Shown here: positions 1-64,000 of the stretch, piece by piece | Numbering within the stretch: position 1 is the stretch's first letter | Layout: each line of letters opens with the position of its first letter | NCBI GenBank assembly: GCA_041394725.1 | Contig: JAWKHR010000034.1 | Span: 3,410-67,409 of the forward strand | Reading direction: 5' to 3' | DNA length: 64,000 bases | From: Vicinamibacterales bacterium | Lineage (GTDB): Bacteria > Acidobacteriota > Vicinamibacteria > Vicinamibacterales > SCN-69-37 | Translations under genes and position numbers: made by a program | Notes under the pieces: generated by a model | The model's input: only the letters and a program-made list of their open reading frames with translations | Database searches by the model: none | Told to the model about the DNA's origin: nothing

Positions 1-2398
1 CGCTCGGGCTCAGCCGCGCCGCGCGCCACGCGGGGATCACCGTGGCCGCGAAGACCGCGCAGACCAGGATCGCCGCCGCGACGCCGAGGGCCACCATCGA
101 CCACGGGCTGACGCCGAACAGCAGCGACGTCATCGTCCAGCCCGCGACGAAGGCGAGCGGGATACCGATCGCGAGACCGGCCACGACCAGGCGGCCGCCA
201 TCGCCGAGCACGAGTCGCATCACCTGCGCCCGCGTGGCGCCGATCGCCAGGCGCACGCCGATCTCGCGCGTCCGGCGCGTCGTCTGGTAGGTCGTCACGC
301 CGTAGATGCCGATGGCCATCAGGAAGAGTCCAATCAGGCCGAGCGTGCCCGCGAGGGCGGCCGTCGTGCGGTACGCGCCGGCCGCGAACGCGAGGTACTG
401 GGCCATCGTCACGAGCAGGCGCGGCTCGAGGCTCGCGTCGGTCGCGCGCAGCGTGGCGCGCACGGACGGGCCGAGCGCGGCCACGTCGCCGCCGCCCTCG
501 ACCAGCAGCGTGCCTTCCCCGGTGCGGGCCGTCCAGTAGGGCACGTAGAAGTACGGCTCCGGACCTTCGTCCACGCGGACGATCGCGGCGTCGGCCGCCA
601 CGCCCACGACCCGGACGGGCGTGCGGCTCGCGCCGCGCTGAAAGACCTGCCCGGTCGCCTCGCCGCCGGGGAAGAACCGGTCGGCAAAGGTCTGGCTCAC
701 GACCGCCACGGGTTCGCCGCCGTGCGACTCGGCCTCGGTGAAGCCGCGCCCCCTGAGGATCCTGACGCCCATCGCGTCGAAGTAGTTGGCGCTCACGGCG
801 CCGTATTTCACGTCGGGTGGCGTGGACGCCTCGGCGCCGGGCACGACGACGGTGGTCGCGAGCCCGCCGCCGGACAGGCTGAGCGGCGCGCGGATGGCCA
901 CGGCCACGCGTGTCACGCCCGGCAGCGCCGCCACCGCGCGCGCGCCCTCCTCGAGGCGCGCCGCCGGCAGGTCGCCGTACGGGATCCAGGCGGTGAGGCG
1001 TGGTGCGCGCGAGAACCCGAGGTCCGTGCGCTCGACCGCGCGGAAGCTCTGCGCCAGCACCGCGGCACTGTAGACGAGCGCCAGCGACACGGCAATCTGC
1101 GCCACCACCAGCACGCGCCCGAGCGTCCGGTCGGCGCGCGCGGAACCGGTGAGCCCCGCGCCGCCCTTGAGCAGGGCGGTCGCGCGCGTGCGCGCCGCCG
1201 AGAACGCGGGCGCCAGGCCGAACAGCAACGTGGTGAGCGCGGTGACGGCCAGCGAGAAGAGGACCACGCGCCCGTCCGCCCTGAACAGCTCGAACGCGCG
1301 GAAACCCGGTGCGGGGACGATGAACCACGGCAGCGCGCGGATGAGCCACGCGCCGATGATCAGACCCGCCACCGCGCCGAAGCCGCCGAGCACCGCCGCC
1401 TCGACCAGCAGCTGACGCAGCAGGTGGCGGCGTCCGGCGCCGAGCGCCGCTCGCAGTGCCAGCTCGCGGCGTCGCGCCGCCGCGCGCGCGAGCAGCAGGT
1501 GCGCGAGGTTGACGCACGTGATGAGCACCACCACGAGCACGAGCCCCATCAACGCGTAGACGTTGGCGCCCCCGTTCGAGAGCCGGTACGACAGGTCGGT
1601 CACCACGCGCGCGCTGCGCCCCGCGTTGGTGTCGGGCCAGTCGGTCGCGAAGGCCGCGGTCAGCGCCCGGATCTCGGAAGCCGCCGCACCGGCCGATGCC
1701 GACGGTGCCAGGCGCCCGACGACCTGGAACCAGCGGTTGCCACGCCCGGCCAGCTCCTCGCGGCCGTGGAGCGCGGTCCACGTCGTCACCGGCATCCAGA
1801 TGTCGCGATCCGAGGCCGGGTCGAGTTCCCGGAACGCGTCCGGCAGCACGCCGAGCACGGTGACGGGCCGGCCCGGCGAGACGCCGAGCGTCACGCGCCG
1901 GCCCACGATCGACGGATCCGCGCCGAACCGCCGGCGCCAGAAGGCGTGCCCCAGGACGATCCCCGGCTCGGCCTCGAGCGCGCCGGCGTCGGACGGCGCG
2001 AACAGCCGTCCCTCCCCGGCCGTGACGCCGAGGACGGTGAAGAAGTCCAGCGAGACGGCGTTGACGAGCAGCAGTTCCGGCGTGCCGTCCGTGTCGGCCA
2101 TCAACGCGCCGCGACGGCCGATCGCGACGACGCCCGAGAGCGTGGTCGCCCGATCACGCAGCGCTTCGTACTCCGGCCAGGACCAGAGGCCCTCCGCCGA
2201 CTCCGGCGTGGTCTGGAACAGACGGACGACCCGTCCGGGCTGAGACACGGCGGGTGGCCGCAGCCACAACCCGTCCACGAGGCTGAAGATGGTCGCGTTG
2301 GCGCCCACCGCGATGCCCAGGGCGAGCGTCGCGGCGGCGGTGAAGGCCGGTGTCCGGCCAAAGCCCCGGAAGGCGTCCTTCGCGTCGCGCCACATGTC
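1..2398 (-). CDS. ADOP/MacB-like FtsX-domain ABC transporter permease (3' end runs off window)
   Basis: Not in the ORF track because there is no stop inside the window. My reverse-strand translation from ATG at 2398 reads MWRDAKDAFRGFGRTPAFTAAATLALGIAVGANATIFSLVDGLWLRPP. It stays open to position 1, ending ...[44 protein letters not shown]...IPAWRAARLSPS. Two FtsX-type halves are typical of acidobacterial duplicated orphan permeases. The + ORF 722..2494 is its shadow. Confidence 0.85.
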
Positions 2399-2602
2399 GA
2401 ATCCTCCGGCACGGGGGATCCGTGCAAGGACCGTTCCCCGTCGTGGACCGACCGGACCCGCGCTTCCAGCCGTGAAGACCGCCATTTTTCCTGACCCGAT
2501 GCGCCGAATTCCCCGCCGTCCCCGAGGTCGGCGCGACGGGCGAATCCCGATTGCGGGACCGACCGCCAGCGACCACGCCGAGGGCCGGGCCGGGCGGACC
2601 GA

Positions 2603-3496
2603 TCAGGAACGCGAGCGGGTCGTGCGGCGGGACGTCAGCTGATCCTCGAACCGCAGGCGTTCGGCATCGGGCATCCCGTAGGTGTGGCTGGCGTCGGGGA
2701 ACGTGCCGTCTCGGACGTCGCGGACGTACGCGGTGAGCGCGCCGCGCAGCACGCCCGCCAGGTCCGCGTAGGTCTTCACGAACCTCGCGGGATCGGGCGT
2801 GAGGCCGACCAGGTCGTGCCAGACGAGCACCTGCCCGGAGCACGACGCGCCGGCGCCGATGCCGATCGTGGGAATCGACACGGCCTCGGTCACGCGCGCC
2901 GCGACCGGGGCCGGCATCGCCTCGAGGACGATCGAGAAGCAGCCGGCGCGCTCGAGCGCCACGGCCTCGTCGACGAGTCGTCGCGCCGCCGCCGCCGTGC
3001 GCCCCTGCGCCTTGTAGCCGCCGAGCAGCGTCGCCGACTGCGGCGTGAGGCCGATGTGCCCCATCACGGGAATCCCGGCGTCATGGATCGCGCCGATGCG
3101 CGTGAGCGTGCGGCCCGCGCCCTCCAGCTTCACCGCGTCGGCGCCGGCGTCCTTGAGGAAGCGCACGGCGTTGGCCACGGCGTCGGTCTCGGAGATCTGG
3201 TACGACCCGAACGGCATGTCGGCGACGACGAGCGCGCGCCGCGCGCCACGCGACGCCGCGCGCGTGAGGACGATCATCTCCTCCATCGTGACCGGAACGG
3301 TCGCGTCCAGGCCGAGCACGGTCGTGCCGGCCGAGTCGCCGACCAGGATCATGTCCACGCCGGCCTGGTCGGCGATGCGCGCGCTCGGCGCGTCGTAGGC
3401 GGTGACGACGACCAGCCGGCCGCCCCGCTGCACGGTCGCGGCGATCTCGGGCAGGGTGATGCGGCGGGTGACGTCCGCGGGCGGCTCGTGCGACAT
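2603..3496 (-). CDS. panB: 3-methyl-2-oxobutanoate hydroxymethyltransferase
   Basis: ORF 2603..3532 trimmed to ATG 3496 (MSHEPPADV). PanB-like stretches: VVTAYDAPSARIADQAGVDMILVGDSAG, ADMPFGSYQ, VKLEGAG, MGHIGLTPQS. Lies 44 nt downstream of panC. Confidence 0.9.
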   Translation of the reverse strand: MSHEPPADVTRRITLPEIAATVQRGGRLVVVTAYDAPSARIADQAGVDMILVGDSAGTTVLGLDATVPVTMEEMIVLTRAASRGARRALVVADMPFGSYQISETDAVANAVRFLKDAGADAVKLEGAGRTLTRIGAIHDAGIPVMGHIGLTPQSATLLGGYKAQGRTAAAARRLVDEAVALERAGCFSIVLEAMPAPVAARVTEAVSIPTIGIGAGASCSGQVLVWHDLVGLTPDPARFVKTYADLAGVLRGALTAYVRDVRDGTFPDASHTYGMPDAERLRFEDQLTSRRTTRSRS

Positions 3497-3540
3497 GGGC
3501 GGTCCTCCACCGGGGCCCGGAGCGCGGGGCATCGGACGCG

Positions 3541-4353
3541 CTACAGGCCGGCGAGTTCTGGGCGGCGCAGGGGCACATTATCGATCAGCCGGACCCCGCC
3601 GACGCGCGCCGCGACGACGAGCGTCGGCTCGTCGCCGAAGGTCGCGAGGTCCGCGTATTCCACGTCGAGGCCGCGCAGGGCGTCCCGCGCCGCCGCGACC
3701 GGATCGGCGCCGGCGCGGTGCGCCTCGGTCGCCGCGGCCAGGGCCCGGGGAATCGCCGCGGCCGCCGCGCGCGCGTCCGGCGACAGCCGCACGTTGCGCG
3801 ACGACAGCGCGAGCCCGTCGGCCTCCCGGACGGTCGGCACGACGCGGAGGCGCAGGTCCAGATCGACGTCGGTGACCAGCCGGCGCAGCACCGCGACCTG
3901 CTGGGCGTCCTTCTGGCCGAGATACACGACGTCGGGCCGGACGATCGCGAAGAGCTTGAGGCAGACGGTGGCCACCCCGGCAAAGTGCCCCGGGCGGTGC
4001 GCGCCCTCGAACCCCTCGGACGGGCCGCCCACCTGCACGACCGTCGCGTGGCCGGCCGGGTAGATCTCCTCGGCGGCCGGCGCGAAGAACACGTCGGTCC
4101 CGGCGGCCCCGGCCAGGGCGCGGTCGGCGTCCTCGGTGCGCGGGTAGGCGGCCAGGTCGGACGGATCGTTGAACTGCGTCGGGTTCACGAACACGCTCGC
4201 CACGACGAACCCGGTCTCGCGGCGGGCCGCGGCGATCAGCGCGACGTGCCCGGCGTGCAGCGCGCCCATCGTGGGCACGAAGCCGACGGTCGCCCCGGGC
4301 GCGCGCGCGGCGATCGCCGCGCGCACCTCCGTGATGGTGCGGGCGACGATCAT
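3541..4353 (-). CDS. panC: pantoate--beta-alanine ligase
   Basis: ORF 3541..4842 trimmed to ATG 4353 (MIVARTITEVRAAIA). Motifs VGFVPTMGALHAGHVALI and YLGQKDAQQ. ATGA start/stop overlap with the upstream gene at 4350-4353. Confidence 0.9.
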   Translation of the reverse strand: MIVARTITEVRAAIAARAPGATVGFVPTMGALHAGHVALIAAARRETGFVVASVFVNPTQFNDPSDLAAYPRTEDADRALAGAAGTDVFFAPAAEEIYPAGHATVVQVGGPSEGFEGAHRPGHFAGVATVCLKLFAIVRPDVVYLGQKDAQQVAVLRRLVTDVDLDLRLRVVPTVREADGLALSSRNVRLSPDARAAAAAIPRALAAATEAHRAGADPVAAARDALRGLDVEYADLATFGDEPTLVVAARVGGVRLIDNVPLRRPELAGL

Positions 4354-5003
4354 GGCGCGGTCGCCTTCGCGAGGGCCCGGTAGAGCGGCACCAGGTCGGG
4401 CAGACCGTCGGCGAGCGCCGCCAGGTGCGCGTCCACCGTGGCCCAGTCGCCGCGCGCGATCGGGCCGGTGAGCTCGAAGCCGTTCTCGATCGTGCGACGC
4501 ATCAGCGGCACGAGCGCCTCGGGCGGCGCTCCCGCCTCGACCAGCGCCCGCGACGCCGCGCGGTGAATCGTGACGAGGAAGTTCGACGCGATCGCCGCGC
4601 CCGCGTGGTACAGCACGCGGCGATCCTCGGCGAGGGTGAACGGCCGCAGCCCGAGGGTCGCCGCGAGCGCGTGGCCCTCCGCCACCGCGTCGGCGCGCTC
4701 CCCCGTCACCGCGGCCCAGGCCCCGTCGATCTGCTCCGCGCCCCGCGCGCGCGTGAAGGTCTGGAGCGGATGCAGGCCGAAGCGGCGCGTGTGCGGCGCG
4801 AGCGCCGCGAGCGGCGTGGCCCCGCTCACGTGCGCCACCCACGGTCCCACCGGAATCTCGCGCGCCACATCGGCGATCGCGCGGTCGGGCACGCAGATCA
4901 GCACGACGTCCGCGTCGCGCCCCTCCACCAGCCGCCCCCGCGCCTCGAGCCTGGCCGCCAGCGCACTCCCGACGCGCCCGCGGCCGATGACGGAGATGGT
5001 CAT
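4350..5003 (-). CDS. Rossmann-like + DUF2520 domain protein (candidate PanG-type ketopantoate reductase)
   Basis: 217 aa. N-terminal GxGxxG (VIGRGRVGSAL) and a DUF2520-like C-terminal part (YHAGAAIASNFLV...TGPIARGD). Translationally coupled to panC. The reductase role is inference from context. Confidence 0.7.
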   Translation of the reverse strand: MTISVIGRGRVGSALAARLEARGRLVEGRDADVVLICVPDRAIADVAREIPVGPWVAHVSGATPLAALAPHTRRFGLHPLQTFTRARGAEQIDGAWAAVTGERADAVAEGHALAATLGLRPFTLAEDRRVLYHAGAAIASNFLVTIHRAASRALVEAGAPPEALVPLMRRTIENGFELTGPIARGDWATVDAHLAALADGLPDLVPLYRALAKATAP

Positions 5004-5029
5004 GGACGAAGAATACAGGAGCGGCCTGC

Positions 5030-5070
5030 GGGTCCCGGGAACCCGGGGTCCTGAGGAGCCCCTGGGGCCT
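5030..5070. repeat. copy of interspersed GGTCCTGAGG/GGGTCCC repeat element
   Basis: gggtcccgggaacccggggtcctgaggagcccctggggcctc in the 71-nt gap between two minus-strand genes. Shares the GGTCCTGAGG core with copies at 45.0, 51.3 (reverse), 58.8 and 61.7 kb. Confidence 0.6.
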
Positions 5071-5074
5071 CGGA

Positions 5075-6112
5075 TTAGCGCGAGGCGGGGCCGCCTCCGC
5101 GCAGTTTCAGGTTGATGGCCATGAAGAGTCGATACGGCACCGGGCGGTCGTACTGCGTCGCGGGGTGGAAGGTCCAGTGCTTCGCGGCGTCCAGCAGGAT
5201 CTGGTCGTAGAACGGCGCGATGGGCTGGCGGACGGCGGCGAACTGGACGCGGCCCTGCTCATCGATCAGCAGTTCGAGTACTCCGCGATAGGTCTGCGCG
5301 GGCGAGACGCCCGGCGGCGGCACGAGCGGCGGCAGCTCACGCTCGATCGGCACGGGCGCCTTCACGTCCGTGTCGGCCTCGGTGTAGATGCGCGGCCCGG
5401 TCGTGCCGGGCACGGCGGCCGGCGGCTCCGGCGTCGCCGCCTCGGCCTCGGCCTTCTTCTTCGCGTCGGCGACCGCCGCGTTCGCGAGCGTCAGGAACCC
5501 GTCGGTCAGCAGCTTCAGATCGTTCGCCTCGGCGCCGGCCATGTCCGCATCGGCCAGGAGCGCCTGCACCTCGGTGAAGCCGGTCGCCGCCTGCTCGAAC
5601 CGGCCGGCGTCGTAGTGCTGCTTGGCCTCCGCGTAGAGCCCGCGCACGGCCGTCGGCAGCACGCGCTGCCGCACCGTGTGGAATACCGCGATCAGCCTGG
5701 GCGAGACCTCCGACGCGTCCATCACGTAGGCCGGCGTGCGCGAGACGATGCGCTCGAGGGCGCGCTCGGCTTCGGCCGTGCGTCCCAGCGCGAGGAGGCA
5801 CAGCGCGCGGTACTGATCAATCTGTCTCGGGTCACCCTCGACCGTGTCGAGCCCGGCCAGCGCCTCCTCGTAGGCGGCCGACGCGTAGAGCGCGCGCACA
5901 CCCGCGAGCGGATCCGGCGCGGGATTGGCAGGTGTCTGGCCGACGGAATCAGCGCCCTGGGGCCGGCTGAGCGCGTCAGCGCCGATGGGCCGCCCGAGCG
6001 CGTCAGCGCCGATGGGCCGGCTGAGCGCGTCAGCGCCGATGGACCGCCCGAGCGCGAGCGTGAAGACCAGCGCGGTTCCCGCGATCGCCCGCACCCGCGT
6101 CTGTCGTCTCAT
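5075..6112 (-). CDS. secreted TPR-like protein with TonB C-terminal-like domain
   Basis: 345 aa with an N-terminal signal-like segment (AIAGTALVFTLALG). A 9-aa tandem repeat is followed by helical TPR-like repeats. The C-terminus GVLELLIDEQGRVQFAAVRQPIAPFYDQILLDAAKHWTFHPA resembles TonB_C. ATGA overlap with the upstream PEGA gene at 6109-6112. Confidence 0.65.
   Translation of the reverse strand: MRRQTRVRAIAGTALVFTLALGRSIGADALSRPIGADALGRPIGADALSRPQGADSVGQTPANPAPDPLAGVRALYASAAYEEALAGLDTVEGDPRQIDQYRALCLLALGRTAEAERALERIVSRTPAYVMDASEVSPRLIAVFHTVRQRVLPTAVRGLYAEAKQHYDAGRFEQAATGFTEVQALLADADMAGAEANDLKLLTDGFLTLANAAVADAKKKAEAEAATPEPPAAVPGTTGPRIYTEADTDVKAPVPIERELPPLVPPPGVSPAQTYRGVLELLIDEQGRVQFAAVRQPIAPFYDQILLDAAKHWTFHPATQYDRPVPYRLFMAINLKLRGGGPASR
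5942..6049. repeat. 27-nt in-frame tandem repeat x4 (R[SP]IGADAL[SG])
   Basis: Units gagcgcgtcagcgccgatgggccgSYY read directly in the sequence. They encode RSIGADALS-RPIGADALG-RPIGADALS-RPQGADSVG just after the signal peptide of the 5075..6112 gene. Confidence 0.9.
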
Positions 6113-7269
6113 CGGTTCAAGTCGATCCCGACGCGCACGGGCGTGCGCGCGGTGACGACCACCGTCTGCCGGCGTTCCCCGAGCTGCGGATGCCGCCAGA
6201 CGACCTCGTGCCGGCCGATCGGCACCGCCAGGTTCGCGAGCGGCGTCGTCCCCGCCGGCCGCCCGTCAATCGTGACCTCGGCCCACGGCAGCGCGTTGAT
6301 CGACAGCGACCCGTTCGGCACCGACACCGGGAGCGTGATCGTCTCGCCGGTCTGCACCAGCGCGGTGGCCGTCGTCCGGAACTCGTACTCGGTCCCGACG
6401 AGTTCGAAGTCGTGCTGCCCGGCGGGCAGCATCAGCCGGTCCACGCCGGTCGTGCCGATGAGCCGGCCATTCTCGAAGACCTGGAGGTCCACCGGACTCG
6501 ACAGGCGCACCCACCCGGCAGACGGACCGACCGGCGCCACCGAGACGACGACCGACGCGGTGTTTCCCGCCGTGACCTCGACGATGCGGCTGACGGCGTC
6601 GTCGCCGGTGCCGACGATGACCCGGTGCCGGCCGGGATTGACGCCGCCGAGCGAGAGCGGCGTCAGACCGCGATCGACGCCGTCCACGGAGATCGGCAGG
6701 CCGGTGGGATCGGACGCCACGTCGAGGCGCCCCCGCGCGGGCGCGGCCGCGGCCGGCGCCGGCGGCAGGTCCACCAGGAACGACGCGGTCTCCCCCGCCA
6801 CGACCGAGAGCACCTCGGTCCGGGTCGCCGTGCCGTTCTGCAGTTCCATCGTGTGATCGCCGGCCGGCAGCGACAGGCGCAAGGGCGTCACGCCGCGCGG
6901 CTGGCCGTCGATCGCCACGGCCACTCCGTCGGGCCGCGTCGTGATGACCGCGGTGCCCTCGAGCGAGACCGGCGGCGCGGTCGTCTCCGGCGCCGGGGCC
7001 GGCTGGCGCAGCACGTTCAGGTAGAGACCAGCCGTGATCGCCACGGCCACGACGACGAGCAGCAGGATCGCCAGCAGCCCGGCCGTGGACCGCCGGCGGG
7101 CCGCCGCCGTGACGGGTCCGGGCACGGCCGGCGTCGCGTTCGGCTTCCGGGGTTCGCGCGGTGGTTCGTCGAACTCCGAATGGAACAGCAGCGTGGCGTC
7201 GTCGTCGGGTCCCAGTTCGGGTTCGATCGCCGGGACCTCGGATAGCGTGCGTCGGCTGGGGAGCGACAC
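6109..7269 (-). CDS. PEGA domain-containing membrane-anchored protein
   Basis: C-terminal 387 aa of ORF 6109..8199. One TM segment (GLLAILLLVVVAVAITAGL) is followed by repeated PEGA-like modules (VAIDGQPRGVTPLRLSLPAGDHTMEL, ISVDGVDRGLTPLSLGGVNPGRHRV, VTIDGRPAGTTPLANLAVPIGRHEV). The upstream part of the ORF is antisense to the VWA gene and was rejected. Start is uncertain: GTG 7269, alternative GTG 7125. Confidence 0.75.
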   Translation of the reverse strand: MSLPSRRTLSEVPAIEPELGPDDDATLLFHSEFDEPPREPRKPNATPAVPGPVTAAARRRSTAGLLAILLLVVVAVAITAGLYLNVLRQPAPAPETTAPPVSLEGTAVITTRPDGVAVAIDGQPRGVTPLRLSLPAGDHTMELQNGTATRTEVLSVVAGETASFLVDLPPAPAAAAPARGRLDVASDPTGLPISVDGVDRGLTPLSLGGVNPGRHRVIVGTGDDAVSRIVEVTAGNTASVVVSVAPVGPSAGWVRLSSPVDLQVFENGRLIGTTGVDRLMLPAGQHDFELVGTEYEFRTTATALVQTGETITLPVSVPNGSLSINALPWAEVTIDGRPAGTTPLANLAVPIGRHEVVWRHPQLGERRQTVVVTARTPVRVGIDLNR

Positions 7270-7474
7270 GAAAGTGTGACCGATGCGAATCTTACGCCAG
7301 CCGGTGTCCGGACCTGAATGGGCGCGGAGCCGGCGGGATTTCCCCGAGGCTTCCGGGGGGCAGACTTTAGTTTGCTTGTGCGTGCCGGCCAGGCCCGGCT
7401 CCCGGACCCGCGCGGCTCCGTCGGGTACACTGGATCCTGCCGGCGTCGACACCCGCACCCGAAGGGATCGACTG

Positions 7475-8479
7475 ATGACACGCGCCTCCTCCACCCCCGC
7501 CGCCCCCGGCCTCCTGGCTGCCCGGCCCGTGCTGGCCGCACTGGCCGTCGTGGCCGCACTGGCCGCGACGACGCTCGTGACCGTCGAGGCACGGCCCCAG
7601 CAGGTCTTCCGCGGCGCGAGCGACACCGTTCGCGTCTTCGTCACCGTGACCGACCGCGACGGCCGGCTCGTGACCACGCTGACGCAGAACCAGTTCGAGA
7701 TTCGCGACGAGGGCAAGCCGCAGCCCATCGTCGTCTTCGACAACTCGCCGCAGCCGATCCAGCTCATCGTCATGCTCGACGTCTCTGGCAGCATGCGCGG
7801 CAACCTGCCGCTGCTGCGCGCCTCGGCCGAGCAGCTCTTCGCGCGGCTCGGTCCCGACGACGTCGCGCGGGTCGGCACGTTCGGCCGCGAGATCCAGATC
7901 AGCCCGACGTTCACGCGCGATGCCGCCGAACTGCGGGCGGCGCTGCCTCCCGACATCGCCGAGGACGCGCCGACGCCGCTCTGGCGCGCGCTCGAGGACG
8001 GGATGGCGGCGTTCGACCCGGCGAGCGACCGGCGCCGCGTCCTGCTCGTCCTGAGCGACGGGAAGGACACGGGCCCGACGAAGTTCGGCGAGCGGTTCGT
8101 CAGCCAGATCGAGGTCATCGACAAGGCGCGCGAGGACGACGTCATGGTGTACGGCATCGGCCTGCGGAGCCGGACGGGCGCGCCGCCGCAGGTGGGCATG
8201 GGCGCCGGCGGGCTGCAGGCGATGCTGACGGCCGACCTGCCCGACCCCGGCCTCGCGCGGGCCGCGCTCGAGACCGGTGGCGGCTACGCGGAGATCCGGC
8301 CGCGCGACGACCTCGGCGCGGCGTTCGCGCAGGTCGCCGACGAGCTGCACAGCCAGTACCTGATCGGCTTCACGCCGCCGAAACGCGACGGCAAGAAGCA
8401 CGACGTGGACGTGCGCGTGTCCGACCGCGGCCTGAAGCCGCGGGCCCGGAAGAGCTACGTCGCGCCGAAAGGCCAGTAG
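7475..8479 (+). CDS. VWA domain-containing protein (acidobacterial VWFA-related type)
   Basis: ORF 7283..8479 trimmed to ATG 7475, with gaaggga 8 nt upstream. Signal/TM segment, then FRGASDTVRVFVTVTDRDGRLVTTLTQNQFEIRDEGKPQ, then the VWA MIDAS-like MLDVSGSM. Confidence 0.85.
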   Translation: MTRASSTPAAPGLLAARPVLAALAVVAALAATTLVTVEARPQQVFRGASDTVRVFVTVTDRDGRLVTTLTQNQFEIRDEGKPQPIVVFDNSPQPIQLIVMLDVSGSMRGNLPLLRASAEQLFARLGPDDVARVGTFGREIQISPTFTRDAAELRAALPPDIAEDAPTPLWRALEDGMAAFDPASDRRRVLLVLSDGKDTGPTKFGERFVSQIEVIDKAREDDVMVYGIGLRSRTGAPPQVGMGAGGLQAMLTADLPDPGLARAALETGGGYAEIRPRDDLGAAFAQVADELHSQYLIGFTPPKRDGKKHDVDVRVSDRGLKPRARKSYVAPKGQ

Positions 8480-8496
8480 CCCAGCGCGACGACGGC

Positions 8497-8514
8497 CCGG
8501 CGCCCGCCGGTTTT
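8497..8514 (+). terminator. weak intrinsic-terminator candidate after the VWA gene
   Basis: ccggc-gccc-gccgg (5-bp GC stem) followed by TTTT, 18 nt after the stop at 8479. Confidence 0.3.
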
Positions 8515-8650
8515 GCCCACCCGGCCGGGTGAATCCGCGCGGCAGGCCGCCGAGGCACGCCCCCGCCGGACCGATGCCCGGCGCCAGGGCGGGCAGGGCC
8601 GGTGGCACCGCTCCTGCTTCGAACGTCGGCGGATACCTCAAGGAGTCGCC

Positions 8651-9112
8651 ATGGCGTTCACGCTCACCTCTCCGGCGTTCGGGCCGGGGGCGGCGATCCC
8701 CGTCCGCTACACCTGCGACGGCGAAGGTCTCTGTCCGGAACTCACGTGGCACGACGCGCCGTCCGGCGTGCGCAGCTTCGCCATCGTGATGGACGACCCG
8801 GACGCGCCGTCGGGCACGTTCACCCACTGGCTGCTCTGCGACATGCCGCCCACGGCGACGGCCGTGCCCGAGGCCGCGCGCGCCGATCAGCTCGGCACGC
8901 CAGGCACGAACGGCTTCGGCAAGGTGGGATACGGCGGCCCGTGCCCGCCCCGGGGCGACCGGCCGCACCGCTACCGGTTCCGGATCTACGCGCTCGACCG
9001 GCGCCTGGACCTGCCGCACGGCTTCGCGCGCCGGCTGCTCGACGCCGGGCTCACCGCGGGCGCGCTGGCGTCGGCGGAACTCACCGGGTCGTACGGGCGC
9101 GGGCGGACCTGA
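8651..9112 (+). CDS. YbhB/YbcL family Raf kinase inhibitor-like (PEBP) protein
   Basis: Trimmed to ATG 8651, preceded by aggag. FAIVMDDPDAPSGTFTHWLL and GYGGPCPPRGDRPHRYRFRIYAL are typical bacterial PEBP motifs. Confidence 0.85.
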   Translation: MAFTLTSPAFGPGAAIPVRYTCDGEGLCPELTWHDAPSGVRSFAIVMDDPDAPSGTFTHWLLCDMPPTATAVPEAARADQLGTPGTNGFGKVGYGGPCPPRGDRPHRYRFRIYALDRRLDLPHGFARRLLDAGLTAGALASAELTGSYGRGRT

Positions 9113-11819
9113 CGGTCCCGGTCGCCCGGGCGCGGCGCCCGCGGAACGCGAGCACGATCTGCCCCGCCAGCACCGGTGCCAGGCTCATCGCCACGACCAC
9201 GAGCCAGCCGGCCGCGCCGGGTGACGCCACGCGCAACAGGCGCGCGAACGGCGGCACGAAGACCGCCGCGACGAGCAGCAGGGTGCAGAGCGCCAGCGCA
9301 CCCCATACCCACGGATTGCCGACCACGTCGTTGCGGAGCAGGCGGGATCGCGGCCCGCGCGTGTTGAACACGTGCCAGAGCTGCGCGAACGCCAGCGTGA
9401 GGAACGACACGGTCACCGCCTCCGGCTCCGGCAGGTGCAGCCGGGCCAGCGCGAGCCAGAAGGCGCCGGCGACCGACGCGGTGATGAGCGCCGCCCACCC
9501 GGCCATCGCGATCCAGTGGTCGCGCATGAGGATCTGCTCGGTTGCCGGCCGGGGCGGGCGCGTCATGATGCCCGCGGCGCCCTCGCCGAGGCCGAGCGCG
9601 AGCGCGGGAAACACGTCGGTGACCAGGTTCAGGAAGAGGATTTGCAGCGGCAGGATGGGCAGCGGCGCGGTGGTGGCCGACGCGGCCGCGATCAGCAGCA
9701 CCTCGCTGATGTTGCACGAGAGCAGGTAGACGACGAAGCGGCGGATGTTGCCGAAGATCGCGCGTCCCTGCCGGATGGCCGCGACGATCGTATCGAACGC
9801 GTCGTCCTCGAGCACCATGTCGGCGGCCTCGCGCGCCACCTGCGTCCCGCGACGTCCCATCGCCACGCCGATGTCGGCCTTCTTGAGCGCCGGCGCGTCG
9901 TTGACGCCGTCGCCGGTCATCGCGACCACGTGGCCGGCGCGCTGGAAGGCCTCGATCAGGTCGAGCTTCTGCCTGGGCGTCACGCGCGCGAAGATCCGCG
10001 CGCGCCGCAGGGCGTCGGGCTGGCCGGCGATCCGCGGGATGTCCTCGCCGCGCAGCACCTCCACGCCGTCCTCGCCGGCCAGGTCGATGGCCCGCGCGAT
10101 GCTGCGCGCCGTGCGCGGCTGGTCGCCCGTCACCATCACGACCTGGATGCCCGCGCGACGGCAGGCCGCCAGCGCGGCCGTGGCGTCGTGGCGCGGCGGG
10201 TCCAGGAACCCGATGAGGCCCAGCAGGCGCAGCCCGTGGTACGGCGACGCCGTGGCGTCGGACGTCCGGCCGTCGGCCAGCGCGAGCACGCGACAGCCGT
10301 CGTCGGCCAGCTCGTCCACGCGCGCGAGCCACTCGGCGCGCTCGCCGACGTCCATCGGCCGGTCGCCGTCCGGCGCGGCGACGGTCGCGCAGGCCTCGAA
10401 CACGGCCTCGGGCGCGCCCTTGACCGCGATCGTGTACGCCGCGCCGCCGGCCCGGTGGAACGTGGCCATCATCTTCGTGCCGGGGTCGAACGCCTCCTCG
10501 CGCGCTTCGGGACGTTCGCGCAGGAGCGCGGCGCGATCGACGCCGGCGATCGTGGCGGCGCGCAGCAGCGCCGCCTCGAGCGGGTCGCCCACCGACGCCC
10601 CGTCCGGGCCCACCGCCGCGTTGTTGCAGAGGGCGCCGGCGACGAGTACCGGCTCGACGCGGGCGCGCGCGGCGGGCGCCAGTTCCCCGGTCTCTTCCGG
10701 CATCCGTGCGAGGCCCGCGGCGGTCCAGACGTGCGTCACGGTCAACTCGTTGCGCGTGAGCGTGCCGGTCTTGTCCGTGCAGATGACGCTCGTCGCGCCG
10801 AGTGTCTCGACGGCCGACAGCCGCTGCACGATCGCGTTGCGGTGCGCCATGCGCAGCATGCCGCGCGCGAGCGCCAGCGTCGCGACGATCGGCAGGCCTT
10901 CGGGAATGGCGGCGACGGCCAGCGCGATCGCGGTCTCGACCATCAGCCCGACGGGCCGCCCGGCCAGGACGCCGGCGACCGCCACGGCGGCCGCGATGCC
11001 GAGCGTGACGACGATCAGGCGCTGGCCGAGCCGCTCGAGGCGGCGCTCGAGCGGCGTCGAGGCCTGCCGCGCCTCCGCCGTGAGCGACGCGATCGTGCCG
11101 AGCTCGGTCCGCATGCCGGTGGCGACGACGAGTCCCTCGCCCGACCCGCGCGTGACCAGCGTGCCCTTGAAGAGCATCGCCGTCCGATCCGCCACGCCGG
11201 CGTCGCGGGCGACCGGGTCGGGCCGCTTGCCGACGGGCAGCGATTCGCCGGTGAGCAGCGACTCGTCCACCTGCAGCTTCGAGGCCTCGACGACCCGGAG
11301 GTCCGCGGTGACGACGTCGCCGCCCTCGATCAGGATGAAGTCGCCGGGCACGAGCTGGTCGGCGGGAAGCTCGAGGACGCGTCCACCGCGGCGGACGCGC
11401 GCGTGCACGCGCTCGAGCCGGCGCAGCGCCTCCATCGATCGCACCGCCTGCCACTCGGTGACGAAGCCAATCGCGGCGTTGAGGACGATCACGGCGACGA
11501 TCGCCGCCGTCTCCACCCAGTCGCCGAGGACGGCCGAGATGCCCGCCGCGCCCGCGAGCAGCAGGAGGATGACACTGCGGAACTGGTTCACCAGGACTTC
11601 GAGCACGCCCGTGCGACGCGGCTCGCGGAGCCGGTTCGTGCCGACCTCGTGCCGGCGCGCCGCGGCCTCGGCCTCGGCCAGCCCGTGTTCCCGGGACACG
11701 CCGAGACCGCGCGCGACATCGGCCCACGGCCGGGCCCACGGCGCGTCGGGCGCGAGACTCGGAGGACCTGGAACGCGCGGCCGTCCAGGCACGGCGTCTG
11801 GTGTGGCGGGCATCGGCAT
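9081..11819 (-). CDS. cation-translocating P-type ATPase (P2-like, PEGL motif)
   Basis: ORF 9081..12623 trimmed to ATG 11819 (MPMPATPDAV). Motifs LTGESLPV, AIPEGLPIV, ICTDKTGTLT and MTGDGVNDAPALKKADIGVAMG. About 913 aa. The ion transported is not determinable from sequence alone. Confidence 0.9.
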   Translation of the reverse strand: MPMPATPDAVPGRPRVPGPPSLAPDAPWARPWADVARGLGVSREHGLAEAEAAARRHEVGTNRLREPRRTGVLEVLVNQFRSVILLLLAGAAGISAVLGDWVETAAIVAVIVLNAAIGFVTEWQAVRSMEALRRLERVHARVRRGGRVLELPADQLVPGDFILIEGGDVVTADLRVVEASKLQVDESLLTGESLPVGKRPDPVARDAGVADRTAMLFKGTLVTRGSGEGLVVATGMRTELGTIASLTAEARQASTPLERRLERLGQRLIVVTLGIAAAVAVAGVLAGRPVGLMVETAIALAVAAIPEGLPIVATLALARGMLRMAHRNAIVQRLSAVETLGATSVICTDKTGTLTRNELTVTHVWTAAGLARMPEETGELAPAARARVEPVLVAGALCNNAAVGPDGASVGDPLEAALLRAATIAGVDRAALLRERPEAREEAFDPGTKMMATFHRAGGAAYTIAVKGAPEAVFEACATVAAPDGDRPMDVGERAEWLARVDELADDGCRVLALADGRTSDATASPYHGLRLLGLIGFLDPPRHDATAALAACRRAGIQVVMVTGDQPRTARSIARAIDLAGEDGVEVLRGEDIPRIAGQPDALRRARIFARVTPRQKLDLIEAFQRAGHVVAMTGDGVNDAPALKKADIGVAMGRRGTQVAREAADMVLEDDAFDTIVAAIRQGRAIFGNIRRFVVYLLSCNISEVLLIAAASATTAPLPILPLQILFLNLVTDVFPALALGLGEGAAGIMTRPPRPATEQILMRDHWIAMAGWAALITASVAGAFWLALARLHLPEPEAVTVSFLTLAFAQLWHVFNTRGPRSRLLRNDVVGNPWVWGALALCTLLLVAAVFVPPFARLLRVASPGAAGWLVVVAMSLAPVLAGQIVLAFRGRRARATGTVRSARARTTR

Positions 11820-11950
11820 CGATCGGGCTTTCACCGATCGTGCCACGGGCGCACGCCGCCGGCTTCCGGCTGAGGCGGGCCGCCGGGTGCGCGGCGCGGG
11901 GAAATTCGCGCGGCGCCCGTCGTGCCGTTCGCGGCGGCGGCGAGCTGCGC

Positions 11951-11971
11951 GGACCCGGGCGTCCCGGGTCC
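11951..11971. repeat. perfect 9-bp-stem inverted repeat GGACCCGGG-cgt-CCCGGGTCC
   Basis: Read directly in the divergent ATPase/CBS intergenic region. It is related in sequence to the GGGTCCCGGG units of the interspersed repeat family. Confidence 0.5.
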
Positions 11972-12069
11972 GGCGCTCCTCACGCGCCCACGCGTTGGCA
12001 CCGGACGTGCTCCGCGTACTCGGCGGACTCGTCACACGTTGCCGGCACCGGCAGAAAGCGAGGATCGCC

Positions 12070-12513
12070 ATGACCGTGGGAGACCTGTGTACGCGGATGG
12101 TCGTCACGGCCGACCCGGAGGAATCCATCTTCGACGCGGCGACGCGGATGCGTGACCTCCACGTGGGCGACCTGGTCGTGGTCGACGAGGACCAGCGCCC
12201 GATCGGCATCCTCACCGACCGCGACATCGTGGTCGGCGCGCTCGCCGACGGGATCGACCCCCTGGACGTGCCACGCGTCGGGGAGGTCATGACGCGGGAC
12301 CTGGTCACGGCCATGCCGGACGAGTCGCTGAGCGACGTCCTGGGCCGGATGCGGGTGCACGGCATCCGGCGGCTGCCGGTCGTCTCCGCGTCGGGCCGGC
12401 TGGAGGGCCTGATCGCGCTCGACGACATCCTCGAGCAGATGTCGGCGGATCTCCGGGAACTGGCCGGGCTGGTCGCGCGCGAGCAGAAGCGCGAACGCGC
12501 GGTCCGCGCCTGA
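12070..12513 (+). CDS. CBS domain pair protein
   Basis: Tail of ORF 9745..12513 from ATG 12070 (MTVGDLCTRMVVTADPEESIFDAATRMRDLHVGDLVVVDEDQRPIGILTDRDIV...VHGIRRLPVV). Two CBS motifs. Confidence 0.85.
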   Translation: MTVGDLCTRMVVTADPEESIFDAATRMRDLHVGDLVVVDEDQRPIGILTDRDIVVGALADGIDPLDVPRVGEVMTRDLVTAMPDESLSDVLGRMRVHGIRRLPVVSASGRLEGLIALDDILEQMSADLRELAGLVAREQKRERAVRA

Positions 12514-12630
12514 GGCGTCGCGTCCGGGACGCCCGCGTCGTGAAGGCGGGACGTGGCCGGCTCGCCCTCGCGGCGAAGGGCCGGGAATGCGGAGCGCGCG
12601 CGGGCGCGGCAATTGCACGCCACTCAGCGC

Positions 12631-13935
12631 ATGAGCACCCGCGTTCCCGTGACCTTTGCGCTCCTGATTGCCACCTCGTCCCTGCTCGCCGCCGACTCGC
12701 CCATGTTTCGTGGCACTCCGGCCCACACGGGCGTTTCGTCGTCACCGGCGCCTGCGCTCGCCACGCTCAAGTGGGCGTTTTCGACGAAGGCCCGGATCGT
12801 CTCCACGCCGGCCGTGGCCGACGGCGTCGCCTACGTCGGCAGCGCCGACCACCGCCTGTACGCGATACGCGTCGCCGACGGGTCGCAGATCTGGGCCTTC
12901 CAGACCGGGCTCGGCGTGGACGCCTCGCCGGCCGTCGCCGGCGGCCGCGTCTACGTCGCCAGCCGCGACGGATTCGTGTACGCCGTCTCGGCGGCGTCCG
13001 GCGAACTGGTGTGGAAGTTCGCCACAGGTGGTGAGCGACGCTTCACGGCGCCCGGCATCCACGGGCTGCAGCCGGCGACCGAGATGATGCCGGACCCGTT
13101 CGACTTCTTCCTCTCCTCGCCCACGGTCGTGGACGGCACGGTCTACATCGGCAGCGGCGATCACCGCGTGTACGCGCTCGACGCCGCGACCGGCGCGGTC
13201 CGCTGGTCCTTCGAGACGGGCGACGTCGTGCACGCGACGCCGGCCGTGGCCGACGGCGTCGTCTACATCGGGAGCTGGGATCGATACCTGTACGCGCTCG
13301 ACGCGGCCACGGGTCGCCAGATCTGGAAGTTCGAGACGGGAGACGATCGGCAGATCTACAACCAGATCGGCATCGCGAGTTCCGCGGCGGTGGCCGACGG
13401 CGTCGTCCTCGTCGGCTGTCGCGACGGCCACTTCTACGCGGTCGACGCGAAGACGGGCCGCCAGCGGTGGGCCGAGGACAACAAGGGCGGCTGGGTCATC
13501 GCCTCCCCGGCCGTCCGCGACGGCATCGTCTACTTCCCGACGTCCGACGGCACCCAGTTCAAGGCCATCCGAATCGCCACCGGCGAGCTGGTCTGGCGGA
13601 CCGTCAACCGGACCGTCTCGTTCTCGTCCCCCGTCATCGCGGGCGATCGCGTGTACTTCGGATCGCACGACGGCCTGCTCAACGTCCTGGACCTGCGCAC
13701 CGGCGCGCGCGTGGGATCGTTCGCGACGGCGGGCCATACGGCCAACCACGAGCGGTACCTGGACGCCGAGGGGCGGATGAACAACGCCGCGATCTTCACG
13801 GACCGCACGCTCGACAGCGTCGTCATCGGCCTCGACCGCCAGTTCACGCTGGGCAGCGTGCTCTCGTCGCCCGTCATCGTGGACGGCGTGGCCTACTTCG
13901 GCAGCACGGACGGGCACCTGTACGCCGTGCAGTAG
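12631..13935 (+). CDS. PQQ-like beta-propeller repeat protein (BamB-like fold), secreted
   Basis: Trimmed to ATG 12631 (MSTRVPVTFALLIATSSLLA signal). Repeated AVADGVVYIGSxDxxLYALDAATGxxxW blades. Confidence 0.85.
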   Translation: MSTRVPVTFALLIATSSLLAADSPMFRGTPAHTGVSSSPAPALATLKWAFSTKARIVSTPAVADGVAYVGSADHRLYAIRVADGSQIWAFQTGLGVDASPAVAGGRVYVASRDGFVYAVSAASGELVWKFATGGERRFTAPGIHGLQPATEMMPDPFDFFLSSPTVVDGTVYIGSGDHRVYALDAATGAVRWSFETGDVVHATPAVADGVVYIGSWDRYLYALDAATGRQIWKFETGDDRQIYNQIGIASSAAVADGVVLVGCRDGHFYAVDAKTGRQRWAEDNKGGWVIASPAVRDGIVYFPTSDGTQFKAIRIATGELVWRTVNRTVSFSSPVIAGDRVYFGSHDGLLNVLDLRTGARVGSFATAGHTANHERYLDAEGRMNNAAIFTDRTLDSVVIGLDRQFTLGSVLSSPVIVDGVAYFGSTDGHLYAVQ

Positions 13936-14009
13936 GCGTCCCCAGCCGGACCGACGTCGATCAGCTGGATCCGGACGTGGCCGGAGCCGGACAGCGGCGT
14001 CCCCACACT

Positions 14010-14066
14010 TGTCGAGCGTCTACAAGGGAACCTGACGCTACTGTCGAGCGTCTACAAGAGTGACGC
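14010..14066 (+). promoter_or_regulatory. tandem direct repeat upstream of the sulfurtransferase operon (candidate operator)
   Basis: TGTCGAGCGTCTACAAG occurs at 14010-14026 and at 14042-14058. Each copy is followed by TGACGC (14033, 14061). It ends 20 nt before the start at 14086. Confidence 0.4.
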
Positions 14067-14085
14067 GTCTGCTCCTGGAGGTGAC

Positions 14086-15021
14086 ATGCGCCGACTCCTG
14101 CCGTTTGCCCTGTGCTCGTGCCTCGCGCTCCTCGCGGCCCCCGTGGCCGCGCAGACCGCCGCCGCCCGCGACGCGATGGTCGTGTCCGCCGGCTGGCTCG
14201 CGGACCACCTGCACGACCCGAACCTCGTCCTCTTTCACGTCGGCGTGGCCGGCGAGTACCCGGCGGCCCACATCCCGGGGGCGCGCCTCGTCTCCACCGC
14301 TGACCTCTCGGCACCTCGCGCCCGTCAGACCGACGGCTCTCCGGCGCCCGGGCTGGCGCTCGAGATGCCGGATCCCGAGGCGATGCGGGCGAAGCTCCAG
14401 TCGCTCGGCGTCTCGGACGACTCGAAGATCGTCGTCTACTTCGCCAAGGACTGGCTCTCGCCCGCGACGCGCATCGTCTTCGCGCTCGACTGGGCGGGCC
14501 TCGGGGCGAACACGGTGATGCTCGACGGCGGCATGCCGGCGTGGACCGCGGCGGGTCACCCGACGACCGGCGAGGTGCCGGCCGCCCGGACGGGACGGCT
14601 GAAGCCGATCCGGCCGCGCCCGGTCATCGTGGACGCCGCCTTCGTGCAGGCCGTCGCGCGCACGCCGCACACCGCGCTCGTCGACGCACGCACCGGCGTC
14701 TTCTACGACGGCGTGGAACCCAGCGGTGACGGCGGCGAGAAGGGCCACATCGCCGGCGCGGGCAGCGTGCCGTTCACGGCCGTCTTCGACGATGCCGGCG
14801 CGCTGAAACCGGCGGCGGAGCTCGAGGCGATCTTCTCCCGGGCGGGCGTGCAACCGGGTGACACCGTCGTCGGCTACTGCCACATCGGCCAGCAGGCGAC
14901 GGCCATGCTCTTCGCGGCGCGTTCGATCGGGCATCCCGTCAGGCTCTACGACGGCTCGATGGACGACTGGCTGAAGCGCAAGCTGCCCCTCGAGTTGCCG
15001 AAGGGGGGAGGCGGCCGGTGA
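14086..15021 (+). CDS. periplasmic tandem-rhodanese sulfurtransferase
   Basis: Signal peptide MRRLLPFALCSCLALLAAPVAAQ followed by two rhodanese domains. The second keeps the catalytic loop (VVGYCHIGQQATAMLF...YDGSMDDW). Confidence 0.85.
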   Translation: MRRLLPFALCSCLALLAAPVAAQTAAARDAMVVSAGWLADHLHDPNLVLFHVGVAGEYPAAHIPGARLVSTADLSAPRARQTDGSPAPGLALEMPDPEAMRAKLQSLGVSDDSKIVVYFAKDWLSPATRIVFALDWAGLGANTVMLDGGMPAWTAAGHPTTGEVPAARTGRLKPIRPRPVIVDAAFVQAVARTPHTALVDARTGVFYDGVEPSGDGGEKGHIAGAGSVPFTAVFDDAGALKPAAELEAIFSRAGVQPGDTVVGYCHIGQQATAMLFAARSIGHPVRLYDGSMDDWLKRKLPLELPKGGGGR

Positions 15022-15566
15022 GCCACCGCGGCCTCGCGGCGCCGCCGCGGGGCGGCGCGCCGAGGCCCTACGCCGACCCGTACGTGGCCGGCGTGGGCCT
15101 CGGCCTCGTCCTCACGGCGGCGTTCGCGCTGGCGGGCCGGGGACTCGGCGCGTCTGGCGCGTTCGCCGCCGGCGCGACCGCGCTCGTCCACGCCGTCTCA
15201 CCCGACCAGGCGGCGGCGAGTCCGTACCTCTCGCGCTACCTCGACGCCGCCGTGGCGCCGTGGCGCGACTGGCTCGTCGTCGAGATCGCCGGCGCCATCG
15301 CGGGCGGCTGGCTGTCGGCCCGACTCGCGGGCCGGCTGGCGCTGGTCGTGGAGCGCGGGCCGCGCCTGGCGCCGGGGCCGCGCCTGGCGTTTGCCGGCCT
15401 GGGCGGCGCGGCGATGGGCGTCGGCGCGGTGCTCGCGCGCGGCTGCACCAGCGGTCAGGCGCTGACGGGCGGCGCACTGCTGAGCGTCGGCAGCTGGCTG
15501 TTCATCACCGGCGCGTTCGCCTCGGCCTACCTGGTCGCGCCGCTGGCACGGAGGCTGTGGCGATGA
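15018..15566 (+). CDS. YeeE/YedE family sulfur-transport membrane protein (half-size, part 1)
   Basis: GTGA overlap with the rhodanese stop. Polytopic, Gly/Ala-rich, with the conserved ARGCTSGQALTG motif. Confidence 0.8.
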   Translation: MSHRGLAAPPRGGAPRPYADPYVAGVGLGLVLTAAFALAGRGLGASGAFAAGATALVHAVSPDQAAASPYLSRYLDAAVAPWRDWLVVEIAGAIAGGWLSARLAGRLALVVERGPRLAPGPRLAFAGLGGAAMGVGAVLARGCTSGQALTGGALLSVGSWLFITGAFASAYLVAPLARRLWR

Positions 15567-16108
15567 CCGACAGCGTGGTGCTCGCCTTCGGCATCGGCCT
15601 GGCCTTCGGCTGGGCGCTCGAACGCGCGGGCCTCGGCAGCGCGCGCAAGCTGGTCGGGCAGTTCTACCTGACCGACTTCACCGTCTTCAAGGTCATGTTC
15701 AGCGCGATCGTCACGGCGATGCTGGGCGTGTTCTGGCTGGGCCGGCTGGGCGTCGTGGACGTCGCGGCCATCTACGTGCCCGAGACGTACGTCCTGCCGC
15801 AACTCGCGGGCGGCGCGCTCTTCGGCGTCGGCTTCGTCGTCGCCGGCCTGTGTCCGGGAACGTCGTGCGTCGCCGCGGCGACCGGTCGGGGCGACGGCCT
15901 GGCGACGGTCATCGGGTTGCTGGGCGGCGTCCTCGCCGCCGGCGCGGCGTTCCCCGCGATGGCCGCGTTCTACGAGAGCTCCGCGCGCGGCACCTGGCAG
16001 TGGCCGCAAGCCCTCGGCCTGCCGTACGGCGTCGTCGTGTTCCTGGTCGTGCTGATGGCCCTCGGTGGGTTCCGGCTGGTCGAACGGCTGGAGCGGCGGG
16101 CGTCGTGA
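15563..16108 (+). CDS. YeeE/YedE family sulfur-transport membrane protein (half-size, part 2)
   Basis: ATG 15563 with an ATGA overlap. MTDSVVLAFGIGLAFGWALERAGLG... and VVAGLCPGTSCVAAA motif. Confidence 0.8.
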   Translation: MTDSVVLAFGIGLAFGWALERAGLGSARKLVGQFYLTDFTVFKVMFSAIVTAMLGVFWLGRLGVVDVAAIYVPETYVLPQLAGGALFGVGFVVAGLCPGTSCVAAATGRGDGLATVIGLLGGVLAAGAAFPAMAAFYESSARGTWQWPQALGLPYGVVVFLVVLMALGGFRLVERLERRAS

Positions 16109-16133
16109 CGCGACGGTGGCTGGCGCGGGCGTC

Positions 16134-16745
16134 ATGACGAGCCGGTGGCTGGCGTGGGCGGCGCTCCTGATCGGCGGCCTCTCCGCCGTCGCCGGCAGTC
16201 CGTACCTCGCGGCGCGCGGACAGGTGGACGTCGAGGCCCTGGCCGCGACGGCCGCCCGCGGAGAGGACCGGGTCGGCGCGGTCGAGCTCGCGACGTGGAT
16301 TCACGATCGCGAGCCGGGCCTGCGCGTGATCGACGTGCGCTCGCGCGAGGCGTACGACGCCGACCGGATTCCCGGCGCCGAGCACGTCCCCCTCGGCGCG
16401 ATCGGACGGACCCGCTTCACGCACGACCAGCCGATCGTCGTGTACGCCGACGATGGCACGGAGGCGGCGGAGGCGTGGGTACTGCTGCGCGCCGCCGGCC
16501 TGCGCCGGGTGTTCTTCCTGCGCGGTGGCCTGGCCGCGTGGCTCGACGAGGTCCTCGAGCCCACGCTCGCCGCCGACGCGGATGCCGAGGCGCGCGCGGC
16601 GTTCGCGCGCGTGGCCGGGCTGAGCCGCTACTTCGGCGGTCGCCCCCGAGGCGGCGCGTCGGCCGGGACCGACGCGGGCACCGGCGGCCCGAGCGGCGCC
16701 GACACGGCCGATCGCCTGGCCCACCTCAAGCGGCGCGGCTGCTGA
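16134..16745 (+). CDS. membrane-anchored rhodanese-homology protein lacking the catalytic Cys, ending in ...RRGC
   Basis: Trimmed to ATG 16134 (MTSRWLAWAALLIGGLSAV). Rhodanese fold: RVIDVRSREAYDADRIPGAEHVP...PIVVYADDGTEAAEAW...LRGGLAAW. Ala sits at the active-site Cys position, and the last residue is Cys. Confidence 0.7.
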   Translation: MTSRWLAWAALLIGGLSAVAGSPYLAARGQVDVEALAATAARGEDRVGAVELATWIHDREPGLRVIDVRSREAYDADRIPGAEHVPLGAIGRTRFTHDQPIVVYADDGTEAAEAWVLLRAAGLRRVFFLRGGLAAWLDEVLEPTLAADADAEARAAFARVAGLSRYFGGRPRGGASAGTDAGTGGPSGADTADRLAHLKRRGC

Positions 16746-16752
16746 CGGCCTC

Positions 16753-18444
16753 TCACCGGAGCAGCACTGGCACGCCGGCGGCCTCCGGCGCCTCGAACCG
16801 GACGGCCGCGTCGCGGCGCGGCCGGCGATCGACGAACGTCGGCGGTTCGAGGTGACGTCCTCCCGCATGACGGGCTTCCCGCCTGGCGCTCCAGAGCAGC
16901 ACGGGCCCCAGCGTACGGTTCACCAGCCGGGTCGTGGGGCCGAACGCCTCCTCGACGTCGTGGGCGAGCGCGTCGATGCGACGCGCCATGACCGGGTTGG
17001 CCGGCGCGAGCCACCGCGCCATCGCCCAGAGCGCCGCGCCGTACCCCAGGCGCAACGACGCCGCCGAGACGGCCACGCGCGCCCTGACGCGCGCATCCGG
17101 ATCGTCGGCGTACCGCCGCCACCGGACGAACATCGTCCGCATCAGGCGGTAGAGGCTCGGCCCGTTGCGATCGAAGTCGACCTGGAAGGCATGGTCGAGC
17201 ACCCGCTTCGACTCGTCGCGCCCGATCGCGGGGTGCCGGAAGTTGAACTGGTACTGGCCGTGGACGTCGGCCAGGTCCACGTCGAGGAGGCGTCCCTCGG
17301 CGGCCATCCGCGCGTGGAGCGGCGTGCCGGGGATCGGCGTGAAGAGCATGAACTGGTGGAAGACCGTGTCGTGCGCGACGGCCCGATCGATGTCGGTCAT
17401 CACCGACTCCGGCGTGTGATGCTCGAGCCCGACGATCGTGGAGCCGTGGACGCAGATGCCGTGCGCCTGGAGGTCCCGGACCAGCGCGCGCGTGTCCGTG
17501 CCGGACAGCTTCTCGTAGGGCGCCTCGGACGATTCCAGGCCGAGCCAGATCCACTCGACGCCGAGCTCGACGAGTTCTCGCACGTCGTATCGACGAATCG
17601 CATTGGCCGAGGAGAACACGTAGAGCGCCCACGCCTTGCCCGCGGCCTTCATGCAGGCGAGCAGTTCCAGGGCGCGACGGCGGTAGAGCAGGAAGTTCTC
17701 GTCCATCATGAAGAACGCGCGTACGCCGAGCCGCCGCTCGACGTCGCACATCACCCGGAACAGGTCCTCGCCGCGCTCGTAGAAGTTGACGAAGCGCCCC
17801 TTGCCGCCGAAGAAAGCCGAGGTGGTGCAGAACTCGCACCCGAGCGGACAGCCGACCGACGGCACGATCGTCGCCGCCGGACTGCCGCCGCCGCGCGGGC
17901 TTCGCAGCCCCAGGACCCGGAAGCCCACCGAGGACCGGATCGCGGGGTGGACGATCGGTCGGTCCGGATCGTCCCCGAGGAACCGCCGCATCCAGGCGAT
18001 GCCCTCGCCGCGGACGATGTGGTCCGCGTCGATCAGGCGCTCGATGTCGGGAATCGCGGTCACGTGCCCGCCGACGACGATCGCCGACGCCGGCGAGTAG
18101 CGGCGAACCAGGCGGCACATCTCGCGAATCTTGCCGACGTTGACCACGATGCCGGAGAGTCCGACCACGTCGTACCGCCCCCGGCGCAGCTCGCGGATGA
18201 ACCGCTCGCGCGTCGGGAAGTCGAGCAGCGTGGTGGCGGCGCTGACGTTCTCCTGGATGAACATCAGCCCCCACGACCGGTGGAACATCCGGAGCGAGCA
18301 CGGCCCCTGCGCGCGCGTCACCTGGTTGTGGTACAGCTCCATCGGGTTGATCGCGCGCGAGCCGTAGTCATCGTCGCGGGCAAACGGCTTGAACACCGAG
18401 GACAGCAGCACGCGGGCCGCGGGGCCCCTGGGATGCGGGATCAC
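16753..18444 (-). CDS. B12-binding domain-containing radical SAM protein (class B)
   Basis: 563 aa. B12-binding-like region YDVVGLSGIVVNVGKIREMCRLVRRYSPASAIVVGGHVTA, then the CxxxCxxC cluster motif VGCPLGCEFC. The GTG start at 18444 is uncertain. Confidence 0.85.
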   Translation of the reverse strand: MIPHPRGPAARVLLSSVFKPFARDDDYGSRAINPMELYHNQVTRAQGPCSLRMFHRSWGLMFIQENVSAATTLLDFPTRERFIRELRRGRYDVVGLSGIVVNVGKIREMCRLVRRYSPASAIVVGGHVTAIPDIERLIDADHIVRGEGIAWMRRFLGDDPDRPIVHPAIRSSVGFRVLGLRSPRGGGSPAATIVPSVGCPLGCEFCTTSAFFGGKGRFVNFYERGEDLFRVMCDVERRLGVRAFFMMDENFLLYRRRALELLACMKAAGKAWALYVFSSANAIRRYDVRELVELGVEWIWLGLESSEAPYEKLSGTDTRALVRDLQAHGICVHGSTIVGLEHHTPESVMTDIDRAVAHDTVFHQFMLFTPIPGTPLHARMAAEGRLLDVDLADVHGQYQFNFRHPAIGRDESKRVLDHAFQVDFDRNGPSLYRLMRTMFVRWRRYADDPDARVRARVAVSAASLRLGYGAALWAMARWLAPANPVMARRIDALAHDVEEAFGPTTRLVNRTLGPVLLWSARREARHAGGRHLEPPTFVDRRPRRDAAVRFEAPEAAGVPVLLR

Positions 18445-18573
18445 GTCGCCTCCGTTCCCGCGAGGATACGCCCCGGCGATGGTGATCGCGCGCCGGGTCC
18501 AGAACTCTTACGATCGAGCCGCCATGCCCGGACCCGCCGGACGCTCCGGACACGCCGACGGCATAATGACCCC

Positions 18574-19521
18574 ATGCGCCCGCACGCCCTGCTGCTGCCG
18601 ATTCTCCTCGTGGCCCTGCTGGTTCCGGCCTGCGACCGCGCGGTTGATCCCGCGACCGGCGACGACGCCGGCGTCTCGACGGCCCGCCTGATCGGCCAGG
18701 CGCGCGACCTCGATCTCGCCGGGCGCCACGCCGAGGCCATCCCGATCTTCCGGCGGGCGCTGGCGCGCGATGCGGACAGCTTCGACGCGCACTACGGGCT
18801 GGCGCGCGCGCTCGACCTGGACGGCCAGTACGCGGAGGCGCGCGAGCACTTCACCCGCGCGATCGCCCTGGCCTCGGACTCCACGCGCGAGCAGGCGCAG
18901 CGGATGCTGGGCATCGCCTGGACCTTTGCCGGCGATGCCGGCGAGGCGGCCCCCTGGTTCCGCCGCGTCTACGACGCGCGTCTCGCGGCCGGCAACCTGC
19001 TGGACGCCGCCGACGTCGCCAGTGAACTGGGACGCGTCTACCTGGAGCTGGACGACGTGGACCAGGCCGAGACGTGGTATCGAACCGGATTCGAGACCTC
19101 GGAACGGGAACCCGGCCGTACGCCGGCCCAGGTGAACCTCGCGGCGTTCCGGTGGGCCCACGCGCAGGCGCGGATCGCCGCCCGCCGCGGGTCCGAGGCC
19201 GAGGCGCGGCGCCGGATGGCCGCCGCCCGCGAGATCCTGGATCGCGGCGGCAACGACGACCAGCGGATCCAGTATGCCTACCTGGCCGGCTACGTCGAGT
19301 ACTCCCTGGGCCACGACCGCGCCGCCATCGAGGCACTCGAACGGGCGGACCAGGAGGATCCCTTCATCCTGCTGCTCCTCGCCCGCGCGCACGAGCGGCT
19401 CGGCGAGGTCGATGCCGCGCACGCGTACTACGCGCGCGTGCTCGCCTCGAGCTCGCACGCCGTGAACAACGCGTTCGCGCGGCCCGCGGCGCGGCGCGCA
19501 CTCGACCCTGCGATCCGGTAA
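18574..19521 (+). CDS. TPR repeat lipoprotein
   Basis: Tail of ORF 16852..19521 from ATG 18574. MRPHALLLPILLVALLVPAC lipobox, followed by TPR-like helices. Confidence 0.75.
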   Translation: MRPHALLLPILLVALLVPACDRAVDPATGDDAGVSTARLIGQARDLDLAGRHAEAIPIFRRALARDADSFDAHYGLARALDLDGQYAEAREHFTRAIALASDSTREQAQRMLGIAWTFAGDAGEAAPWFRRVYDARLAAGNLLDAADVASELGRVYLELDDVDQAETWYRTGFETSEREPGRTPAQVNLAAFRWAHAQARIAARRGSEAEARRRMAAAREILDRGGNDDQRIQYAYLAGYVEYSLGHDRAAIEALERADQEDPFILLLLARAHERLGEVDAAHAYYARVLASSSHAVNNAFARPAARRALDPAIR

Positions 19522-19668
19522 CACCGGCCGCCCTCGTGCCTCGCCATCCGCGGCGGGCTGGCGACCGGCGGGCTGGCACGGCTCTTGAACCCCTGATCCC
19601 CATCGTGCGGATCCCTCCATCCGCATGGGGCGGATGGCGTGTGGACGCACGAGAAAGGAGAGTTCCGC

Positions 19669-21291
19669 ATGCGCATGACTGCCATCCTCCTGAGCGGGGC
19701 GTGCCTGCTGCCGGCGATGGCAGCCGCCGCCGTGTCCTCGCAACAGCCGGAAACCACCTCGTCGTCCGTCGCCCCGGACACCGCCATGGCGACGGCCACG
19801 GCGACGGCGATGCCGGCGGCGACTTCGCAGGACCAGTCCGACGGCGCGCCCGACACGATGCGGCACGCGATGACGAACGCCGACGTCCTGGACGCCGTCG
19901 AGGACGAGCTGCTCGTCGATCGACGCGTGCCGAGCCGCCACGTGACGGTCCAGTTCGTCGACGGGATCGTGACGCTCACCGGCACCGTCGACAATCTGGT
20001 CGCGAAGGAACGCGCCGCGCGGATCGCCGAAACGGTCAAGGGGGTCCAGAGCGTCGTGAACCGGATCACCGTCCAGCCGATCGAAACGCGGACGGGCGCC
20101 GAACTGCGCGGCGACGTGGTGCACGCGCTCGCCGTGGATCCGGCCACCGAGTCCTACGAGGTGGACGTCTCGGCCACCGACGACGGGCAGGTGACGCTCC
20201 AGGGCGAGGTCGATTCCTGGGCCGAGCAGCACCTGGCCGGCCTGGTCACCAAGGGCGTCGCGGGCGTGACCGCGCTCCAGAACAACATCGAGGTCCGGCC
20301 GTCGGCCATGCGGCCCGACGCGGAGATCGCCGCCGACATCCGCGGCCGCATCGACTGGTCCACGCTCGTGGACGGCGCGCTCGTCACCGTCGACGTCGAC
20401 GACGGCGCGGTGAATCTGACGGGCACGGTCGGCAGCGCGGCCGAGAAGCGGCAGGCCGGCCTGCTCGCCTGGACCAGCGGCGTCCGTACCGTGGACACCG
20501 ACGGGCTGACGGTCAGCCGCTGGGCGCGCGACCCGGACCTGCGCGAGAAGAAATACGTGAACAAGCCCGATGGGGAGGTCCAGCAGGCCGTCGAGAACGC
20601 CCTGCTGCTGGACCCCCGCGTGAACAGCCAGCGCGTGGACGCGAGCGTCGACCACGGCCTGGTGACGCTGCGCGGTACGGTCACCAGCCCCAGTGCGGCG
20701 GAAGCCGCGCGCACCGACGCCCGTCACACCGTCGGTGTCGGATCGGTCCGCGACCACCTGAAGGTCGAGCCGGCCTCGGCACGGTCCGACGCGGCGATCG
20801 CCAGCGACGTCCGTGACGCGATCGGCCGCAACGCGTTCCTCGACCGCCAGGACGTCACGGTGACGGCAATCAACGGCACGGCCTACCTCTATGGCACGGT
20901 GGACTCGTATCTCGAGAAGGTCGAGGCCGAACGCGCCGCGTCGCACGTCCGGGGCGTGGCCGAGGTCGCGAATGAACTGGTCGTGCGCCAGCCGGCGTGG
21001 ATGGGCTACGACCCGTACGTGGACGACGCGTCCATCTACGACTACCCCTGGTACACCTGGGCGCCGGCCCACAGCTGGACGCCGGACCACGAGATCCAGG
21101 ACGACATCGAGAGCCAGCTCTGGTGGAGCCCGTTCGTCGATTCCGACGAGGTCACGGTGACCGTCGACGACGGCGTGGCTCGCCTGACCGGGACGGTGGA
21201 TTCCTGGTCGGAGTACAACGCGGCGACCGACAACGCCTTCGAGGGCGGCGCCGTGTGGGTCGACAACGACCTGGTCGTGGACGTCGGCTGA
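19669..21291 (+). CDS. multi-BON domain protein (OsmY-like), secreted
   Basis: ATG 19669, 6 nt after aaaggagag. Signal peptide, then at least five repeats of the BON pattern (VTVQFVDGIVTLTGTVDNLVAKERAARIAETVKGVQSVVNRITV and similar). Confidence 0.85.
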   Translation: MRMTAILLSGACLLPAMAAAAVSSQQPETTSSSVAPDTAMATATATAMPAATSQDQSDGAPDTMRHAMTNADVLDAVEDELLVDRRVPSRHVTVQFVDGIVTLTGTVDNLVAKERAARIAETVKGVQSVVNRITVQPIETRTGAELRGDVVHALAVDPATESYEVDVSATDDGQVTLQGEVDSWAEQHLAGLVTKGVAGVTALQNNIEVRPSAMRPDAEIAADIRGRIDWSTLVDGALVTVDVDDGAVNLTGTVGSAAEKRQAGLLAWTSGVRTVDTDGLTVSRWARDPDLREKKYVNKPDGEVQQAVENALLLDPRVNSQRVDASVDHGLVTLRGTVTSPSAAEAARTDARHTVGVGSVRDHLKVEPASARSDAAIASDVRDAIGRNAFLDRQDVTVTAINGTAYLYGTVDSYLEKVEAERAASHVRGVAEVANELVVRQPAWMGYDPYVDDASIYDYPWYTWAPAHSWTPDHEIQDDIESQLWWSPFVDSDEVTVTVDDGVARLTGTVDSWSEYNAATDNAFEGGAVWVDNDLVVDVG

Positions 21292-22427
21292 CGCCGACCA
21301 CGGCTCGGGCGGCCGGCGGTCGAGGCCGCCGATTCGGGTGCCACCTGCCCGGTGGCACCCGTCGCCCACGTCCCGCCGGGCTCGCCGCTCTCGAGGCGCC
21401 GGACCAGCGCCGGCAGGAGGACGTCGAGCTCGGACCGCAGCCGCCCTTCCACGATTCGACGGGCCAGGAACCCGAACATCCCGCTCACCACGTCCACGTC
21501 GAGCCGGTCGAGGACGATCAGATAGCCCGGCGTCCCGGGTCGTGCGCCAACCACCGCGGTCAGGTTCAACCCGCCGTTGATGTAGTGCGTGGCGAAGACC
21601 GGCGTGCTGACGACGAACGCGTCACCCGCCCGGTCACCCGTCCCGCGCGCGACGACCACGTGCGTGACGAGGATCACCGGCTTCCCGCCGAATCGCTCCT
21701 TGGACCAGTAGAAAAAGGATTCGTCCCACGGCGCGCCCCCGCGCGGGTACCGTTCGAGGGCGCGGGCGAGCGACGCCACTGGCTCGCCGAGGCACGCCGA
21801 CCGATCGACGATCGTGCGGAAGACCGCGGAGAGGTCCGGGGCTCCGCCGCCGTCGGCATACCGGCCGATCGCGGCGTGACCACCCGCCCGGTAGGCCGCC
21901 AGTCGCTCGAGCACCAGCTCCCGAAACGCAGCCTGCACACGCGCGCGCCAGTCGTCGCCCGCGGCGGCCGTCACGGCGCGCAGACGCGCGATTTCGGTCT
22001 CGGTCAGTTTCACGGCGCAGTCGCCGGGCCGGCACCGTCGGATCGCGTCGAGATCCGCGGCGTCGAGCGAGAGACCGTCGAGGTCGGACGCCGCCGGCGG
22101 ATCGGACAGCCGCGCGATGGCGACGACCGCGTCGCTCCGCTTGAGCGCGTCGATGCGTCGAACCCAGGCGACGAGCCGTGCCCCGTCCGCCGACGTGCGC
22201 TGCGCGCCGAAGACCGCGATGCGCCGGTCGTCCTCGGGCAGCGATCGTGCGACGGTGGAGCCCGCCTCGACGCGGGCCCGGTCCTGGGCCGAAAGGGACG
22301 CGCACGAGGCGACCACTCCGAACGGGTCGGCCTGCCCCGCCGGCCGGGCGGGCGGTTCGCGCGCGGGCGCGACGGCGAGACAGGCCGCCAGCAGACCTGG
22401 TCCGGCCGCCCGCCACGGCCCGGTCAC
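21042..22427 (-). CDS. conserved-looking hypothetical secreted protein, coupled to the upstream monooxygenase fusion
   Basis: C-terminal part of ORF 21042..23612, from GTG 22427 (GTGA overlap with the upstream stop at 22424). VTGPWRAAGPGLLAACLAVAPA signal, then a structured-looking core (LDAADLDAIRRCRPGDCAVKLTETEI...FFYWSKERFGGKPVILVTHVVV...FATHYINGGLNLTAVV). The last roughly 115 aa are low-complexity and run antisense into the BON gene. Confidence 0.6.
   Translation of the reverse strand: MTGPWRAAGPGLLAACLAVAPAREPPARPAGQADPFGVVASCASLSAQDRARVEAGSTVARSLPEDDRRIAVFGAQRTSADGARLVAWVRRIDALKRSDAVVAIARLSDPPAASDLDGLSLDAADLDAIRRCRPGDCAVKLTETEIARLRAVTAAAGDDWRARVQAAFRELVLERLAAYRAGGHAAIGRYADGGGAPDLSAVFRTIVDRSACLGEPVASLARALERYPRGGAPWDESFFYWSKERFGGKPVILVTHVVVARGTGDRAGDAFVVSTPVFATHYINGGLNLTAVVGARPGTPGYLIVLDRLDVDVVSGMFGFLARRIVEGRLRSELDVLLPALVRRLESGEPGGTWATGATGQVAPESAASTAGRPSRGRRQPTSTTRSLSTHTAPPSKALSVAALYSDQESTVPVRRATPSSTVTVTSSESTNGLHQSWLSMSSWISWSGVQLWAGAQVYQG
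21313..21360. terminator. two tandem GC hairpins between or within convergent genes (possible bidirectional terminator)
   Basis: cggcgg-tcgagg-ccgccg (21313-21330), then a perfect 10-bp stem gggtgccacc-tgccc-ggtggcaccc (21336-21360), 22-69 nt after the BON stop. No T-tract. Confidence 0.4.
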
Positions 22428-24352
22428 GGCCGGCGAATCCCCATCCGCTCGAGTCGTCGGAGGTTGTCGAGGGCGGGCGCGTAGGTGGGATCGATCGCAA
22501 GCGCGCGGCGCGTGTGCTGAAGGGCCTCGACGTACCGGCCGACCGCGGCCAGCGCGCCGCCGTAGTTGGCGTGGATGACCGCCGAGTCCGGCCGGATCTC
22601 GACCGCGCGCTGATAGTGGTCGAGGGCCTCGGCGCGGCGGCCCCGTGAGAACAGCAGCACCGCGAGGTTGACGTGGGCGTCCGGGAAGGCCGGGTTGACC
22701 GAGAGCGCACGGCGGTAGGCGGCTTCCGCCTCCTCCGGTCGCGCGGTCCGCCCGAGTGCGTTCCCCAGGTTGAACTGGATGCGCTCGTCGCCGGGCGCGA
22801 GGGCGGCCGCGCGGCGCAGCGCCTCGACCGCCTCGCCCGCCCGGTCGAGCGCCATCAGCGCCAGGCCGAGATCGTTCCAGGTCATCGAAGACGCGTCCCC
22901 GAGCCGAATCGCCGCCCGCAGGTGCGGCACGGCCTCGGCGAACCGGCCGACATCCACGTACGTCGCGCCGAGCAGCGCGCGGTGCTCGGCGACGTCCGGC
23001 TCCTCGCGGGCGCGCGCCTCGGCGGCGAGCATGTTGGCGATCCGGCCGCGCTGATCGAAGGCGTCGAGCAGGACCGCCGCGTCGGCCGCCGACGCCGGCA
23101 GAATCTGCAGACCGAGCTCGGCCATCTCGTCGGTCGACCGCGCGCCGCCACGAACGCGCACCGGCGGCCGGTGCGGGTTGTCGGGATTGCCCTCGGAATT
23201 GTCGTACGTGTACTGCATGGTCAGCCGGGTCCCGCGCGGGAGCGGGATCGGTGTGACGAACCGGTAGTCCTGCTGCCAGTGGAAGCTCCACCGGGGAATG
23301 TGGAGCAGCGTCCGGACCGCGCCGTCCGGCAGCGTCGCCGTCACGCGCATCTCGCGTCCGAGGTAGTGCGCGTGGGGGTACAGGCTCATGAGCTGTACCG
23401 GTACCGGCAGCTCGTAGGTGTCGGAAACGACGTAGTCGGATCGGCCGGCCGGAATGTCGATGAGCTTCGTGCCCATGCGCACCGCGACGGGCGTGCGCGC
23501 CGGCGCCGCGTCCGTGAGGAAGAGACCGACGACCGGCTGAACGGACTGGGGCGTCCCGCCCGGAATCATGTGCAGTTCGATGACGAGGTCGGTGCCTCGC
23601 TCGAGGCGCCACGGCATGCCCTCGGGCGCGACGATCGGGCCGCGCCCGGGCGCCCAGCCGAGGAACTGGCCGTCCGGGTCCTCGATGCCCTCGAGCGCCA
23701 TGCCGTCGAAGCCCGGCTGCCCGTCGGCCCCATCACGCCGGCGCGACGCCAACGACCGGTCCAGCCGGATGACGGCGTGGTGAATCGGCGCGCCGCCCGT
23801 GCGGACCTCGACCGCGCGAACCCAGGCATCCGCCGTGAGCGACGTGCGCAGGAGGAGATGGCGGTAGACGTCCTCCGTCCCAGGCGCGAGGGTGTACGGC
23901 CGCGCGGCCGTAGCAAGCGCGTCGGGCGTACCGAGCATCCAGTCGTCGCTGAAGGTCGGAACCGCCGGCCTGTCCGCCGGCTCTCCCTCGGGCACGCCGT
24001 CACGCACCCACGCCTGGAGCGTCTGGATCTGCGCGTCGGTCAGCCGGCGATCGCCCTGGATCGGGAACTCGCCCGGAGCCGGCAGCCAGGGCGGCATGCG
24101 CCGCTCGCGCGTCTCGCCGGCCACGTCGTCGGCGTGCGCGGCGGCCTCGGCGTAGGTCAGGACCGAGAACGGCCCGATGCCGCCGGGCCGATGGCAGGCC
24201 GCGCAATGCGCGAACAGGATCGGCGCGACGTCCCGGTTGTACGTCACCGCCGGCGCCGGCGAACGTCCGCCGCACGCCGCAGCGACGAGCGCCGCGACGA
24301 GCGCCGCGGCCCACCTCCAGCCCTGCATCCCGACCACCCTGGGCCCCGACAA
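22424..24352 (-). CDS. cytochrome c (CxxCH) + PHM/DBH-like copper monooxygenase-like + TPR fusion lipoprotein
   Basis: 642 aa. Lipobox VAAAC and heme motif FAHCAACHRPGGIGPF. Candidate copper ligands in PHM order: IHHAV, ELHMIP, YPHAHYLGREM, LTMQY. C-terminal roughly 230 aa are TPR repeats. Confidence 0.75.
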   Translation of the reverse strand: MSGPRVVGMQGWRWAAALVAALVAAACGGRSPAPAVTYNRDVAPILFAHCAACHRPGGIGPFSVLTYAEAAAHADDVAGETRERRMPPWLPAPGEFPIQGDRRLTDAQIQTLQAWVRDGVPEGEPADRPAVPTFSDDWMLGTPDALATAARPYTLAPGTEDVYRHLLLRTSLTADAWVRAVEVRTGGAPIHHAVIRLDRSLASRRRDGADGQPGFDGMALEGIEDPDGQFLGWAPGRGPIVAPEGMPWRLERGTDLVIELHMIPGGTPQSVQPVVGLFLTDAAPARTPVAVRMGTKLIDIPAGRSDYVVSDTYELPVPVQLMSLYPHAHYLGREMRVTATLPDGAVRTLLHIPRWSFHWQQDYRFVTPIPLPRGTRLTMQYTYDNSEGNPDNPHRPPVRVRGGARSTDEMAELGLQILPASAADAAVLLDAFDQRGRIANMLAAEARAREEPDVAEHRALLGATYVDVGRFAEAVPHLRAAIRLGDASSMTWNDLGLALMALDRAGEAVEALRRAAALAPGDERIQFNLGNALGRTARPEEAEAAYRRALSVNPAFPDAHVNLAVLLFSRGRRAEALDHYQRAVEIRPDSAVIHANYGGALAAVGRYVEALQHTRRALAIDPTYAPALDNLRRLERMGIRRP

Positions 24353-24431
24353 TCCGAGCGCGTGGGGCGGCCGGGCCGGGGGCGAATTGCCAGTGTAGCG
24401 CGGGAGCAGACGGGACCGGCGGCCCCGCCAG

Positions 24432-24692
24432 TCACCCCGACAGGGGAATCCGCGCCGAGACGATCGCGCCGGGCGTCCGCTCGTGGCCCTGCTTGCGACA
24501 GTGAGGGCAGAAGTACTCGTTGAAGGTCTGGTAGCCGGGATAGGCCGGCAGGTCCTCGCATTCGAGCTCGATCGCGCCGTCGCAACTGGCGCACCGTGTC
24601 CCCACGATCACGTGTGACCGGACACCGCCCAGGTCCGCCGGCCCGCCGGACCAATCCTGTCTCAGCACATCGCCTCCCCGGTCACCCGCCAT
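24432..24692 (-). CDS. small zinc-ribbon-like protein (CxxC...CxxC)
   Basis: ORF 24432..24710 trimmed to ATG 24692 (gagggg 6 nt upstream). CASCDG...28 aa...CPHCRKQ. No family recognised. Confidence 0.5.
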   Translation of the reverse strand: MAGDRGGDVLRQDWSGGPADLGGVRSHVIVGTRCASCDGAIELECEDLPAYPGYQTFNEYFCPHCRKQGHERTPGAIVSARIPLSG

Positions 24693-24811
24693 GACTCGCC
24701 CCTCGTGCACCCGGCCGTCCTCAGCGACCCCGGCGGTCCGGTCGCGCGTCGTTCGCTGTCCGCTGCCAGCCGCGTTTTCCGTTCATCCGATCACAGGGAG
24801 ATGGTCGTCCC

Positions 24812-25396
24812 TCAGGACGACGGGGGCGGCTGCCCGAGCTGGGCGAACAGCCATGTGCGCGCCTTGATCCAGTCGCGCCGGACGGTCCGGTCCGTGACGC
24901 CGAGCGCCTGCGCGACGTCCTCGTCGGTCATGCCGCCGAAGAAGCGGCACTCGACGAGACGCGCCAGCCGCTCGTCCTCGGCGGCCAGGCGGCCGAGCGC
25001 CTGGTCCACGGCCAGGATGAGGTCGGCCTGCGCGTCCACCGAGAGGTGCCGTTCGTCGAGCTCGACCGGCGTCCGGTCGCCACCGCGTTTGCGGGCGCCG
25101 CGGGCCCGCGCGGCATCGACGAGGACCGTGCGCATGACCCGGGCCGCGTACGCGTAGAAGTGCGCGCGATCCTCGAACCGCGCCTCGCGCTGGTCCACCA
25201 GCCGCAGGTAGGCCTCGTGGATCAGGACGGTCGTGGTCAGCGTCCGGCCCGCGGGCTGGCCGGCGAGTTGCCGCCGCGCCAGGCGCCGGAGCTCCTGGTA
25301 GACGAGCGGGAAGATCTCGTCGAGCGCCGCGCGGTCGCCCGCGGCGGACCGCTGCAGGATGCGCGTGACGTGACCGGGGGGCGGCGGCGTGGTCAT
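24812..25396 (-). CDS. ECF-type RNA polymerase sigma factor (kinase-associated TIGR02999-like group)
   Basis: Trimmed to ATG 25396. VTRILQRSAAGDRAALDEIFPLVYQELRRLARRQL...TTVLIHEAYLRL...RLVECRFFGGMTDEDVAQALGVTDRTVRRDWIKARTWL. Confidence 0.85.
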   Translation of the reverse strand: MTTPPPPGHVTRILQRSAAGDRAALDEIFPLVYQELRRLARRQLAGQPAGRTLTTTVLIHEAYLRLVDQREARFEDRAHFYAYAARVMRTVLVDAARARGARKRGGDRTPVELDERHLSVDAQADLILAVDQALGRLAAEDERLARLVECRFFGGMTDEDVAQALGVTDRTVRRDWIKARTWLFAQLGQPPPSS

Positions 25397-25467
25397 GATC
25401 GGATCGGGGGCCCCCGCTATGATAGGCGCTCCCCCACCCGCTGCGCGACGCACGCGACGGAGGCGAC

Positions 25468-28374
25468 ATGAGCGGTATTCCCCTGTCGGACTGGGACGAC
25501 GTCGGCGACCTGGTGGAGCATGCGCTCGACCTGCCGGCCGCCGACCGCGACGCGCACCTGCAGGCCGCGTGCGCGGACGACGCCGCGCGGCTGGCGCGTG
25601 CCCGCCGCGTGCTGGCCGCCGCCGACGCGGCCCGGTCGTTCCTGGCCCGCCCCGCCGCCGACGTGGCCGCCGACCTCGCGGTCGATGCCGGACTCGATGC
25701 CGGCGACGCGGACGACGACCCGGCGCGGCCCGGGGATCCGGCGGAAGCCGGCTCCCTCGGCGCCTACCGCCTGCTGCGGCGCATCGGTCGCGGCGGCATG
25801 GGCGAGGTCTACCTCGCCGAGCGGGCCGACGACGAGTTCCGGCGACAGGTCGCCATCAAGATCGTCCGCCCGGGCCTCGGCGACGACCTGATCGCCAGGT
25901 TCCGACACGAACGCCAGCTGCTGGCCTCGCTCCAGCACCCGCACATCGCGCAGCTCTTCGACGGCGGCGTCACCGACGACGGGCGGCCGTACCTCGTCAT
26001 GGAATACGTCGACGGCCGGCCGCTCGACCGGCACGCCGACGACGGCGGGCTCTCGGTCGACGCGCGGCTCGGCCTGTTCCTGCAGATCTGCGACGCGGTC
26101 GAGAGCGCGCACCGGCGGCTCGTCGTCCACCGCGACCTGAAGCCCGGCAACGTGCTCGTGACGCGCGACGGCGTGACGAAGCTCCTCGACTTCGGTGTCG
26201 CCAAGCTCCTCGAGCCCGATCCCGGCGCGGACACCCCCGAGACCCGTGCCGGCTTCCGCGTGATGACGCCGGAGTACGCGAGCCCGGAACAGTTCCTCGG
26301 CGAGCCCTCGTCGACCGCCACCGACGTCTACGCGCTGGGCGCCGTGCTCTACGAGCTCCTGACCGGCGTGCGCGCCCACGAGGCGCCCCACGGCTCGCTG
26401 AAGGACCTGGAACAGCTCGTCCTCGAGCGCGAGCCGGACCCGCCGAGCACGGCGTGCCGTCGCACGTCGCCGGCCGGCCCGCCCGACGATCGCGCCCGGA
26501 CCCGCGGCACCACCGTGGACGGCCTGGCGCGCCAGCTGCGCGGCGACCTCGACAACATCGTGCTGACCGCGATGCGGCGCGAGCCCGACCGGCGTTATCC
26601 CTCGGTCGCCGCGCTGCGCGCGGACCTGGAACGACATCGCGAGGGGTTGCCGGTCTCCGCGCGGCCGGCCACCGTCGGCTATCGCGCCGCCAAGTTCGTC
26701 CGCCGCCACCGCGCGGCCGTCGCCGCCGCCGTCCTCGTCGGCGCGGCGATCGTCATCGGCACGACGACGACGCTGGTGCAGGCGCGCGCGGCGGCACGGG
26801 AGGGCCGGCGGGCGGAGCAGATCCGCGACTTCCTCGTCGGCGTGTTCGAGATCTCGAACCCGGACGCATCACGCGGCGAGACGGTCACCGCGCGCGAGCT
26901 GCTCGACCGCGGCAGCGAGCGGGTGGACCGCGAGCTGGCCGGAGAGCCGGAGGTGCACGCGGACATGCTCGGCGTGCTCGGCCGGCTCTACCAGCAGCTC
27001 GGCATGTTCGCCGAGGCGCGCATGCACTTCGAGCACGCCCTCACGCTCCAGCGCCAGACACCGGCCGATCCCCTGGCCGTCGTGGACACGCTCACGAGCC
27101 TCGGCGCCGCCGCCTCCGAGCAGGACGACCTGGACCAGGCCGAAGCCTACATCCGCGAAGCGCTCGCCATCGCTACGCGCGAGGAGGGGCCGGAGGGGTC
27201 CGCCGTGGCCGCCGCGACGTCGGATCTCGCCGGGGTCTTCCGCAAGCGTGGCGACTACGAGGAGGCGGAGCGGTTGAACCGCGAGGCGGTCGCCATCCGG
27301 CGGCACCTGGGCGACCCGGCGGGGCTGGCCAGCGCGCTCAACGGCCTGGCCGTGCTCCTGACCGACAGCGGGCACGCTCCGGAAGCCGTCACCACGCTCG
27401 AGGAGGCCCTCGCGCTCGCGAGGCCCGCCGGCGCCGACACGCCGACGACGATGGCGCTCATGCAGTGCAACCTTGCCAACGCGCTGGAGGAAGCGGGGCG
27501 CCCGCAGGACGCGATCCCCGCCTTCGAGACCTGCATCGACCAGCGCCGCCGGCTGCTCGGCGACCGTCACCCGGACCTCGCCGTCTCGCTCAACAGCATG
27601 GGCCTCGTCTACTCGGCGCTCAACCAGTACGACGACGCGGAGCGCGTGTACCGCGAGGCCCTCGACATTCAGCGCGGAGCCTTCGGCGAGCAGCACACCG
27701 CCGTGGCCGCCACGCTCAACAACCTGGCCGTCGTCGCCTACCAGCGCGGCCGGTACGACGAGGCCGCGGCGACGTTCCGCGAGCTGGTGGACGTCTGGCG
27801 CGCCATCCTCGGCCCCGACCATCCGAACACGCTGAACACGACCAACAACCTCGGCATGTCGCTGCGATCGGCGGGCGACCTCGCCGGCGCCGAGCAGGTG
27901 CTGACCGACGTGCTCAACGCCCGCGAGCGCACGCTCGGACACGACAATCCCCAGGTGGGCGACAGCCTGCTGAACCTCGCGGGCGTGCTGCGGCGCGAGG
28001 GCAAGCTCCCCCGCGCCCTGGAACTGACGCGCGAGGCGATCCCGATCCTCGAGCAGGCGTTCCCCGACGGCCACCCGAGCCTCGGCAACGGCTACATGAC
28101 GATGGGACGCATCCAGCTGGACGCCGGGCGCCCCGCGCCCGCACTCGAGGCGTTCGACCGGGCACTGGCGCTCCGGACGGCCATCTTCGGCGCGGAGCAG
28201 CTGCAGTCTGCCGAGGCGCGCGTCTACCGCGGGCGCGCGCTCGCCGCGCTGGGGCGCACGGCCGAGGCGCGCACGGAGATCGAGACGGCCATCGCCCACA
28301 TCACGGCCGCCGGGCTGACCGGGGGCGAGACCTACAAGCTGGCGCAGGAGGCGCTGGCCGCGCTGGGGCGCTGA
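25468..28374 (+). CDS. Ser/Thr protein kinase with TM segment and C-terminal TPR array
   Basis: 968 aa. Kinase motifs GRGGMGEVYLA, VAIKIV, HRDLKPGNVLV and DFGVAKLL. TM segment AAVAAAVLVGAAIVIGTTTTL, then many TPR units (LNNLAVVAYQRGRYDEA and similar). Confidence 0.9.
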   Translation: MSGIPLSDWDDVGDLVEHALDLPAADRDAHLQAACADDAARLARARRVLAAADAARSFLARPAADVAADLAVDAGLDAGDADDDPARPGDPAEAGSLGAYRLLRRIGRGGMGEVYLAERADDEFRRQVAIKIVRPGLGDDLIARFRHERQLLASLQHPHIAQLFDGGVTDDGRPYLVMEYVDGRPLDRHADDGGLSVDARLGLFLQICDAVESAHRRLVVHRDLKPGNVLVTRDGVTKLLDFGVAKLLEPDPGADTPETRAGFRVMTPEYASPEQFLGEPSSTATDVYALGAVLYELLTGVRAHEAPHGSLKDLEQLVLEREPDPPSTACRRTSPAGPPDDRARTRGTTVDGLARQLRGDLDNIVLTAMRREPDRRYPSVAALRADLERHREGLPVSARPATVGYRAAKFVRRHRAAVAAAVLVGAAIVIGTTTTLVQARAAAREGRRAEQIRDFLVGVFEISNPDASRGETVTARELLDRGSERVDRELAGEPEVHADMLGVLGRLYQQLGMFAEARMHFEHALTLQRQTPADPLAVVDTLTSLGAAASEQDDLDQAEAYIREALAIATREEGPEGSAVAAATSDLAGVFRKRGDYEEAERLNREAVAIRRHLGDPAGLASALNGLAVLLTDSGHAPEAVTTLEEALALARPAGADTPTTMALMQCNLANALEEAGRPQDAIPAFETCIDQRRRLLGDRHPDLAVSLNSMGLVYSALNQYDDAERVYREALDIQRGAFGEQHTAVAATLNNLAVVAYQRGRYDEAAATFRELVDVWRAILGPDHPNTLNTTNNLGMSLRSAGDLAGAEQVLTDVLNARERTLGHDNPQVGDSLLNLAGVLRREGKLPRALELTREAIPILEQAFPDGHPSLGNGYMTMGRIQLDAGRPAPALEAFDRALALRTAIFGAEQLQSAEARVYRGRALAALGRTAEARTEIETAIAHITAAGLTGGETYKLAQEALAALGR

Positions 28375-28375
28375 G

Positions 28376-28951
28376 TCACCGGCAGCCCCGGTCCGGACGA
28401 TCCTCGGCGAGCCATGCGCCGGCGTCACGCTCGAACCACGCCAGCGGACCGGCCGCGGCGTAGGCCGGGTGCGTGAACGAGCGCTCGCCGCGCCGCTCGA
28501 GGCCGACCTTCTCCAGCACGCGCAGCGACGCGGCGTTGCCGAGGCTCGCCATCCCGCCGATCCGCGCCAGCCCGAGGTCGCGGAATCCGTGGCGCAGCAC
28601 CGCGACCGCCACCTCCGTCGCCACGCCGCGCCCCCACGCGGACCGGACGAGGCCGTAGCCGATCTGGATCTCGGCCTCGCCCTGGATGTGGTTGAGCAGG
28701 TGGAACCCCAGCGCGTCGCCCGTGTGGCGATCGAGCGTCAGCCACACGCCGAGGCCGGGATGCGCGTCGTAGTAATCGAGGACGCGGGTCTGGAAGAGCT
28801 CGTCGGCCTGGTCGGCCGTGCGTACGCCGCCGAGGTGCCGGGTCAGCACCTCGTCGGCGTAGTAGGCGCGGTACCAGTCGCGGTCACCGGGCGTGAACCG
28901 CCGCAGGACGCACCGCGGCGTCTCGAGCCAGCCTCGGTCGGCCCGGCGCAC
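28376..28951 (-). CDS. GNAT family N-acetyltransferase (RimJ/RimL-like)
   Basis: 191 aa. ETPRCVLRRFTPGD...IGYGLVRSAWGRGVATEVAVAVLRHGF...NAASLRVLEKVGLERRGE. Confidence 0.85.
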   Translation of the reverse strand: MRRADRGWLETPRCVLRRFTPGDRDWYRAYYADEVLTRHLGGVRTADQADELFQTRVLDYYDAHPGLGVWLTLDRHTGDALGFHLLNHIQGEAEIQIGYGLVRSAWGRGVATEVAVAVLRHGFRDLGLARIGGMASLGNAASLRVLEKVGLERRGERSFTHPAYAAAGPLAWFERDAGAWLAEDRPDRGCR

Positions 28952-28954
28952 CGC

Positions 28955-30931
28955 CTACTTGCAGGCCTGGCAGTTGTGGTTGTTGATCGCGCCCATGCCC
29001 TCGAGGAGCTTGATCGTCTCCGGGAACGGCTGGGTGCGCTGCTCGGGGCTGTTGGCCATGTCGACGGTGGTCTGTCCGGACCGGGCCACGGCCATCACGT
29101 CGGCGCCCTTCGAGACGAGGTACTTGATCATCTCGTTGTCGCCGCGGGCGGCCGCATGGTGGAGCGCGGTGTAGCCGTCGGCGTCACGGATGTTCACGTC
29201 CACGCCGAGCTCCTCGATGAAGTACTTCGCGGCGGGCATCCAGCCCTCGGGCACGTGGCGGTGCTGCTGGGCCACGCGCGACGTCCCGTAGCCGACGCCG
29301 CTCGCGGCGTGGAACGGCGGCACGTGCGGACCGCCCGCGGGCACCGGGGGCAGCCCGGACGGGTCGTTCGGGCGCGCGCGCCCGCCGATCTGCATGGTCG
29401 GGATGTTCGGGTCGGCGCCGTAGCGGACGAGGAGGCGCATGGCCTCCACGTCGAGCGCGTAGGCCGCGCGCCAGAACGGCGTCGCGCCCTGGAACTCGAC
29501 GCCCATGCGGCCGGCGTTGTAGGCCGCGTACCAGATGTGGGTGTTGGTGCGGGCGTTGGGGTCGGCGCCGGCCTTGAGCAGCGCCTCCATGAGGTCGAGG
29601 TACGAGGTCGCATGGCCCTGCTGCTGGCCCGCGGTCGGCTGCGGGTACCAGGTCCGGAGCCGCCCACTCGCGCTGTTGAGCCGCCGCGAACAGCGGCGCC
29701 GCGCTGTCGTCGCTCGCGAGGTTCGGGTTCGCGCCCCGATCGAGCATGGCCTTCGCGAGGTCGAAGTTGCCGTTGATGACCGCGACGAAAGAATCGACAA
29801 CGTGATATACAACGTCGCCGGCCGAGGGCCGGTTGATGTCCATGCCGGCGTCGAGGAGCATCAGCGCGGCGCGCGTAGCGGTAGCCGTTCGCGCGCCGGC
29901 GTAGTGGAGCGCGGTGAAGCCGCCCTGTTTGCCGATCTGCTCGGTCGTCGGCATTCGCGCGCCGCGCCCGAGGCGGTTCACCGCGCTGCCCCGGCTGCCG
30001 AAGCCGCCGGGCTTCCGTCTGGCTTCTCTTGCCACCGCCACGCCCGGGCTTCGCCAGTCCTGGCGTCCGGCACGACCGGCGCCGCCGGCCCGGCCGAACC
30101 GCGGCCGCGCCGACCGCTCCTCGCCGCCCGCCGGCGCATCGCGCCCGCGATGCCTGGCCGCCGGCGCTGCCCGAGGCGCGTCCGGGCTTCGATGGTGGCC
30201 GATGCGGCGGAACCGCGCCGCCTGGCGCGACGCGTTGTCGTCGGTCGTGAGCCGCTTCACGTAGTCCACGACGTCGGTGGTCGCGGCGACGTTCGCGCCC
30301 CGGGCGATGAGCAGGCGCATGGCCTCGACGCGCCGTCGCGCGAGGCGGCGAAGGCGCCGCCTGCAGACCTTGTCATCACGCGCTCGATCTCGGCGCCGTG
30401 GTCGAGCAGCGCACCGATGGCCTCGGGGTTGCCGGCCTCGGCACCGCCAGGTGGATCGGCTCGACCCCCGGTGTCGGCGTGAACGTCGCCGCCGACGGCG
30501 CTGCCGGCCTCGAGTGGCAACGGTCCTTCGCGACGGCCGCGTTCTGCCCGCGCGAGGCGGCCAGGTGGAGCGGCGAAGCGGCCGAGGCGCGCGCTGACGT
30601 CGGTGGTCCGCACCTCGGCGACGAGGAGCACGCGGACATCAGGTCGGCGTCCCTGCTGAGGGCGGCCTCCAGTGCAGCGCCGTCATCCCGTCGCCCTGCG
30701 CCGCGTTGACGTCGGCGCCGTCACGAGCAGCGTGCGGACCGTGGCCGTGTCGCCATTTCGGCGTTCGGCGGCATCGGCGACCAAAGGGACCCGATCTGGC
30801 ATCGCGACGACTGGCGAATTCGATCGCACAGCGGCCGGACCCGCGGTCCGGATCGCGCGCGACGCCGCGGCCGGGCGACCTCGCGGGGCGGCCTCGACGA
30901 CGACGAGCATCAGGGACAGGCCGCCCACCAA
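28955..30931 (-). pseudogene. ankyrin-repeat protein, 5' two-thirds multiply frameshifted
   Basis: The 3' 700 nt are clean (SYLDLMEALLKAGADPNARTN...GYTALHHAAARGDNEMIKYLVSKGADV). Upstream ankyrin peptides are scattered over three frames: SPLHLAASRGQNAAVA (ORF 30376..30639), GNPEAIGALLDHGAEI (30257..30631), AMRLLIARGANVAATTD and GGFTALHYAG (29184..30320), ADAAERRNGDTATVRTLL (30683..30931). Confidence 0.75.
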
Positions 30932-31089
30932 GGCGGTCAGGTGAAGCCGTGTGCGTGCATGTGTCGCCTCTTCACTCCGTTCCGACGTTCCTGGCCCTCG
31001 CGCCGCGCGTCAGGCGCCGGCCGGGGCCGCACCGTGAACGAGAAATCGCCGGTGCTGTCGCCGAAGCCTCGAACGCCTTCGGTGGCACG

Positions 31090-32427
31090 TCAACCCGGAG
31101 CTTGCATCAGGCTCCGCCTTCGCACGTTCGCCATCGGCGTCCCGTCCTCGGCGTGCAGGTGCACGCCGCCCTCGAGGATGCCGTTGCCGTGACCGAGCAG
31201 GATGAGCGGGCAGCCGCGGTGGTTGTGGTTGTTGCCGTTGGCCATCGGCGAGCCGTAGACGACGACCGTCTTCTCGAGCAGGTTCGCGTCGCCCTCGGTC
31301 GTCTGCTGGAGCTTCTCGAGGAAGTACGGCAGCAGCGAGACGTGGTACTTGTTGATTTCGGCGAACTCGCGGATCTTCGCCTCGGTCGCGCCGTGGTGCG
31401 ACGCGTTGTGGAACCCGGCGTCGATGCCGCTGCCCGGGTAGACGCGGCCCGATCCGTCGCGGCCCATCTTGAACGAGAACACGCGGGTCGTGTCCGACGT
31501 GAAGGCGAGCACCTGCAGGTCGAACATCAGCTTCACGTGCTCGTCGTACGAATCGGGCACGCCGGCCGGGGCGCCCGGCAGCTCGCGGTCCTCCCCGCTC
31601 GTGTTACGCGCCTCGACCTTGGCGATGCGCTGCTCGATCTCGCGGATGTTGTCCGCGTACTGGTCGAGCCGCTGGCGGTCGCTCGCGCCGAGCTCGCGGC
31701 GCAGCGAGGTCATCTGCTCGAGCATCATGTCGAGGATGCTGCGGTCGGTCGCCCGGCGCTGGGCGCGCTGCTCGGCCGTGCCGCCCGCGCCGAACAGCTG
31801 CTCGAAGACCATGCGCGGGTCGCGCACCATCGGCAGCGGCTTGGTGGGCGCGGCCCAGCTGATCGTGTCGGTGTAGACGCAGGCGTAGCCGTAGGCGCAG
31901 CCGCCCGACTGGTCGACCGGCTCGATCGAGAGCTGCATCGACGGGATGGGCGTGTCCTGGCCGAACTTCTGGACGTAGAGCTGGTCCATCGACGTGCCGA
32001 CGTGGACGTCCGATCCCTCGGTCAGCTTCGGGCGGCAGTGCGTGTACATCACCGCGCTCGACCGGAAGTGGTCGCCGCCGACCTCGGCCGGCGCGAAGGC
32101 CTCGGCCATCCGGGTGTCGGTGTTGCTGACGATGGTCAGGTGGTCGCGGAAGCGATCGAGCGGCTGGAGGCTCGTCGGCGAGAGGTCGAAGTCACGCCCG
32201 ACCCTGGCCGGATTCCAGAGGTTGAGGTTCAGGCCGACTTCGCTGCAGCCGGCCGCGCCGTGCACCTGCTCGATGCACACGAGGCGGGTCTTCTCACCGG
32301 CCCTCGCGGCGCCCTTCGCGAACACGGTGCGCACCGGCACCATCGCGTCGAACAGGGGCAGCGCAATCGTCGCCCCGAGGCCCCGCAGCGCCGTGCGCCG
32401 CGACATGTGCTTTCCGGTCAGATACAT
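31090..32427 (-). CDS. DUF1552 domain-containing protein (Tat signal)
   Basis: Trimmed to ATG 32427, 6 nt after aaggag. MSRRTALRGLGATIALP twin-arginine-like leader. Pairs with the upstream DUF1592-type gene, as is usual for this family. Confidence 0.85.
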   Translation of the reverse strand: MYLTGKHMSRRTALRGLGATIALPLFDAMVPVRTVFAKGAARAGEKTRLVCIEQVHGAAGCSEVGLNLNLWNPARVGRDFDLSPTSLQPLDRFRDHLTIVSNTDTRMAEAFAPAEVGGDHFRSSAVMYTHCRPKLTEGSDVHVGTSMDQLYVQKFGQDTPIPSMQLSIEPVDQSGGCAYGYACVYTDTISWAAPTKPLPMVRDPRMVFEQLFGAGGTAEQRAQRRATDRSILDMMLEQMTSLRRELGASDRQRLDQYADNIREIEQRIAKVEARNTSGEDRELPGAPAGVPDSYDEHVKLMFDLQVLAFTSDTTRVFSFKMGRDGSGRVYPGSGIDAGFHNASHHGATEAKIREFAEINKYHVSLLPYFLEKLQQTTEGDANLLEKTVVVYGSPMANGNNHNHRGCPLILLGHGNGILEGGVHLHAEDGTPMANVRRRSLMQAPG

Positions 32428-32479
32428 CGCCAGCTCCTTCGTCCGGGCCGCCCGGCCCGGCACACCGTCCGTCGTTGCC

Positions 32480-34951
32480 CTACCGATTCCGTCCCGCGTC
32501 CTTGCTGCCGTCCATCGCCACGTCGGCCCGCGCCGTCTGGAAGGCCGCGCTCCGCACGACGCCCAGGATGATCGACGACATCCGGTTCTCGTGCTGCGCC
32601 GCGTCGCGGACGATCTGCCGGATGGCCGGCATGTCGTAGTACTCGACCCGCCGGCCGAGCGCGTAGGCCATCATCACCTCGGTGAAGTGCGTGATGATGA
32701 CGTCCGACCGCGCCATCAGCGCCTGGCGCAGGTCCGCGATGCCGTTGAGCTTCGTCCCGTCGTAGAGCTCCCCCGACGAGTCGACCGGGACGCCGCGGTC
32801 CTTGATCCTGAACGCGCCCGTCACGTCGAAGTTGTCGAGCGACAACCCGATCGGGTCGATCACGTTGTGGCACGAGCTGCACACCGGGCTCGCCCGGTGC
32901 TTGGCCATCTGCTCGGCCACCGAGAGGAAGCGCCCGTCGCTCGAGTCGCCGGTCTGCTCGAGCACCGGGACGTTCGGCGGCGGCGGGGGCGGCGGGCTGC
33001 CGAGCAGCACCTCCATCACCCACTTGCCGCGCATGACCGGCGACGTCCGGTTGCCGTGCGAGGTCAGCGTCAGGATGCTGCCCTGTCCCAGCAGCCCGCG
33101 GCGATGGTCGTCCGGGTACTTGACCATCTGGAAGTCGGGCCCGCTCACGCCGGGGATGCCGTAGTGCCGCGCGAGGCGCTCGTTGACGAACGTGTAGTCG
33201 GCCGTCAGGAGCTCCGTCACCGGCCGGTCGGCCCGCACCATGTGATCGAAGAGCAGCTCGGTCTCGCGGTACATCGCCTCGGCGAGCGTCTCGTCGTAGT
33301 AGGGGAACGACAGCGCGTCGGGCTCGATCTTGTGCAGGTCCTGGAGCCGCAGCCACTGCGCCGCGAACCGCGACGAGAGCGCCCAGGCCTTCGGGTCGGC
33401 CAGCATCCGCCGGACCTGCGCCTCGTAGACGTCGGGCTTCGAGAGCTCGCCGCGCTCGGCCAGGCCGATCAGCGTGTCGTCGGGAATCGATCCCCACAGG
33501 AAGAACGACAGCCGGGACGCCAGGTCGACGTCGGCGATCCGGTAGACCTGCCCGCCCGTGAGGCCCGCCGGCGCCTCCTCGACGCGGAAGAGGAAGTGCA
33601 GGCTGGCGAGCATCGCCTGGAGCGCGGTGCGGATGCCGCCCTCGAAGCCGCCGGTCTTCGCGCCCTGCGCGTAGAACGGCATCAGCTCCTCGAGGTCGCC
33701 CGCCGCGAGCGGCCGCCGGTAGGCCTCGCTGGCCAGCCGGCCGATGATCGACTTCGCGCACGGCTCGGCCTCGGCCGGCGCCGTCGGCCGGCACGAGAAG
33801 ATCCGGCGCCGCGTCGGGTTGTCCGACACGCCGCTCGTCTCGAATGGCCCGACGATGGCCAGGTTGCGGAGGTGCGGCAGCGTGGTCACGCCGTAGCCGA
33901 CGCCGATCTGCGTGTCGGCCAGCGTGTGGTCGATCGGCCGGATGAGGTCGGGCTCCACGCCCTCGAACTCCTGGAGGAACGTCGCCGCGACCTTGTGCGG
34001 CCCGGCGCGGACGTCGAGCGGCTCGGTCGACACGGTCAGGCCGTCGGGATCCGACTCGGAAATCCACCGGTCCACCTTCACGAGCGCGACGCGCGCGCCG
34101 TCGATCGAGACCTCCATCTGGATGTCGCCGATCGTGCGACCGAAGAGCGCCCCGGTCGGCTCGCCGTGGAGCAGCATCTTGAAGGTGTACTTGCCGTCGG
34201 CCGGGAAGTTGTGCGTGACGACCGTGCCGCCGCGAGTCCCGAACGGCGCGCCCTCGAGGTGGTCCTTCTGCGACTCGGTGCGCGGGACGTCGTAGGTCGT
34301 CGAGCTCGGATCCGCCTCCGGGTCACCCACCGCGAGGCGGCTCACGTAGGACGCCGCGCGCATGTAGCCCTGCATGACGGTGGCCGACGGCATCTGCACG
34401 TCGGCGATGTTGTCGAAGTTGGCGCTGATCGTGTCGGGCGGGAGGAAGTTGCTGACGTCGATGTCGAGGCCGAACATCGCGCGGATGGCCGAGGCGTACT
34501 CCGCGCGGTTCAGCCGCTGGAACGACCGGCGCCCCGGGTTCGGGTGCGCCGAGGCCGCCGCGTCGAGCGTGGTCTCGAGCGCGGTGACGAGGTTCATGCG
34601 CGTCGCCTGATCGGGCTTGCGGGCGTCGCGCGGCGGCATCATGCCGGTCCGCAGCTTGCGGATCATCTTCTCCGCCAGCTCGGGCTTCTCGGTGGCCTTG
34701 GCCACGTCGAACCCGGAGAGCGACAGCCCGCCGCGCTCCATCATGTCGTTGTGACAGGTGACGCAGTACTCGCGGATCGTGTCGTTCTGCGCCTGGAGGG
34801 ACTCTGGCGACAGGCCCGCATGCGAGGCGGCGGCCGCCGGCGAGGCGAAGCGGGGGGACGCCGCCAGGGGAGCGCCCAGCAGACCGGCGCGCACCATCAC
34901 CACGGAGCCCAGAAGCCCCGTAACCAGCACAGGAATAAAAAGTTTCCGCAT
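32480..34951 (-). CDS. DUF1592/DUF1588/DUF1585-type protein with cytochrome c motifs
   Basis: Trimmed to ATG 34951 (MRKLFIPVLVTGLLGS). CVTCHN near the N-terminus and CSSCHNVIDPIG near the C-terminus. The long conserved-looking body matches the usual partner of DUF1552. Confidence 0.85.
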   Translation of the reverse strand: MRKLFIPVLVTGLLGSVVMVRAGLLGAPLAASPRFASPAAAASHAGLSPESLQAQNDTIREYCVTCHNDMMERGGLSLSGFDVAKATEKPELAEKMIRKLRTGMMPPRDARKPDQATRMNLVTALETTLDAAASAHPNPGRRSFQRLNRAEYASAIRAMFGLDIDVSNFLPPDTISANFDNIADVQMPSATVMQGYMRAASYVSRLAVGDPEADPSSTTYDVPRTESQKDHLEGAPFGTRGGTVVTHNFPADGKYTFKMLLHGEPTGALFGRTIGDIQMEVSIDGARVALVKVDRWISESDPDGLTVSTEPLDVRAGPHKVAATFLQEFEGVEPDLIRPIDHTLADTQIGVGYGVTTLPHLRNLAIVGPFETSGVSDNPTRRRIFSCRPTAPAEAEPCAKSIIGRLASEAYRRPLAAGDLEELMPFYAQGAKTGGFEGGIRTALQAMLASLHFLFRVEEAPAGLTGGQVYRIADVDLASRLSFFLWGSIPDDTLIGLAERGELSKPDVYEAQVRRMLADPKAWALSSRFAAQWLRLQDLHKIEPDALSFPYYDETLAEAMYRETELLFDHMVRADRPVTELLTADYTFVNERLARHYGIPGVSGPDFQMVKYPDDHRRGLLGQGSILTLTSHGNRTSPVMRGKWVMEVLLGSPPPPPPPNVPVLEQTGDSSDGRFLSVAEQMAKHRASPVCSSCHNVIDPIGLSLDNFDVTGAFRIKDRGVPVDSSGELYDGTKLNGIADLRQALMARSDVIITHFTEVMMAYALGRRVEYYDMPAIRQIVRDAAQHENRMSSIILGVVRSAAFQTARADVAMDGSKDAGRNR

Positions 34952-35012
34952 AGGGCCCAGCGTCAAAGACTACACCCGGGGTCCACTTTTGTCAGTACCC
35001 CCGGGTTCGAGA

Positions 35013-35026
35013 GGCGATATATCGCC
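35013..35026. promoter_or_regulatory. perfect 14-bp palindrome GGCGATATATCGCC in a divergent promoter region
   Basis: Read directly. It is AT-rich at the centre in an otherwise GC-rich 169-nt divergent intergenic region (34952-35120). Confidence 0.3.
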
Positions 35027-35120
35027 ACGCGAGGCATGCCAGCGGCCTCAGAGGACACCGGCCAGGGAGCCTTTCGCGGCGCGATGCGGGTGTTACGATA
35101 CGCGCCGGCTGTTCGTTTCC

Positions 35121-37427
35121 ATGACGTCCATCCGGGCCTTCGTGTTGTGTTCGATCGTCGGAGCGCAGCTGTGGATGGCGCCGGCGGCCCAGGCCCGGCA
35201 GGCGGGAACACGCCAGGGCGATCCCGCCCGGGCCCCGGCGGACGGCATGCCAGCCGGCCCCGTCGTCACCGACATCAACACGATCGATCACGAGACCTTC
35301 CGGGCGGTGGCGGCACGCCTGCCCGACGGCCGGGCGCCGACGATCGATGGACGCCTCGACGAGGACGTCTGGGCGCTGGCGCCGGCGCAGGGCCGGTTCA
35401 TTCAGCGCGAGCCCGCCTTCGGGTGGGCGTCCACCGAGCGGACCGAGTTCCGCATCCTCTACGACGACCGGACCCTGTACTTCGGCATCTGGGCCTTCGA
35501 CTCCGACCCTGACGGCATCATCGCGACCGAGCTCAAGCGAGACTCCGGCCTCCGCAAGGGCGATCAGATCAAGATCACGCTCGATACCTTCCACGATCAC
35601 CGCAACGCGTTCTACTTCAGCACCAACCCGCTCGGCGCGCTCAAGGACGCCAACTCGGTCGAGGAGGGGCGGACGATCAACTACGACTGGAACGCCGTCT
35701 GGGAGAACCGCACGAGCCGGGACGACCGCGGCTGGTACGTCGAGATCGCGATCCCGCTCAGCCAGCTGCGCTTCCGCGGCGGGCCGGGTGAAACCGTCTG
35801 GGGTCTGAACGTCTGCCGGATCATCGTCCGCAAGAACGAGGAGACCTACTGGGTCCCGTACCCGCGCGAGTGGCAGGCCCTCGGCTTCGCGCGCATGTCG
35901 GGCGCGGGCATCCTGACCGGGCTGCGCGACCTGCGCCCGCGCCGGCGCGTGGAAATCGTGCCGTTCCTCGCCCCGTCGGTCGCGCGCGACTACGACCTGG
36001 GCACGCCCGTGGACCGGACGGCCGGCTACGGGGTGGACCTCAAGCTGGGCCTGACGTCCACGCTCAATGCCGACGTCACCTACAAGACGGATTTCGCCCA
36101 GGTCGAGGCCGACCAGGAGGTGGTCAACCTCTCCAGGTTCAGCCTGTTCTTTCCGGAGAAGCGGCAGTTCTTCACGGAGGGCGCGGGCATCTTCGACTAC
36201 GGCCGCGCGACCGGTGGCCTGACGGGCCCGGGCCTGCTGCCGCTCTTCTACAGCCGGCGCATCGGTCTCGACGCCGGCGGCGAGGTCCCGATCCTCGCGG
36301 GCGGCCGCGTGACCGGCCAGGCGGGCGGGTTCACCGTCGGCGCGATGAACATCGAGACGGAGGCGACGACGCTCGGGGTGGGCGACGCGGCGGTGGACGT
36401 CCCGCGTGCCAACTACAGCGTGGTGCGCCTCAAGCGCGGCGTCTTCGGGAACTCGTCCATCGGCGGCATCGTCCTGAACCGGACGGGTGGCCGCGGCGCC
36501 GCGTTCAACCGGGCGGTCGGCGTCGACGGGACCTTCACGCTGAGTCCGGCGCTGGACCTGTCGGTGCTCGCGGCGAAGACGTTCTCGCCCGGGACCGGCG
36601 GACGCGACTGGGCCGGCGCGGTGAACGCCAACTGGCGGACCGACCGCTTCGACACCTCGGCCACCTATCTCGACATCGCCGAGCGCTTCGACGCCGAGAT
36701 GGGCTTCATTCCGCGCACCGACATCCGCAACGGCCGGGTGCAGGCAGCCTGGACCCCGCGGCCCCGCTGGAAGGGCATCCGCCAGCTCCGCCTCAACGCC
36801 GACGCGACCTACTACGAGAACCACGCCGGACGCGTCGAATCGCGCAGCCAGGGTTACGACTTCACCGTGAACGCGAGCGACAGTTCGACGGTGCAGCTGA
36901 GTCTGGATCGATCGTACGACTTCCTGCCGTTCGACTGGGCGACGGCCGGCGGCGTGATTCCGAGCGCCGGCTACACGTGGCGGACGCTGCGCGCGACGTT
37001 CACGTCGAACCAGGCCAGGCGGGTGTACGGATCGGTGACGACCGAGACCGGCGGCTACTACGACGGCGACCGGGCCACCTGGCGGACGAGCCTCAACGTC
37101 ATCCCGCGCGACACCCTGCTCGTCGAGACGAGCTACACGCGCAACCGGATCACGCTGCCGGTGACCGGCGCCTACGTCACGAACGTGCTCAGCACCCGCG
37201 TGAGCTACTCGTTCTCGCCGGACCTGTTCGTGAAGAGCTTCGTCCAGGTCAACGACGCGAGCCGGACGGCGAGCCTGAACCTGCTCCTCTGGTACATCTA
37301 CCGGCCGGGCAGCGACCTCTACGTCGTCTACAATCAGGGCTGGGAGACGGACCTGCCGGGCCCGCGCGACGTTCGCGTGCGAGGCCGGTCGCTCGCCGTC
37401 AAGATGACCTGGTGGTGGTCCCGCTAG
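35121..37427 (+). CDS. DUF5916/CBM9-like outer-membrane beta-barrel-type protein
   Basis: Tail of ORF 34758..37427 from ATG 35121 (MTSIRAFVLCSIVGAQLWMAPAAQA signal). IDGRLDEDVWALAP...FIQREP...DQIKITLDTFHDHRNAFYFSTNPLG, followed by long alternating beta-strand-like sequence. Confidence 0.8.
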   Translation: MTSIRAFVLCSIVGAQLWMAPAAQARQAGTRQGDPARAPADGMPAGPVVTDINTIDHETFRAVAARLPDGRAPTIDGRLDEDVWALAPAQGRFIQREPAFGWASTERTEFRILYDDRTLYFGIWAFDSDPDGIIATELKRDSGLRKGDQIKITLDTFHDHRNAFYFSTNPLGALKDANSVEEGRTINYDWNAVWENRTSRDDRGWYVEIAIPLSQLRFRGGPGETVWGLNVCRIIVRKNEETYWVPYPREWQALGFARMSGAGILTGLRDLRPRRRVEIVPFLAPSVARDYDLGTPVDRTAGYGVDLKLGLTSTLNADVTYKTDFAQVEADQEVVNLSRFSLFFPEKRQFFTEGAGIFDYGRATGGLTGPGLLPLFYSRRIGLDAGGEVPILAGGRVTGQAGGFTVGAMNIETEATTLGVGDAAVDVPRANYSVVRLKRGVFGNSSIGGIVLNRTGGRGAAFNRAVGVDGTFTLSPALDLSVLAAKTFSPGTGGRDWAGAVNANWRTDRFDTSATYLDIAERFDAEMGFIPRTDIRNGRVQAAWTPRPRWKGIRQLRLNADATYYENHAGRVESRSQGYDFTVNASDSSTVQLSLDRSYDFLPFDWATAGGVIPSAGYTWRTLRATFTSNQARRVYGSVTTETGGYYDGDRATWRTSLNVIPRDTLLVETSYTRNRITLPVTGAYVTNVLSTRVSYSFSPDLFVKSFVQVNDASRTASLNLLLWYIYRPGSDLYVVYNQGWETDLPGPRDVRVRGRSLAVKMTWWWSR

Positions 37428-37473
37428 CCGCGCGGTCCGGCAACGGCCCCACGGCAGCGGTCCTGGAGGGCTC

Positions 37474-38658
37474 ATGTCCGTGACGCGCCGTCGCCCGCCC
37501 ATCCTGGCCGCCGCCATCGCCCTGTGCGCGGCCGGCGTCGTCATCACCGCCCAGACGCCGATCCGCCCGGACGGGCAGGCGGCGCTGTCGGCCCGCCCGG
37601 ACGGACAGGCGGCGCCGTCGGCCCGACGCGCCGGCCGGACGCCCGACCTGCCCGCGCGCCTGTCCGACGCGGACTTCTGGCGCCTGGCGTCCGAGAGCTC
37701 CGAGCCCGACGGCTACTTCCGGATCACGGACAACTTCACGTCCAACGAGAACGAGATCGGGACGCTGTTCTCGCGCCTGCGGGATCAGCAGCTGACGGGA
37801 GACGTGTATCTCGGCGTCGGGCCCGAGCAGAACTTCACCTACATTGCGGCCATCGAGCCCTCGATGGCCTTCATCCTGGACATCCGGCGTCAGGCGGCGA
37901 TGCAGCACCTGATGTTCAAGGCGCTCTTCGAGATGGCCCGCGACCGCGCGGAGTTCCTGTCGCTGCTGTTCGCGCGCCCGCGCCCGGGCGACCTCGACGA
38001 GACGACGCCGGTGGACCGCCTGCTCACCGCGTACTTCCCGGTGGCGCCCGATGCAACGCTCCGCACCGAGACCCGCGATCGAATCTTCGAGCGCCTGACC
38101 GGCACCCACGGCTTCGAGCTCACCGCGAACGAGCGCCTCAAACTCGACGCCGTCTACTACGCGTTCGTCCAGTACGGACCGGGCATCACCACGCGCGGCG
38201 CGTACAGCGGGCGCGGCAGCCAGTGGACGTTCGCCGACCTGACCGGGTGGTCGACCGACGCCGCGCGCCAGGCGCAGAGCTTCCTCTCGACCGAGGCGCA
38301 CTTCCGGACCGTGAAGTCCCTGCAGGAGCGCAACCTCATCGTCCCGGTCACGGGTGACTTCGGCGGGGCGAAGGCGCTGCGCGCCGTGGGCACCTGGGTG
38401 CGCGATCGAGGCGGCGTCATCCGCGCGTTCTACGTCTCCAACGTCGAGCAGTATCTCTTCCAGGACAGCAAGGCGCACGCCTTCTACGAGAACGTGCGCA
38501 CGCTGCCGCTCGACGAGCGGAGCGTGTTCATCCGGCCGTACGCGCTCCGCGGGTTCCGGACCGCGGACGCGGGCCTCTGCTCCATCACCGCGTTCCTCGC
38601 CGCCGAGGCGGCTGGCCGCGTGCGCAACCACGACCAGGCGCTCGCCTGCGGCCGCTAG
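37474..38658 (+). CDS. hypothetical secreted protein (conserved-looking, family not recognised)
   Basis: 394 aa, with signal/TM segment ILAAAIALCAAGVVI and a 10-aa tandem duplication RPDGQAALSA/RPDGQAAPSA (37561-37620). Core YLGVGPEQNFTYIAAIEPSMAFILDIRRQ. Confidence 0.65.
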   Translation: MSVTRRRPPILAAAIALCAAGVVITAQTPIRPDGQAALSARPDGQAAPSARRAGRTPDLPARLSDADFWRLASESSEPDGYFRITDNFTSNENEIGTLFSRLRDQQLTGDVYLGVGPEQNFTYIAAIEPSMAFILDIRRQAAMQHLMFKALFEMARDRAEFLSLLFARPRPGDLDETTPVDRLLTAYFPVAPDATLRTETRDRIFERLTGTHGFELTANERLKLDAVYYAFVQYGPGITTRGAYSGRGSQWTFADLTGWSTDAARQAQSFLSTEAHFRTVKSLQERNLIVPVTGDFGGAKALRAVGTWVRDRGGVIRAFYVSNVEQYLFQDSKAHAFYENVRTLPLDERSVFIRPYALRGFRTADAGLCSITAFLAAEAAGRVRNHDQALACGR

Positions 38659-38817
38659 CCGGCCGGACGTCCCCCCGGCGCTCGCGGCCACGACGTCCGG
38701 AATCCGCTCCGGCCCGGGCCGACCCCCTACATCCTGCTGTGGATCGCCTCCGGTGACGGCGGGATCATGGATCGGTTGTCCTCTTCGTTCCTTCTCTTCA
38801 TCCGCAGGAGGCACCCG

Positions 38818-40239
38818 ATGCACGAAATCACCTTCCGGCAGCTCGACGGCGGCGAGACCGCGGTCCCGAGAACCCGCGTGTCCGCCCTGTCCGATCGGCT
38901 CGCGGGCGACGCGCTCGAGCCGGGCCAGCCCGGCTTCCGCGACGCGCGCACGGTCTGGAACGCGATGATCGATCGCCACCCGGCCCTCATCACCCGGTGC
39001 GCCACGGCCGACGACGTCGCCGAGGCCGTGCGGTTCGCGCATGAACAGGAGCTGCTCGTCTCGGTCCGCGGCGGCGGCCACAACATCGCGGGCAACGCGG
39101 TGTGCGAGGGCGGGCTGATGATCGACCTCTCCCCGATGCGCGACGTCGAGGTGCAGGTCGCGGATCGGGCCGCCCGCGTGGGCCCGGGCGCGCTGCTCCA
39201 GGACGTGGACGCCGCCACGCAGGCCCACGGACTCGCGACCCCCGTCGGCTACAACTCGACGACCGGCATCGCCGGGCTGACGCTCGGCGGCGGCTTCGGG
39301 TGGCTGAGCCGGTCGCTCGGCCTGACGATCGACAACCTGCTGGGCGCCGACGTGGTCACCGCCGACGGCGTGCGCGTGCGGGCCACGCCGGACGAGCACC
39401 CCGACCTCTTCTGGGGCCTGCGCGGCGGCGGCGGGAACTTCGGCGTCGTCACCAACTTCCAGTTCCGGCTGCACCCGGTCGGTCCCGAGGTGCTCTCGGG
39501 CGTGGTCGTCTATCCCCTCGCCCAGGCCGCGGCGGCCCTGCGGCACGTGCGCGACTTCAACGCCGCGGCACCCGACGACGTGACGTGCTGGGCCGTGCTG
39601 CGCAAGGCGCCGCCGCTGCCCTTCCTCGACCCCGCCGTGCACGGGACCGACGTGCTCGTCGTCGCGGCCTGCTGCGCGGGCGACATGCGCGAGGCCGCCC
39701 GGACACTGGCCCCGATGCGCGGGTTCGGTGCGCCGCACGCCGACGCGATTGCGCCGCACCCGTACGCGGGCTTCCAGCAGGCCTTCGACGCGCTCAACGC
39801 GCACGGCGCGCGCAATTACTGGAAGACGCACAATTTCGCGGAGCTTCCGGACGAGGCGATCGACGCGATCGTGGAGGCCGCCGCGCATCTGCCATCCGCC
39901 GAAACCGAGATCGCCCTCGCGCGCCTCGGTGGCGCGGTCGCGCGCGTGCCCGTCGAGGCCACGGCCTATCCCCACCGCGGCGCCGCCTGGGTGATGAACC
40001 TGCACACGCGCTGGACGATGAGCGCCGACGACGAGCGGTGCACGGCGTGGGCGCGCGACCTGCACGCGACGCTCGGCCCGTGGGCGATGGGCGGGGCCTA
40101 CGCCAACTTCATCACCGACCCCGGGCGCGCGCGCGAGGCGTACCGGGGCAACTGGGAGCGCCTGGTCGCATTGAAGTCGGACGTCGATCCGGACAACCTG
40201 TTCCGGATGAACCAGAATGTGCCGCCCATGACGCACTGA
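38818..40239 (+). CDS. FAD-binding oxidoreductase (FAD_binding_4 + BBE-like C-terminus)
   Basis: Trimmed to ATG 38818, preceded by gcaggagg. VSVRGGGHNIAG, GLTLGGGFGWLSR, LFWGLRGGGGNFGVVT, and the C-terminal LVALKSDVDPDNLFRMNQNV. Confidence 0.9.
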   Translation: MHEITFRQLDGGETAVPRTRVSALSDRLAGDALEPGQPGFRDARTVWNAMIDRHPALITRCATADDVAEAVRFAHEQELLVSVRGGGHNIAGNAVCEGGLMIDLSPMRDVEVQVADRAARVGPGALLQDVDAATQAHGLATPVGYNSTTGIAGLTLGGGFGWLSRSLGLTIDNLLGADVVTADGVRVRATPDEHPDLFWGLRGGGGNFGVVTNFQFRLHPVGPEVLSGVVVYPLAQAAAALRHVRDFNAAAPDDVTCWAVLRKAPPLPFLDPAVHGTDVLVVAACCAGDMREAARTLAPMRGFGAPHADAIAPHPYAGFQQAFDALNAHGARNYWKTHNFAELPDEAIDAIVEAAAHLPSAETEIALARLGGAVARVPVEATAYPHRGAAWVMNLHTRWTMSADDERCTAWARDLHATLGPWAMGGAYANFITDPGRAREAYRGNWERLVALKSDVDPDNLFRMNQNVPPMTH

Positions 40240-40272
40240 GCGCCCGGGCGCCGCCCATGACGCACTGAGCGC
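40221..40272. repeat. 23-nt perfect direct repeat (period 29) duplicating the stop-codon region
   Basis: gccgcccatgacgcactgagcgc occurs at 40221-40243 and again at 40250-40272. The first copy contains the stop of the FAD oxidoreductase. Confidence 0.85.
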
Positions 40273-40369
40273 GCCTCCCGGCGGCCTCCTGTCCGGATCG
40301 AGCGGAGCTTTCCGTTCAACCGGACGAGGAGGCTCCGCGTCGGGCTCCCCCCGCCGCGGAGAACACGAC

Positions 40370-41062
40370 ATGCATCGACAGTGTTCGCGCCGGGTTGGGC
40401 CGGGATTGGCTGTGGTGGTGGCGCTGACCGCGCTGGCGGTGGCCGGGTGCGGGTCGAGCGGCGGCGGCGGGTCGGTCATGACCAGCACGTCGCCCAGCAC
40501 GACGTCGCCGAACGACCGCTACGTCCTGATCTTCGACTCGGTCATCACGTCGCACACGGCCATCGGCAGCTTCACGGTGGACACCAAGAGCACCGTGCAC
40601 GGCCAGGTGGCGCTGGCGTCGACGCCCACGCCGAATCAGTTCAGCCAGAGCAGCGGCGACCTGACCTACTCGTCGTTCAGCTACTCGGCCGGGCCGGCGC
40701 CCGGCTGCACGTTCTCGACGAGCGCGCCGAACGGGTCGATCACCGTCGTCGAGGCGAGCGTGGCGCCGGCCAATGCCAACGCCGTGCGCGTCGTCCTGCG
40801 ACCGTCGTCGCTGACCGAGACCATCGTGCAGTCGTGCACGACCCTGACGCAGACCATTCCGGGCATCTACTGGTTCAGCGGCTGGCAGCTGCTGCACAAG
40901 TCGGAGGGCGACCCGGGCGCGAACGGCTGGGCCATCGACAACTGGACCGCCGGCACGGGCGCGACGGTGGCGGTCCGGACGTACAGCGGTGGCCTGACGG
41001 ACGCCGCCACGGGCGCCACCTACACGGAGCAGACGACGATCCGGATCGACAAGGTGAACTGA
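40370..41062 (+). CDS. hypothetical lipoprotein (Ser/Thr-rich)
   Basis: 230 aa with lipobox LAVAGC followed by GSSGGGGS. No family recognised. Confidence 0.65.
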   Translation: MHRQCSRRVGPGLAVVVALTALAVAGCGSSGGGGSVMTSTSPSTTSPNDRYVLIFDSVITSHTAIGSFTVDTKSTVHGQVALASTPTPNQFSQSSGDLTYSSFSYSAGPAPGCTFSTSAPNGSITVVEASVAPANANAVRVVLRPSSLTETIVQSCTTLTQTIPGIYWFSGWQLLHKSEGDPGANGWAIDNWTAGTGATVAVRTYSGGLTDAATGATYTEQTTIRIDKVN

Positions 41063-41161
41063 CCGGAATCGGCAGCGGGCGGCCGGTGGCGCCGCCGGCC
41101 TCCAGCGGCTAGGATGGGCGCATCGTTCACAGTTCGATCGCCCCCGTCTGGAGGAGACGCC

Positions 41162-42544
41162 ATGACCGCCCGCCGCCGTACGCCCCGCCCCGTCGCCGTC
41201 GCCGCCGGCCTCGCCATGCTGCTGGCCGGCACCGTCCTGGCCGGCGCGCAGCGCCGCGTGCAGGGCGTGCCGCTCTGGACGCCGGACAAGCCCGGCAGCG
41301 ACAACATCGAGGTCATCGCCCACATCCCGCTGGGCCCGCCGCTCTCGGTCTCGGACATCGACATCGAGCAGGACCCGGCGCGTCCCTACGCCTACGTCGG
41401 CCGCATGGTGTACGGCTACGAGGGCGACCGCGGCATGGACATCGTGGACCTGCACGACCCGGCGCACGCGAAGGTGATCTACCGGTGGCGGATCGAGGAC
41501 CAGGACCTGCACGTCGGCACGGGCGGGATGGACGTGAAGAACTTCAAGTGGAACAACCGGTACTACGTCGTCCAGTCCACGCAGTTCGGCCAGGGCGGGC
41601 CGGACAGCGACATGGGCGCGGTCGTGCTCGACGTCACGGGGCTGCCGGATCCGTCCACGGTCAAGGAGGTCGCGCGGATCCGTGAGCCCGAGCACAAGGG
41701 CGGATTCCACAACATCTTCATCTACAAGCACTCGACGGGCCGCGTGCTGCTGCTCTCGACGGTCTCGGGCCCGTACGCGCACGTCTATGACCTCGGGCTG
41801 GTGGTCGAGGGCAAGCTGTCCGAGGCGCTGGTCGCGAAGGTCCCGGTCGGCCCGCAGGAAGGCGGCCAGCGCGGCTACCACGACCTCTATGCCGGTTACC
41901 ACGTCGGCACGAACCAGGACCGGTTCTACGGCGGCGGCACGGGCGGCTACTACGTCTACGACATCACGGAGCTGCAGAACCCGCGGCTGCTGGTGACGCT
42001 CACCGGCATCAGCGGCGTCAACTACGGCCACACGTTCACGCCGTCGCCCGACGGCCGCTACGCGGTGGCGGAGACCGAATACCAGTACGCGCCGCTGCGC
42101 ATCTTCGACCTGCAGCCGGGCCTCGACGGCAAGACCAGCAACGTGCGCAGCCCGATCGCCGCCTGGACGGCCGACTGGCGCAACCTCGTCCACAACCACG
42201 AGGTGCGCTGGCCGTACGTCTTCGTCTCGGGCTACCTCGACGGCCTGCAGGTGTTCAGCCTCGAGGACCCGACCGACCCGGTGACGGTGGCCTACTACGA
42301 CACCTACGTCGGCAACGGCATCGAGGGCCGGCCGAAGATGTTCAACGGCGCCTTCGGCGTGGACGTCCGCAACGCGGACGGCTTGATCGTGGTCTCGGAC
42401 ATGAACACCGGGTTCTGGGCGTTCCGCATGCAGGGCTTCACCGGCTGGAACGGCGCGGACTGGGGCATGCCGAACATCTCGAGCGCGCAGGACTGGGACC
42501 GCGCGCCCGGCCCGATGGGCGGCCGCGGAGGCGGCGGCCGGTGA
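41162..42544 (+). CDS. LVIVD-repeat-like beta-propeller protein, secreted
   Basis: Trimmed to ATG 41162 after ggaggag. Signal peptide, then repeated propeller-like blades, ending GLIVVSDMNTGFWAF, which is typical of LVIVD repeats. Confidence 0.7.
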   Translation: MTARRRTPRPVAVAAGLAMLLAGTVLAGAQRRVQGVPLWTPDKPGSDNIEVIAHIPLGPPLSVSDIDIEQDPARPYAYVGRMVYGYEGDRGMDIVDLHDPAHAKVIYRWRIEDQDLHVGTGGMDVKNFKWNNRYYVVQSTQFGQGGPDSDMGAVVLDVTGLPDPSTVKEVARIREPEHKGGFHNIFIYKHSTGRVLLLSTVSGPYAHVYDLGLVVEGKLSEALVAKVPVGPQEGGQRGYHDLYAGYHVGTNQDRFYGGGTGGYYVYDITELQNPRLLVTLTGISGVNYGHTFTPSPDGRYAVAETEYQYAPLRIFDLQPGLDGKTSNVRSPIAAWTADWRNLVHNHEVRWPYVFVSGYLDGLQVFSLEDPTDPVTVAYYDTYVGNGIEGRPKMFNGAFGVDVRNADGLIVVSDMNTGFWAFRMQGFTGWNGADWGMPNISSAQDWDRAPGPMGGRGGGGR

Positions 42545-43191
42545 CGAGCAGGAGGATCGAGCTCGCGCGCGCCGCGGCGGCAGCCGGCGCGCTGGCACTG
42601 GCCGGCGCGACGATCGCCACGACCACGCTCGCCGCGCCGGCCACGACACCGGCGATGGCCGTGCCGGTCCCGATGCTGGTCCCGCTGCTCGTGCCCTGCA
42701 CCGCGCAGTCGCCCGCGCCGGAGCCGCCGCGCGAACCCGGCGCGTACTACGCCATCGCGCTGGTGCCCACCGGCCGCGTACCGGGCACCGCGACCTCGAA
42801 GGGCACCGCGCGCGTCACGTTCGCCGACTCGCCCTTCGGCGTGGCGGTCTCCCCCGCCGGGGCCTACGAGCAGGCGCTCGAGATCCAGACCGACGCCCTG
42901 CCCGCCCGGCCCGGCCAGGAATACGTCGTCTGGGCCGCCAGCTCGGATCTGGATCACGTGACGCGGCTCGGCACGATCGACGGCCGGGCGCCGCTCCATG
43001 TCACGACGGCCCTGAACAAGTTCCTGGTCGTCGTCAGCCTCGAGTCGGCCGCGGACGCGCCCACGGAGAAGTGGCGCGGGCCGATCGTCATGCGCGGGAT
43101 GTCGCGCAGCGGCCTGATGCACACGCTCGCGGGCCACGGCCCGTTCCAGCTCGAGTCGTGCCTGAAGTACGGCTACGGAGGCCGGCCCTGA
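42541..43191 (+). CDS. hypothetical exported protein (RskA-C-terminal-like region)
   Basis: GTG 42541 forms a GTGA overlap with the upstream stop. YVVWAASSDLDHVTRLGTIDG...FLVVVSLESAADAPTEKWRGPIVMRG resembles the extracytoplasmic domain of anti-sigma-K-type proteins. Low functional confidence. Confidence 0.55.
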   Translation: MTSRRIELARAAAAAGALALAGATIATTTLAAPATTPAMAVPVPMLVPLLVPCTAQSPAPEPPREPGAYYAIALVPTGRVPGTATSKGTARVTFADSPFGVAVSPAGAYEQALEIQTDALPARPGQEYVVWAASSDLDHVTRLGTIDGRAPLHVTTALNKFLVVVSLESAADAPTEKWRGPIVMRGMSRSGLMHTLAGHGPFQLESCLKYGYGGRP

Positions 43192-45010
43192 TGCCGGGCC
43201 GTCGCGATCGCCAGACGCCAGGGCGCGCGCCCGTGACGACGGCGGGCTCGATCGTGCTGACCGCCACCCTGACCGGCGCTTTCGCGCTCGTGGGCGCCGT
43301 GTGGACCGTCGCGCGCCAGCAACCGCCGCCGCCGACCCAGTCGGGCCAGTCGGGGGCGTCGGGTCAGTCCGGCCAGATGGGACAGATGGGACAGATGAAC
43401 CACGACATGCACCACATGCCCATGCCCCCCGGCACGGTCGCGTGGCGCATGCCGCCCATGGGCGACATGCCGATGATGCCGGGCCTCGACGACGCGCGGC
43501 CGCCCGTCGCCCATGCCTGCCCGGCACGGGCCTCGATCCGACGACGCTGCCCGAGGCGCGGCCGAACGAGATCATCGACGCCAAGGACGGCGACCACCTG
43601 GAGCTCACCGCGTCGCTCGTGCGCCGCACGATCGCGGGCCGGACCTACGTGATGTACGGCTACAACGGCCAGTACCCGGGTCCGATGATCCGCGCGCCGC
43701 AGGGCGCGACGATCACGGTGGACTTCACCAACCGAATCGACCTGCCGACGACGGTGCACTGGCACGGTCTTCGGCTCGACAACCGGTTCGACGGCGTGCC
43801 CGGCGTCACGCAGCCGCCGGTCGCGCCGGGCGAGTCGTTCCGTTACGAGGTGCACTTCCGCGACTCGGGCGTCTACTGGTACCACCCGCACATGCGCGAG
43901 GACGTGCAGCAGGACCTCGGCCTCTACGGCAACCTGCTCGTCCAGGCGCCCGACCCGGACTACTACAGCCCGGCCAACCGCGAGGCCGTGCTCATCCTCG
44001 ACGACATCCTCATCGACGATGCCGGCCTGATGCCGTACGGGGAGGACAGCCCGACGCACACGCTGATGGGCCGGTTCGGCAACACGATGCTCGTGAACGG
44101 CACGACCGACTACCGGCTGCACGTCAAACGCGGCGAGGTCGTGCGCTTCTACCTCACCAACGTCGCGAACACGCGGACGTTCAACGTCACGTTCGGCGGG
44201 GCGAAGGTGAAGCTCCTGGCGTCGGACGTCAGCCGCTTCGAACGCGAGCAGTGGGTCTCGAGCGTCGTCATCGCGCCGGCCGAGCGCTACATCGTCGAGG
44301 CGCGGTTCGACGACCCGGGCGAGGTGCCGATCGAGAACACGATCCAGGCGATCAACCACTTCCGCGGCGAGTTCTACCCGCACGTCGATCACCTCGGCAC
44401 CGTGGTGGTCGATCCGACGCCGACGGACGAGGACCTGGCCACGAGCTTCGGGCAACTTCGGACGAACGGCGCGGTGCGCACGGACATCGACGCCTACCGC
44501 GCCGAGTTCGACCGCGCGCCCGACCACCGGCTCGAGCTGCTGGTGCGCGTGAAGGACCTGCCGACGCCGATCATGCAGTCGATGGAGTTCGAGCGCGGCC
44601 TCTACACGCCGCCCGTCGAGTGGAACGACACGATGCCGATGATGAACTGGCTCGCCACGGGCAGGCAGGTGAGCTGGGTGCTCCGCGACCCGGATACGGG
44701 CAAGGAGAACATGGACATCCACTGGCCGTTCAAGGTCGGCGACGTCGTCAAGATCCGGATCTTCAACGACCCGACGACGATTCACCCGATGAACCACCCG
44801 ATCCACGTGCACGGGCAGCGCTACCTGGTCACGTCGATCGACGGCCGCCCGAACCCGAACCTCGTGTGGAAGGACACCGCGATCGTGCCCGTCGCCTCGA
44901 CGATGGACATCCTGGTGGACATGTCGAACCCGGGCGAGTGGATGCTCCACTGCCACATCGCCGAGCACCTGCACGCGGGGATGATGCTGGGGTTTTCGGT
45001 GAGTCGTTAA
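43191..45010 (+). CDS. multicopper oxidase with TM anchor and Met/His-rich N-terminal region; one apparent frameshift near 43500
   Basis: ATG 43191 (TGATG overlap) opens MPGRRDRQTPGRAPVTTAGSIVLTATLTGAFALVGAVW...GQMGQMGQMNHDMHHMPMPP...MPMMPGL in ORF 43071..43652. The MCO body (TVHWHGLRL, YWYHPH, HPIHVHG, HCHIAEHLHAGMM) continues in the frame of ORF 43301..45010. Confidence 0.8.
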
Positions 45011-45108
45011 GGTCCTGAGGGTCCCAGGGTCCCAGGGTCCCAGGGGCCTGAGGATGACGCCAGCGAAGCTGGCCACCGAGGTTCCAAGTTCGAACTTCAA
45101 AGTTCGAA
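45011..45108. repeat. interspersed repeat element: GGTCCTGAGG + (GGTCCCAG)x3 array + GTTCGAAC palindromes
   Basis: ggtcctgagggtcccagggtcccagggtcccaggggcctgagg (45011-45053), then gttccaagttcgaacttcaaagttcgaagt (45081-45108). This fills the whole gap between the convergent MCO and YHYH genes. Confidence 0.7.
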
Positions 45109-45109
45109 G

Positions 45110-46033
45110 TTACTCGCTCGCCCTGCCTCCCCTGAAGCATCCCACCGTGTACGGATACTCGCGCGTGAGCACGTAGTGGTACATCTCGACCCGCCGGCCG
45201 TCCCAGTCGATCGCGCTGACGCGGCCGTGGCACTCGTCGAGGTCGGCGTTCGTCAGTTCGCGGCCGGCGGCGTCGTAGCGGCTGTAGATCCCGAAGCCGT
45301 CGAGCGCATAGCCGATGAGCGTCTCGACGCCATCCTGGTCCGGCAGGCACTCGCTCGGGCCGTGATAGTGATACTGGCCGCGCGCCTGCGGATGTCCGCT
45401 GCAGAGGTCCTGGACCTCGTGCGCCACCGCGTCGCGGCCGGCATCGTCGAGCGCGTTGTAGATGGCGACGCCGTTGAGGGCGATGCCGATCATGCCCATC
45501 GGCACGCAGGTCGCGTGGGCGGCCTCGACGGGATCGCGGGGCAGGGTCAGCAGCACGGGCTGTGCCGCAATGCCGTTGGGATTCGGATCGAACGCGAAGG
45601 CCGGATCGCGACGGGCGATCGGAAACCGACCCGTGGCGGTCTCGACGGGCAGGCCGTTGCCGGTGAGCACGCGCGAGACGTCCCGGCCGGTGCCGGTCGT
45701 CGTGATGGCGAACTCGGCGTCGGGCCAGGTGATCTCGCCCTGCACGTGGGGCTTCGCCGTGAGGTCCCAGGTGTCGCCCTGGATCCAGTCGCCGGCGTGG
45801 ATGCGCGCGGCCGGCCGAAACCGGGTCATGCAGGACATCACCATTCCGCTGGCGGGCCCGGGTGACACGCGGCCGTCGCCGAGCGGCAGGCGGTGCGCGT
45901 CAAGGACGTCCACGCGCGGGACCGAGGCGGACGAGCCACCCTGCGGCGCCGCCGCCAGCACCAGAGCCGCGAACATCAGGACCAGCACGCCGGCCACGGC
46001 CGGCCCGGTCGCGCGTGAGCTTCTGCGGGGCAT
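45110..46033 (-). CDS. YHYH domain-containing protein, secreted
   Basis: Trimmed to ATG 46033 (MPRRSSRATGPAVAGVLVLMFAAL). Contains GHPQARGQYHYHGPSECL and ECHGRVSAIDWDGRRVEMYHYVLTREYPYTVGCF. Confidence 0.8.
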   Translation of the reverse strand: MPRRSSRATGPAVAGVLVLMFAALVLAAAPQGGSSASVPRVDVLDAHRLPLGDGRVSPGPASGMVMSCMTRFRPAARIHAGDWIQGDTWDLTAKPHVQGEITWPDAEFAITTTGTGRDVSRVLTGNGLPVETATGRFPIARRDPAFAFDPNPNGIAAQPVLLTLPRDPVEAAHATCVPMGMIGIALNGVAIYNALDDAGRDAVAHEVQDLCSGHPQARGQYHYHGPSECLPDQDGVETLIGYALDGFGIYSRYDAAGRELTNADLDECHGRVSAIDWDGRRVEMYHYVLTREYPYTVGCFRGGRASE

Positions 46034-46129
46034 GCGCCCTCCTTCTGGCGCATGGACCACCGCGCGGGGCCGGATATTCCCGGGACCAGTCGAGAGAGCG
46101 GTGCGTGGCCGGGCCCGCCCCGGCCGACT

Positions 46130-46429
46130 TCAGCCTTCGATCTGGTAGATCTCGCGCCGTCCCTGCGAAATCAGGTCGTGATAGCCCTGCATGACCGCCT
46201 GGAAATCCGGGTTCTGCATCGACTCGCGGGACTGGCGCGTGAACTCCTCGATGCTCTCGACCTCCATCTCGGACACGACGGTCCAGTAGCGCTCGGCGGC
46301 GACGTCGGTCATCACGCGCATCTTCCCGAAGCCCATCTTCTCGGTGAGCTTCGAGAGCGCGACGAACTTCTCGACCATCGGGCGGACCTTGCCGGGCCTG
46401 CAGTACATGATGTCGCGGATCAGGAACAT
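46130..46429 (-). CDS. small alpha+beta barrel-like protein (NIPSNAP/ABM-like, tentative)
   Basis: ORF 46130..46636 trimmed to ATG 46429 after ggagg. The 99-aa product MFLIRDIMYCRPGKVRPMVEKFVALSKL...QNPDFQAVMQGYHDLISQGRREIYQIE has normal, non-shadow composition. Confidence 0.6.
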   Translation of the reverse strand: MFLIRDIMYCRPGKVRPMVEKFVALSKLTEKMGFGKMRVMTDVAAERYWTVVSEMEVESIEEFTRQSRESMQNPDFQAVMQGYHDLISQGRREIYQIEG

Positions 46430-46598
46430 GGGCGCCTCCGTGAGGGCCGTGATTCTGCGCCTTCGGCGCCGACATGGCAAGCCCTCGGGGCAGGCCCCGA
46501 GGCCCGGCGCGCCCGGCGAAGTGCCCCGCATACGCCGGTCCGAACGCGTGCGGACCGCCGAGGACGGTGACGCGTGGGTCCTGGTGATCGGACTGACC

Positions 46599-49136
46599 TT
46601 AGGACCCGCAGAGTTCCCCGAGCCGCGCCGGGGCACTCGGTCGCATGGTTCGCGCCAGATCCGGCGCCGTCCCCGCGACGCGGTCCCACGCGTCGAGGCC
46701 GGCGCGGACCTCGCGGCACCCGGCCGCGCGCGTCTCCGAACGACGCCAGAGCGACTGCCCCATCGAGATGCGCGCGGAAGCGACCTGGCCGGCCACGAAG
46801 AACTGGTCCGGCGCCGCGCGGAGAATCGTCTCGCCCGCCGCGATCCCGTCGCGCAGCCGTCCGACGCCGGCCTCGTCCTGCCCGTCGCGGAGCAGCATCC
46901 GCCCGAGTGCCAGGTTGGTGAGCATCACGCCGATCCGGTTGCCCTGATCACTCGGCGCCTCGTCGCCGAGCGCGCCGATCGTCGCGGCCGCCCTGGTGAG
47001 CGCGTCGATCGCCTCGGGCCGCCGGCCGAGTGTCTCGAGCGCCTCGGCCTGCGTCGTCAGGATCATCGTCAGCGTCTGGCGATAGCGGGGGTTCGCCGGA
47101 TCGACGCGGAGGAGTTCGCCGGTCCAGGCCCGAGCGTCGGTGGCGACGCGCAGCGCCTCGCCGGCGCCGCGCGCGCGCAGGAGGGCCGTGGCGTAGTCGG
47201 GCGCGATGCGCGCGACCCGGGCGAGCGCGACGGCATCCGCGGGGGCCGCGTCGAGCTCGCGGCGCGCGAGGTCGAAGGCGCGCGCCAGCGTGCTCCGCGC
47301 CTCGTCGGGCGGGCTGGCGGATGCCTGCACGTAGCCGAGCTGGTGGAGCGCGGTCGCGAGGCGCGCGCCACGGCCCGGCCTCGACGCCGGCGCGGACTCG
47401 GCCAGCGCGACGGCGACCCGCGCGTGCTCGACCGCGCCGGGCAGGTCGCCCGTCACCGCCGCGAACCGGCTCAGCTCGATCCGGACGTGCGCCAGCTCGT
47501 CCACGTCCTCCGGCGCGCCGCCGGCGGCCACCGCCGTCTGGATGTCGAGGGCGCGGCGGTAGCTCTCGCGGGCGCCGGCGATGTCGCCGAGGTTCGACAC
47601 GCCCCCGCCGCCGAGGATCGCGCCCATCCGCAGGTAGGCGGCCGCCAGCTCGCGCTGCAGGCCGCGATCGTCGCGGGCCTCGCGGCTCAGGCCGTCGAGG
47701 TACTCGAGGCCGCGCTCGACGACCAGCCGGCGCGCGGGCAGCGAGCCGGGCAGGTCGGCGATCGCGTCGTGGAACTCGAAGAGGAACGCGTTGGCCATGC
47801 GCCGCACGTCGCCGAACCGGCGCTCGGCGTCGGCGCGCGCCCGCTGCGCGGCCCGCGCCTGGACGACGGCCACGGCCGCGGTCACGACGAGCGCGCCGAT
47901 CGCGATCGCCACGGCGGCCGAGGCCACCCAGTGGCGGCGGAGGAACGTCGCGGCACGGTACCGCGCCGTGTCGGGCGCGGCGAGCACCGGCCGGCCGTCG
48001 AGGTACCGCGCGAGGTCGTCGGCCAGCTCGGCCGCCGAGCGGTAGCGCCGCGCGGGCGACTTGCGCAGCGCCTTGAGCACGATGCGATCGAGGTCGCGGC
48101 GGATGCCGGGCACCGGCGGCGGCGCCCCGGCGTCCTGGCGCACCGCCTGCCCCGGCGGCGTGGGCGCCTGCTCGCGGATGGCCTGGATCCAGTCGGCTTC
48201 GGTCCGCGGCTCCGGCTGGTACGGCCCGCGGCGCGCGAGCAGCCGATACAGGAGCTGCCCGAGCCCGTAGATGTCGGCGGCCACCGTCACCGGCTCGCCC
48301 GTCACCTGCTCGGGACTCGCGCTCTCGAACGTCAACGCCCGCCACGTCGTCCGCGCGCGCGCCTCGGCCGGGTCGGCGCCGGGATCGGGATCGACCAGCG
48401 TGGCGATGCCGAAATCGAGGAGCTTCGGCACGCCGTCGGCCGTCACCAGCACGTTGCCCGGCTTGATGTCGCGATGGATGACCAGGTGCTGGTGCGCGTG
48501 GTGCACGGCGCCGCAGAGCGCGCGGACCAGCTCGATCCGGGCCGGCAGGTCGAGCCCCGCGCGGTCGCAGAAGGCGTCGATCGGCAGGCCCTCGACGTAC
48601 TCCATCACGACGTAGGGCTGGCCGTCGGGCGTCGTGCCGCCGTCGAGCAGCCGCGCGATGTTGGGATGGTCGAGCACCGCGAGAATCTGGCGTTCCTGCC
48701 GCAGCCGCGCGACCAGCGTGGCGGACGCCAGGCCCGCGTCCACCAGCTTGATGGCGACCTGCTGATCGAACTCGCCGTCCGACCGCGCGGCGAGGTACAC
48801 CCGCCCCATGCCGCCGCGGCCGATCTCCCGGACGATGCGGTACGGCCCGAGACGCGTGCCGGGCGACAGCGCGGCGTCGGGGTCGGCCGGCTCGGCCGCG
48901 CCGGCCCGGGCAGCCGCGGCGGCCGCGGCCGCCAGCGAAGGATCGGCCAGTGCCAGCGCCGGAACCTCGTAGAGGTCGGCCGCCGCGTGCGCGGCGGCGA
49001 CGAGCGCGTCCACCTCGCCACGCAGCGCGGCGTCGGGTCCGCACGCGGCGGCGAGGAACGCGTCGCGCGCGCTCACCTCCAGCTCCAGCGCCTCACCGGC
49101 GAGGTGCTTGATTCGCTGCCACTCGTCGCGCGTCAA
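46599..49136 (-). CDS. Ser/Thr protein kinase with TM segment and TPR-like sensor region
   Basis: 845 aa. GRGGMGRVYLA, VAIKLV, HRDIKPGNVLV, DFGIATLV. TM segment AAVAIAIGALVVTAAVAVV. Lies directly downstream of the ECF sigma gene. Confidence 0.9.
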   Translation of the reverse strand: MTRDEWQRIKHLAGEALELEVSARDAFLAAACGPDAALRGEVDALVAAAHAAADLYEVPALALADPSLAAAAAAAARAGAAEPADPDAALSPGTRLGPYRIVREIGRGGMGRVYLAARSDGEFDQQVAIKLVDAGLASATLVARLRQERQILAVLDHPNIARLLDGGTTPDGQPYVVMEYVEGLPIDAFCDRAGLDLPARIELVRALCGAVHHAHQHLVIHRDIKPGNVLVTADGVPKLLDFGIATLVDPDPGADPAEARARTTWRALTFESASPEQVTGEPVTVAADIYGLGQLLYRLLARRGPYQPEPRTEADWIQAIREQAPTPPGQAVRQDAGAPPPVPGIRRDLDRIVLKALRKSPARRYRSAAELADDLARYLDGRPVLAAPDTARYRAATFLRRHWVASAAVAIAIGALVVTAAVAVVQARAAQRARADAERRFGDVRRMANAFLFEFHDAIADLPGSLPARRLVVERGLEYLDGLSREARDDRGLQRELAAAYLRMGAILGGGGVSNLGDIAGARESYRRALDIQTAVAAGGAPEDVDELAHVRIELSRFAAVTGDLPGAVEHARVAVALAESAPASRPGRGARLATALHQLGYVQASASPPDEARSTLARAFDLARRELDAAPADAVALARVARIAPDYATALLRARGAGEALRVATDARAWTGELLRVDPANPRYRQTLTMILTTQAEALETLGRRPEAIDALTRAAATIGALGDEAPSDQGNRIGVMLTNLALGRMLLRDGQDEAGVGRLRDGIAAGETILRAAPDQFFVAGQVASARISMGQSLWRRSETRAAGCREVRAGLDAWDRVAGTAPDLARTMRPSAPARLGELCGS

Positions 49137-49169
49137 CGGCGTCGCGCCCCCGTGTGATCCTGTGGCGCC

Positions 49170-49772
49170 TCAGGGTTCCGGCTCGCCGGCGTCCCCTGCG
49201 AGTTCGCGGTGCAGCCAGCCCTTCGCCAGGGCCCACTCGCGCTTGACCGTGCCGGTCGAGACGCCGAGCGCCGCCGCGGTCTCCTCGATCGTCAGGCCGC
49301 CGAAGAACCGCAGCTCGACGAGCCGGCCTTGATCGGGGTCGAGCTGCTCGAGCCGGGTCAGCGCGCGGTCGAGCGCGAGCGTGTCCACCGCGTCGATCGC
49401 CTGGGGCTCCACCACCGACGCGGCCTCGTCCAGGCCGACGTGCACCTGCCGGCCGCCGCGCCGCTGCCGGCCCTCGCGCCGCGCGTGGTCCACCAGGATG
49501 CGCCGCATCATCTGCGCCGCGATCGCGAAGAAGTGCCCGCGATCCTGCCAGTCCACGTTCCGCTGTCCGACCAGCCGGAGGTAGGCCTCGTGCACGACGA
49601 CGGTCGTCTGCAGGCGCCCCTGGCGCCACTCGCGCGCGAGTTGTCGCGCGGCGAGCTGCCGGAGTTCCGCGTAGACGAGATCGATGACCCGATCGAGCGC
49701 CCCGCGATCGCCGGACTGCCATTCGCGGAGCAGCCGCGTGACGTCGGCGGTCGGCTCCACTGGGCGCTCCAT
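49170..49772 (-). CDS. ECF-type RNA polymerase sigma factor (kinase-associated group)
   Basis: 200 aa. VTRLLREWQSGDRGALDRVIDLVYAELRQLAARQL...VVHEAYLRLV...LVELRFFGGLTIEETAAALGVSTGTVKREWALAKGWL. Paralogous to the 24812..25396 gene. Confidence 0.9.
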   Translation of the reverse strand: MERPVEPTADVTRLLREWQSGDRGALDRVIDLVYAELRQLAARQLAREWRQGRLQTTVVVHEAYLRLVGQRNVDWQDRGHFFAIAAQMMRRILVDHARREGRQRRGGRQVHVGLDEAASVVEPQAIDAVDTLALDRALTRLEQLDPDQGRLVELRFFGGLTIEETAAALGVSTGTVKREWALAKGWLHRELAGDAGEPEP

Positions 49773-49835
49773 GGCTGGAGCGCCCAGTCTACTCCGGTCC
49801 GGCCGGCGCCCGTGACGGCACGCGGTCCGGTCGTT

Positions 49836-49883
49836 GCTGCGGCTGCAGCTGCGGCTGCGGCTGCGGCTGCGGCTGCGGCTGCG
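49836..49883. repeat. (GCTGCG)8 hexanucleotide microsatellite
   Basis: Eight contiguous units, the second being GCTGCA, read directly. It lies 64-111 nt upstream of the ECF sigma start codon. Confidence 0.95.
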
Positions 49884-49922
49884 ACCACGCTCGTGCCAGC
49901 GACCGCGACCGCGCCGGGACGA

Positions 49923-50330
49923 CTACCGGCCGAAGGACCCGGGCGAGTCGTTCTGGTCGTTCTTGTTCTGGTCCTTCATGTACTTGACCAGGTAGACCGT
50001 GCCGGCCAGCCCGATGATGGTGGAGATGAGCATCACCGCGGTGCCGCCGCCGCCCTGCGCCCGGATCCGGCGCGAAGCGGGACGGCCGAGCGGCGCGCGC
50101 GGGGTCGTTTGCGGTTCGGCGGTCGTGGCGGTCATGAAGGACGCGGCCCGGCGGGTGGCCTGGCGGAGCGACGGCGTGGACGGGCCGGCCGGGGCGAAGA
50201 ACTCCGTCGCACCGGTCGGGCGACCGGCGGGGCTCGGGGCCACGGGGCTCACCGTGGCGGGCACGGCGGCCGGCGCCACGAGCGACAGGGTGAGCAGCGG
50301 AACGGTCAGCGGGGTCCAGAAACCGGGCAT
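49923..50330 (-). CDS. small hypothetical protein with signal peptide and C-terminal TM anchor
   Basis: ORF 49923..50468 trimmed to ATG 50330 after ggag. MPGFWTPLTVPLLTLSLVAPAAVPA... and C-terminal TAVMLISTIIGLAGTVYLVKYMKDQNKNDQND, which is lower in GC. Confidence 0.5.
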   Translation of the reverse strand: MPGFWTPLTVPLLTLSLVAPAAVPATVSPVAPSPAGRPTGATEFFAPAGPSTPSLRQATRRAASFMTATTAEPQTTPRAPLGRPASRRIRAQGGGGTAVMLISTIIGLAGTVYLVKYMKDQNKNDQNDSPGSFGR

Positions 50331-50418
50331 CGGAGACTCCTTCGGGGCGAACGGACGCCGCCCCCTGTCCCCTACGCGCCGGATGCCGGCAATCCGGATC
50401 ACGCCGGGCGCGCGGACC

Positions 50419-51282
50419 TCAGGCCGGCGGGTCGATGGAGCCCGCCGCACCCGTGGTCCCGGACGCATCCAACGCTCCGGGCGCGGCGACCCGGCGGTAG
50501 CAGCCCGGCGAGATCATCTCGGCGAACCCGTCGGCCACCAGCGCGCGGTTGGCGCGCCCGGCCTCGGGACGCGAGACGCCGACCACGCGGGCCAGCTCGC
50601 CGCGGACGGTCAGGTGCGCGCCCGTGAGAAAGCACCGCGCGATCTCGCGCAGCGCGGTCTCGCGGTCGAGCCGACGCCGCAACGCGTCCGGGAACCGCCC
50701 GACGCCGAGCGTCCACAGGTAGGTGAAGAACGGTTCGTAGACGACGTCGCTCGGGATGACGATCATCGCGGCCTGCAGCTCGTCGAGGGCCCTGGTGAAC
50801 GCCGCGCGATCCGTGACGCCCGACGCCTCGCGCAGGTCCTTCGTCGCCATCTCCCACTCGTGGCGCAGCGGGCGAAGAATCCGGCGCGCGGCGGCGCTCA
50901 GGCGCTTCGGTTCGTCGGCGCGGCGGACGCCCCACACCGCGTGGAAGTACGGCAGCATCCTCGGCGCGATGAACATCGCGCGTCCCCGGGCGAGCTTCGC
51001 GTAGTAGACCTTGCCGCGCCGGAGCACCGCGTCCTTGAGTCGCCAGGTGAGCGACGCCTCCGGGTCTTTCTGGACGTTGCGCGGCATGACCGCGTCGCGG
51101 CGCCCGCACACGGCCAGGTAGAGCGACGGCCCCGGCCGTCGCGCGTCGGCGAGACACCCGGCAAAGCCCACCCGTTCGACGAACGCCTCCGCGTCCGCCG
51201 GCGTGGCCACCTGCCGCGCGCCCTCGCGACACCAGGCCGCGTCACGCAGGTCCTCAATCTCGTCGGGCACGGGGCCGGGCAT
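50419..51282 (-). CDS. hypothetical protein, winged-helix-like (function unknown)
   Basis: 287 aa with protein-like composition ([29 protein letters not shown]...[21 protein letters not shown]). There is a vague resemblance to wHTH DNA-binding families, which I cannot place. Confidence 0.55.
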
Positions 51283-51322
51283 GCGGGGGATCGTACAGGA
51301 AGGACGCGTGAGGCGAGGGTCA

Positions 51323-51366
51323 TGGGGCCCCCGGGAACCCCAGGACCCTGGGACCCTCGGGAACCA
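51323..51366. repeat. copy (reverse orientation) of the GGGTCCC/GGGACCC repeat element
   Basis: ggggcccccgggaaccccaggaccctgggaccctcgggaacc. Its reverse complement contains GAGGGTCCCAGGGTCCTGGGG. Confidence 0.6.
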
Positions 51367-51370
51367 CCCT

Positions 51371-51389
51371 CACATAGGTTACGTCTGTG
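51371..51389 (+). promoter_or_regulatory. candidate PadR operator remnant
   Basis: CACATAGGTTACGTCTGTG (CACA-N11-TGTG), 15 nt upstream of the truncated PadR start. It resembles the palindrome at 62977-62997 (shared ATAG-TTAC...CTGTG). Confidence 0.35.
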
Positions 51390-51403
51390 CAAATACCAAC
51401 CCG

Positions 51404-51526
51404 ATGCTCACCTCCGAAGTTCGCAAGGGCAGCGCGGAGCTGCTGATCCTGGGGGCGCTCGACGCGCGGCGGTGGCGGGCCTTGCGGGAGACCGTCGAGC
51501 ACCGCGACGCGCGCCTGCCCGGCTAG
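51404..51526 (+). pseudogene. PadR-family regulator remnant (first ~19 codons fused to repeat-derived tail)
   Basis: MLTSEVRKGSAELLILGALD is a typical PadR N-terminus. From 51460 the sequence is the 650-bp repeat (ARRWRALRETVEHRDARLPG*), identical to the tail of the gene ending at 57092. Confidence 0.6.
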
Positions 51527-52113
51527 GTGCGGTCATCATCCCGGGAGGCACACATGCACCGTGCGACGCCGGCCGGCCGGGGAGTGGGCCTCCTGCTGAT
51601 CGTGCAGCTCGCGGGCCTGATCGTGCCGTTCGTGCTGCTGCGTCCGGTCACGGGCGCGCCGGTGGAGATCCTGGCGCACGCGGCGCCGTCCGAGGGCCTC
51701 ATCGGCGTGGCGCTCGGCCTTCTGCTCGCGAACGGCCTGCTGACGATCGGCATCAGCCTGGCCACGTTCGACGTCTTCCGTCGCGCGAGCGCCGCGGCCG
51801 CGCGCTGGGTGCTTGTGGCCGCCGTCCTCATGGTGGCGACGCAGGCGCTCGACGACGTGCAGGTGCTGTCGCTCGTGGCGCTCAGCCGGCAGGCCGTGGG
51901 CGCCGAGGCACCGGACACAATCCTTGCGCTCGCGGTGACGACGGCGGCGGCGCGGCGCTGGACGCACCTGACCGCGATCCTGGCCATCGACGGGTGGATC
52001 CTCGCGTTCTACGTGGCGCTCTTCCGCGGCACCGCTGTCCCGCGCGCGGTGCTGGCGTTCGGCACGCTGACGGCGCTGCTGCACCTCGCCGGCATCCCGG
52101 TGACCGCGGGCCT
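51460..52113 (+). repeat. dispersed direct repeat, copy A (~650 bp)
   Basis: Hand alignment to 57026..57669 gives roughly 98% identity, with about 6 substitutions and about 8 small length differences. Confidence 0.85.
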
Positions 52114-52168
52114 CTTCGCCGTGGTGGACAAGGTCCTGCTCGATCCGCTGCCGTTCGCCAACTTCTGA
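51554..52168 (+). CDS. DUF4386-like membrane protein (intact frame, non-native C-terminus)
   Basis: ATG 51554 after gggagg. MHRATPAGRGVGLLLIVQLAGLIVPFVLL... has 5-6 hydrophobic segments. After ~52113 it leaves the repeat and ends ...TAGLFAVVDKVLLDPLPFANF*. Confidence 0.7.
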   Translation: MHRATPAGRGVGLLLIVQLAGLIVPFVLLRPVTGAPVEILAHAAPSEGLIGVALGLLLANGLLTIGISLATFDVFRRASAAAARWVLVAAVLMVATQALDDVQVLSLVALSRQAVGAEAPDTILALAVTTAAARRWTHLTAILAIDGWILAFYVALFRGTAVPRAVLAFGTLTALLHLAGIPVTAGLFAVVDKVLLDPLPFANF

Positions 52169-52169
52169 T

Positions 52170-54380
52170 CGCCTCGTACATCGCGGGGTCGGCGCCGGGG
52201 TCGGACCTGCCGGACGAGTTCGGCGTGTCGGCCGAGTTCCTGGTCCGCGACACGAGGTCGACGCGCCTCGAGGGCCTGTCGACGTTCAACTGTTCACGTC
52301 CACGCTCCGCGTCGGCGATCGCGTCGAGCGGATCCGCACGCGTCGCAGCCGACCTCCACGCTCTTCACCACGCTCTGGCGCCACGCCCGTGCTCGGCCGC
52401 CTGCCGGTGGACGCCGATGACGACCACGTCGCGGTGATCAGCGACCGGCTCTGGCAGACCTGGTTCGACCGCGACCCGGCCGTCGTCGGGCGCGTATACA
52501 TCTCGGGACGCAACCGGGAGATTGTGGGCGTGGATGGCCCCGAGTTCCGGTTCCTGGACGACGGGACGCTGCCGTGGATGTCGAGCCGCATCCGCGAGGA
52601 GGGCCTGGTGCCGGGCCGGTTCGCATGTGGCTGGTGGCCGGATGGCGCCGGGCGCGGATCCGGCGCAGGTGGCCACGGGATCGCTGGACACGCTCGCGCG
52701 CTACCTGCCGGCGCGCTTCGGCGGCAGCGCCGCCTACGCGCACGTCATCGGACGGTTCCACGCGATCGTGCGTCCGCTCGACGAGGCGCTGCTCGGCGGC
52801 GTGGCGCGGCCGCTCTGGACTTCTTCGCGCGACGCGATCGTGTTCGTCATCGCTCGCGCGAACGTCGCGAACCTGTTCCTGGTGCGCGCCGAGACGCGCC
52901 AGCGCGACCTCGCCCTGCGCCGGGCCATCGGCGCCGGGCGCGGCCAGCTCGTCCGGCTGCAGCTGGCCGAGGCGTTGAAGTCGTGGCGGCTGCGGCGGGC
53001 GTGCTCGCCGTCGGCCTCGCGGCACTGACGCTGCCGGTCTTTCTGCGCGCGGCGCCGGCCGGGATCCCGCGGATCGAGGACGTCACGCTCACGGCGCGCA
53101 CTGTTCTTCACGCTCGGCGTGGCCGCGCTGGCCGCGCTCGCCCGTGGCCCGTCCTGGCGCTCCGCGCGTCGCGGCCTGACTTCGCGCGCCTGCGCGACGG
53201 CGCGCGGCACCACGCGCGCCAGGCGGTGGACGCGCTCACGGGCTGGTCGCCGCGCAGACCGCGCTCGCGCTCGTGCTGCTCATCGGGTCCGGCCTGCTGC
53301 TCCGCAGCTCTGGGCACTCCGCCACGTGGACCGGCTACGACACGCGCGACGTGTTCACGTTCCAGATCGTTCAGACCGCACCAACGACGGCCCGACCCAC
53401 GCGCGGTTCGACCTGGACTTCATGGATCGTTCGCGCGCGCTGCCCGGCGTCGAATGGCTGGTCTCGTGGAGAACGTGCCGCTGAACGAGTCGCCCGCCAC
53501 CGTGCGGCTGCGGTCCAAGGCCGGCCCGACGCGCCGGACGGGACGCTGGTCGGCCTGGATGCTCGCCGCGGGCGACTACTTCCAGACGATGCGCATCGAG
53601 CGCCTGGCCGGCCGGACGTTCGAGAACGCCGACCACCTCCTCGGGGCAGCCGCAGGTCATCCTCAGCCGGGATGGCGGCGCGCGCCCTGTTCCCGGACGG
53701 CGACGCGATCGGCCGGCGCGTGCAGATCGTCGGCCGACGACCTCGACACCGTCGTCGGCGTCGTCGACGACGTCCCGCAGAACGACTCGCGAGACGCCGG
53801 CCCCGCTGACCTACTACCCGCTCGTGGGCCCGACGCCGATGAGCTGCGCCATCTCCTCGCCGGCCTACGTGGTGCGGACGCCGCGCGCTCGACCATCGCC
53901 GGCGACATCCAAGCCGGCTGGCGCACGAGGTCGCGCCCGAGGCGCCGATGGCGCCTGCACGATGGACCAGCTCGCCGCGGACTCGATGGTCAGCGTCTCG
54001 TTCACCATGCTCACGCTCGGTGTCGCCGCGGGCCTCGCGCCGCTCGTCCTCGGCGCGGTCGGCCTCTACGGCGTCCTTTCCTACGTCGTCGCGCAGCGCA
54101 CGCGCGAGATCGGCGTGCGCCTGGCGCTCGGCGCGCGCGAACGGACGTGCGCTGGATGGTGGTCCTGCAGGGCGCGCGGGTCACCGGCATCGCGGTCGGC
54201 GTGATGGTCGCCGTCGCCGCCACGCGCGCGCTCGGCAGCCTCCTCTTCGACGTCGCGGCCGTCGACGCCGCGACGTTCGTCGCGATGTCCACCTCGGCGT
54301 TGTCGTCGGCCTGGTGGCCAGCTACGTGCCGGCCTGGCGCGCGTCCGCTGGTGATCCGATCGTGTCGCTGCGGGGAGTAG
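52170..54380 (+). pseudogene. ADOP/MacB-like permease lacking its 5' end and multiply frameshifted
   Basis: Family peptides are spread over three frames: HVAVISDRLWQTWFDRDPAVVGRVYISGRNREIVGV (52389 frame), IARANVANLFLVRAETRQRDLALRRAIGAGRGQLVRLQLAEAL (52522 frame), [26 protein letters not shown] (53824 frame), and the tail VASYVPAWRASAGDPIVSLRG (53948 frame). Confidence 0.75.
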
Positions 54381-54437
54381 CAGAGGGTCCCGAGGCCTGG
54401 AAGGTGGGGCGACCGTCCCGAGGGCCGGCGAGCCAGA

Positions 54438-55461
54438 ATGACGCGCGTGGCCCACGTGCGCCGCCTGGCCGTCGCCCTGACGCTGGCAACTGGCGTCGTG
54501 CTGCTCCTCAGATCGCAGCGGACCACGGGCGGGCTCGCCGTGCTCGGCCGCACGCACGCTGGCGGTCGTCGCCACGCTGGTGTTCGGGCTGTTCGAGCGG
54601 GTGCCGCGGCGTCTGCCGTCGTGGCTGTCGCGCTGGGTGCTGCAGGTCGTCGGCGCGTCGGCGTCGCGATCCCGGTGACCACGGTCACCCTGGTATTCCT
54701 CGGCTTTCGGCTCGACGCCGCTGTTCTGGCAGGTCACCACCCGCATGAACGGCTTCATGATGCTCACCTCTCGGGTCCTGATCGCGTTGTGGACGGCGCT
54801 GGCGGCCGATCCGCCAGAAGGACGCGTTCGCGCGCGACCAGGCGACGTTCGCGCTCGAGCGCAGCGAGCTCGAGCGACAGGCGCTACCGATGCCCGCCCG
54901 CACCTGCTGCAGGCGCAGGTCGCGCCGCACTTCCTGTTCAACACGCTCGCTAACGTCCAGGCCCTCGTCGACGCCGGGTCGCCGCAGGCGTCACGTTGCT
55001 GCGCGGCCTCACTGGGTACCTGCGCGTCGGTCCCCGCGATCAACGACCCGGCGGCGACGCTCGGCGCGAGGTCTGTTTCGTCACGGGCCTACCTCGACCT
55101 GATGCGGATGTGGATGCCCGACCGGCTGCATTACGAGCAGCACGTGGACGAGGCGGCGCTCTCGGTGAAGTGTCCGCCGGTCACACTGCTGACGTGCTGG
55201 TGGAGAACGCGGTGCGACACGGCATCGATCCCAGCGAGGACGGCGGCCGCATCGTCATCGACGTCCGGCGGCAGGGCAGCGCTGCGTGATCCGCGTCATG
55301 ACACCGGCGTCGTATTCGCGCCTCGCAGGCCTCTTTCGGCACCGGGGCCAGGCGATGCCCGCGAGCGGCTCCAGCTGATGTTCGGCGGCGAGTCTGCCCG
55401 CGTCGTCGCACAGGAATCGCGCGGCGTCTGCGCTGAGCTCGACGTCCCGGTGCGGGCCTGA
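54438..55461 (+). pseudogene. LytS/YehU-type sensor histidine kinase, frameshifted
   Basis: LLQAQVAPHFLFNTLANVQALVDAGSPQA (ORF 54745..55461) and LVENAVRHGIDPSEDGGRIVIDVRRQG (ORF 54996..55289) lie in different frames. The membrane N-terminus is in a third frame. Confidence 0.7.
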
Positions 55462-55471
55462 GGGCCGGGAG

Positions 55472-56259
55472 ATGTCACGACCGACCGCTCTCATCGCCGA
55501 CGACGAACCGCCCTGCGGACGCTGCGGCGCCAGCTCGCCGTCGCCTGGCCGGAACTCGACGTCGGGCCGAGGCGCGAAACTTGCCGAGGCGATCGCGCGG
55601 TTCGACGGTCAGCCCGCCGTCTGCTTCCTCGACATCCGGATGCCCGGCCTCTCCGGCCTGACGCGACGCACATCGGACGTCGCGCGCACATCGTGTTCGT
55701 CACGGCCTACGACCGCTACGCGATCCAGGCGTTTTGGCGGCTGGCGCTCGATTACCTGCTCAAGTTCGTCGAGCCTGCGCGGTCGCCGAGACCGTCGCGC
55801 GGCTGAAGGAACGCGTCGCCGCGGCCACGCCGGCGGTGAACACCGCCTCCGCGATCGAGGCGCTGGCCACCCGGCTCGCGGACCTTCACGCCGCGGAAGG
55901 CGCCGCCGGCGCGCCCCGGCGTGGCTGCGGATCCGCGCGCAGGCCGGGCAGACGCTCCGCCTGATTCCCGTGGATGACGTGGACTACCTTGCGGTCCGAC
56001 GCGAAATACACGGTGGTCGCGTGACGACGAGGACGGGACGGCCACAGGCGAGGCAGTGGCATGGACCGCGCTGAAGGACCTGGTGCCGCAGCTCGATCCG
56101 GCACGCTTCGCGCAGGTCCACCGCTCGGTCGTCGTCAACCTCGGCGCGATCAGCCACGTCACGCGGCAGGATCACGACCGGGCGGACATCCACCTGAAGC
56201 GGCGGCCGGACGTCCTGCCAGTCAGCCGGCGCTACCTCCACCTGTTCCGGCAGATGTAG
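55472..56259 (+). pseudogene. LytTR-family response regulator, frameshifted
   Basis: The receiver start MSRPTALIADDEP (55472) soon loses its frame. The LytTR end ALKDLVPQLDPARFAQVHRSVVVNLGAISHV...LPVSRRYLHLFRQM is in ORF 56056..56259. Confidence 0.75.
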
Positions 56260-56331
56260 CTCGTCGGCGCCTGGCGCCGTCCATGCCCCGATCGCCGCCG
56301 TCCGTCGCATGGCCCGCCGAATCGCCCGGCG

Positions 56332-57092
56332 TTGCGCCAGAGTGGCGGCATGCGCGACCCCGGCGCCTTCTGGCCGCAACGGGCCGCCCGGCTGAGCGGC
56401 CTCCTCTACGCGATCATCATCGCCGCCGGCATCCTCGCCGAGCTGGTCGTCCGCGAGCGGCTCCACGTGGCCGGCGACGCCGCGGCGACCGCCGATCGGA
56501 TCCTGGCGAACGAGGCGCTGTTCCGGTGGGGATTCGCGGCCGAGCTCTTCGCCGCGCTGTGCGTGATCCCGCTCATCTACCTGCTCTACGAACTGCTGAA
56601 GGACGCGAACCGGCACGTGGCCCGCACGGCCATCTTCTTCTCGCTGGTCGGCACGGCCGTGCAGGTCACCGCGCTGCTCGGCCACTTCGCGCCGCTCAGC
56701 CCGCTGAAGACGTCATGGCCGCCGGCCTGACGACTGACCACACCCGCGCCCTCACCGACGTGGCCCTCCGCCTGCAGAGCGTCGGCTACGCGATGGGGCT
56801 CGCGTTCTTCGGCGGGACGATGCTGTGCCGCGGGGCATTCGATCGTGCGCTCGGCGCTCCTGCTGCGGGTCATCGGGATCGCGCTGATGATCGAGGGCAT
56901 CGTGGTACGGCGCGAACAGCTTCACCGATTCCCGTCGCGCCGCCGTTCGCCAGGGCCGTGTTCCAGGTCCTGATGGTGACCGGCCTGGCGGAGCTGGCCC
57001 TGTGCGTCTGGCTGCTCGTGAGGCACGACGCGCGGCGGTGGCGGGCCTTGCGGGAGACCGTCGAGCACCGCGACGCGCGCCTGCCCGGCTAG
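56332..57092 (+). pseudogene. DUF4386-like membrane protein, frameshifted
   Basis: The N-terminal 130 aa (LLYAIIIAAGILAELVVRERL...ILANEALFRWGFAAELFAALCVIPLIYLLYELL) are in ORF 56332..56730. The remainder (VALRLQSVGYAMGLAFFGG...VTGLAELALCVWLLVRHD) is in the frame of ORF 56061..57092. Confidence 0.65.
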
Positions 57093-57669
57093 GTGCGGTC
57101 ATCATCCCGGGAGGCACACATGCACCGTGCGACGCCGGCCGGCCGGGAGTGGGCCTCCTTGCCGATCGTGCAGCTCGCGGGCCTGATCGTGCCGTTCGTG
57201 CTGCTGCGTCCGGTCACGGGCGCGCCGGTGGAGATCCTGCGCACGCGGCGCCGTCCGAGGGCCTCATCGGCGTGGCGCTCGGCTTCTGCTCGCGAACGGC
57301 CTGCTGACGATCGGCATCAGCCTGGCCACGTTCGACGTCTTCCGTCGCGTGAGCGCCGCGGCCGCGCGCTGGGTGCTTGTGGCCGCCGTCCTCATGGTGG
57401 CGACGCAGGCGCTCGACGACGCAGGTGCCGTCGCTCGTGGCGCTCAGCCGGCAGGCCGTGGGCGCCGAGGCACCGGACACAATCCTTGCGCTCGCGGTGA
57501 CGACGGCGGCGGCGCGGCGCTGGACGCACCCGACCGCGATCCTGGCCATCGACGGTGGATCCTCGTTCTACGTGGCGCTCTTCCGCGGCACCGCTGTCCC
57601 GCGCGCGGTGCTGGCGTTCGGCACGCTGACGGCGCTGCTGCACCCGGCCGGCATCCCGGTGCGCGGCCT
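57026..57669 (+). repeat. dispersed direct repeat, copy B
   Basis: See copy A. Copy B continues on both sides into contexts that look native for DUF4386 genes. Confidence 0.85.
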
Positions 57670-57790
57670 GCCGGGCTACGGCGCCATCGCCCGGATGGGG
57701 CCGCCGATGGCCCTCGGGCAGCTGGTGCTGGCGGCGTGGTTGATCTGGCGGGGTTCGGGGAGGGTGGGACCCGGCAGCCGGGTGACCACC
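57120..57790 (+). pseudogene. DUF4386-like membrane protein (repeat copy B), frameshifted; 3' end approximate
   Basis: It has the same start context as 51554 (gggaggcacacATG). The frame is lost repeatedly relative to copy A. The native-looking tail GYGAIARMGPPMALGQLVLAAWLIWRG is in ORF 57377..58636. Confidence 0.6.
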
Positions 57791-57904
57791 TGCGCGACCG
57801 GCGCGGGAGCCTCCCGTCCGTCCGCACCATTTTCCGCAGGCCACGTGAAGGCACGCTGCAGAGAGCCGCTGGAGCCTGACGGCGGCCCGCTCCAGGCCGC
57901 CGTC

Positions 57905-58572
57905 TCACCGTCCTGCCGCCCGGTCGCGCCGCGCCACGACGTCGAGCGTCACTTCCAGCGCGTCCTTCACGCGCACTGTGCCGAGCCCGGCGGTGACGGG
58001 CTCGATCCCGAAGTCCGTCTGCTTGAACCGGCACGTGCCGGTCAGGCGCAGGACGTCGCCGTCGACGGTCACCGGGCCCGTGACGTCGATCGATCGCGTC
58101 ACGCCATAGCCTCAGGTCGCCGGTCACGACGGCGTTCAGCGCCATCGGTGCCGGTGGTGGACGCGTCGTCCGGCGCCGCATCGGCCGGCCTCACATCGAC
58201 CGACGTCGAGTCGAACGAGATCATCGGATACCGCGCGACATCGAGGACCTCCGGACCGAGCATCGTCCGCTGCACCTCGGGTACGTCGTCGGGCGGCTCG
58301 CCTTCGGGATCGACGCGCAGGGCACCGGCCTCGAACGCCAGATGCACGACCGATCGCCCGGGCGCGTCGCGATCGAACGCGATCGTCCCCGACAGGCGTG
58401 GCGCGTGGATCTCGTGCGTGTGCCCGACAAAGCCAAACAGTCCGGTCTTCCCGACGAGGATCGTCACGTGGCTGGCCGCGGCGTCGATCGTCCAGGTTCC
58501 CATGGCCCGTGGCCCGGCGAAGATGGGGGCGACCAGAAGCGACGTGAACAGTGCGACGGAGCGCAGGGACAT
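57905..58572 (-). pseudogene. YceI-like periplasmic protein, frameshifted near 58100-58190
   Basis: The 5' part is ORF 58099..58572 (signal peptide, TWTIDAAASHVTILVGKTGLFGFVGHTHEI). The 3' part is ORF 57905..58102 (VTVDGDVLRLTGTCRFKQTDFGIEPV). The linking peptide ALNAVVTGDLRL sits in a third frame (ORF 57444..58181). Confidence 0.7.
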
Positions 58573-58742
58573 GAGGATCGAAGGTGCAAGACGCCTGCCA
58601 CGGCGGACGACGGCCCGTCGCCCGCCTCGCCGCTGACGACGACGGTGGGCGGCCGGCGGCGTCCATGGCGACGGACATCGAAGCTGCTCGGGGCGATGGC
58701 GGTGCGCGCTCGCGTGGAGGAGTGATCGTCGATCGAAGGGGC

Positions 58743-58819
58743 TGGCGCGCCCGGCAGGACTCGAACCTGCGACCCTCGGCTTAGAAGGCCGATGCTCTAT
58801 CCACCTGAGCTACGGGCGC
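58743..58819 (-). tRNA. tRNA-Arg (anticodon TCT), CCA encoded
   Basis: The reverse complement folds by hand into a cloverleaf: GCGCCCG-TA-GCTC-AGGTGGATA-GAGC-A-TCGGC-CTTCTAA-GCCGA-GGGTC-GCAGG-TTCGAGT-CCTGC-CGGGCGC-G-CCA. 77 nt. Confidence 0.9.
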
Positions 58820-58836
58820 GTGTGGGCATTGTACGA

Positions 58837-58867
58837 GGTCCTGAGGGTCCCCGGGCCCCGTTCGAAC
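58837..58867. repeat. copy of GGTCCTGAGG/GGGTCCC element with GTTCGAAC palindrome
   Basis: ggtcctgagggtccccgggccccgttcgaac, beginning 18 nt from the tRNA 5' end. Confidence 0.6.
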
Positions 58868-58895
58868 TTTCGCGCCGAATGCGGGATCATGACCC

Positions 58896-60545
58896 CATGC
58901 ACTCGAGCCTCGCCGAAGGGCGTGCGGCGTTCGCGCGGGAGGCGTGGGCGGAGGCGTACGCGCGGCTGGCGGAGGCCGACGGTGAGTCGCCGCTCGAGGC
59001 CGAGGATCTCGACCGGCTCGCCACGGCGGCGGTGCTCGTCGGACGCGAGGCCGAGGGGGCCGGCGCGCGGGCGCGCGCGTACCAGGCCTTCCTCGACCGC
59101 GGCGAGACGCGTCGCGCGGCACGAAGCGCCTTCTGGATGGCCTTCGCGCTGTTCGAGCGGCGCGGCCAGCAGGCGCAGGCCGGCGCGTGGATGACCCGCG
59201 CCAGACGCCTGCTCGACTCGACGCCCGGCGGCGCGACGCCGTGCGCCGAACAGGGCTTCCTGCTGTGCGCGGCCGGCCTGCAGATGATGGAGGCCGGCGA
59301 TCCCCACGGCGCGCAGGCGCACTTCGAACGCGCCGCGGCGATCGGCGCCGCCTGCGGCGATGCGGACGTCACCGCGCTCGCCCGCCAGGCCATCGGTCGC
59401 GGACTGATCCGCCAGGGCCGTGCGGCGGAGGGCTTCGCGCTCCTCGACGAAGCGATGCTCGGCGTGACGACGGGCGAAGTCGGCCCCCTCATGGCCGGCG
59501 TCGTCTACTGCAGCGTCATCAGCGCCTGCCACGACGCGTTCGACTGGCCTCGCGCGCAGGAGTGGACCAGCGCGCTCGCCGGGTGGTGCGACGCGCACCC
59601 GGACATGGTGCCGTTCCGCGGCGCCTGCCTGGTGCGCCGCTCGGAGGTGCTGCAGCTCCACGGCGACTGGCCGCACGCCCTCGACGAGGCGCGGCGGGCG
59701 TGCGACTGGCTGCGACGGCAGCCCGACCGGCCGGATCTCGGCCTCGCCCTCACGCAGCTCGCCGATCTGCACCGCCTGCGCGGCGATCTCGACGAAGCGG
59801 ACCGGACCTATCGGGCCGCGAGCCAGGCCGGCGCCCGCGTTCTGGCCGGCCTGCCCCTGCTGCGCCTCGCGCAGGGCGAAGCCGAGGCGGCGTGCGCCGC
59901 CGTCCGCCGGGCCCTCGAGGACACGCGCACGCCGCGCGCCCGCGCGCTGGTGCCGCTGCGCGTCGCCGTCGAGGTGCGGCTGCGGAGGGTGACGTCGCCG
60001 GCGCGCGCGAGGCGGTGCCGACGCGCTCGCCCGCTTCGCCGCCGAGGTGGACGCGCCCTACCTCCACGCGGCGGCCGCGACCGCCGCCGGCGCCGTCGCG
60101 CTCGAGACCGGAGACACGGGCGCCGCGCTCACCGCGCCCGAGACGCGCAGGCGCGCTGGGCCGACCTCGACGCGCCAGACGAGCTCGGCGCGTCCGCGCG
60201 CTCGTCGGCCGCGCCTGCCAGCGGATGGACGACCACGACGGCGCCGCCTCGAGTTCGACGCCGCGACCGAGATCTTCGAGCGCCTGGTCGCTGCACCCGA
60301 CAGACACGCGTCGCCGCGTGGGCCGCCGACGCCGCGCGCCCGCCGGACACCCGGGGCGACCTGACTGGCCGCGAACCGCCGAGGTCCTGCGTCTCGTGGC
60401 CACCGGGCGCACCAACCGGGCCATCGCCAGCCGACCTCGGCATCAGCGAGAAGACCGTCGCGCGGCACGTGAGCAACATTCGACAAGCTGACCTGTCCTC
60501 CCGACCGCCGCCACGGCCTACGCCTACGAGCACCGCCTCGTCTGA
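58896..60545 (+). pseudogene. LuxR-family regulator (TPR-like N-terminal region + C-terminal HTH), 3' third frameshifted
   Basis: ATG 58896 (MHSSLAEGRAAFAREAWAEAY...) is clean to about 59970. After that, AEVDAPYLHAAAATAAGAVALETGD (ORF 60047..60364), AEVLRLVATGRTNRAIA (ORF 59187..60491) and DLGISEKTVARHVSNI (ORF 58792..61779) lie in different frames. Confidence 0.75.
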
Positions 60546-60635
60546 GCGTGGGTCGAATTACCCATCCCCGCGCCTCCCCGCCTGCACAGTCCGGCCGATG
60601 CCTTCGGGCCCCCGGGTTCGCGACGATGAGGGCAG

Positions 60636-61779
60636 ATGGAGGGCCTCATGCACGACACCGGCATCACCCAGCGTATCGACACGGTCGTCATCGGCGGCGG
60701 ACAGGCGGAGTTCCTGGTCGGCTACCACCTGGCGCCGCGGCGTGCCGTTCGTGATGCTCGACGCCGCCGATCGGACGGCGACGCCTGGCGGCGGCGATGG
60801 GATTCGCTGCGCCTGTTCACGCCGGCGAAGTTCTCCGGCCCGGCTTCCCGTCTCTCGCCCCACCGAACTCGTTTCCCACGAAGGACGGAGATGGCCGACT
60901 ACCTCGAGGCCTACGCCCGCCGCTCGATTCGCCCGTCTGCTCCGCGACGCGCGTGGAACGGCTCGCGGCGCGGCGATCGCTTCCCTGGTCGTCACGGCCA
61001 CCGAGCAGCGCGACGCGGCGCGCACGTGGTCGTCGCGATGTCCGGCTACCAGCGGCCGAAGGTCCCGCCGTTCGCGCGTGAGCTCCGGCCGACATCGTCC
61101 AGATCCACTCGTCCGACTACTGGAGCCCGTCGGCGCTGCGCGCGGGCCGCGTGCTCGTCGTCGGCAGCAACTCGGGCGCGATCGCGAAGGAACTCGCACC
61201 GACACACGAGACGTGGATGGCCGGCCAGGACGTCGGCGAGATCCCGCACGACGTGGTTCGCCGGCTACGGCTCGCGCCCGTGCGGCTGACCCTGCGCGGC
61301 GTGTTCCACCGCGTCCCGACGGTCTCGACCCTGCTCGGGCGCCGCGTGCGCGCGAAGATGCTGCACGGCAGCGGCCTGCTCATCCGCACCAAGCGCCGGC
61401 ACCTCGCCGCCTCGCGCGCGTGACGATGGCGCCGCGCGTGGCGGGCGTCACGGACGGATGGCCGCGGCTCGCGGACGGCCGCGTGCTCGACGTCGCGAAC
61501 GTCGTCTGGTGCACCGGCTATCACCCGGGCTTCTCGTGGATCGACCTGCCGGTCTTCGACGCCGCCGGCGACCCGCGCCACCAGCGCGGCATCGTCCCCG
61601 GCGAGCCCGGGCTGTACTTCGTCGGCCTGCATTTTCTCTACGCGCTCTCGTCCGGGATGATCCACGGCGTGGGACGGGACGCGAGGCGGGTGGTGGAGCG
61701 CATCGTTGAGGGTCCTGAGGGTCCCAGGGCCCCAGGGTCCCAGGGTTCCAGGGTCCTCGAGGAACGGATGCGGGCGTAG
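60636..61779 (+). pseudogene. flavin-dependent (FMO/CzcO-like) NAD(P)/FAD oxidoreductase, frameshifted up to ~61420
   Basis: IDTVVIGGGQA (GxGxxG), GDAWRRRWDSLRLFTPAKFSG and MADYLEAYARR are in ORF 60636..61289. HVVVAMSGYQRPKVPPFAREL follows. The clean tail VVWCTGYHPGFSWIDLPVFD...GLYFVGLHFLYALSSGMIHGVGRDA is in ORF 58792..61779. The last ~20 codons are repeat-element sequence. Confidence 0.7.
61708..61762. repeat. copy of GGTCCTGAGG + GGGYCCCAG array element
   Basis: gagggtcctgagggtcccagggccccagggtcccagggttccagggtcctcgagg. It overlaps the 3' end of the FMO-like reading frame. Confidence 0.65.
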
Positions 61780-61897
61780 CCGGCCCGGCGGTCCGCCGCG
61801 GGCGTCGTCCACTGCTGGTCCGGCGTTTGCACCTTGGAGCGGTGATGTCGTGCGCGCGGCGGGTTCGTGGCTCGCGCGGGCACGGGAAGGAGGTGCC

Positions 61898-62389
61898 ATG
61901 ACCACGCGGAAGCGGGTCTTCGAACTGCTCGACGCCTTCGACACCGCGATGCTGGTGACGACGGCTGACGATGGGCTGCTGGAGGCACGACCGATGGAGC
62001 TCGCGGACGTCGAGGCGGACGGGCCGATCTGGCTGCTGACGTCGCGGCACTCGCGCAAGGTCGCCGAAGTCCAGGAGAGCCCGGAGGTCCTGCTCGTCTG
62101 CCAGGACGGCACGCGTCGCGCCATCTCGGTGCGCGGCCGCGCGCGGCTCGTCAGCGACCCGGCGCGGATTCGCCGCCTCTGGAGCGAGACCGAACGTCCC
62201 TGGTATCCGGGAGGACCGGACGATCCGGATCTGGCGCTGCTCGCCATCGACCCGGTGTCGGCGGAGTTCTGGGATCGATCCGGCGCGCGGCGCGCGTCGT
62301 TCCTCTGGGACGCGGCGCGCGCGTATGCCGCCGGCGAACGGCTCGACGACGCGCCGGACGGCGACCGGCACGGGCGGGGACGACTCTAG
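61898..62389 (+). CDS. pyridoxamine 5'-phosphate oxidase family protein (general stress protein 26-like)
   Basis: ORF 61706..62389 trimmed to ATG 61898 after ggaaggagg. FDTAMLVTTADDGLLEARPMEL...GPIWLLTSRHSRKVAEVQESPEVLLVCQD...AISVRGRARLVSDP. Confidence 0.8.
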   Translation: MTTRKRVFELLDAFDTAMLVTTADDGLLEARPMELADVEADGPIWLLTSRHSRKVAEVQESPEVLLVCQDGTRRAISVRGRARLVSDPARIRRLWSETERPWYPGGPDDPDLALLAIDPVSAEFWDRSGARRASFLWDAARAYAAGERLDDAPDGDRHGRGRL

Positions 62390-62904
62390 AGGGACGCGCT
62401 CCGGAGCGTCCGGAACAGGCGGGCGAAGTCGGGGGCCTGGTGGTTCGCGTTGAGGCCGCTCGGATTCGGAAGGACCCAGACGATCGTCTCGCCGATCGCA
62501 TCCGGCTGCCGGCCGATGGTCGCGTGCGGGCGGTCGAAGGCCGTGCGGTAGGCGCCGATCCCGACGACCGCGAGGATGGCGGGGCGGAAGCGGCGCACCT
62601 TGCGCTCGAGTCGCGCGCGGCCGGCGCGCAGTTCGTCCGTCGTGACCTCTGACGCCTTCGCCGTCGTGCGCGCCACCAGGTTGGTGATGCCGACGCCGTG
62701 ATCGAGCAGCTCGCGCTCCTCGTCCGGCCGCAGCCGCCGCGGCGTGAAGCCCGCGGCGTGGAGCGCGGGCCAGAACCGGTTGCCGGGCCCGGCGAAGTGA
62801 TGTCCGGTCTCGCCGGAGACCCGTCCCGGATTGATGCCGCAGAACAGCACCCGCAGGCCGGGGCCGATGACGTCGGGCACGGGGCGGGATCGCTCGGTGG
62901 GCAC
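62386..62904 (-). CDS. mug: G/U mismatch-specific DNA glycosylase (Mug/TDG family)
   Basis: C-terminal 172 aa of ORF 62386..63144, from GTG 62904. LRVLFCGINPGRVSGETGHHFAGPGNRFW and VLPNPSGLNA are the family motifs. Confidence 0.8.
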   Translation of the reverse strand: MPTERSRPVPDVIGPGLRVLFCGINPGRVSGETGHHFAGPGNRFWPALHAAGFTPRRLRPDEERELLDHGVGITNLVARTTAKASEVTTDELRAGRARLERKVRRFRPAILAVVGIGAYRTAFDRPHATIGRQPDAIGETIVWVLPNPSGLNANHQAPDFARLFRTLRSASL

Positions 62905-62976
62905 GGCGTTCCGATTATCGATGCTCCGATCCCCCGATGCGAGGCCCGGCGGCCGATTCGGCGATGGCCGATTGCA

Positions 62977-62997
62977 ATAGTCACAGTCTGTAACTAT
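62977..62997. promoter_or_regulatory. near-perfect 21-bp palindrome, candidate PadR autoregulatory operator
   Basis: ATAGTCACAGTCTGTAACTAT matches its own reverse complement at 18 of 21 positions. It overlaps the annotated PadR ATG (62996). Confidence 0.45.
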
Positions 62998-63388
62998 GAT
63001 CGGGCTCGTGCCCCGAGACCCCCAGGCGCTCCTCCCCCTCAAGCCGCTCGTGTTCCACCTCCTGGTCGCGCTGCTCGACGGCGAGCGGCACGGCTGGGCG
63101 CTGCTGCGGGCGGTCGAGGACCAGCCGGGGGCCGAGCGGCTCATGCCGGGCCAGCTCTACCGGCAGCTCGCCGCGATGCTCGACGAAGGGCTCATCGACG
63201 AGCGCGACACGCCCGGCGGCGGCCAGGCGACCGCGGAACGGGTGGGGCGCACGGGCGGCGCGGCCCCGCGGCGGTTCTTCCGCCTCACGCCGTTCGGCCG
63301 CGCGGTGACCCGCGCGGAAGCGCGGCGGCTCGAGGGCCTCGTCGCCGACACGCGCGTGCGCCGGCTGCTGTCGCGGAGGCGGTCGTGA
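62996..63388 (+). CDS. PadR family transcriptional regulator
   Basis: 130 aa. LKPLVFHLLVALLDGERHGWALLRAVE...MPGQLYRQLAAMLDEGLI...RRFFRLTPFGRAV. GTGA overlap with the downstream permease. The start could be slightly downstream. Confidence 0.85.
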   Translation: MIGLVPRDPQALLPLKPLVFHLLVALLDGERHGWALLRAVEDQPGAERLMPGQLYRQLAAMLDEGLIDERDTPGGGQATAERVGRTGGAAPRRFFRLTPFGRAVTRAEARRLEGLVADTRVRRLLSRRRS

Positions 63389-64000
63389 GCGCCGCGCCGG
63401 GCCGCGGCGAGCGCGGCGAGCGCGGCGAGCGCTTCTACCGCGGACTCCTCCGCGTCTTCCCGCCGGCCTTCCGCGCGCGCCACGCGGACGAGATGACCGC
63501 GGTGTTCCGGCGCCAGCGTGCGCGCGCCGCGGGGCGACCGCTCGCGATCGCGGCGCTCTGGGGCCGCGCCGTGCGCGACGCGGTGACGCAGGGCCTCGCG
63601 CTGCGCGCGGGCCGCACCGGCGTCACGGCCGGCCGGCGCGCGGGTCGCACCGGCGTCGCGACCGGCACCCCGGCGGGCGCCGGACGTCAGGGCGCATCGT
63701 GGCATCCGGTCGCCGACATCCGCGTCGCCGTGCGCGGGCTCCGCGCCGCGCCCGTGCCGACGCTCGTCGTCCTGGTCGCGCTCGGCCTCGGCCTGGGCGG
63801 CAACGCGGCGCTCGCGACCGTCGCGTACGACCTGCTCATCGACCCGCTCCCGTACCCGCACGCCGATCGCATCGTCCAGCCCTGGAAGATGCGGCCGTCG
63901 ATGCGCGGGCTGGCGCTCTCCCCGTCGGAATCCGACCTGGACCGCTGGCAGGACGCCCCGGGCATCGACACGCTCGTGCGGTTCGAGCCCGTGCGGGTCA
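63385..64000 (+). CDS. ADOP/MacB-like permease, 5' part (continues beyond window)
   Basis: Not in the ORF track because there is no stop. My translation from GTG 63385 stays open to 64000: VSAAPGRGERGERGERFYRGLLRVFPPAFRARHADEMTAVF...ADIRVAVRGLRAAPVPTLVVLVALGLGLGGNAALATVAYDLLIDPLPYPHADRIV. This is the typical prefix plus first TM of PadR-linked permeases. Confidence 0.75.
   Translation, partial: MSAAPGRGERGERGERFYRGLLRVFPPAFRARHADEMTAVFRRQRARAAGRPLAIAALWGRAVRDAVTQGLALRAGRTGVTAGRRAGRTGVATGTPAGAGRQGASWHPVADIRVAVRGLRAAPVPTLVVLVALGLGLGGNAALATVAYDLLIDPLPYPHADRIVQPWKMRPSMRGLALSPSESDLDRWQDAPGIDTLVRFEPVRV

Follow-up and report, generated by a model that had tools for sequence, protein, structure and literature searches.

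ADOP is the acidobacterial duplicated orphan permease, which carries MacB_PCD and FtsX twice, and in a PadR-ADOP module a complete PadR gene (PF03551) lies directly upstream of a MacB_PCD/FtsX permease. Long direct repeats are a different system, and one that is 98% identical over 640 bp suits RecA-mediated deletion. In bacterial pseudogenes, substitutions normally exceed indels severalfold. In metagenome-assembled genomes (MAGs), strain mixtures and haplotype-switch chimeras are common. The window analyzed here, a stretch of 64,000 nt, belongs to a contig of 70,146 bp in a Vicinamibacterales MAG from GenBank, of which all looked-up proteins were singletons. In this window a segment with a DUF4386 gene occurs twice, once between parts of a PadR gene and a permease gene. 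We suggest that the two copies, A and B, are one genomic locus written twice, a false duplication that was probably produced by a chimeric join in the MAG contig. The repeat is present in the record but is probably an artefact rather than biology.

Copy A (51460-52102, plus strand, 643 nt) was free of frameshifts, and copy B (57026-57661, plus strand, 636 nt) differed from it by seven indel events and six substituted bases. The alignment places them as direct repeats at an offset of 5566 nt with about 97.7% identity, which is far above chance. This confirms the direct repeats of about 98% identity, 5.57 kb apart, described in an earlier note on this DNA, with the ends trimmed to 52102 (A) and 57661 (B). 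The two copies share the final 20 codons and the stop (DARRWRALRETVEHRDARLPG*) of an upstream gene, DUF4386-1, the intergenic region with the ribosome-binding site (RBS) and most of the ORF of a second gene, DUF4386-2, of which copy A carries codons 1-192. The note had likewise read an upstream tail of 20 codons and stop, an RBS and a DUF4386 ORF at the opening of both copies, and the ORF is now assigned to PF14329.

Copy B sits in a native context, as had been claimed, because the repeat tail is continuous with DUF4386-1 and the ORF reaches a family-typical C-terminus. DUF4386-1 (56332-57092, plus strand, PF14329) has about three frameshifts, and the repeat begins with its final 20 codons. 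DUF4386-2 (57093-57879, plus strand, stop at 57877-57879) runs on beyond the repeat into the DUF4386-typical 'RG..GY...MG.PMAL....WLIWRG'. An extra frameshift is probable in a G-run near 57741-57745 of this gene, because the family consensus is 'KGFxE' and the 'WLIWRG' of copy B continues with 'FGEGG...' in another frame. Pfam was run on frame-corrected conceptual proteins, with a gathering threshold of 27.6 bits for PF14329. DUF4386-1 matched positions 2-209 of the 210 in the profile with 125 bits, and the product of copy B matched positions 15-207 with 29.4 bits. Like the DUF4386 membrane proteins, the ORFs of both copies match the family, and the reconstructed product of B and DUF4386-1 span the whole model.

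Both flanks of copy A are foreign. On the left is a PadR-family N-terminus of 19 codons (MLTSEVRKGSAELLILGAL; 51404-51460, plus strand), which starts at ATG 51404, ends at the left junction and is divergent from an AlkZ-related gene (50419-51282, minus strand). It shared 59% identity over 22 residues with the N-terminal end of a bona fide PadR protein at locus L111, and residues 1-22 of that PadR, used as a tblastn query, matched 51404-51469. The look-alikes at L111 and L095 match PF03551; the 19-codon piece has no Pfam match. The right flank is 'TAGLFAVVDKVLLDPLPFAN', the motif at the end of TM1 in an ADOP/MacB-type permease. This permease (MacB_PCD and FtsX; 52103-54380, plus strand) lacks everything from the N-terminus to the end of TM1 and lies in about 18 frame pieces. 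After frame correction it aligned over its full length, with 61% identity, to the intact 807-aa homologues P0078 and P0079, and it kept 269 of 309 near-invariant columns (87%). About 37 codons are missing relative to these closest homologues, and about 105-130 only if the permease was of the long-N-terminus type. The earlier description of A as spliced into PadR and followed by an N-truncated ADOP holds for the identity of both flanks, with 19 PadR codons, but its figure of about 100 missing codons is uncertain. The missing PadR/permease piece was searched for across the window and was not found elsewhere in it. For the native distance between PadR codon 19 and the permease junction, long-type PadR-ADOP pairs gave 605-660 nt, short-N-terminus homologues about 390 nt and the in-window paralogue about 735 nt. 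We considered an equal-length overwrite by A, a signature of overhang projection by overlap-layout assemblers or of window-wise polishing, and dropped it because these estimates were too spread.

The frame at copy A is open, as had been noted, but the ORF is chimeric. It extends over 51527-52168 on the plus strand, with DUF4386 sequence to 52102, then 21 codons of permease and a stop (52166-52168) that is the product of the first frameshift in the noisy sequence downstream. GenBank starts it at ATG 51554 and lists it as MEZ5318557, a 'DUF4386 family protein' of 204 aa; the protein is 100% identical to P0001. Pfam found DUF4386 on residues 21-196 with 44.3 bits (profile 3-180 of 210, same threshold). 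All 38 invariant columns of the family up to H186 are retained, and past 'LHLAGIPV' the product leaves the family consensus. It differs from the family in that the C-terminal helix ('MG.PMAL....WL..KGF') is absent and the ORF ends in permease sequence.

The differences between the copies are unlike evolutionary divergence, in which substitutions exceed indels and some changes are synonymous. All seven indels are expressed in B, as four one-base deletions, two two-base deletions and one insertion, and the majority fall within short homopolymers or dinucleotide runs. Indel events and substituted bases stand at about 1.2 to 1. All six substitutions are non-synonymous, five of them at codon position 2, and clean synonymous differences number zero. 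Four of the differences are T-to-C and turn Leu into Pro in B at Leu positions conserved in the DUF4386 family, a direction opposite to the usual GC-to-AT mutation bias. At family-conserved positions the ancestral state is that of copy A, and the changes in B destroy conserved residues. As a whole, the differences have the profile of sequencing or consensus errors. A general T-to-C (Leu-to-Pro) error signature was rejected, because the four events in B have no counterpart at the invariant positions of the permease.

Copy B lies in a zone of dense frameshifts of 9.3 kb (52103-61410), delimited by a GC3 phase plot, a codon-usage frame tracker and a 3' overrun test. The zone is densest at 52166-58145, contains a clean sub-block of 1.9 kb at 58146-60009 and is dense again at 60010-61410; 52 kb before it and 2.6 kb after it are clean. 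The tracker returned ordinary gene-length segments over 1-52165, then about 45 switches of frame between 52166 and 57745, or about one per 125 nt, and more up to 61410. This amounts to some 60 frameshifts over 9 kb of the zone, reaching about 8 per kb where they are densest, and the overrun medians were 266 nt in the zone versus 15 nt in clean sequence. Besides the permease and the DUF4386 genes, many frameshifts were found in a LytS-type sensor histidine kinase (His_kinase PF06580; 54438-55470, plus strand) and a LytTR-family response regulator (55472-56259, plus strand). A YceI-family gene (57905-58572, minus strand) is split by a frameshift near 58100-58145 and matches only positions 1-88 of the 150 in the Pfam YceI profile; in GenBank its N-terminal 157-aa part alone is annotated (MEZ5318566). 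The contrast drawn earlier between an intact A and a broken B does not stand as a property of B, since every gene across 52.1-61.4 kb is frameshifted, and the puzzle dissolves because B sits inside this zone. In the clean part of the window, an ankyrin-repeat gene near 29680 is apparently split by a sporadic frameshift, which would fit a sequencing platform prone to indels.

If the zone were a genuinely decaying pseudogene island, B would be a real pseudogene and A a functional rescue copy made by recombination, as the earlier note implied. The disruption of all of the roughly eight genes in the zone would fit this, as would the truncated products in the GenBank annotation, such as that of YceI. 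However, real pseudogenes with so many indels should show AT-biased substitutional erosion, and the frame-corrected GC1/2/3 values of the zone (0.728/0.509/0.941) cannot be distinguished from those of intact genes in the clean sequence (0.727/0.516/0.943). The ORFs are disrupted, but substitutional decay and loss of codon bias do not accompany the disruption. The ratio of indels to substitutions between A and B and the direction of the T-to-C changes also speak against decay, and the permease kept 87% of its near-invariant residues in spite of the load of frameshifts. The sharp edges of the zone and its frameshift-free sub-block fit a coverage-dependent consensus quality better than neutral decay. 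We consider a pseudogene island very improbable. The noise looks technical and not evolutionary, because GC3 is unchanged, the A/B differences are rich in indels and B has lost conserved residues. From the earlier reading of A as a product of recombination or gene conversion, we retain that A is a chimeric secondary copy and that B is native. The paradox of a functional product beside a decaying native gene falls away, since the noise consists of indels only and codon composition is unchanged.

The position at which the noise begins is informative. The sequence is clean to 52102 or slightly past it and then has about 8 frameshifts per kb, the first one lying near 52165, about 60 nt to the right of the right junction of A. 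Inside the 643 nt of A there are none, and at 8 frameshifts per kb the chance of 640 clean nt is about 0.6%. Because the zone starts within 60 nt of this junction, an assembly join is favoured over divergence of two genomic copies. A misassembly join, which the earlier note had placed last among its alternatives, is the best-supported explanation. The frame-corrected products of the zone, such as DUF4386-1 and the permease, are otherwise good members of their families.

We suggest that A would represent well-covered and well-polished consensus and that B would belong to about 9.3 kb of low-coverage, poorly polished sequence, with indel errors such as error-prone long reads leave behind. A majority haplotype would carry a deletion of 5.57 kb, which joins PadR codon 19 to the final 20 codons of DUF4386-1 and takes out what lies between them, namely the remaining PadR, the permease, LytS, LytTR and the bulk of DUF4386-1. 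A minority haplotype would retain the full PadR-permease-LytS/LytTR-DUF4386 locus. The assembler may have tracked the majority sequence across the deletion junction into DUF4386-2 and then switched into the minority path at the permease. The switch would lie at a non-homologous but locally similar point, as the right junction of A falls in a patch where 'LHLAGIPV-TAG' faces 'LGLAIGV-TAG' of the permease. The minority path would then cross the whole locus, with the minority DUF4386-2 as copy B, and polishing would repair only the stretches under abundant reads. From the contig we infer two haplotypes, low coverage in the noisy zone and the switch, and a switch at a non-homologous point would require a specific failure, for example overhang tolerance or end-to-end concatenation. 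The noise up to about 58145 and its return at 60010-61410 are not predicted by a simple model of a polished majority with one minority insert. Dense noise ending exactly at the right edge of B was also considered and rejected, since frameshifts also occur near 57742 and around 58112-58145.

Both junctions of copy A are in frame, for which the chance is about 1 in 9. This could be explained by a real rearrangement under selection, and it counts against a chimeric join. The contig may then be real, at least in a minority haplotype, and a 643-bp segment would have been copied into the PadR/permease boundary by illegitimate recombination or a gene-conversion-like event, in place of the remaining PadR codons and the permease start. 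The repeats would afterwards have deleted one repeat and the 4.9-kb spacer; the deletion would be the abundant haplotype whose reads polish A, and the noise would still be technical, owing to the low coverage of sequence without the deletion. There is local similarity at the right junction ('LAGIPV-TAG' and 'LAIGV-TAG'), the left one may share a 'D-A-R'/'E-P-R' microhomology with PadR, and the repeat would be a good substrate for RecA. A real duplication would account for a clean A beside a noisy spacer and B, and nothing in the sequence contradicts it. However, it requires two independent illegitimate junctions and a second event, compared with one biological event and one assembly error for a native locus with a single deletion, and it explains the match between the right junction of A and the quality boundary only indirectly. 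Since A and B show no true differences of the synonymous type, the duplication must also be very recent. We regard it as unlikely, although it deserves consideration.

The architecture of A, spacer and B was seen in no relative among 44 DUF4386 loci and 80 AlkZ-anchored loci, although no close relative of the source exists among these or elsewhere in the searched collections. The best matches had 54% identity for DUF4386, 61% for the permease and 87% for the AlkZ-related gene, the last without synteny. The 44 DUF4386 loci, from species-representative genomes, had DUF4386 alone in common. In the 80 AlkZ-anchored loci, which come from metagenomes, the neighbours varied, and the closest of these loci (L045, 87% identity) shared nothing on the PadR side. 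The repeats could recombine only in cells that really have the structure of the contig. It is quite doubtful that the contig is correct for a subpopulation, in which a 643-bp duplication would flank a 4.9-kb cassette of permease, LytS, LytTR and DUF4386-1, and recombination would drop this sensor-efflux cassette in part of the population. If it were, DUF4386-2 would come directly behind the PadR promoter, after an in-frame leader of 40 codons derived from PadR and DUF4386-1.

Both junctions of A might also be artefacts of another technical join, with no real deletion haplotype. A clean contig that ends in DUF4386-2 might have been concatenated end to end with a noisy read or contig that starts in the permease; in other variants a read was chimeric, or a hybrid scaffold received a misplaced 643-bp short-read contig. 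The quality boundary would be explained as in the chimeric join of two haplotypes, and the clean 58146-60009 between noisy blocks resembles accurate contigs with a gap fill of raw long reads. However, the left junction (51459/51460) lies entirely inside clean sequence with few shared bases only, which would be hard to obtain in k-mer or overlap assembly without supporting reads, and we consider such a join improbable.

The biological significance of the repeat is small, and under the preferred chimeric join of two haplotypes its value is practical. An ordinary deletion polymorphism of 5.6 kb among co-existing strains is all the real biology that is likely. If this explanation is true, MEZ5318557 is a DUF4386/permease chimera, and frameshift errors along about 9 kb make apparent pseudogenes of the permease gene, the LytS/LytTR two-component system, both DUF4386 genes, YceI and the genes for a LuxR regulator and a flavoprotein. 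Such stretches raise pseudogene counts and give spurious evidence of duplication and gene conversion in MAG-based comparative genomics.

Compared with known PadR-ADOP modules, the locus shares a PadR start divergent from its neighbour and a MacB_PCD/FtsX permease following in the same orientation; intact examples are L034, L111, L121, L095 and 62996-64000 of the window. Searching relatives for this module, as had been proposed earlier, revealed PadR followed by an ADOP permease at L095, L111 and L121, the only ones among the relatives with the divergent pair beside an AlkZ-related gene. The locus differs from these modules in that PadR is reduced to 19 codons and the permease is without its N-terminus, so that no complete PF03551 PadR stands directly upstream of the permease. 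The closest permease homologues, P0078 and P0079, are of the short-N-terminus type with no PadR upstream. As in RecA-dependent deletion between direct repeats of several hundred bp, a 4.9-kb cassette lies here between two repeats of about 640 bp that are 98% identical, and the process would yield the deletion haplotype that we propose. Unlike a segmental duplication in direct repeat, the parent structure here would need two illegitimate junctions. The locus differs from other assembly chimeras in that no homologous overlap underlies the join, and we place it in this class tentatively. It resembles false duplications and haplotype-switch chimeras in that one locus appears twice, a few kb apart, as a polished and an unpolished copy, that consensus quality changes at the junction, that short homopolymer indels dominate and that the source is a MAG from a mixed population.

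The direct repeat described in the earlier note is present in the record. By repeat finding and gapped alignment, copy A spans 51460-52102 (643 nt); copy B lies 5566 nt from it, at 57026-57661 (636 nt), and pairwise alignment gave about 97.7% identity. Each copy opens with the final 20 codons and the stop of an upstream ORF (DARRWRALRETVEHRDARLPG*), followed by a short spacer with GGAGG and then a DUF4386 ORF. Judged from the flanking sequences, copy B is in its native context and copy A is chimeric, with foreign flanks, as had been proposed. The tail in copy B comes from the preceding gene, DUF4386-1 (56332-57092), of which the frame-corrected product matched PF14329 over positions 2-209 of 210 (125 bits), and 3' of the repeat copy B runs on into a family-typical DUF4386 C-terminus. 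To the left of copy A, 19 codons (MLTSEVRKGSAELLILGAL, ATG at 51404) match the N-terminus (MLDRELKKGSAELIILSIL) of a verified PadR in a relative's locus, L111; this truncated PadR start is divergent from an AlkZ-related gene, an arrangement also found in a second relative's locus, L095. To the right, the DUF4386 alignment stops at '...LHLAGIPV' (52102) and the frame enters 'TAGLFAVVDKVLLDPLPFAN', the end of TM1 and start of the periplasmic domain of ADOP/MacB-type permeases (ADOP, Acidobacterial duplicated orphan permease). Both junctions of copy A are in frame.

P0078 and P0079 (807 aa, 61% identity), the nearest of the intact permeases, have the TM1-end motif at residues 38-57, and measured against them the permease at copy A lacks only about 37 codons. 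The loss of roughly 100 codons suggested previously holds for the long-N-terminus subtype only. An equal-length overwrite by copy A was rejected; natively, PadR codon 19 and the permease junction could be separated by anything between about 390 and about 735 nt, depending on permease subtype. At 52049-52162, DUF4386-2, the second DUF4386 gene of B's native locus, has a C-terminal helix ('AVLAFGTLTALLHLAGIPV') that resembles TM1 of ADOP permeases ('LMAVGTLGLAIGVNAG'), and tblastn permease alignments therefore extend into copy A by 54 nt. A spurious overlap, or else a true illegitimate recombination, could have started from this microhomology.

Reading frames were followed with a Viterbi tracker based on codon usage, for which the window itself served as training set. 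Long gene-like coding runs occupy 1-52165 in the GC3 phase plot, in agreement with the tracker, while the interval 52166-57745 has about 45 frame switches, or one in roughly 125 nt. More are found near 57742, near 58112-58145, where the YceI gene is split, and across 60010-61410; 58146-60009 is a sub-block free of frameshifts, and from 61411 to the window end the sequence is clean once more. Reading frames overran the 3' end of their segment by a median of 266 nt in the noisy zone, against 15 nt in the clean one. The noisy zone (52103-61410, 9.3 kb) starts about 60 nt or less from the right junction of copy A, and every gene in it is frameshifted: frame-corrected conceptual products were obtained for a MacB_PCD/FtsX permease, a LytS-type histidine kinase, a LytTR response regulator, DUF4386-1, DUF4386-2 (copy B) and a LuxR/GerE regulator, and the YceI gene (minus strand) and a flavoprotein-like gene are disrupted. 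Copy B is indeed broken, but because the whole 9.3 kb is affected, this state is no property of copy B itself.

The differences between the copies comprise 6 substituted bases and slightly more indel events (7): relative to A, B has six deletions (four of 1 nt, two of 2 nt) and an insertion of 1 nt. Most indels fall within short runs of a single base or dinucleotide. No clean synonymous change is found among the 6 substituted bases; four of these are T-to-C, turning a family-conserved Leu, retained in A, into Pro. The usual mutation bias of bacteria is GC-to-AT, which T-to-C opposes. After frame correction, GC at codon positions 1/2/3 was 0.728/0.509/0.941 in the noisy zone, compared to 0.727/0.516/0.943 in the 52-kb clean zone, so that codon-position GC gave no sign of substitutional erosion there despite about 8 frameshifts per kb. 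The frame-corrected permease can be aligned over its entire length at 61% identity and retains 269 of 309 columns near-invariant among 40 homologues. Together, these results argue against a biological origin of the noise, whose profile is that of a consensus with low coverage and poor polishing, made on an indel-prone platform, rather than that of a decaying island. Real decay of the zone into a pseudogene island, with one copy 'rescued', would account for the broken genes, but it is contradicted by the A/B differences, the unchanged codon-position GC and the conserved permease, and we regard it as highly improbable. In the clean zone, an ankyrin-repeat gene (28955-30320, minus strand) is apparently split near 29680 into two overlapping frames; the cause may be an isolated indel error or else a true frameshift, and the former would also point to indel-prone sequencing.

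We consider it probable that A and B are one locus, written twice through a chimeric join. The majority haplotype would lack 5.57 kb, starting at PadR codon 20 and stopping 20 codons short of the end of DUF4386-1, with the order AlkZ-related gene, PadR', tail, DUF4386-2 and onward, and the minority haplotype would keep PadR, permease, LytS, LytTR, DUF4386-1 and DUF4386-2. The contig would track polished majority sequence as far as DUF4386-2 (copy A), jump to minority sequence at the permease, cross the full locus and reach DUF4386-2 again (copy B). At the switch point there is local similarity only, 'LHLAGIPV-TAG' against 'LGLAIGV-TAG' of permease homologues. Such a join explains why A is clean and B noisy, why their underlying sequences are apparently identical save for noise, and why a quality boundary lies at the right junction of A. 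Strain mixtures are expected, since the source is a metagenome-assembled genome. A misassembly join, listed last among the earlier note's alternatives, thus becomes the likeliest explanation given the quality boundary and the error-type differences, and the recombination or gene conversion read there from A and B is unsupported, as the noise is zone-wide and technical in profile. It is conceivable, though rather unlikely, that the contig is correct for the minority haplotype, with a real 643-bp duplication and recombination between A and B giving the majority haplotype; the noise would still be technical. The two-haplotype join does not explain why the noise runs on for about 0.5 kb beyond B and returns in another block at 60.0-61.4 kb. 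A different technical origin, with both junctions of copy A artefactual, seems to us improbable. No close relative was found among the related genomes compared, and synteny was variable around both anchors, the DUF4386 loci and the AlkZ-related gene.

Read from ATG 51554, the ORF of copy A gives exactly the protein MEZ5318557 of GenBank ('MAG: DUF4386 family protein [Vicinamibacterales bacterium]'), a singleton encoded on a 70,146-bp contig; the nearby MEZ5318553, MEZ5318555 and MEZ5318566 are singletons too. In the noisy zone GenBank lists truncated products, e.g. the 157-aa YceI protein MEZ5318566. What follows above all is that MEZ5318557 and the annotations around it in this genome are best regarded as unreliable.

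Several other features of the window stand apart from the repeat. Two paralogous pairs of an ECF sigma factor (PF07638) and an adjoining Ser/Thr protein kinase with TPR repeats (24836-28374 and 46599-49772; kinases of 968 and 845 aa) lie in opposite orientation and are 72-77% similar in DNA (inverted repeats I1 and I2). A low-complexity, GC-rich run of GCN codons (49800-49890), poly-Ala in one frame, separates an ECF sigma gene from the ORF that follows. The coding region at 12805-13464 (plus strand) holds five copies of an 80-104-nt unit, spaced at 120/192/120/144 nt and encoding '...AVADGVVYVGS.D..LYALDA.TG...'; its predicted product looks like a PQQ/beta-propeller (BamB-like) repeat protein. 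At 62996-64000 (plus strand), a clean, intact PadR-like regulator precedes the N-terminus of a long-type ADOP permease cut by the window end; the pair is a paralogue, in the same genome, of the module that is disrupted at copy A. The permease at 5-2401 (minus strand) is intact and of the short-N-terminus ADOP/MacB type, without PadR upstream and followed by panB and panC, and it shares about 32-34% identity with the ADOP permeases of the loci compared.

Follow-up and report, generated by a model that had tools for sequence, protein, structure and literature searches.

Consensus error as the probable source of a 6-kb block of frameshifted genes in a Vicinamibacterales draft genome

It is well established that genes are fragmented by indel-rich long-read consensus, notably in the case of low-coverage MAGs (PMC9262707, PMC12007338). 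Indel errors of long-read and hybrid assemblies are marked by small deletion-biased indels at least as numerous as substitutions, by genes broken across frames with the protein information intact and by the presence of redundant contigs, being worst in low-coverage MAG regions and at unmerged contig ends (PMC9262707, PMC12007338, PMC8442456). Disruption of adjacent genes, net loss of bases and the vicinity of a tRNA gene are also features of decaying islands and pseudogene clusters, as far as these are conveyed by the citation of Mira, Ochman and Moran (2001) in PMC4938668. For the high-GC genome of M. smegmatis, mutation accumulation yielded 856 substitutions against 207 small indels, 79% of the latter falling in simple repeats and insertions being 2.1 times as frequent as deletions (PMC4938668). 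By its gene content the locus considered here also recalls the PadR-ADOP pairs of Acidobacteria (TIGR03433 / TIGR03434), since the start of a PadR gene precedes an ADOP permease.

Here, we analysed a stretch of 64,000 nucleotides (the window) in which an earlier note, made from the sequence alone, had described a 6-kb block with every gene frameshifted. The source assembly, assigned to Vicinamibacterales (Acidobacteriota), consists of 123 contigs with a total of 5.48 Mb, 72% GC and 3.3% contamination. The genome is a species representative, and the organism is called a soil acidobacterium. Judging from the sequence, we consider it highly probable (about 0.88) that the block is a local, uncorrected, deletion-biased consensus error of the draft assembly and no biological feature; a patch of uncorrected small-deletion errors implies that the genes beneath it are ordinary and probably intact. 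All of the traits listed above for long-read and hybrid indel errors are found here, their concentration in low-coverage MAG regions and at unmerged contig ends being counted as a likeness. Unlike such errors, the damage forms sharply bounded kilobase-scale patches, which occupy ~0.5-1% of the genome and are not evenly spread, its association with homopolymers is mild, and 2-nt deletions are common.

Reading frames were tracked by GC3-phase profiling and by 7-state codon-phase Viterbi segmentation, while frameshifts were counted by frameshift-aware protein-to-DNA alignment using intact orthologues from other genera as references. GC3 phase, segmentation and orthologue alignment agree that every gene of the block is indeed frameshifted (Table 1). 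According to the Viterbi path, 52166-58144 breaks up into 32 segments averaging 187 nt, the left 5.5 kb (46660-52165) is covered by 4 segments, and the right flank (58145-60018) is clean. Of the 28 short (<200 nt) coding segments of the whole window, 22 are located in the 6-kb block. The earlier view of clean flanks is therefore upheld, though not the impression of a solitary block, as there are other blocks in the window and ~34 clusters genome-wide. Both edges ignore gene boundaries, as had been proposed and as edges of technical segments would: the left one (~52163) lies within ADOP near codon 58 and the right one (~58145-58195) within YceI. Their positions are uncertain by +/-60 nt or so, and the left edge may hence be the same as the end of copy A (52108/9). 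The 5' part of YceI is clean, whereas its 3' part carries 2-3 frameshifts at about 58195, 58144 and 58090 (Viterbi).

Table 1. Features at and around the frameshifted block (positions in the window)
Feature	Position	Strand	Remarks
PadR-family regulator, 5' stub of ~20 codons	51397..51456	+	Cut at left junction of copy A
Repeat copy A	51457..52108	+	Clean 652-nt partial duplicate of 57023-57668; A/B alignment
ADOP-family duplicated ABC permease (MacB_PCD + FtsX)	52109..54380	+	26 frameshifts, zero in-frame stops
Putative error block	52163..58195	.	~6.0 kb; at least 57 frame-breaking indels, roughly 1 per 100 nt
LytS-type sensor histidine kinase (His_kinase PF06580)	54438..55458	+	10 frameshifts, zero in-frame stops; Pfam
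LytTR response regulator (Response_reg + LytTR)	55472..56259	+	8 frameshifts; Pfam; stop TAG 56257-56259
DUF4386 gene 1	56332..57092	+	At least 3 frameshifts (Viterbi segments)
Repeat copy B	57023..57668	+	Noisy counterpart of copy A; A/B alignment
DUF4386 gene 2 (overlaps copy B)	57093..57775	+	Frameshifted; 3' end approximate
YceI-like gene	57905..58572	-	5' ~380-430 nt clean; stop 57905-57907
tRNA-Arg(TCT), intact	58743..58819	-	ARAGORN; in clean 1.8-kb gap between the two putative error blocks
Second putative error block	60019..61406	+	3' third of TPR-LuxR regulator gene and most of flavin-monooxygenase-like (FMO) gene

The spectrum of damage is dominated by losses of one or two nucleotides. 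Alignments of the ADOP, kinase and regulator genes recorded 37 deletions, 22 of them of one nt and 15 of two nt, as compared with 7 insertions, with zero in-frame stops over about 1,330 matched codons and no deletion exceeding a few codons. GC3 within the correct frames of the block holds at 0.85-0.97. Location of 33 out of 56 one-nt deletions in homopolymers, as compared with a baseline of ~41%, constitutes only a mild enrichment, and the noise is thus not of the pure homopolymer type. The earlier observation that differences between the paralogous repeats are mostly 1-2-nt shortenings is borne out by the pair of copies A and B: the 646 nt of copy B differ from copy A by 8 indels and 6 substitutions, the indels comprising seven deletions (four of 1 nt and three of 2 nt) and a single 1-nt insertion. 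At least two of the 2-nt deletions (3 of the 7 deletions) lie outside simple repeats. All frame damage is in B, and copy A, itself a truncated chimera, has zero frame breaks across its 652 nt. Compared with this trusted copy, the block behaves as an error tract, small deletion-biased indels prevailing (7 deletions, 1 insertion, 6 substitutions) over otherwise intact coding, with an orthologue identity of 60-68% versus 70% between intact orthologues, and with a signature that recurs genome-wide regardless of gene function and has a clean copy where the segment is duplicated. Apart from ~1% small indels and ~1% substitutions, the coding information is fully kept. Programmed frameshifting and an alternative or quadruplet code were rejected in view of ~57 sites with shifts in both directions and no common motif, and a compositionally foreign island in view of the GC content of 0.69-0.75, the same as in the flanks. 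The search for microhomology between the two block edges, a sign of deletion polymorphism, gave only a 9-mer in common, compatible with chance.

Real clustered pseudogenisation would imply that an accessory island beside tRNA-Arg decays by the usual bacterial deletion bias, its function having been lost, perhaps once PadR and the 5' end of ADOP had been destroyed by the rearrangement. The block does adjoin a tRNA gene and a structural rearrangement, the affected genes are accessory, and ADOP departs from conserved positions more often than its homologues do (see below). The check for intact orthologues, called for by the earlier note, was positive for ADOP, the kinase and the regulator in other genera, as is also expected if only this copy decayed. 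The ratio of indels to substitutions, however, is at least 1:1 here versus ~1:4 or lower in mutation-accumulation data, and the proportion of 6:8 substitutions to indels between A and B, with no stops and small deletions only, is not that of neutral decay, substitutions being far too few for such a number of indels. In further disagreement with decaying islands, at least 57 frameshifts coexist with no nonsense codon, large deletion or IS element in the block, the edges are situated inside genes, and neither GC3 nor codon phase is weakened. Copy A should be as unconstrained and dispensable as copy B, so that decay would be expected equally in both, yet the damage is confined to B, and the paralogous copy of the same age does not decay at B's rate. 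Moreover, the pyrK/D/F genes are damaged alike, and their clean duplicate on an overlapping contig shows a technical origin. We therefore regard genuine decay of the cluster as improbable; the preference for artefact was already expressed in the earlier note, and every test run favours it.

Beneath the block lies an ordinary accessory cluster of ADOP, LytS/LytTR, two DUF4386 and YceI genes beside tRNA-Arg, the DUF4386 products being membrane proteins; the identities assigned previously were all confirmed by Pfam and NCBIfam. The ADOP gene, with one further probable shift at its last codon, is devoid of its ~39 initial codons owing to the copy-A junction. In frameshift-aware alignment it has 495 of 751 codons (66%) identical to the orthologue from G013, while the two intact orthologues, from G013 and G023, are 70% identical to each other. 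Its read-through was aligned full-length with ~5,500 homologues (E down to ~1e-291; 100% query coverage of ~807-aa homologues), the best of which has 64% identity, meaning that no near-identical intact copy is present in the protein database. With TIGR03434 it reaches 561 bits (model positions 35-801 of 803), below the cut-off of 622 owing to the missing N-terminus and the errors, and Pfam recognizes MacB_PCD and FtsX in 2 stretches each. Among columns conserved at 95% or above the read-through departs in 9.1%, compared with a mean of 1.35% and a maximum of 4.6% for homologues, and 11 of the 29 departures are no more than 5 columns away from a frameshift. Such an excess is in line with ~1% substitution error together with undetected compensating shifts, and some real relaxation of selection would fit it as well. 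The outcome of the conserved-column test is intermediate between the error and decay readings.

For the LytS-type kinase, frameshift-aware alignment with the G023 orthologue gave 60% identity, and for the LytTR regulator 68%. The PF06580 kinase adjoins the regulator with Response_reg and LytTR domains, which is the arrangement of a LytS/LytTR two-component system, and the pair is syntenic in G023. Path translations of the remaining genes cover their families almost throughout: DUF4386 gene 1 matches positions 2-209 of 210 in PF14329 (127.6 bits), DUF4386 gene 2 positions 15-210 of 210 (34.0 bits) with a complete C-terminus, ...GQLVLAAWLIWRG, and the YceI-like gene positions 1-150 of 150 in PF04264 (61.6 bits), the matches to both families exceeding the gathering score.

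Noise of the same kind is encountered elsewhere in the assembly. Within the second block of the window the frame is lost at 60019-61089 and switches at 61406 (Viterbi), so that LuxR HTH peptides are divided between frames inside a 995-aa false ORF, and a third block occupies an ankyrin gene at ~29.7-30.7 kb. Genome-wide, ~34 clusters of at least four same-strand frame switches affect such unrelated genes as pyrK-pyrD-pyrF, pilB/pilT, a radical-SAM gene, SQR/DsrE-like genes and another ADOP. Enrichment of the clusters near contig ends is not evident, 13 of the 34 lying within 15 kb of an end, where more than half of the genome is situated by estimate rather than by computation. The pyrK/D/F genes are frameshifted in C39:55.2-58.1 kb and clean in C23:99.3-101.8 kb, the ends of these two contigs sharing a 10-kb overlap (92% identity, 343 mismatches, 244 gap openings); a likewise noisy-versus-clean pattern is displayed by the contig ends C54/C52 and C65/C10. 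Deletions and insertions in the noisy-versus-clean pairs relate as 16:4, 47:30 and 19:8, the indels are of 1-2 nt and mismatches are approximately as frequent as indels, which is the signature of the block. In addition, internal segments of large contigs recur as nine small contigs (1.6-7.1 kb); between such copies, bases are absent from the large contig in 34 cases and from the small one in 5. Identity among redundant contigs is 98-99.9%, with 0.1-2% mismatches.

It may be supposed that correction or polishing reached most of the assembly but missed some kilobase-scale segments, either because a duplicate contig, which for this block would be absent from the bin, had drawn off the correcting reads, or because accurate reads failed to cover the segment. 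The assembly contains no second copy of the block besides the 652-nt repeat, unlike the pyr, C54 and C65 blocks, so the capture of polishing reads can be suggested here only by analogy. Search for metagenome contigs of the same species with the AlkZ-related flank gene as a query gave a best match of 87% amino acid identity and no synteny. Consensus drawn through a mixed population, in which the assembler produced a mosaic of two strains or haplotypes with spurious indels, would be one form of artefact and not, strictly, a rival. The level of contamination and the high identity of the redundant contigs suggest strain variants in the bin, but strain mixing alone would give rise to substitutions or collapsed variants and not to a one-sided excess of 1-2-nt deletions, which makes this origin very unlikely. 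It is barely credible, finally, that the indels are real and stem from a localised mutational process, for example ImuA/ImuB/DnaE2-dependent gap filling after breaks, with error-prone synthesis leaving 1-2-nt deletions at ~1% density in ~30 sharply bounded tracts of 1-6 kb. The size of the blocks, their sharp bounds and the uniform density of small deletions would suit such a process, but pyrimidine biosynthesis and pilus genes would then be inactivated in one lineage, and clean and noisy duplicates at contig ends together with the 34:5 asymmetry are properties of an assembly, not of a cell. To our knowledge, no bacterial process yields ~1% indels across kilobases.

The main value of the consensus-error reading is a warning, since a representative genome would contain ~30 kilobase-scale patches of false frameshifts along with unmerged contig-end overlaps and redundant small contigs. 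Calls of pseudogenes, gene losses, "split genes" and long ORFs in this genome, as exemplified by the artificial 995-aa LuxR-FMO ORF, deserve distrust until it is re-polished. Consensus error would also explain further oddities of the same genome, concerning pilB/pilT, GT4, imuB, the ankyrin gene and LuxR/FMO. If this reading is wrong, the block would become evidence of an unknown localised process of indel mutagenesis, and real indels would represent a bacterial, indel-type analogue of clustered hypermutation.

At the left side of the block, copy A had been taken for a clean DUF4386 gene; its frame is clean, but the gene is not intact. As newly recognized here, it is a partial duplicate set between a PadR 5' stub and ADOP codon ~40 and fused to both. 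Its beginning lies in the tail of DUF4386 gene 1, and it takes in the first ~85% of DUF4386 gene 2, the partial Pfam match extending over HMM positions 3-180 of 210 (44.3 bits). Leftwards it is joined to ~20 PadR codons, and rightwards the junction is in frame, the ORF running on as TAGLFAVVDKVLLDPLPFAN, which corresponds to residues ~40-59 of the ADOP orthologue. The stub, too short to yield a Pfam match alone, encodes ...EVRKGSAELLILGAL, a peptide that matches a PadR paralogue where its PF03551 domain starts (C21:71678-71713). This segment of the paralogue is located directly before the PadR match at C21:71708. Unlike in PadR-ADOP pairs, the 3' part of PadR and the first ~39 ADOP codons are replaced by the 652-nt copy of downstream DUF4386 sequence, and ADOP would be a true pseudogene, whatever the errors, if this junction is real. 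The genome holds ~100 PadR genes and many ADOP paralogues.

Since the window has a GC content of 72-75% and contains long ORFs in every frame, ORF lists alone are little informative here, and the strong GC3 periodicity was used for frame calling instead, by means of two methods that agree with each other over the frameshifted block and its flanks: a sliding GC-by-codon-phase profile, and a Viterbi segmentation with seven states, of which six are coding phases and one is non-coding. The segmentation resolves the left flank (46660-52165) into four long segments and the block itself (52166-58144) into 32 with a mean length of 187 nt, chiefly by changes of frame on the same strand, and the adjoining 58145-60018 is clean. 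The whole 64-kb window has 28 short coding segments, of which this 6-kb stretch alone contains 22; GC3 within the correct frames of the stretch amounts to 0.85-0.97. The earlier note's observation of a 6-kb run of frameshifted genes between clean flanks is confirmed, and Pfam and NCBIfam support every gene family named there.

The host is a Vicinamibacterales bacterium, the name also borne by the best ADOP homologues. Clean genes for Ser/Thr kinase, ECF sigma factor and an AlkZ-related product lie on the minus strand at the left and are followed by a PadR stub, copy A of a repeat, ADOP permease, LytS-type kinase, LytTR regulator and two DUF4386 genes, with YceI (minus strand), tRNA-Arg(TCT), a TPR-LuxR regulator and an FMO-like gene at the right; the kinase-regulator pair is syntenic in G023, a genome of another genus. 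Searches of metagenomes and the protein database found no sequence from the same species, and the nearest relatives supplying orthologues share only ~70-73% DNA identity. For ADOP, kinase and regulator, other genera of the family provide intact orthologues, and these served as queries for a purpose-written frameshift-aware protein-to-DNA aligner (see table); for comparison, two intact ADOP orthologues share 70% identity. One more shift probably occurs at the final ADOP codon, and a single stop symbol in the LytTR alignment, which falls between two close +1 shifts in a codon that is inserted and has no match, is read as a local alignment artefact. Of the 44 events in these three genes, 22 are deletions of one nt, 15 are deletions of two nt and 7 are one-nt insertions; no deletion exceeds a few codons. 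At least three shifts more are found in the first DUF4386 gene and 2-3 in YceI, and 8 indels were counted in the second DUF4386 gene directly against copy A, giving at least 57 frameshifts in ~6.03 kb.

Positions of the noisy stretches, their genes and the overlapping contig ends (window coordinates unless a contig is named)
Feature	Position	Properties
Codon-phase patch	29682-30658 (~29.7-30.7 kb)	signal breakdown inside ankyrin-repeat gene
Copy A	51457-52108
ADOP permease	52064-54376	26 frameshifts, 0 in-frame stops; 495/751 (66%) identity to orthologue
LytS-type kinase	54426-55455	10 frameshifts, 0 in-frame stops; 60% identity to orthologue
LytTR regulator	55484-56256	8 frameshifts, 0 in-frame stops in matched codons; 68% identity to orthologue
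Copy B	57023-57668
Second frameshift block	~60019-61406	3' third of TPR-LuxR gene and most of FMO-like gene
Unmerged reverse-complement end overlap	C39:54924-64989 / C23:92534-102501	10.2 kb, 92.4% identity, 343 mismatches, 244 gap openings
Unmerged reverse-complement end overlap	C54:33028-41556 / C52:34243-42816	8.6 kb, 96.4%
Unmerged reverse-complement end overlap	C65:1-5587 / C10:1-5528	5.6 kb, 96.1%

Clustered gene decay and deletion-biased consensus error both could produce such a pattern, and the repeat offers a direct comparison. The offset between clean copy A and its noisy counterpart, copy B, is 5,566 nt and drops stepwise to 5,559; relative to A, copy B lacks 1 nt at four sites and 2 nt at three, has 1 nt inserted at one site and carries six substitutions, so that the differences are mostly 1-2-nt shortenings, as had been noticed before. 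The resulting indel to substitution ratio of 8:6 differs from that in mutation-accumulation lines of the high-GC M. smegmatis, where 207 small indels accompany 856 substitutions, 79% of indels lie in simple repeats, and insertions outnumber deletions 2.1 to 1 (PMC4938668). Copy A, being a truncated chimera without obvious function, stays in one frame throughout its 652 nt, and all the frame breaks are in copy B; under neutral drift of both copies, all 8 indels would fall in one named copy with a probability of ~0.004. Despite at least 57 frameshifts, the block contains no nonsense codon, large deletion or IS element, and the read-through ADOP can be aligned along its entire length (100%) with homologues of ~807 aa, at E values as low as ~1e-291. 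At columns conserved in at least 95% of 40 ADOP homologues it deviates in 9.1% of cases vs a homologue mean of 1.35% (maximum 4.6%). This test is not a clean one. The excess fits a substitution error of ~1%, compensating shifts that were left unresolved and the position of the query as an outgroup, and it may also reflect some real relaxation of selection; of the 29 departures, 11 are no more than 5 columns away from a shift. Based on the indel to substitution ratio, the polarity towards copy B, the missing hallmarks of decay and the preserved protein information, the indels of the block appear not to be of evolutionary origin.

The same noise is met elsewhere in the source assembly (G000, 123 contigs). 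Genome-wide 3-kb windows show a median of 3 state changes, with at least 12 in fifteen regions, and ~34 clusters, each with four or more neighbouring frame switches on the same strand, affect genes that are unrelated to one another: pyrK-pyrD-pyrF, pilB/pilT, a radical-SAM gene, SQR/DsrE-like genes, a BNR/sortilin gene and another ADOP. The pyrK-pyrD-pyrF genes, frameshifted in C39:55.2-58.1 kb, are each single-frame in C23:99.3-101.8 kb. These two contigs form one of three unmerged end overlaps that contain hundreds of small gaps, with clean and noisy stretches alternating between the copies; C23 is clean opposite the frame-noisy parts of C39, which there carries the gaps, and further along the roles swap. 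In noisy vs clean stretches deletions to insertions count 16:4, 47:30 and 19:8, with lengths mostly of 1-2 nt and mismatches about as many as indels, which is the error signature of the window block. Nine small contigs (C99, C103, C109, C110, C111, C114, C115, C119 and C123; also C118), 1.6-7.1 kb in size, duplicate internal parts of larger ones with 98-99.9% identity and probably account for the 3.3% "contamination". Over the nine whole-contig pairs, which do not include C118, the large contig lacks bases 34 times and the small one 5 times (21:0 for C22/C111), and this asymmetry is a property of sequence construction, not biology. C38 and C39 have the same length of 64,989 nt, probably by coincidence, as genome-contig comparisons gave no similarity between them.

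The block is very probably not a real biological feature. On this internal evidence consensus error, which the earlier note held at least as likely as decay, is assigned a probability of about 0.88, given the indel ratio, the polarity, the lack of decay hallmarks and the same noise in duplicated contigs. Gene-fragmenting indels in long-read consensus are well documented, above all in low-coverage MAGs (PMC9262707; PMC12007338; PMC8442456). The main contigs may represent a deletion-biased raw consensus corrected nearly everywhere, with some kb-scale segments missed, and for overlapping ends and duplicated segments accurate reads apparently went to one copy only. The bin holds no duplicate of the block, which may have had a competing contig left unbinned or may be a segment without accurate-read coverage; under either route its edges would be technical, and for that reason would cut ADOP and YceI, in line with the earlier remark that they ignore gene boundaries. 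The finding is of low biological interest and serves as a quality flag on the genome.

Copy A, previously taken for a clean DUF4386 gene, is unbroken in frame and at the same time not an intact gene, being partial and fused to the PadR stub and ADOP. It starts within the C-terminal tail of the first DUF4386 gene (ending in DARRWRALRETVEHRDARLPG and a stop) and ends at HMM position 180/210 of the second. At the left it is joined to ~20 codons encoding EVRKGSAELLILGAL, a match to the beginning of PadR paralogues, and at the right it runs into ADOP residue ~40 (TAGLFAVVDKVLLDPLPFAN), both junctions being in frame and the right one having ~14 nt (GTGACCGCGGGCCT) assignable to either parent. From this start, end and two fusions, a 652-nt copy of DUF4386 sequence lying further downstream appears to stand in place of the 3' part of PadR and the first ~39 ADOP codons (rearranged stretch 51397-52165); either a true templated insertion or an error of structural assembly could explain this. 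As errors average one per ~100 nt and the first frameshift (~52163) lies only ~55 nt past copy A, the block of noise may start exactly at the copy A/ADOP junction. About 100 PadR-family genes exceed the Pfam cut-off in the 5.5-Mb genome, many of them beside ADOP permease paralogues, and this abundance is a typical acidobacterial expansion.

Within the window, the second frameshift block yields a false 995-aa ORF (58792-61779), and the patch in the ankyrin-repeat gene is probably another error patch. Intergenic interspersed elements of GGTCCTGAGGGTCCC / (GGGTCCCAG)n type, one of them adjoining the tRNA, occur in both orientations at 51329-51365, 58813-58859 and 61687-61762 and look REP-like.
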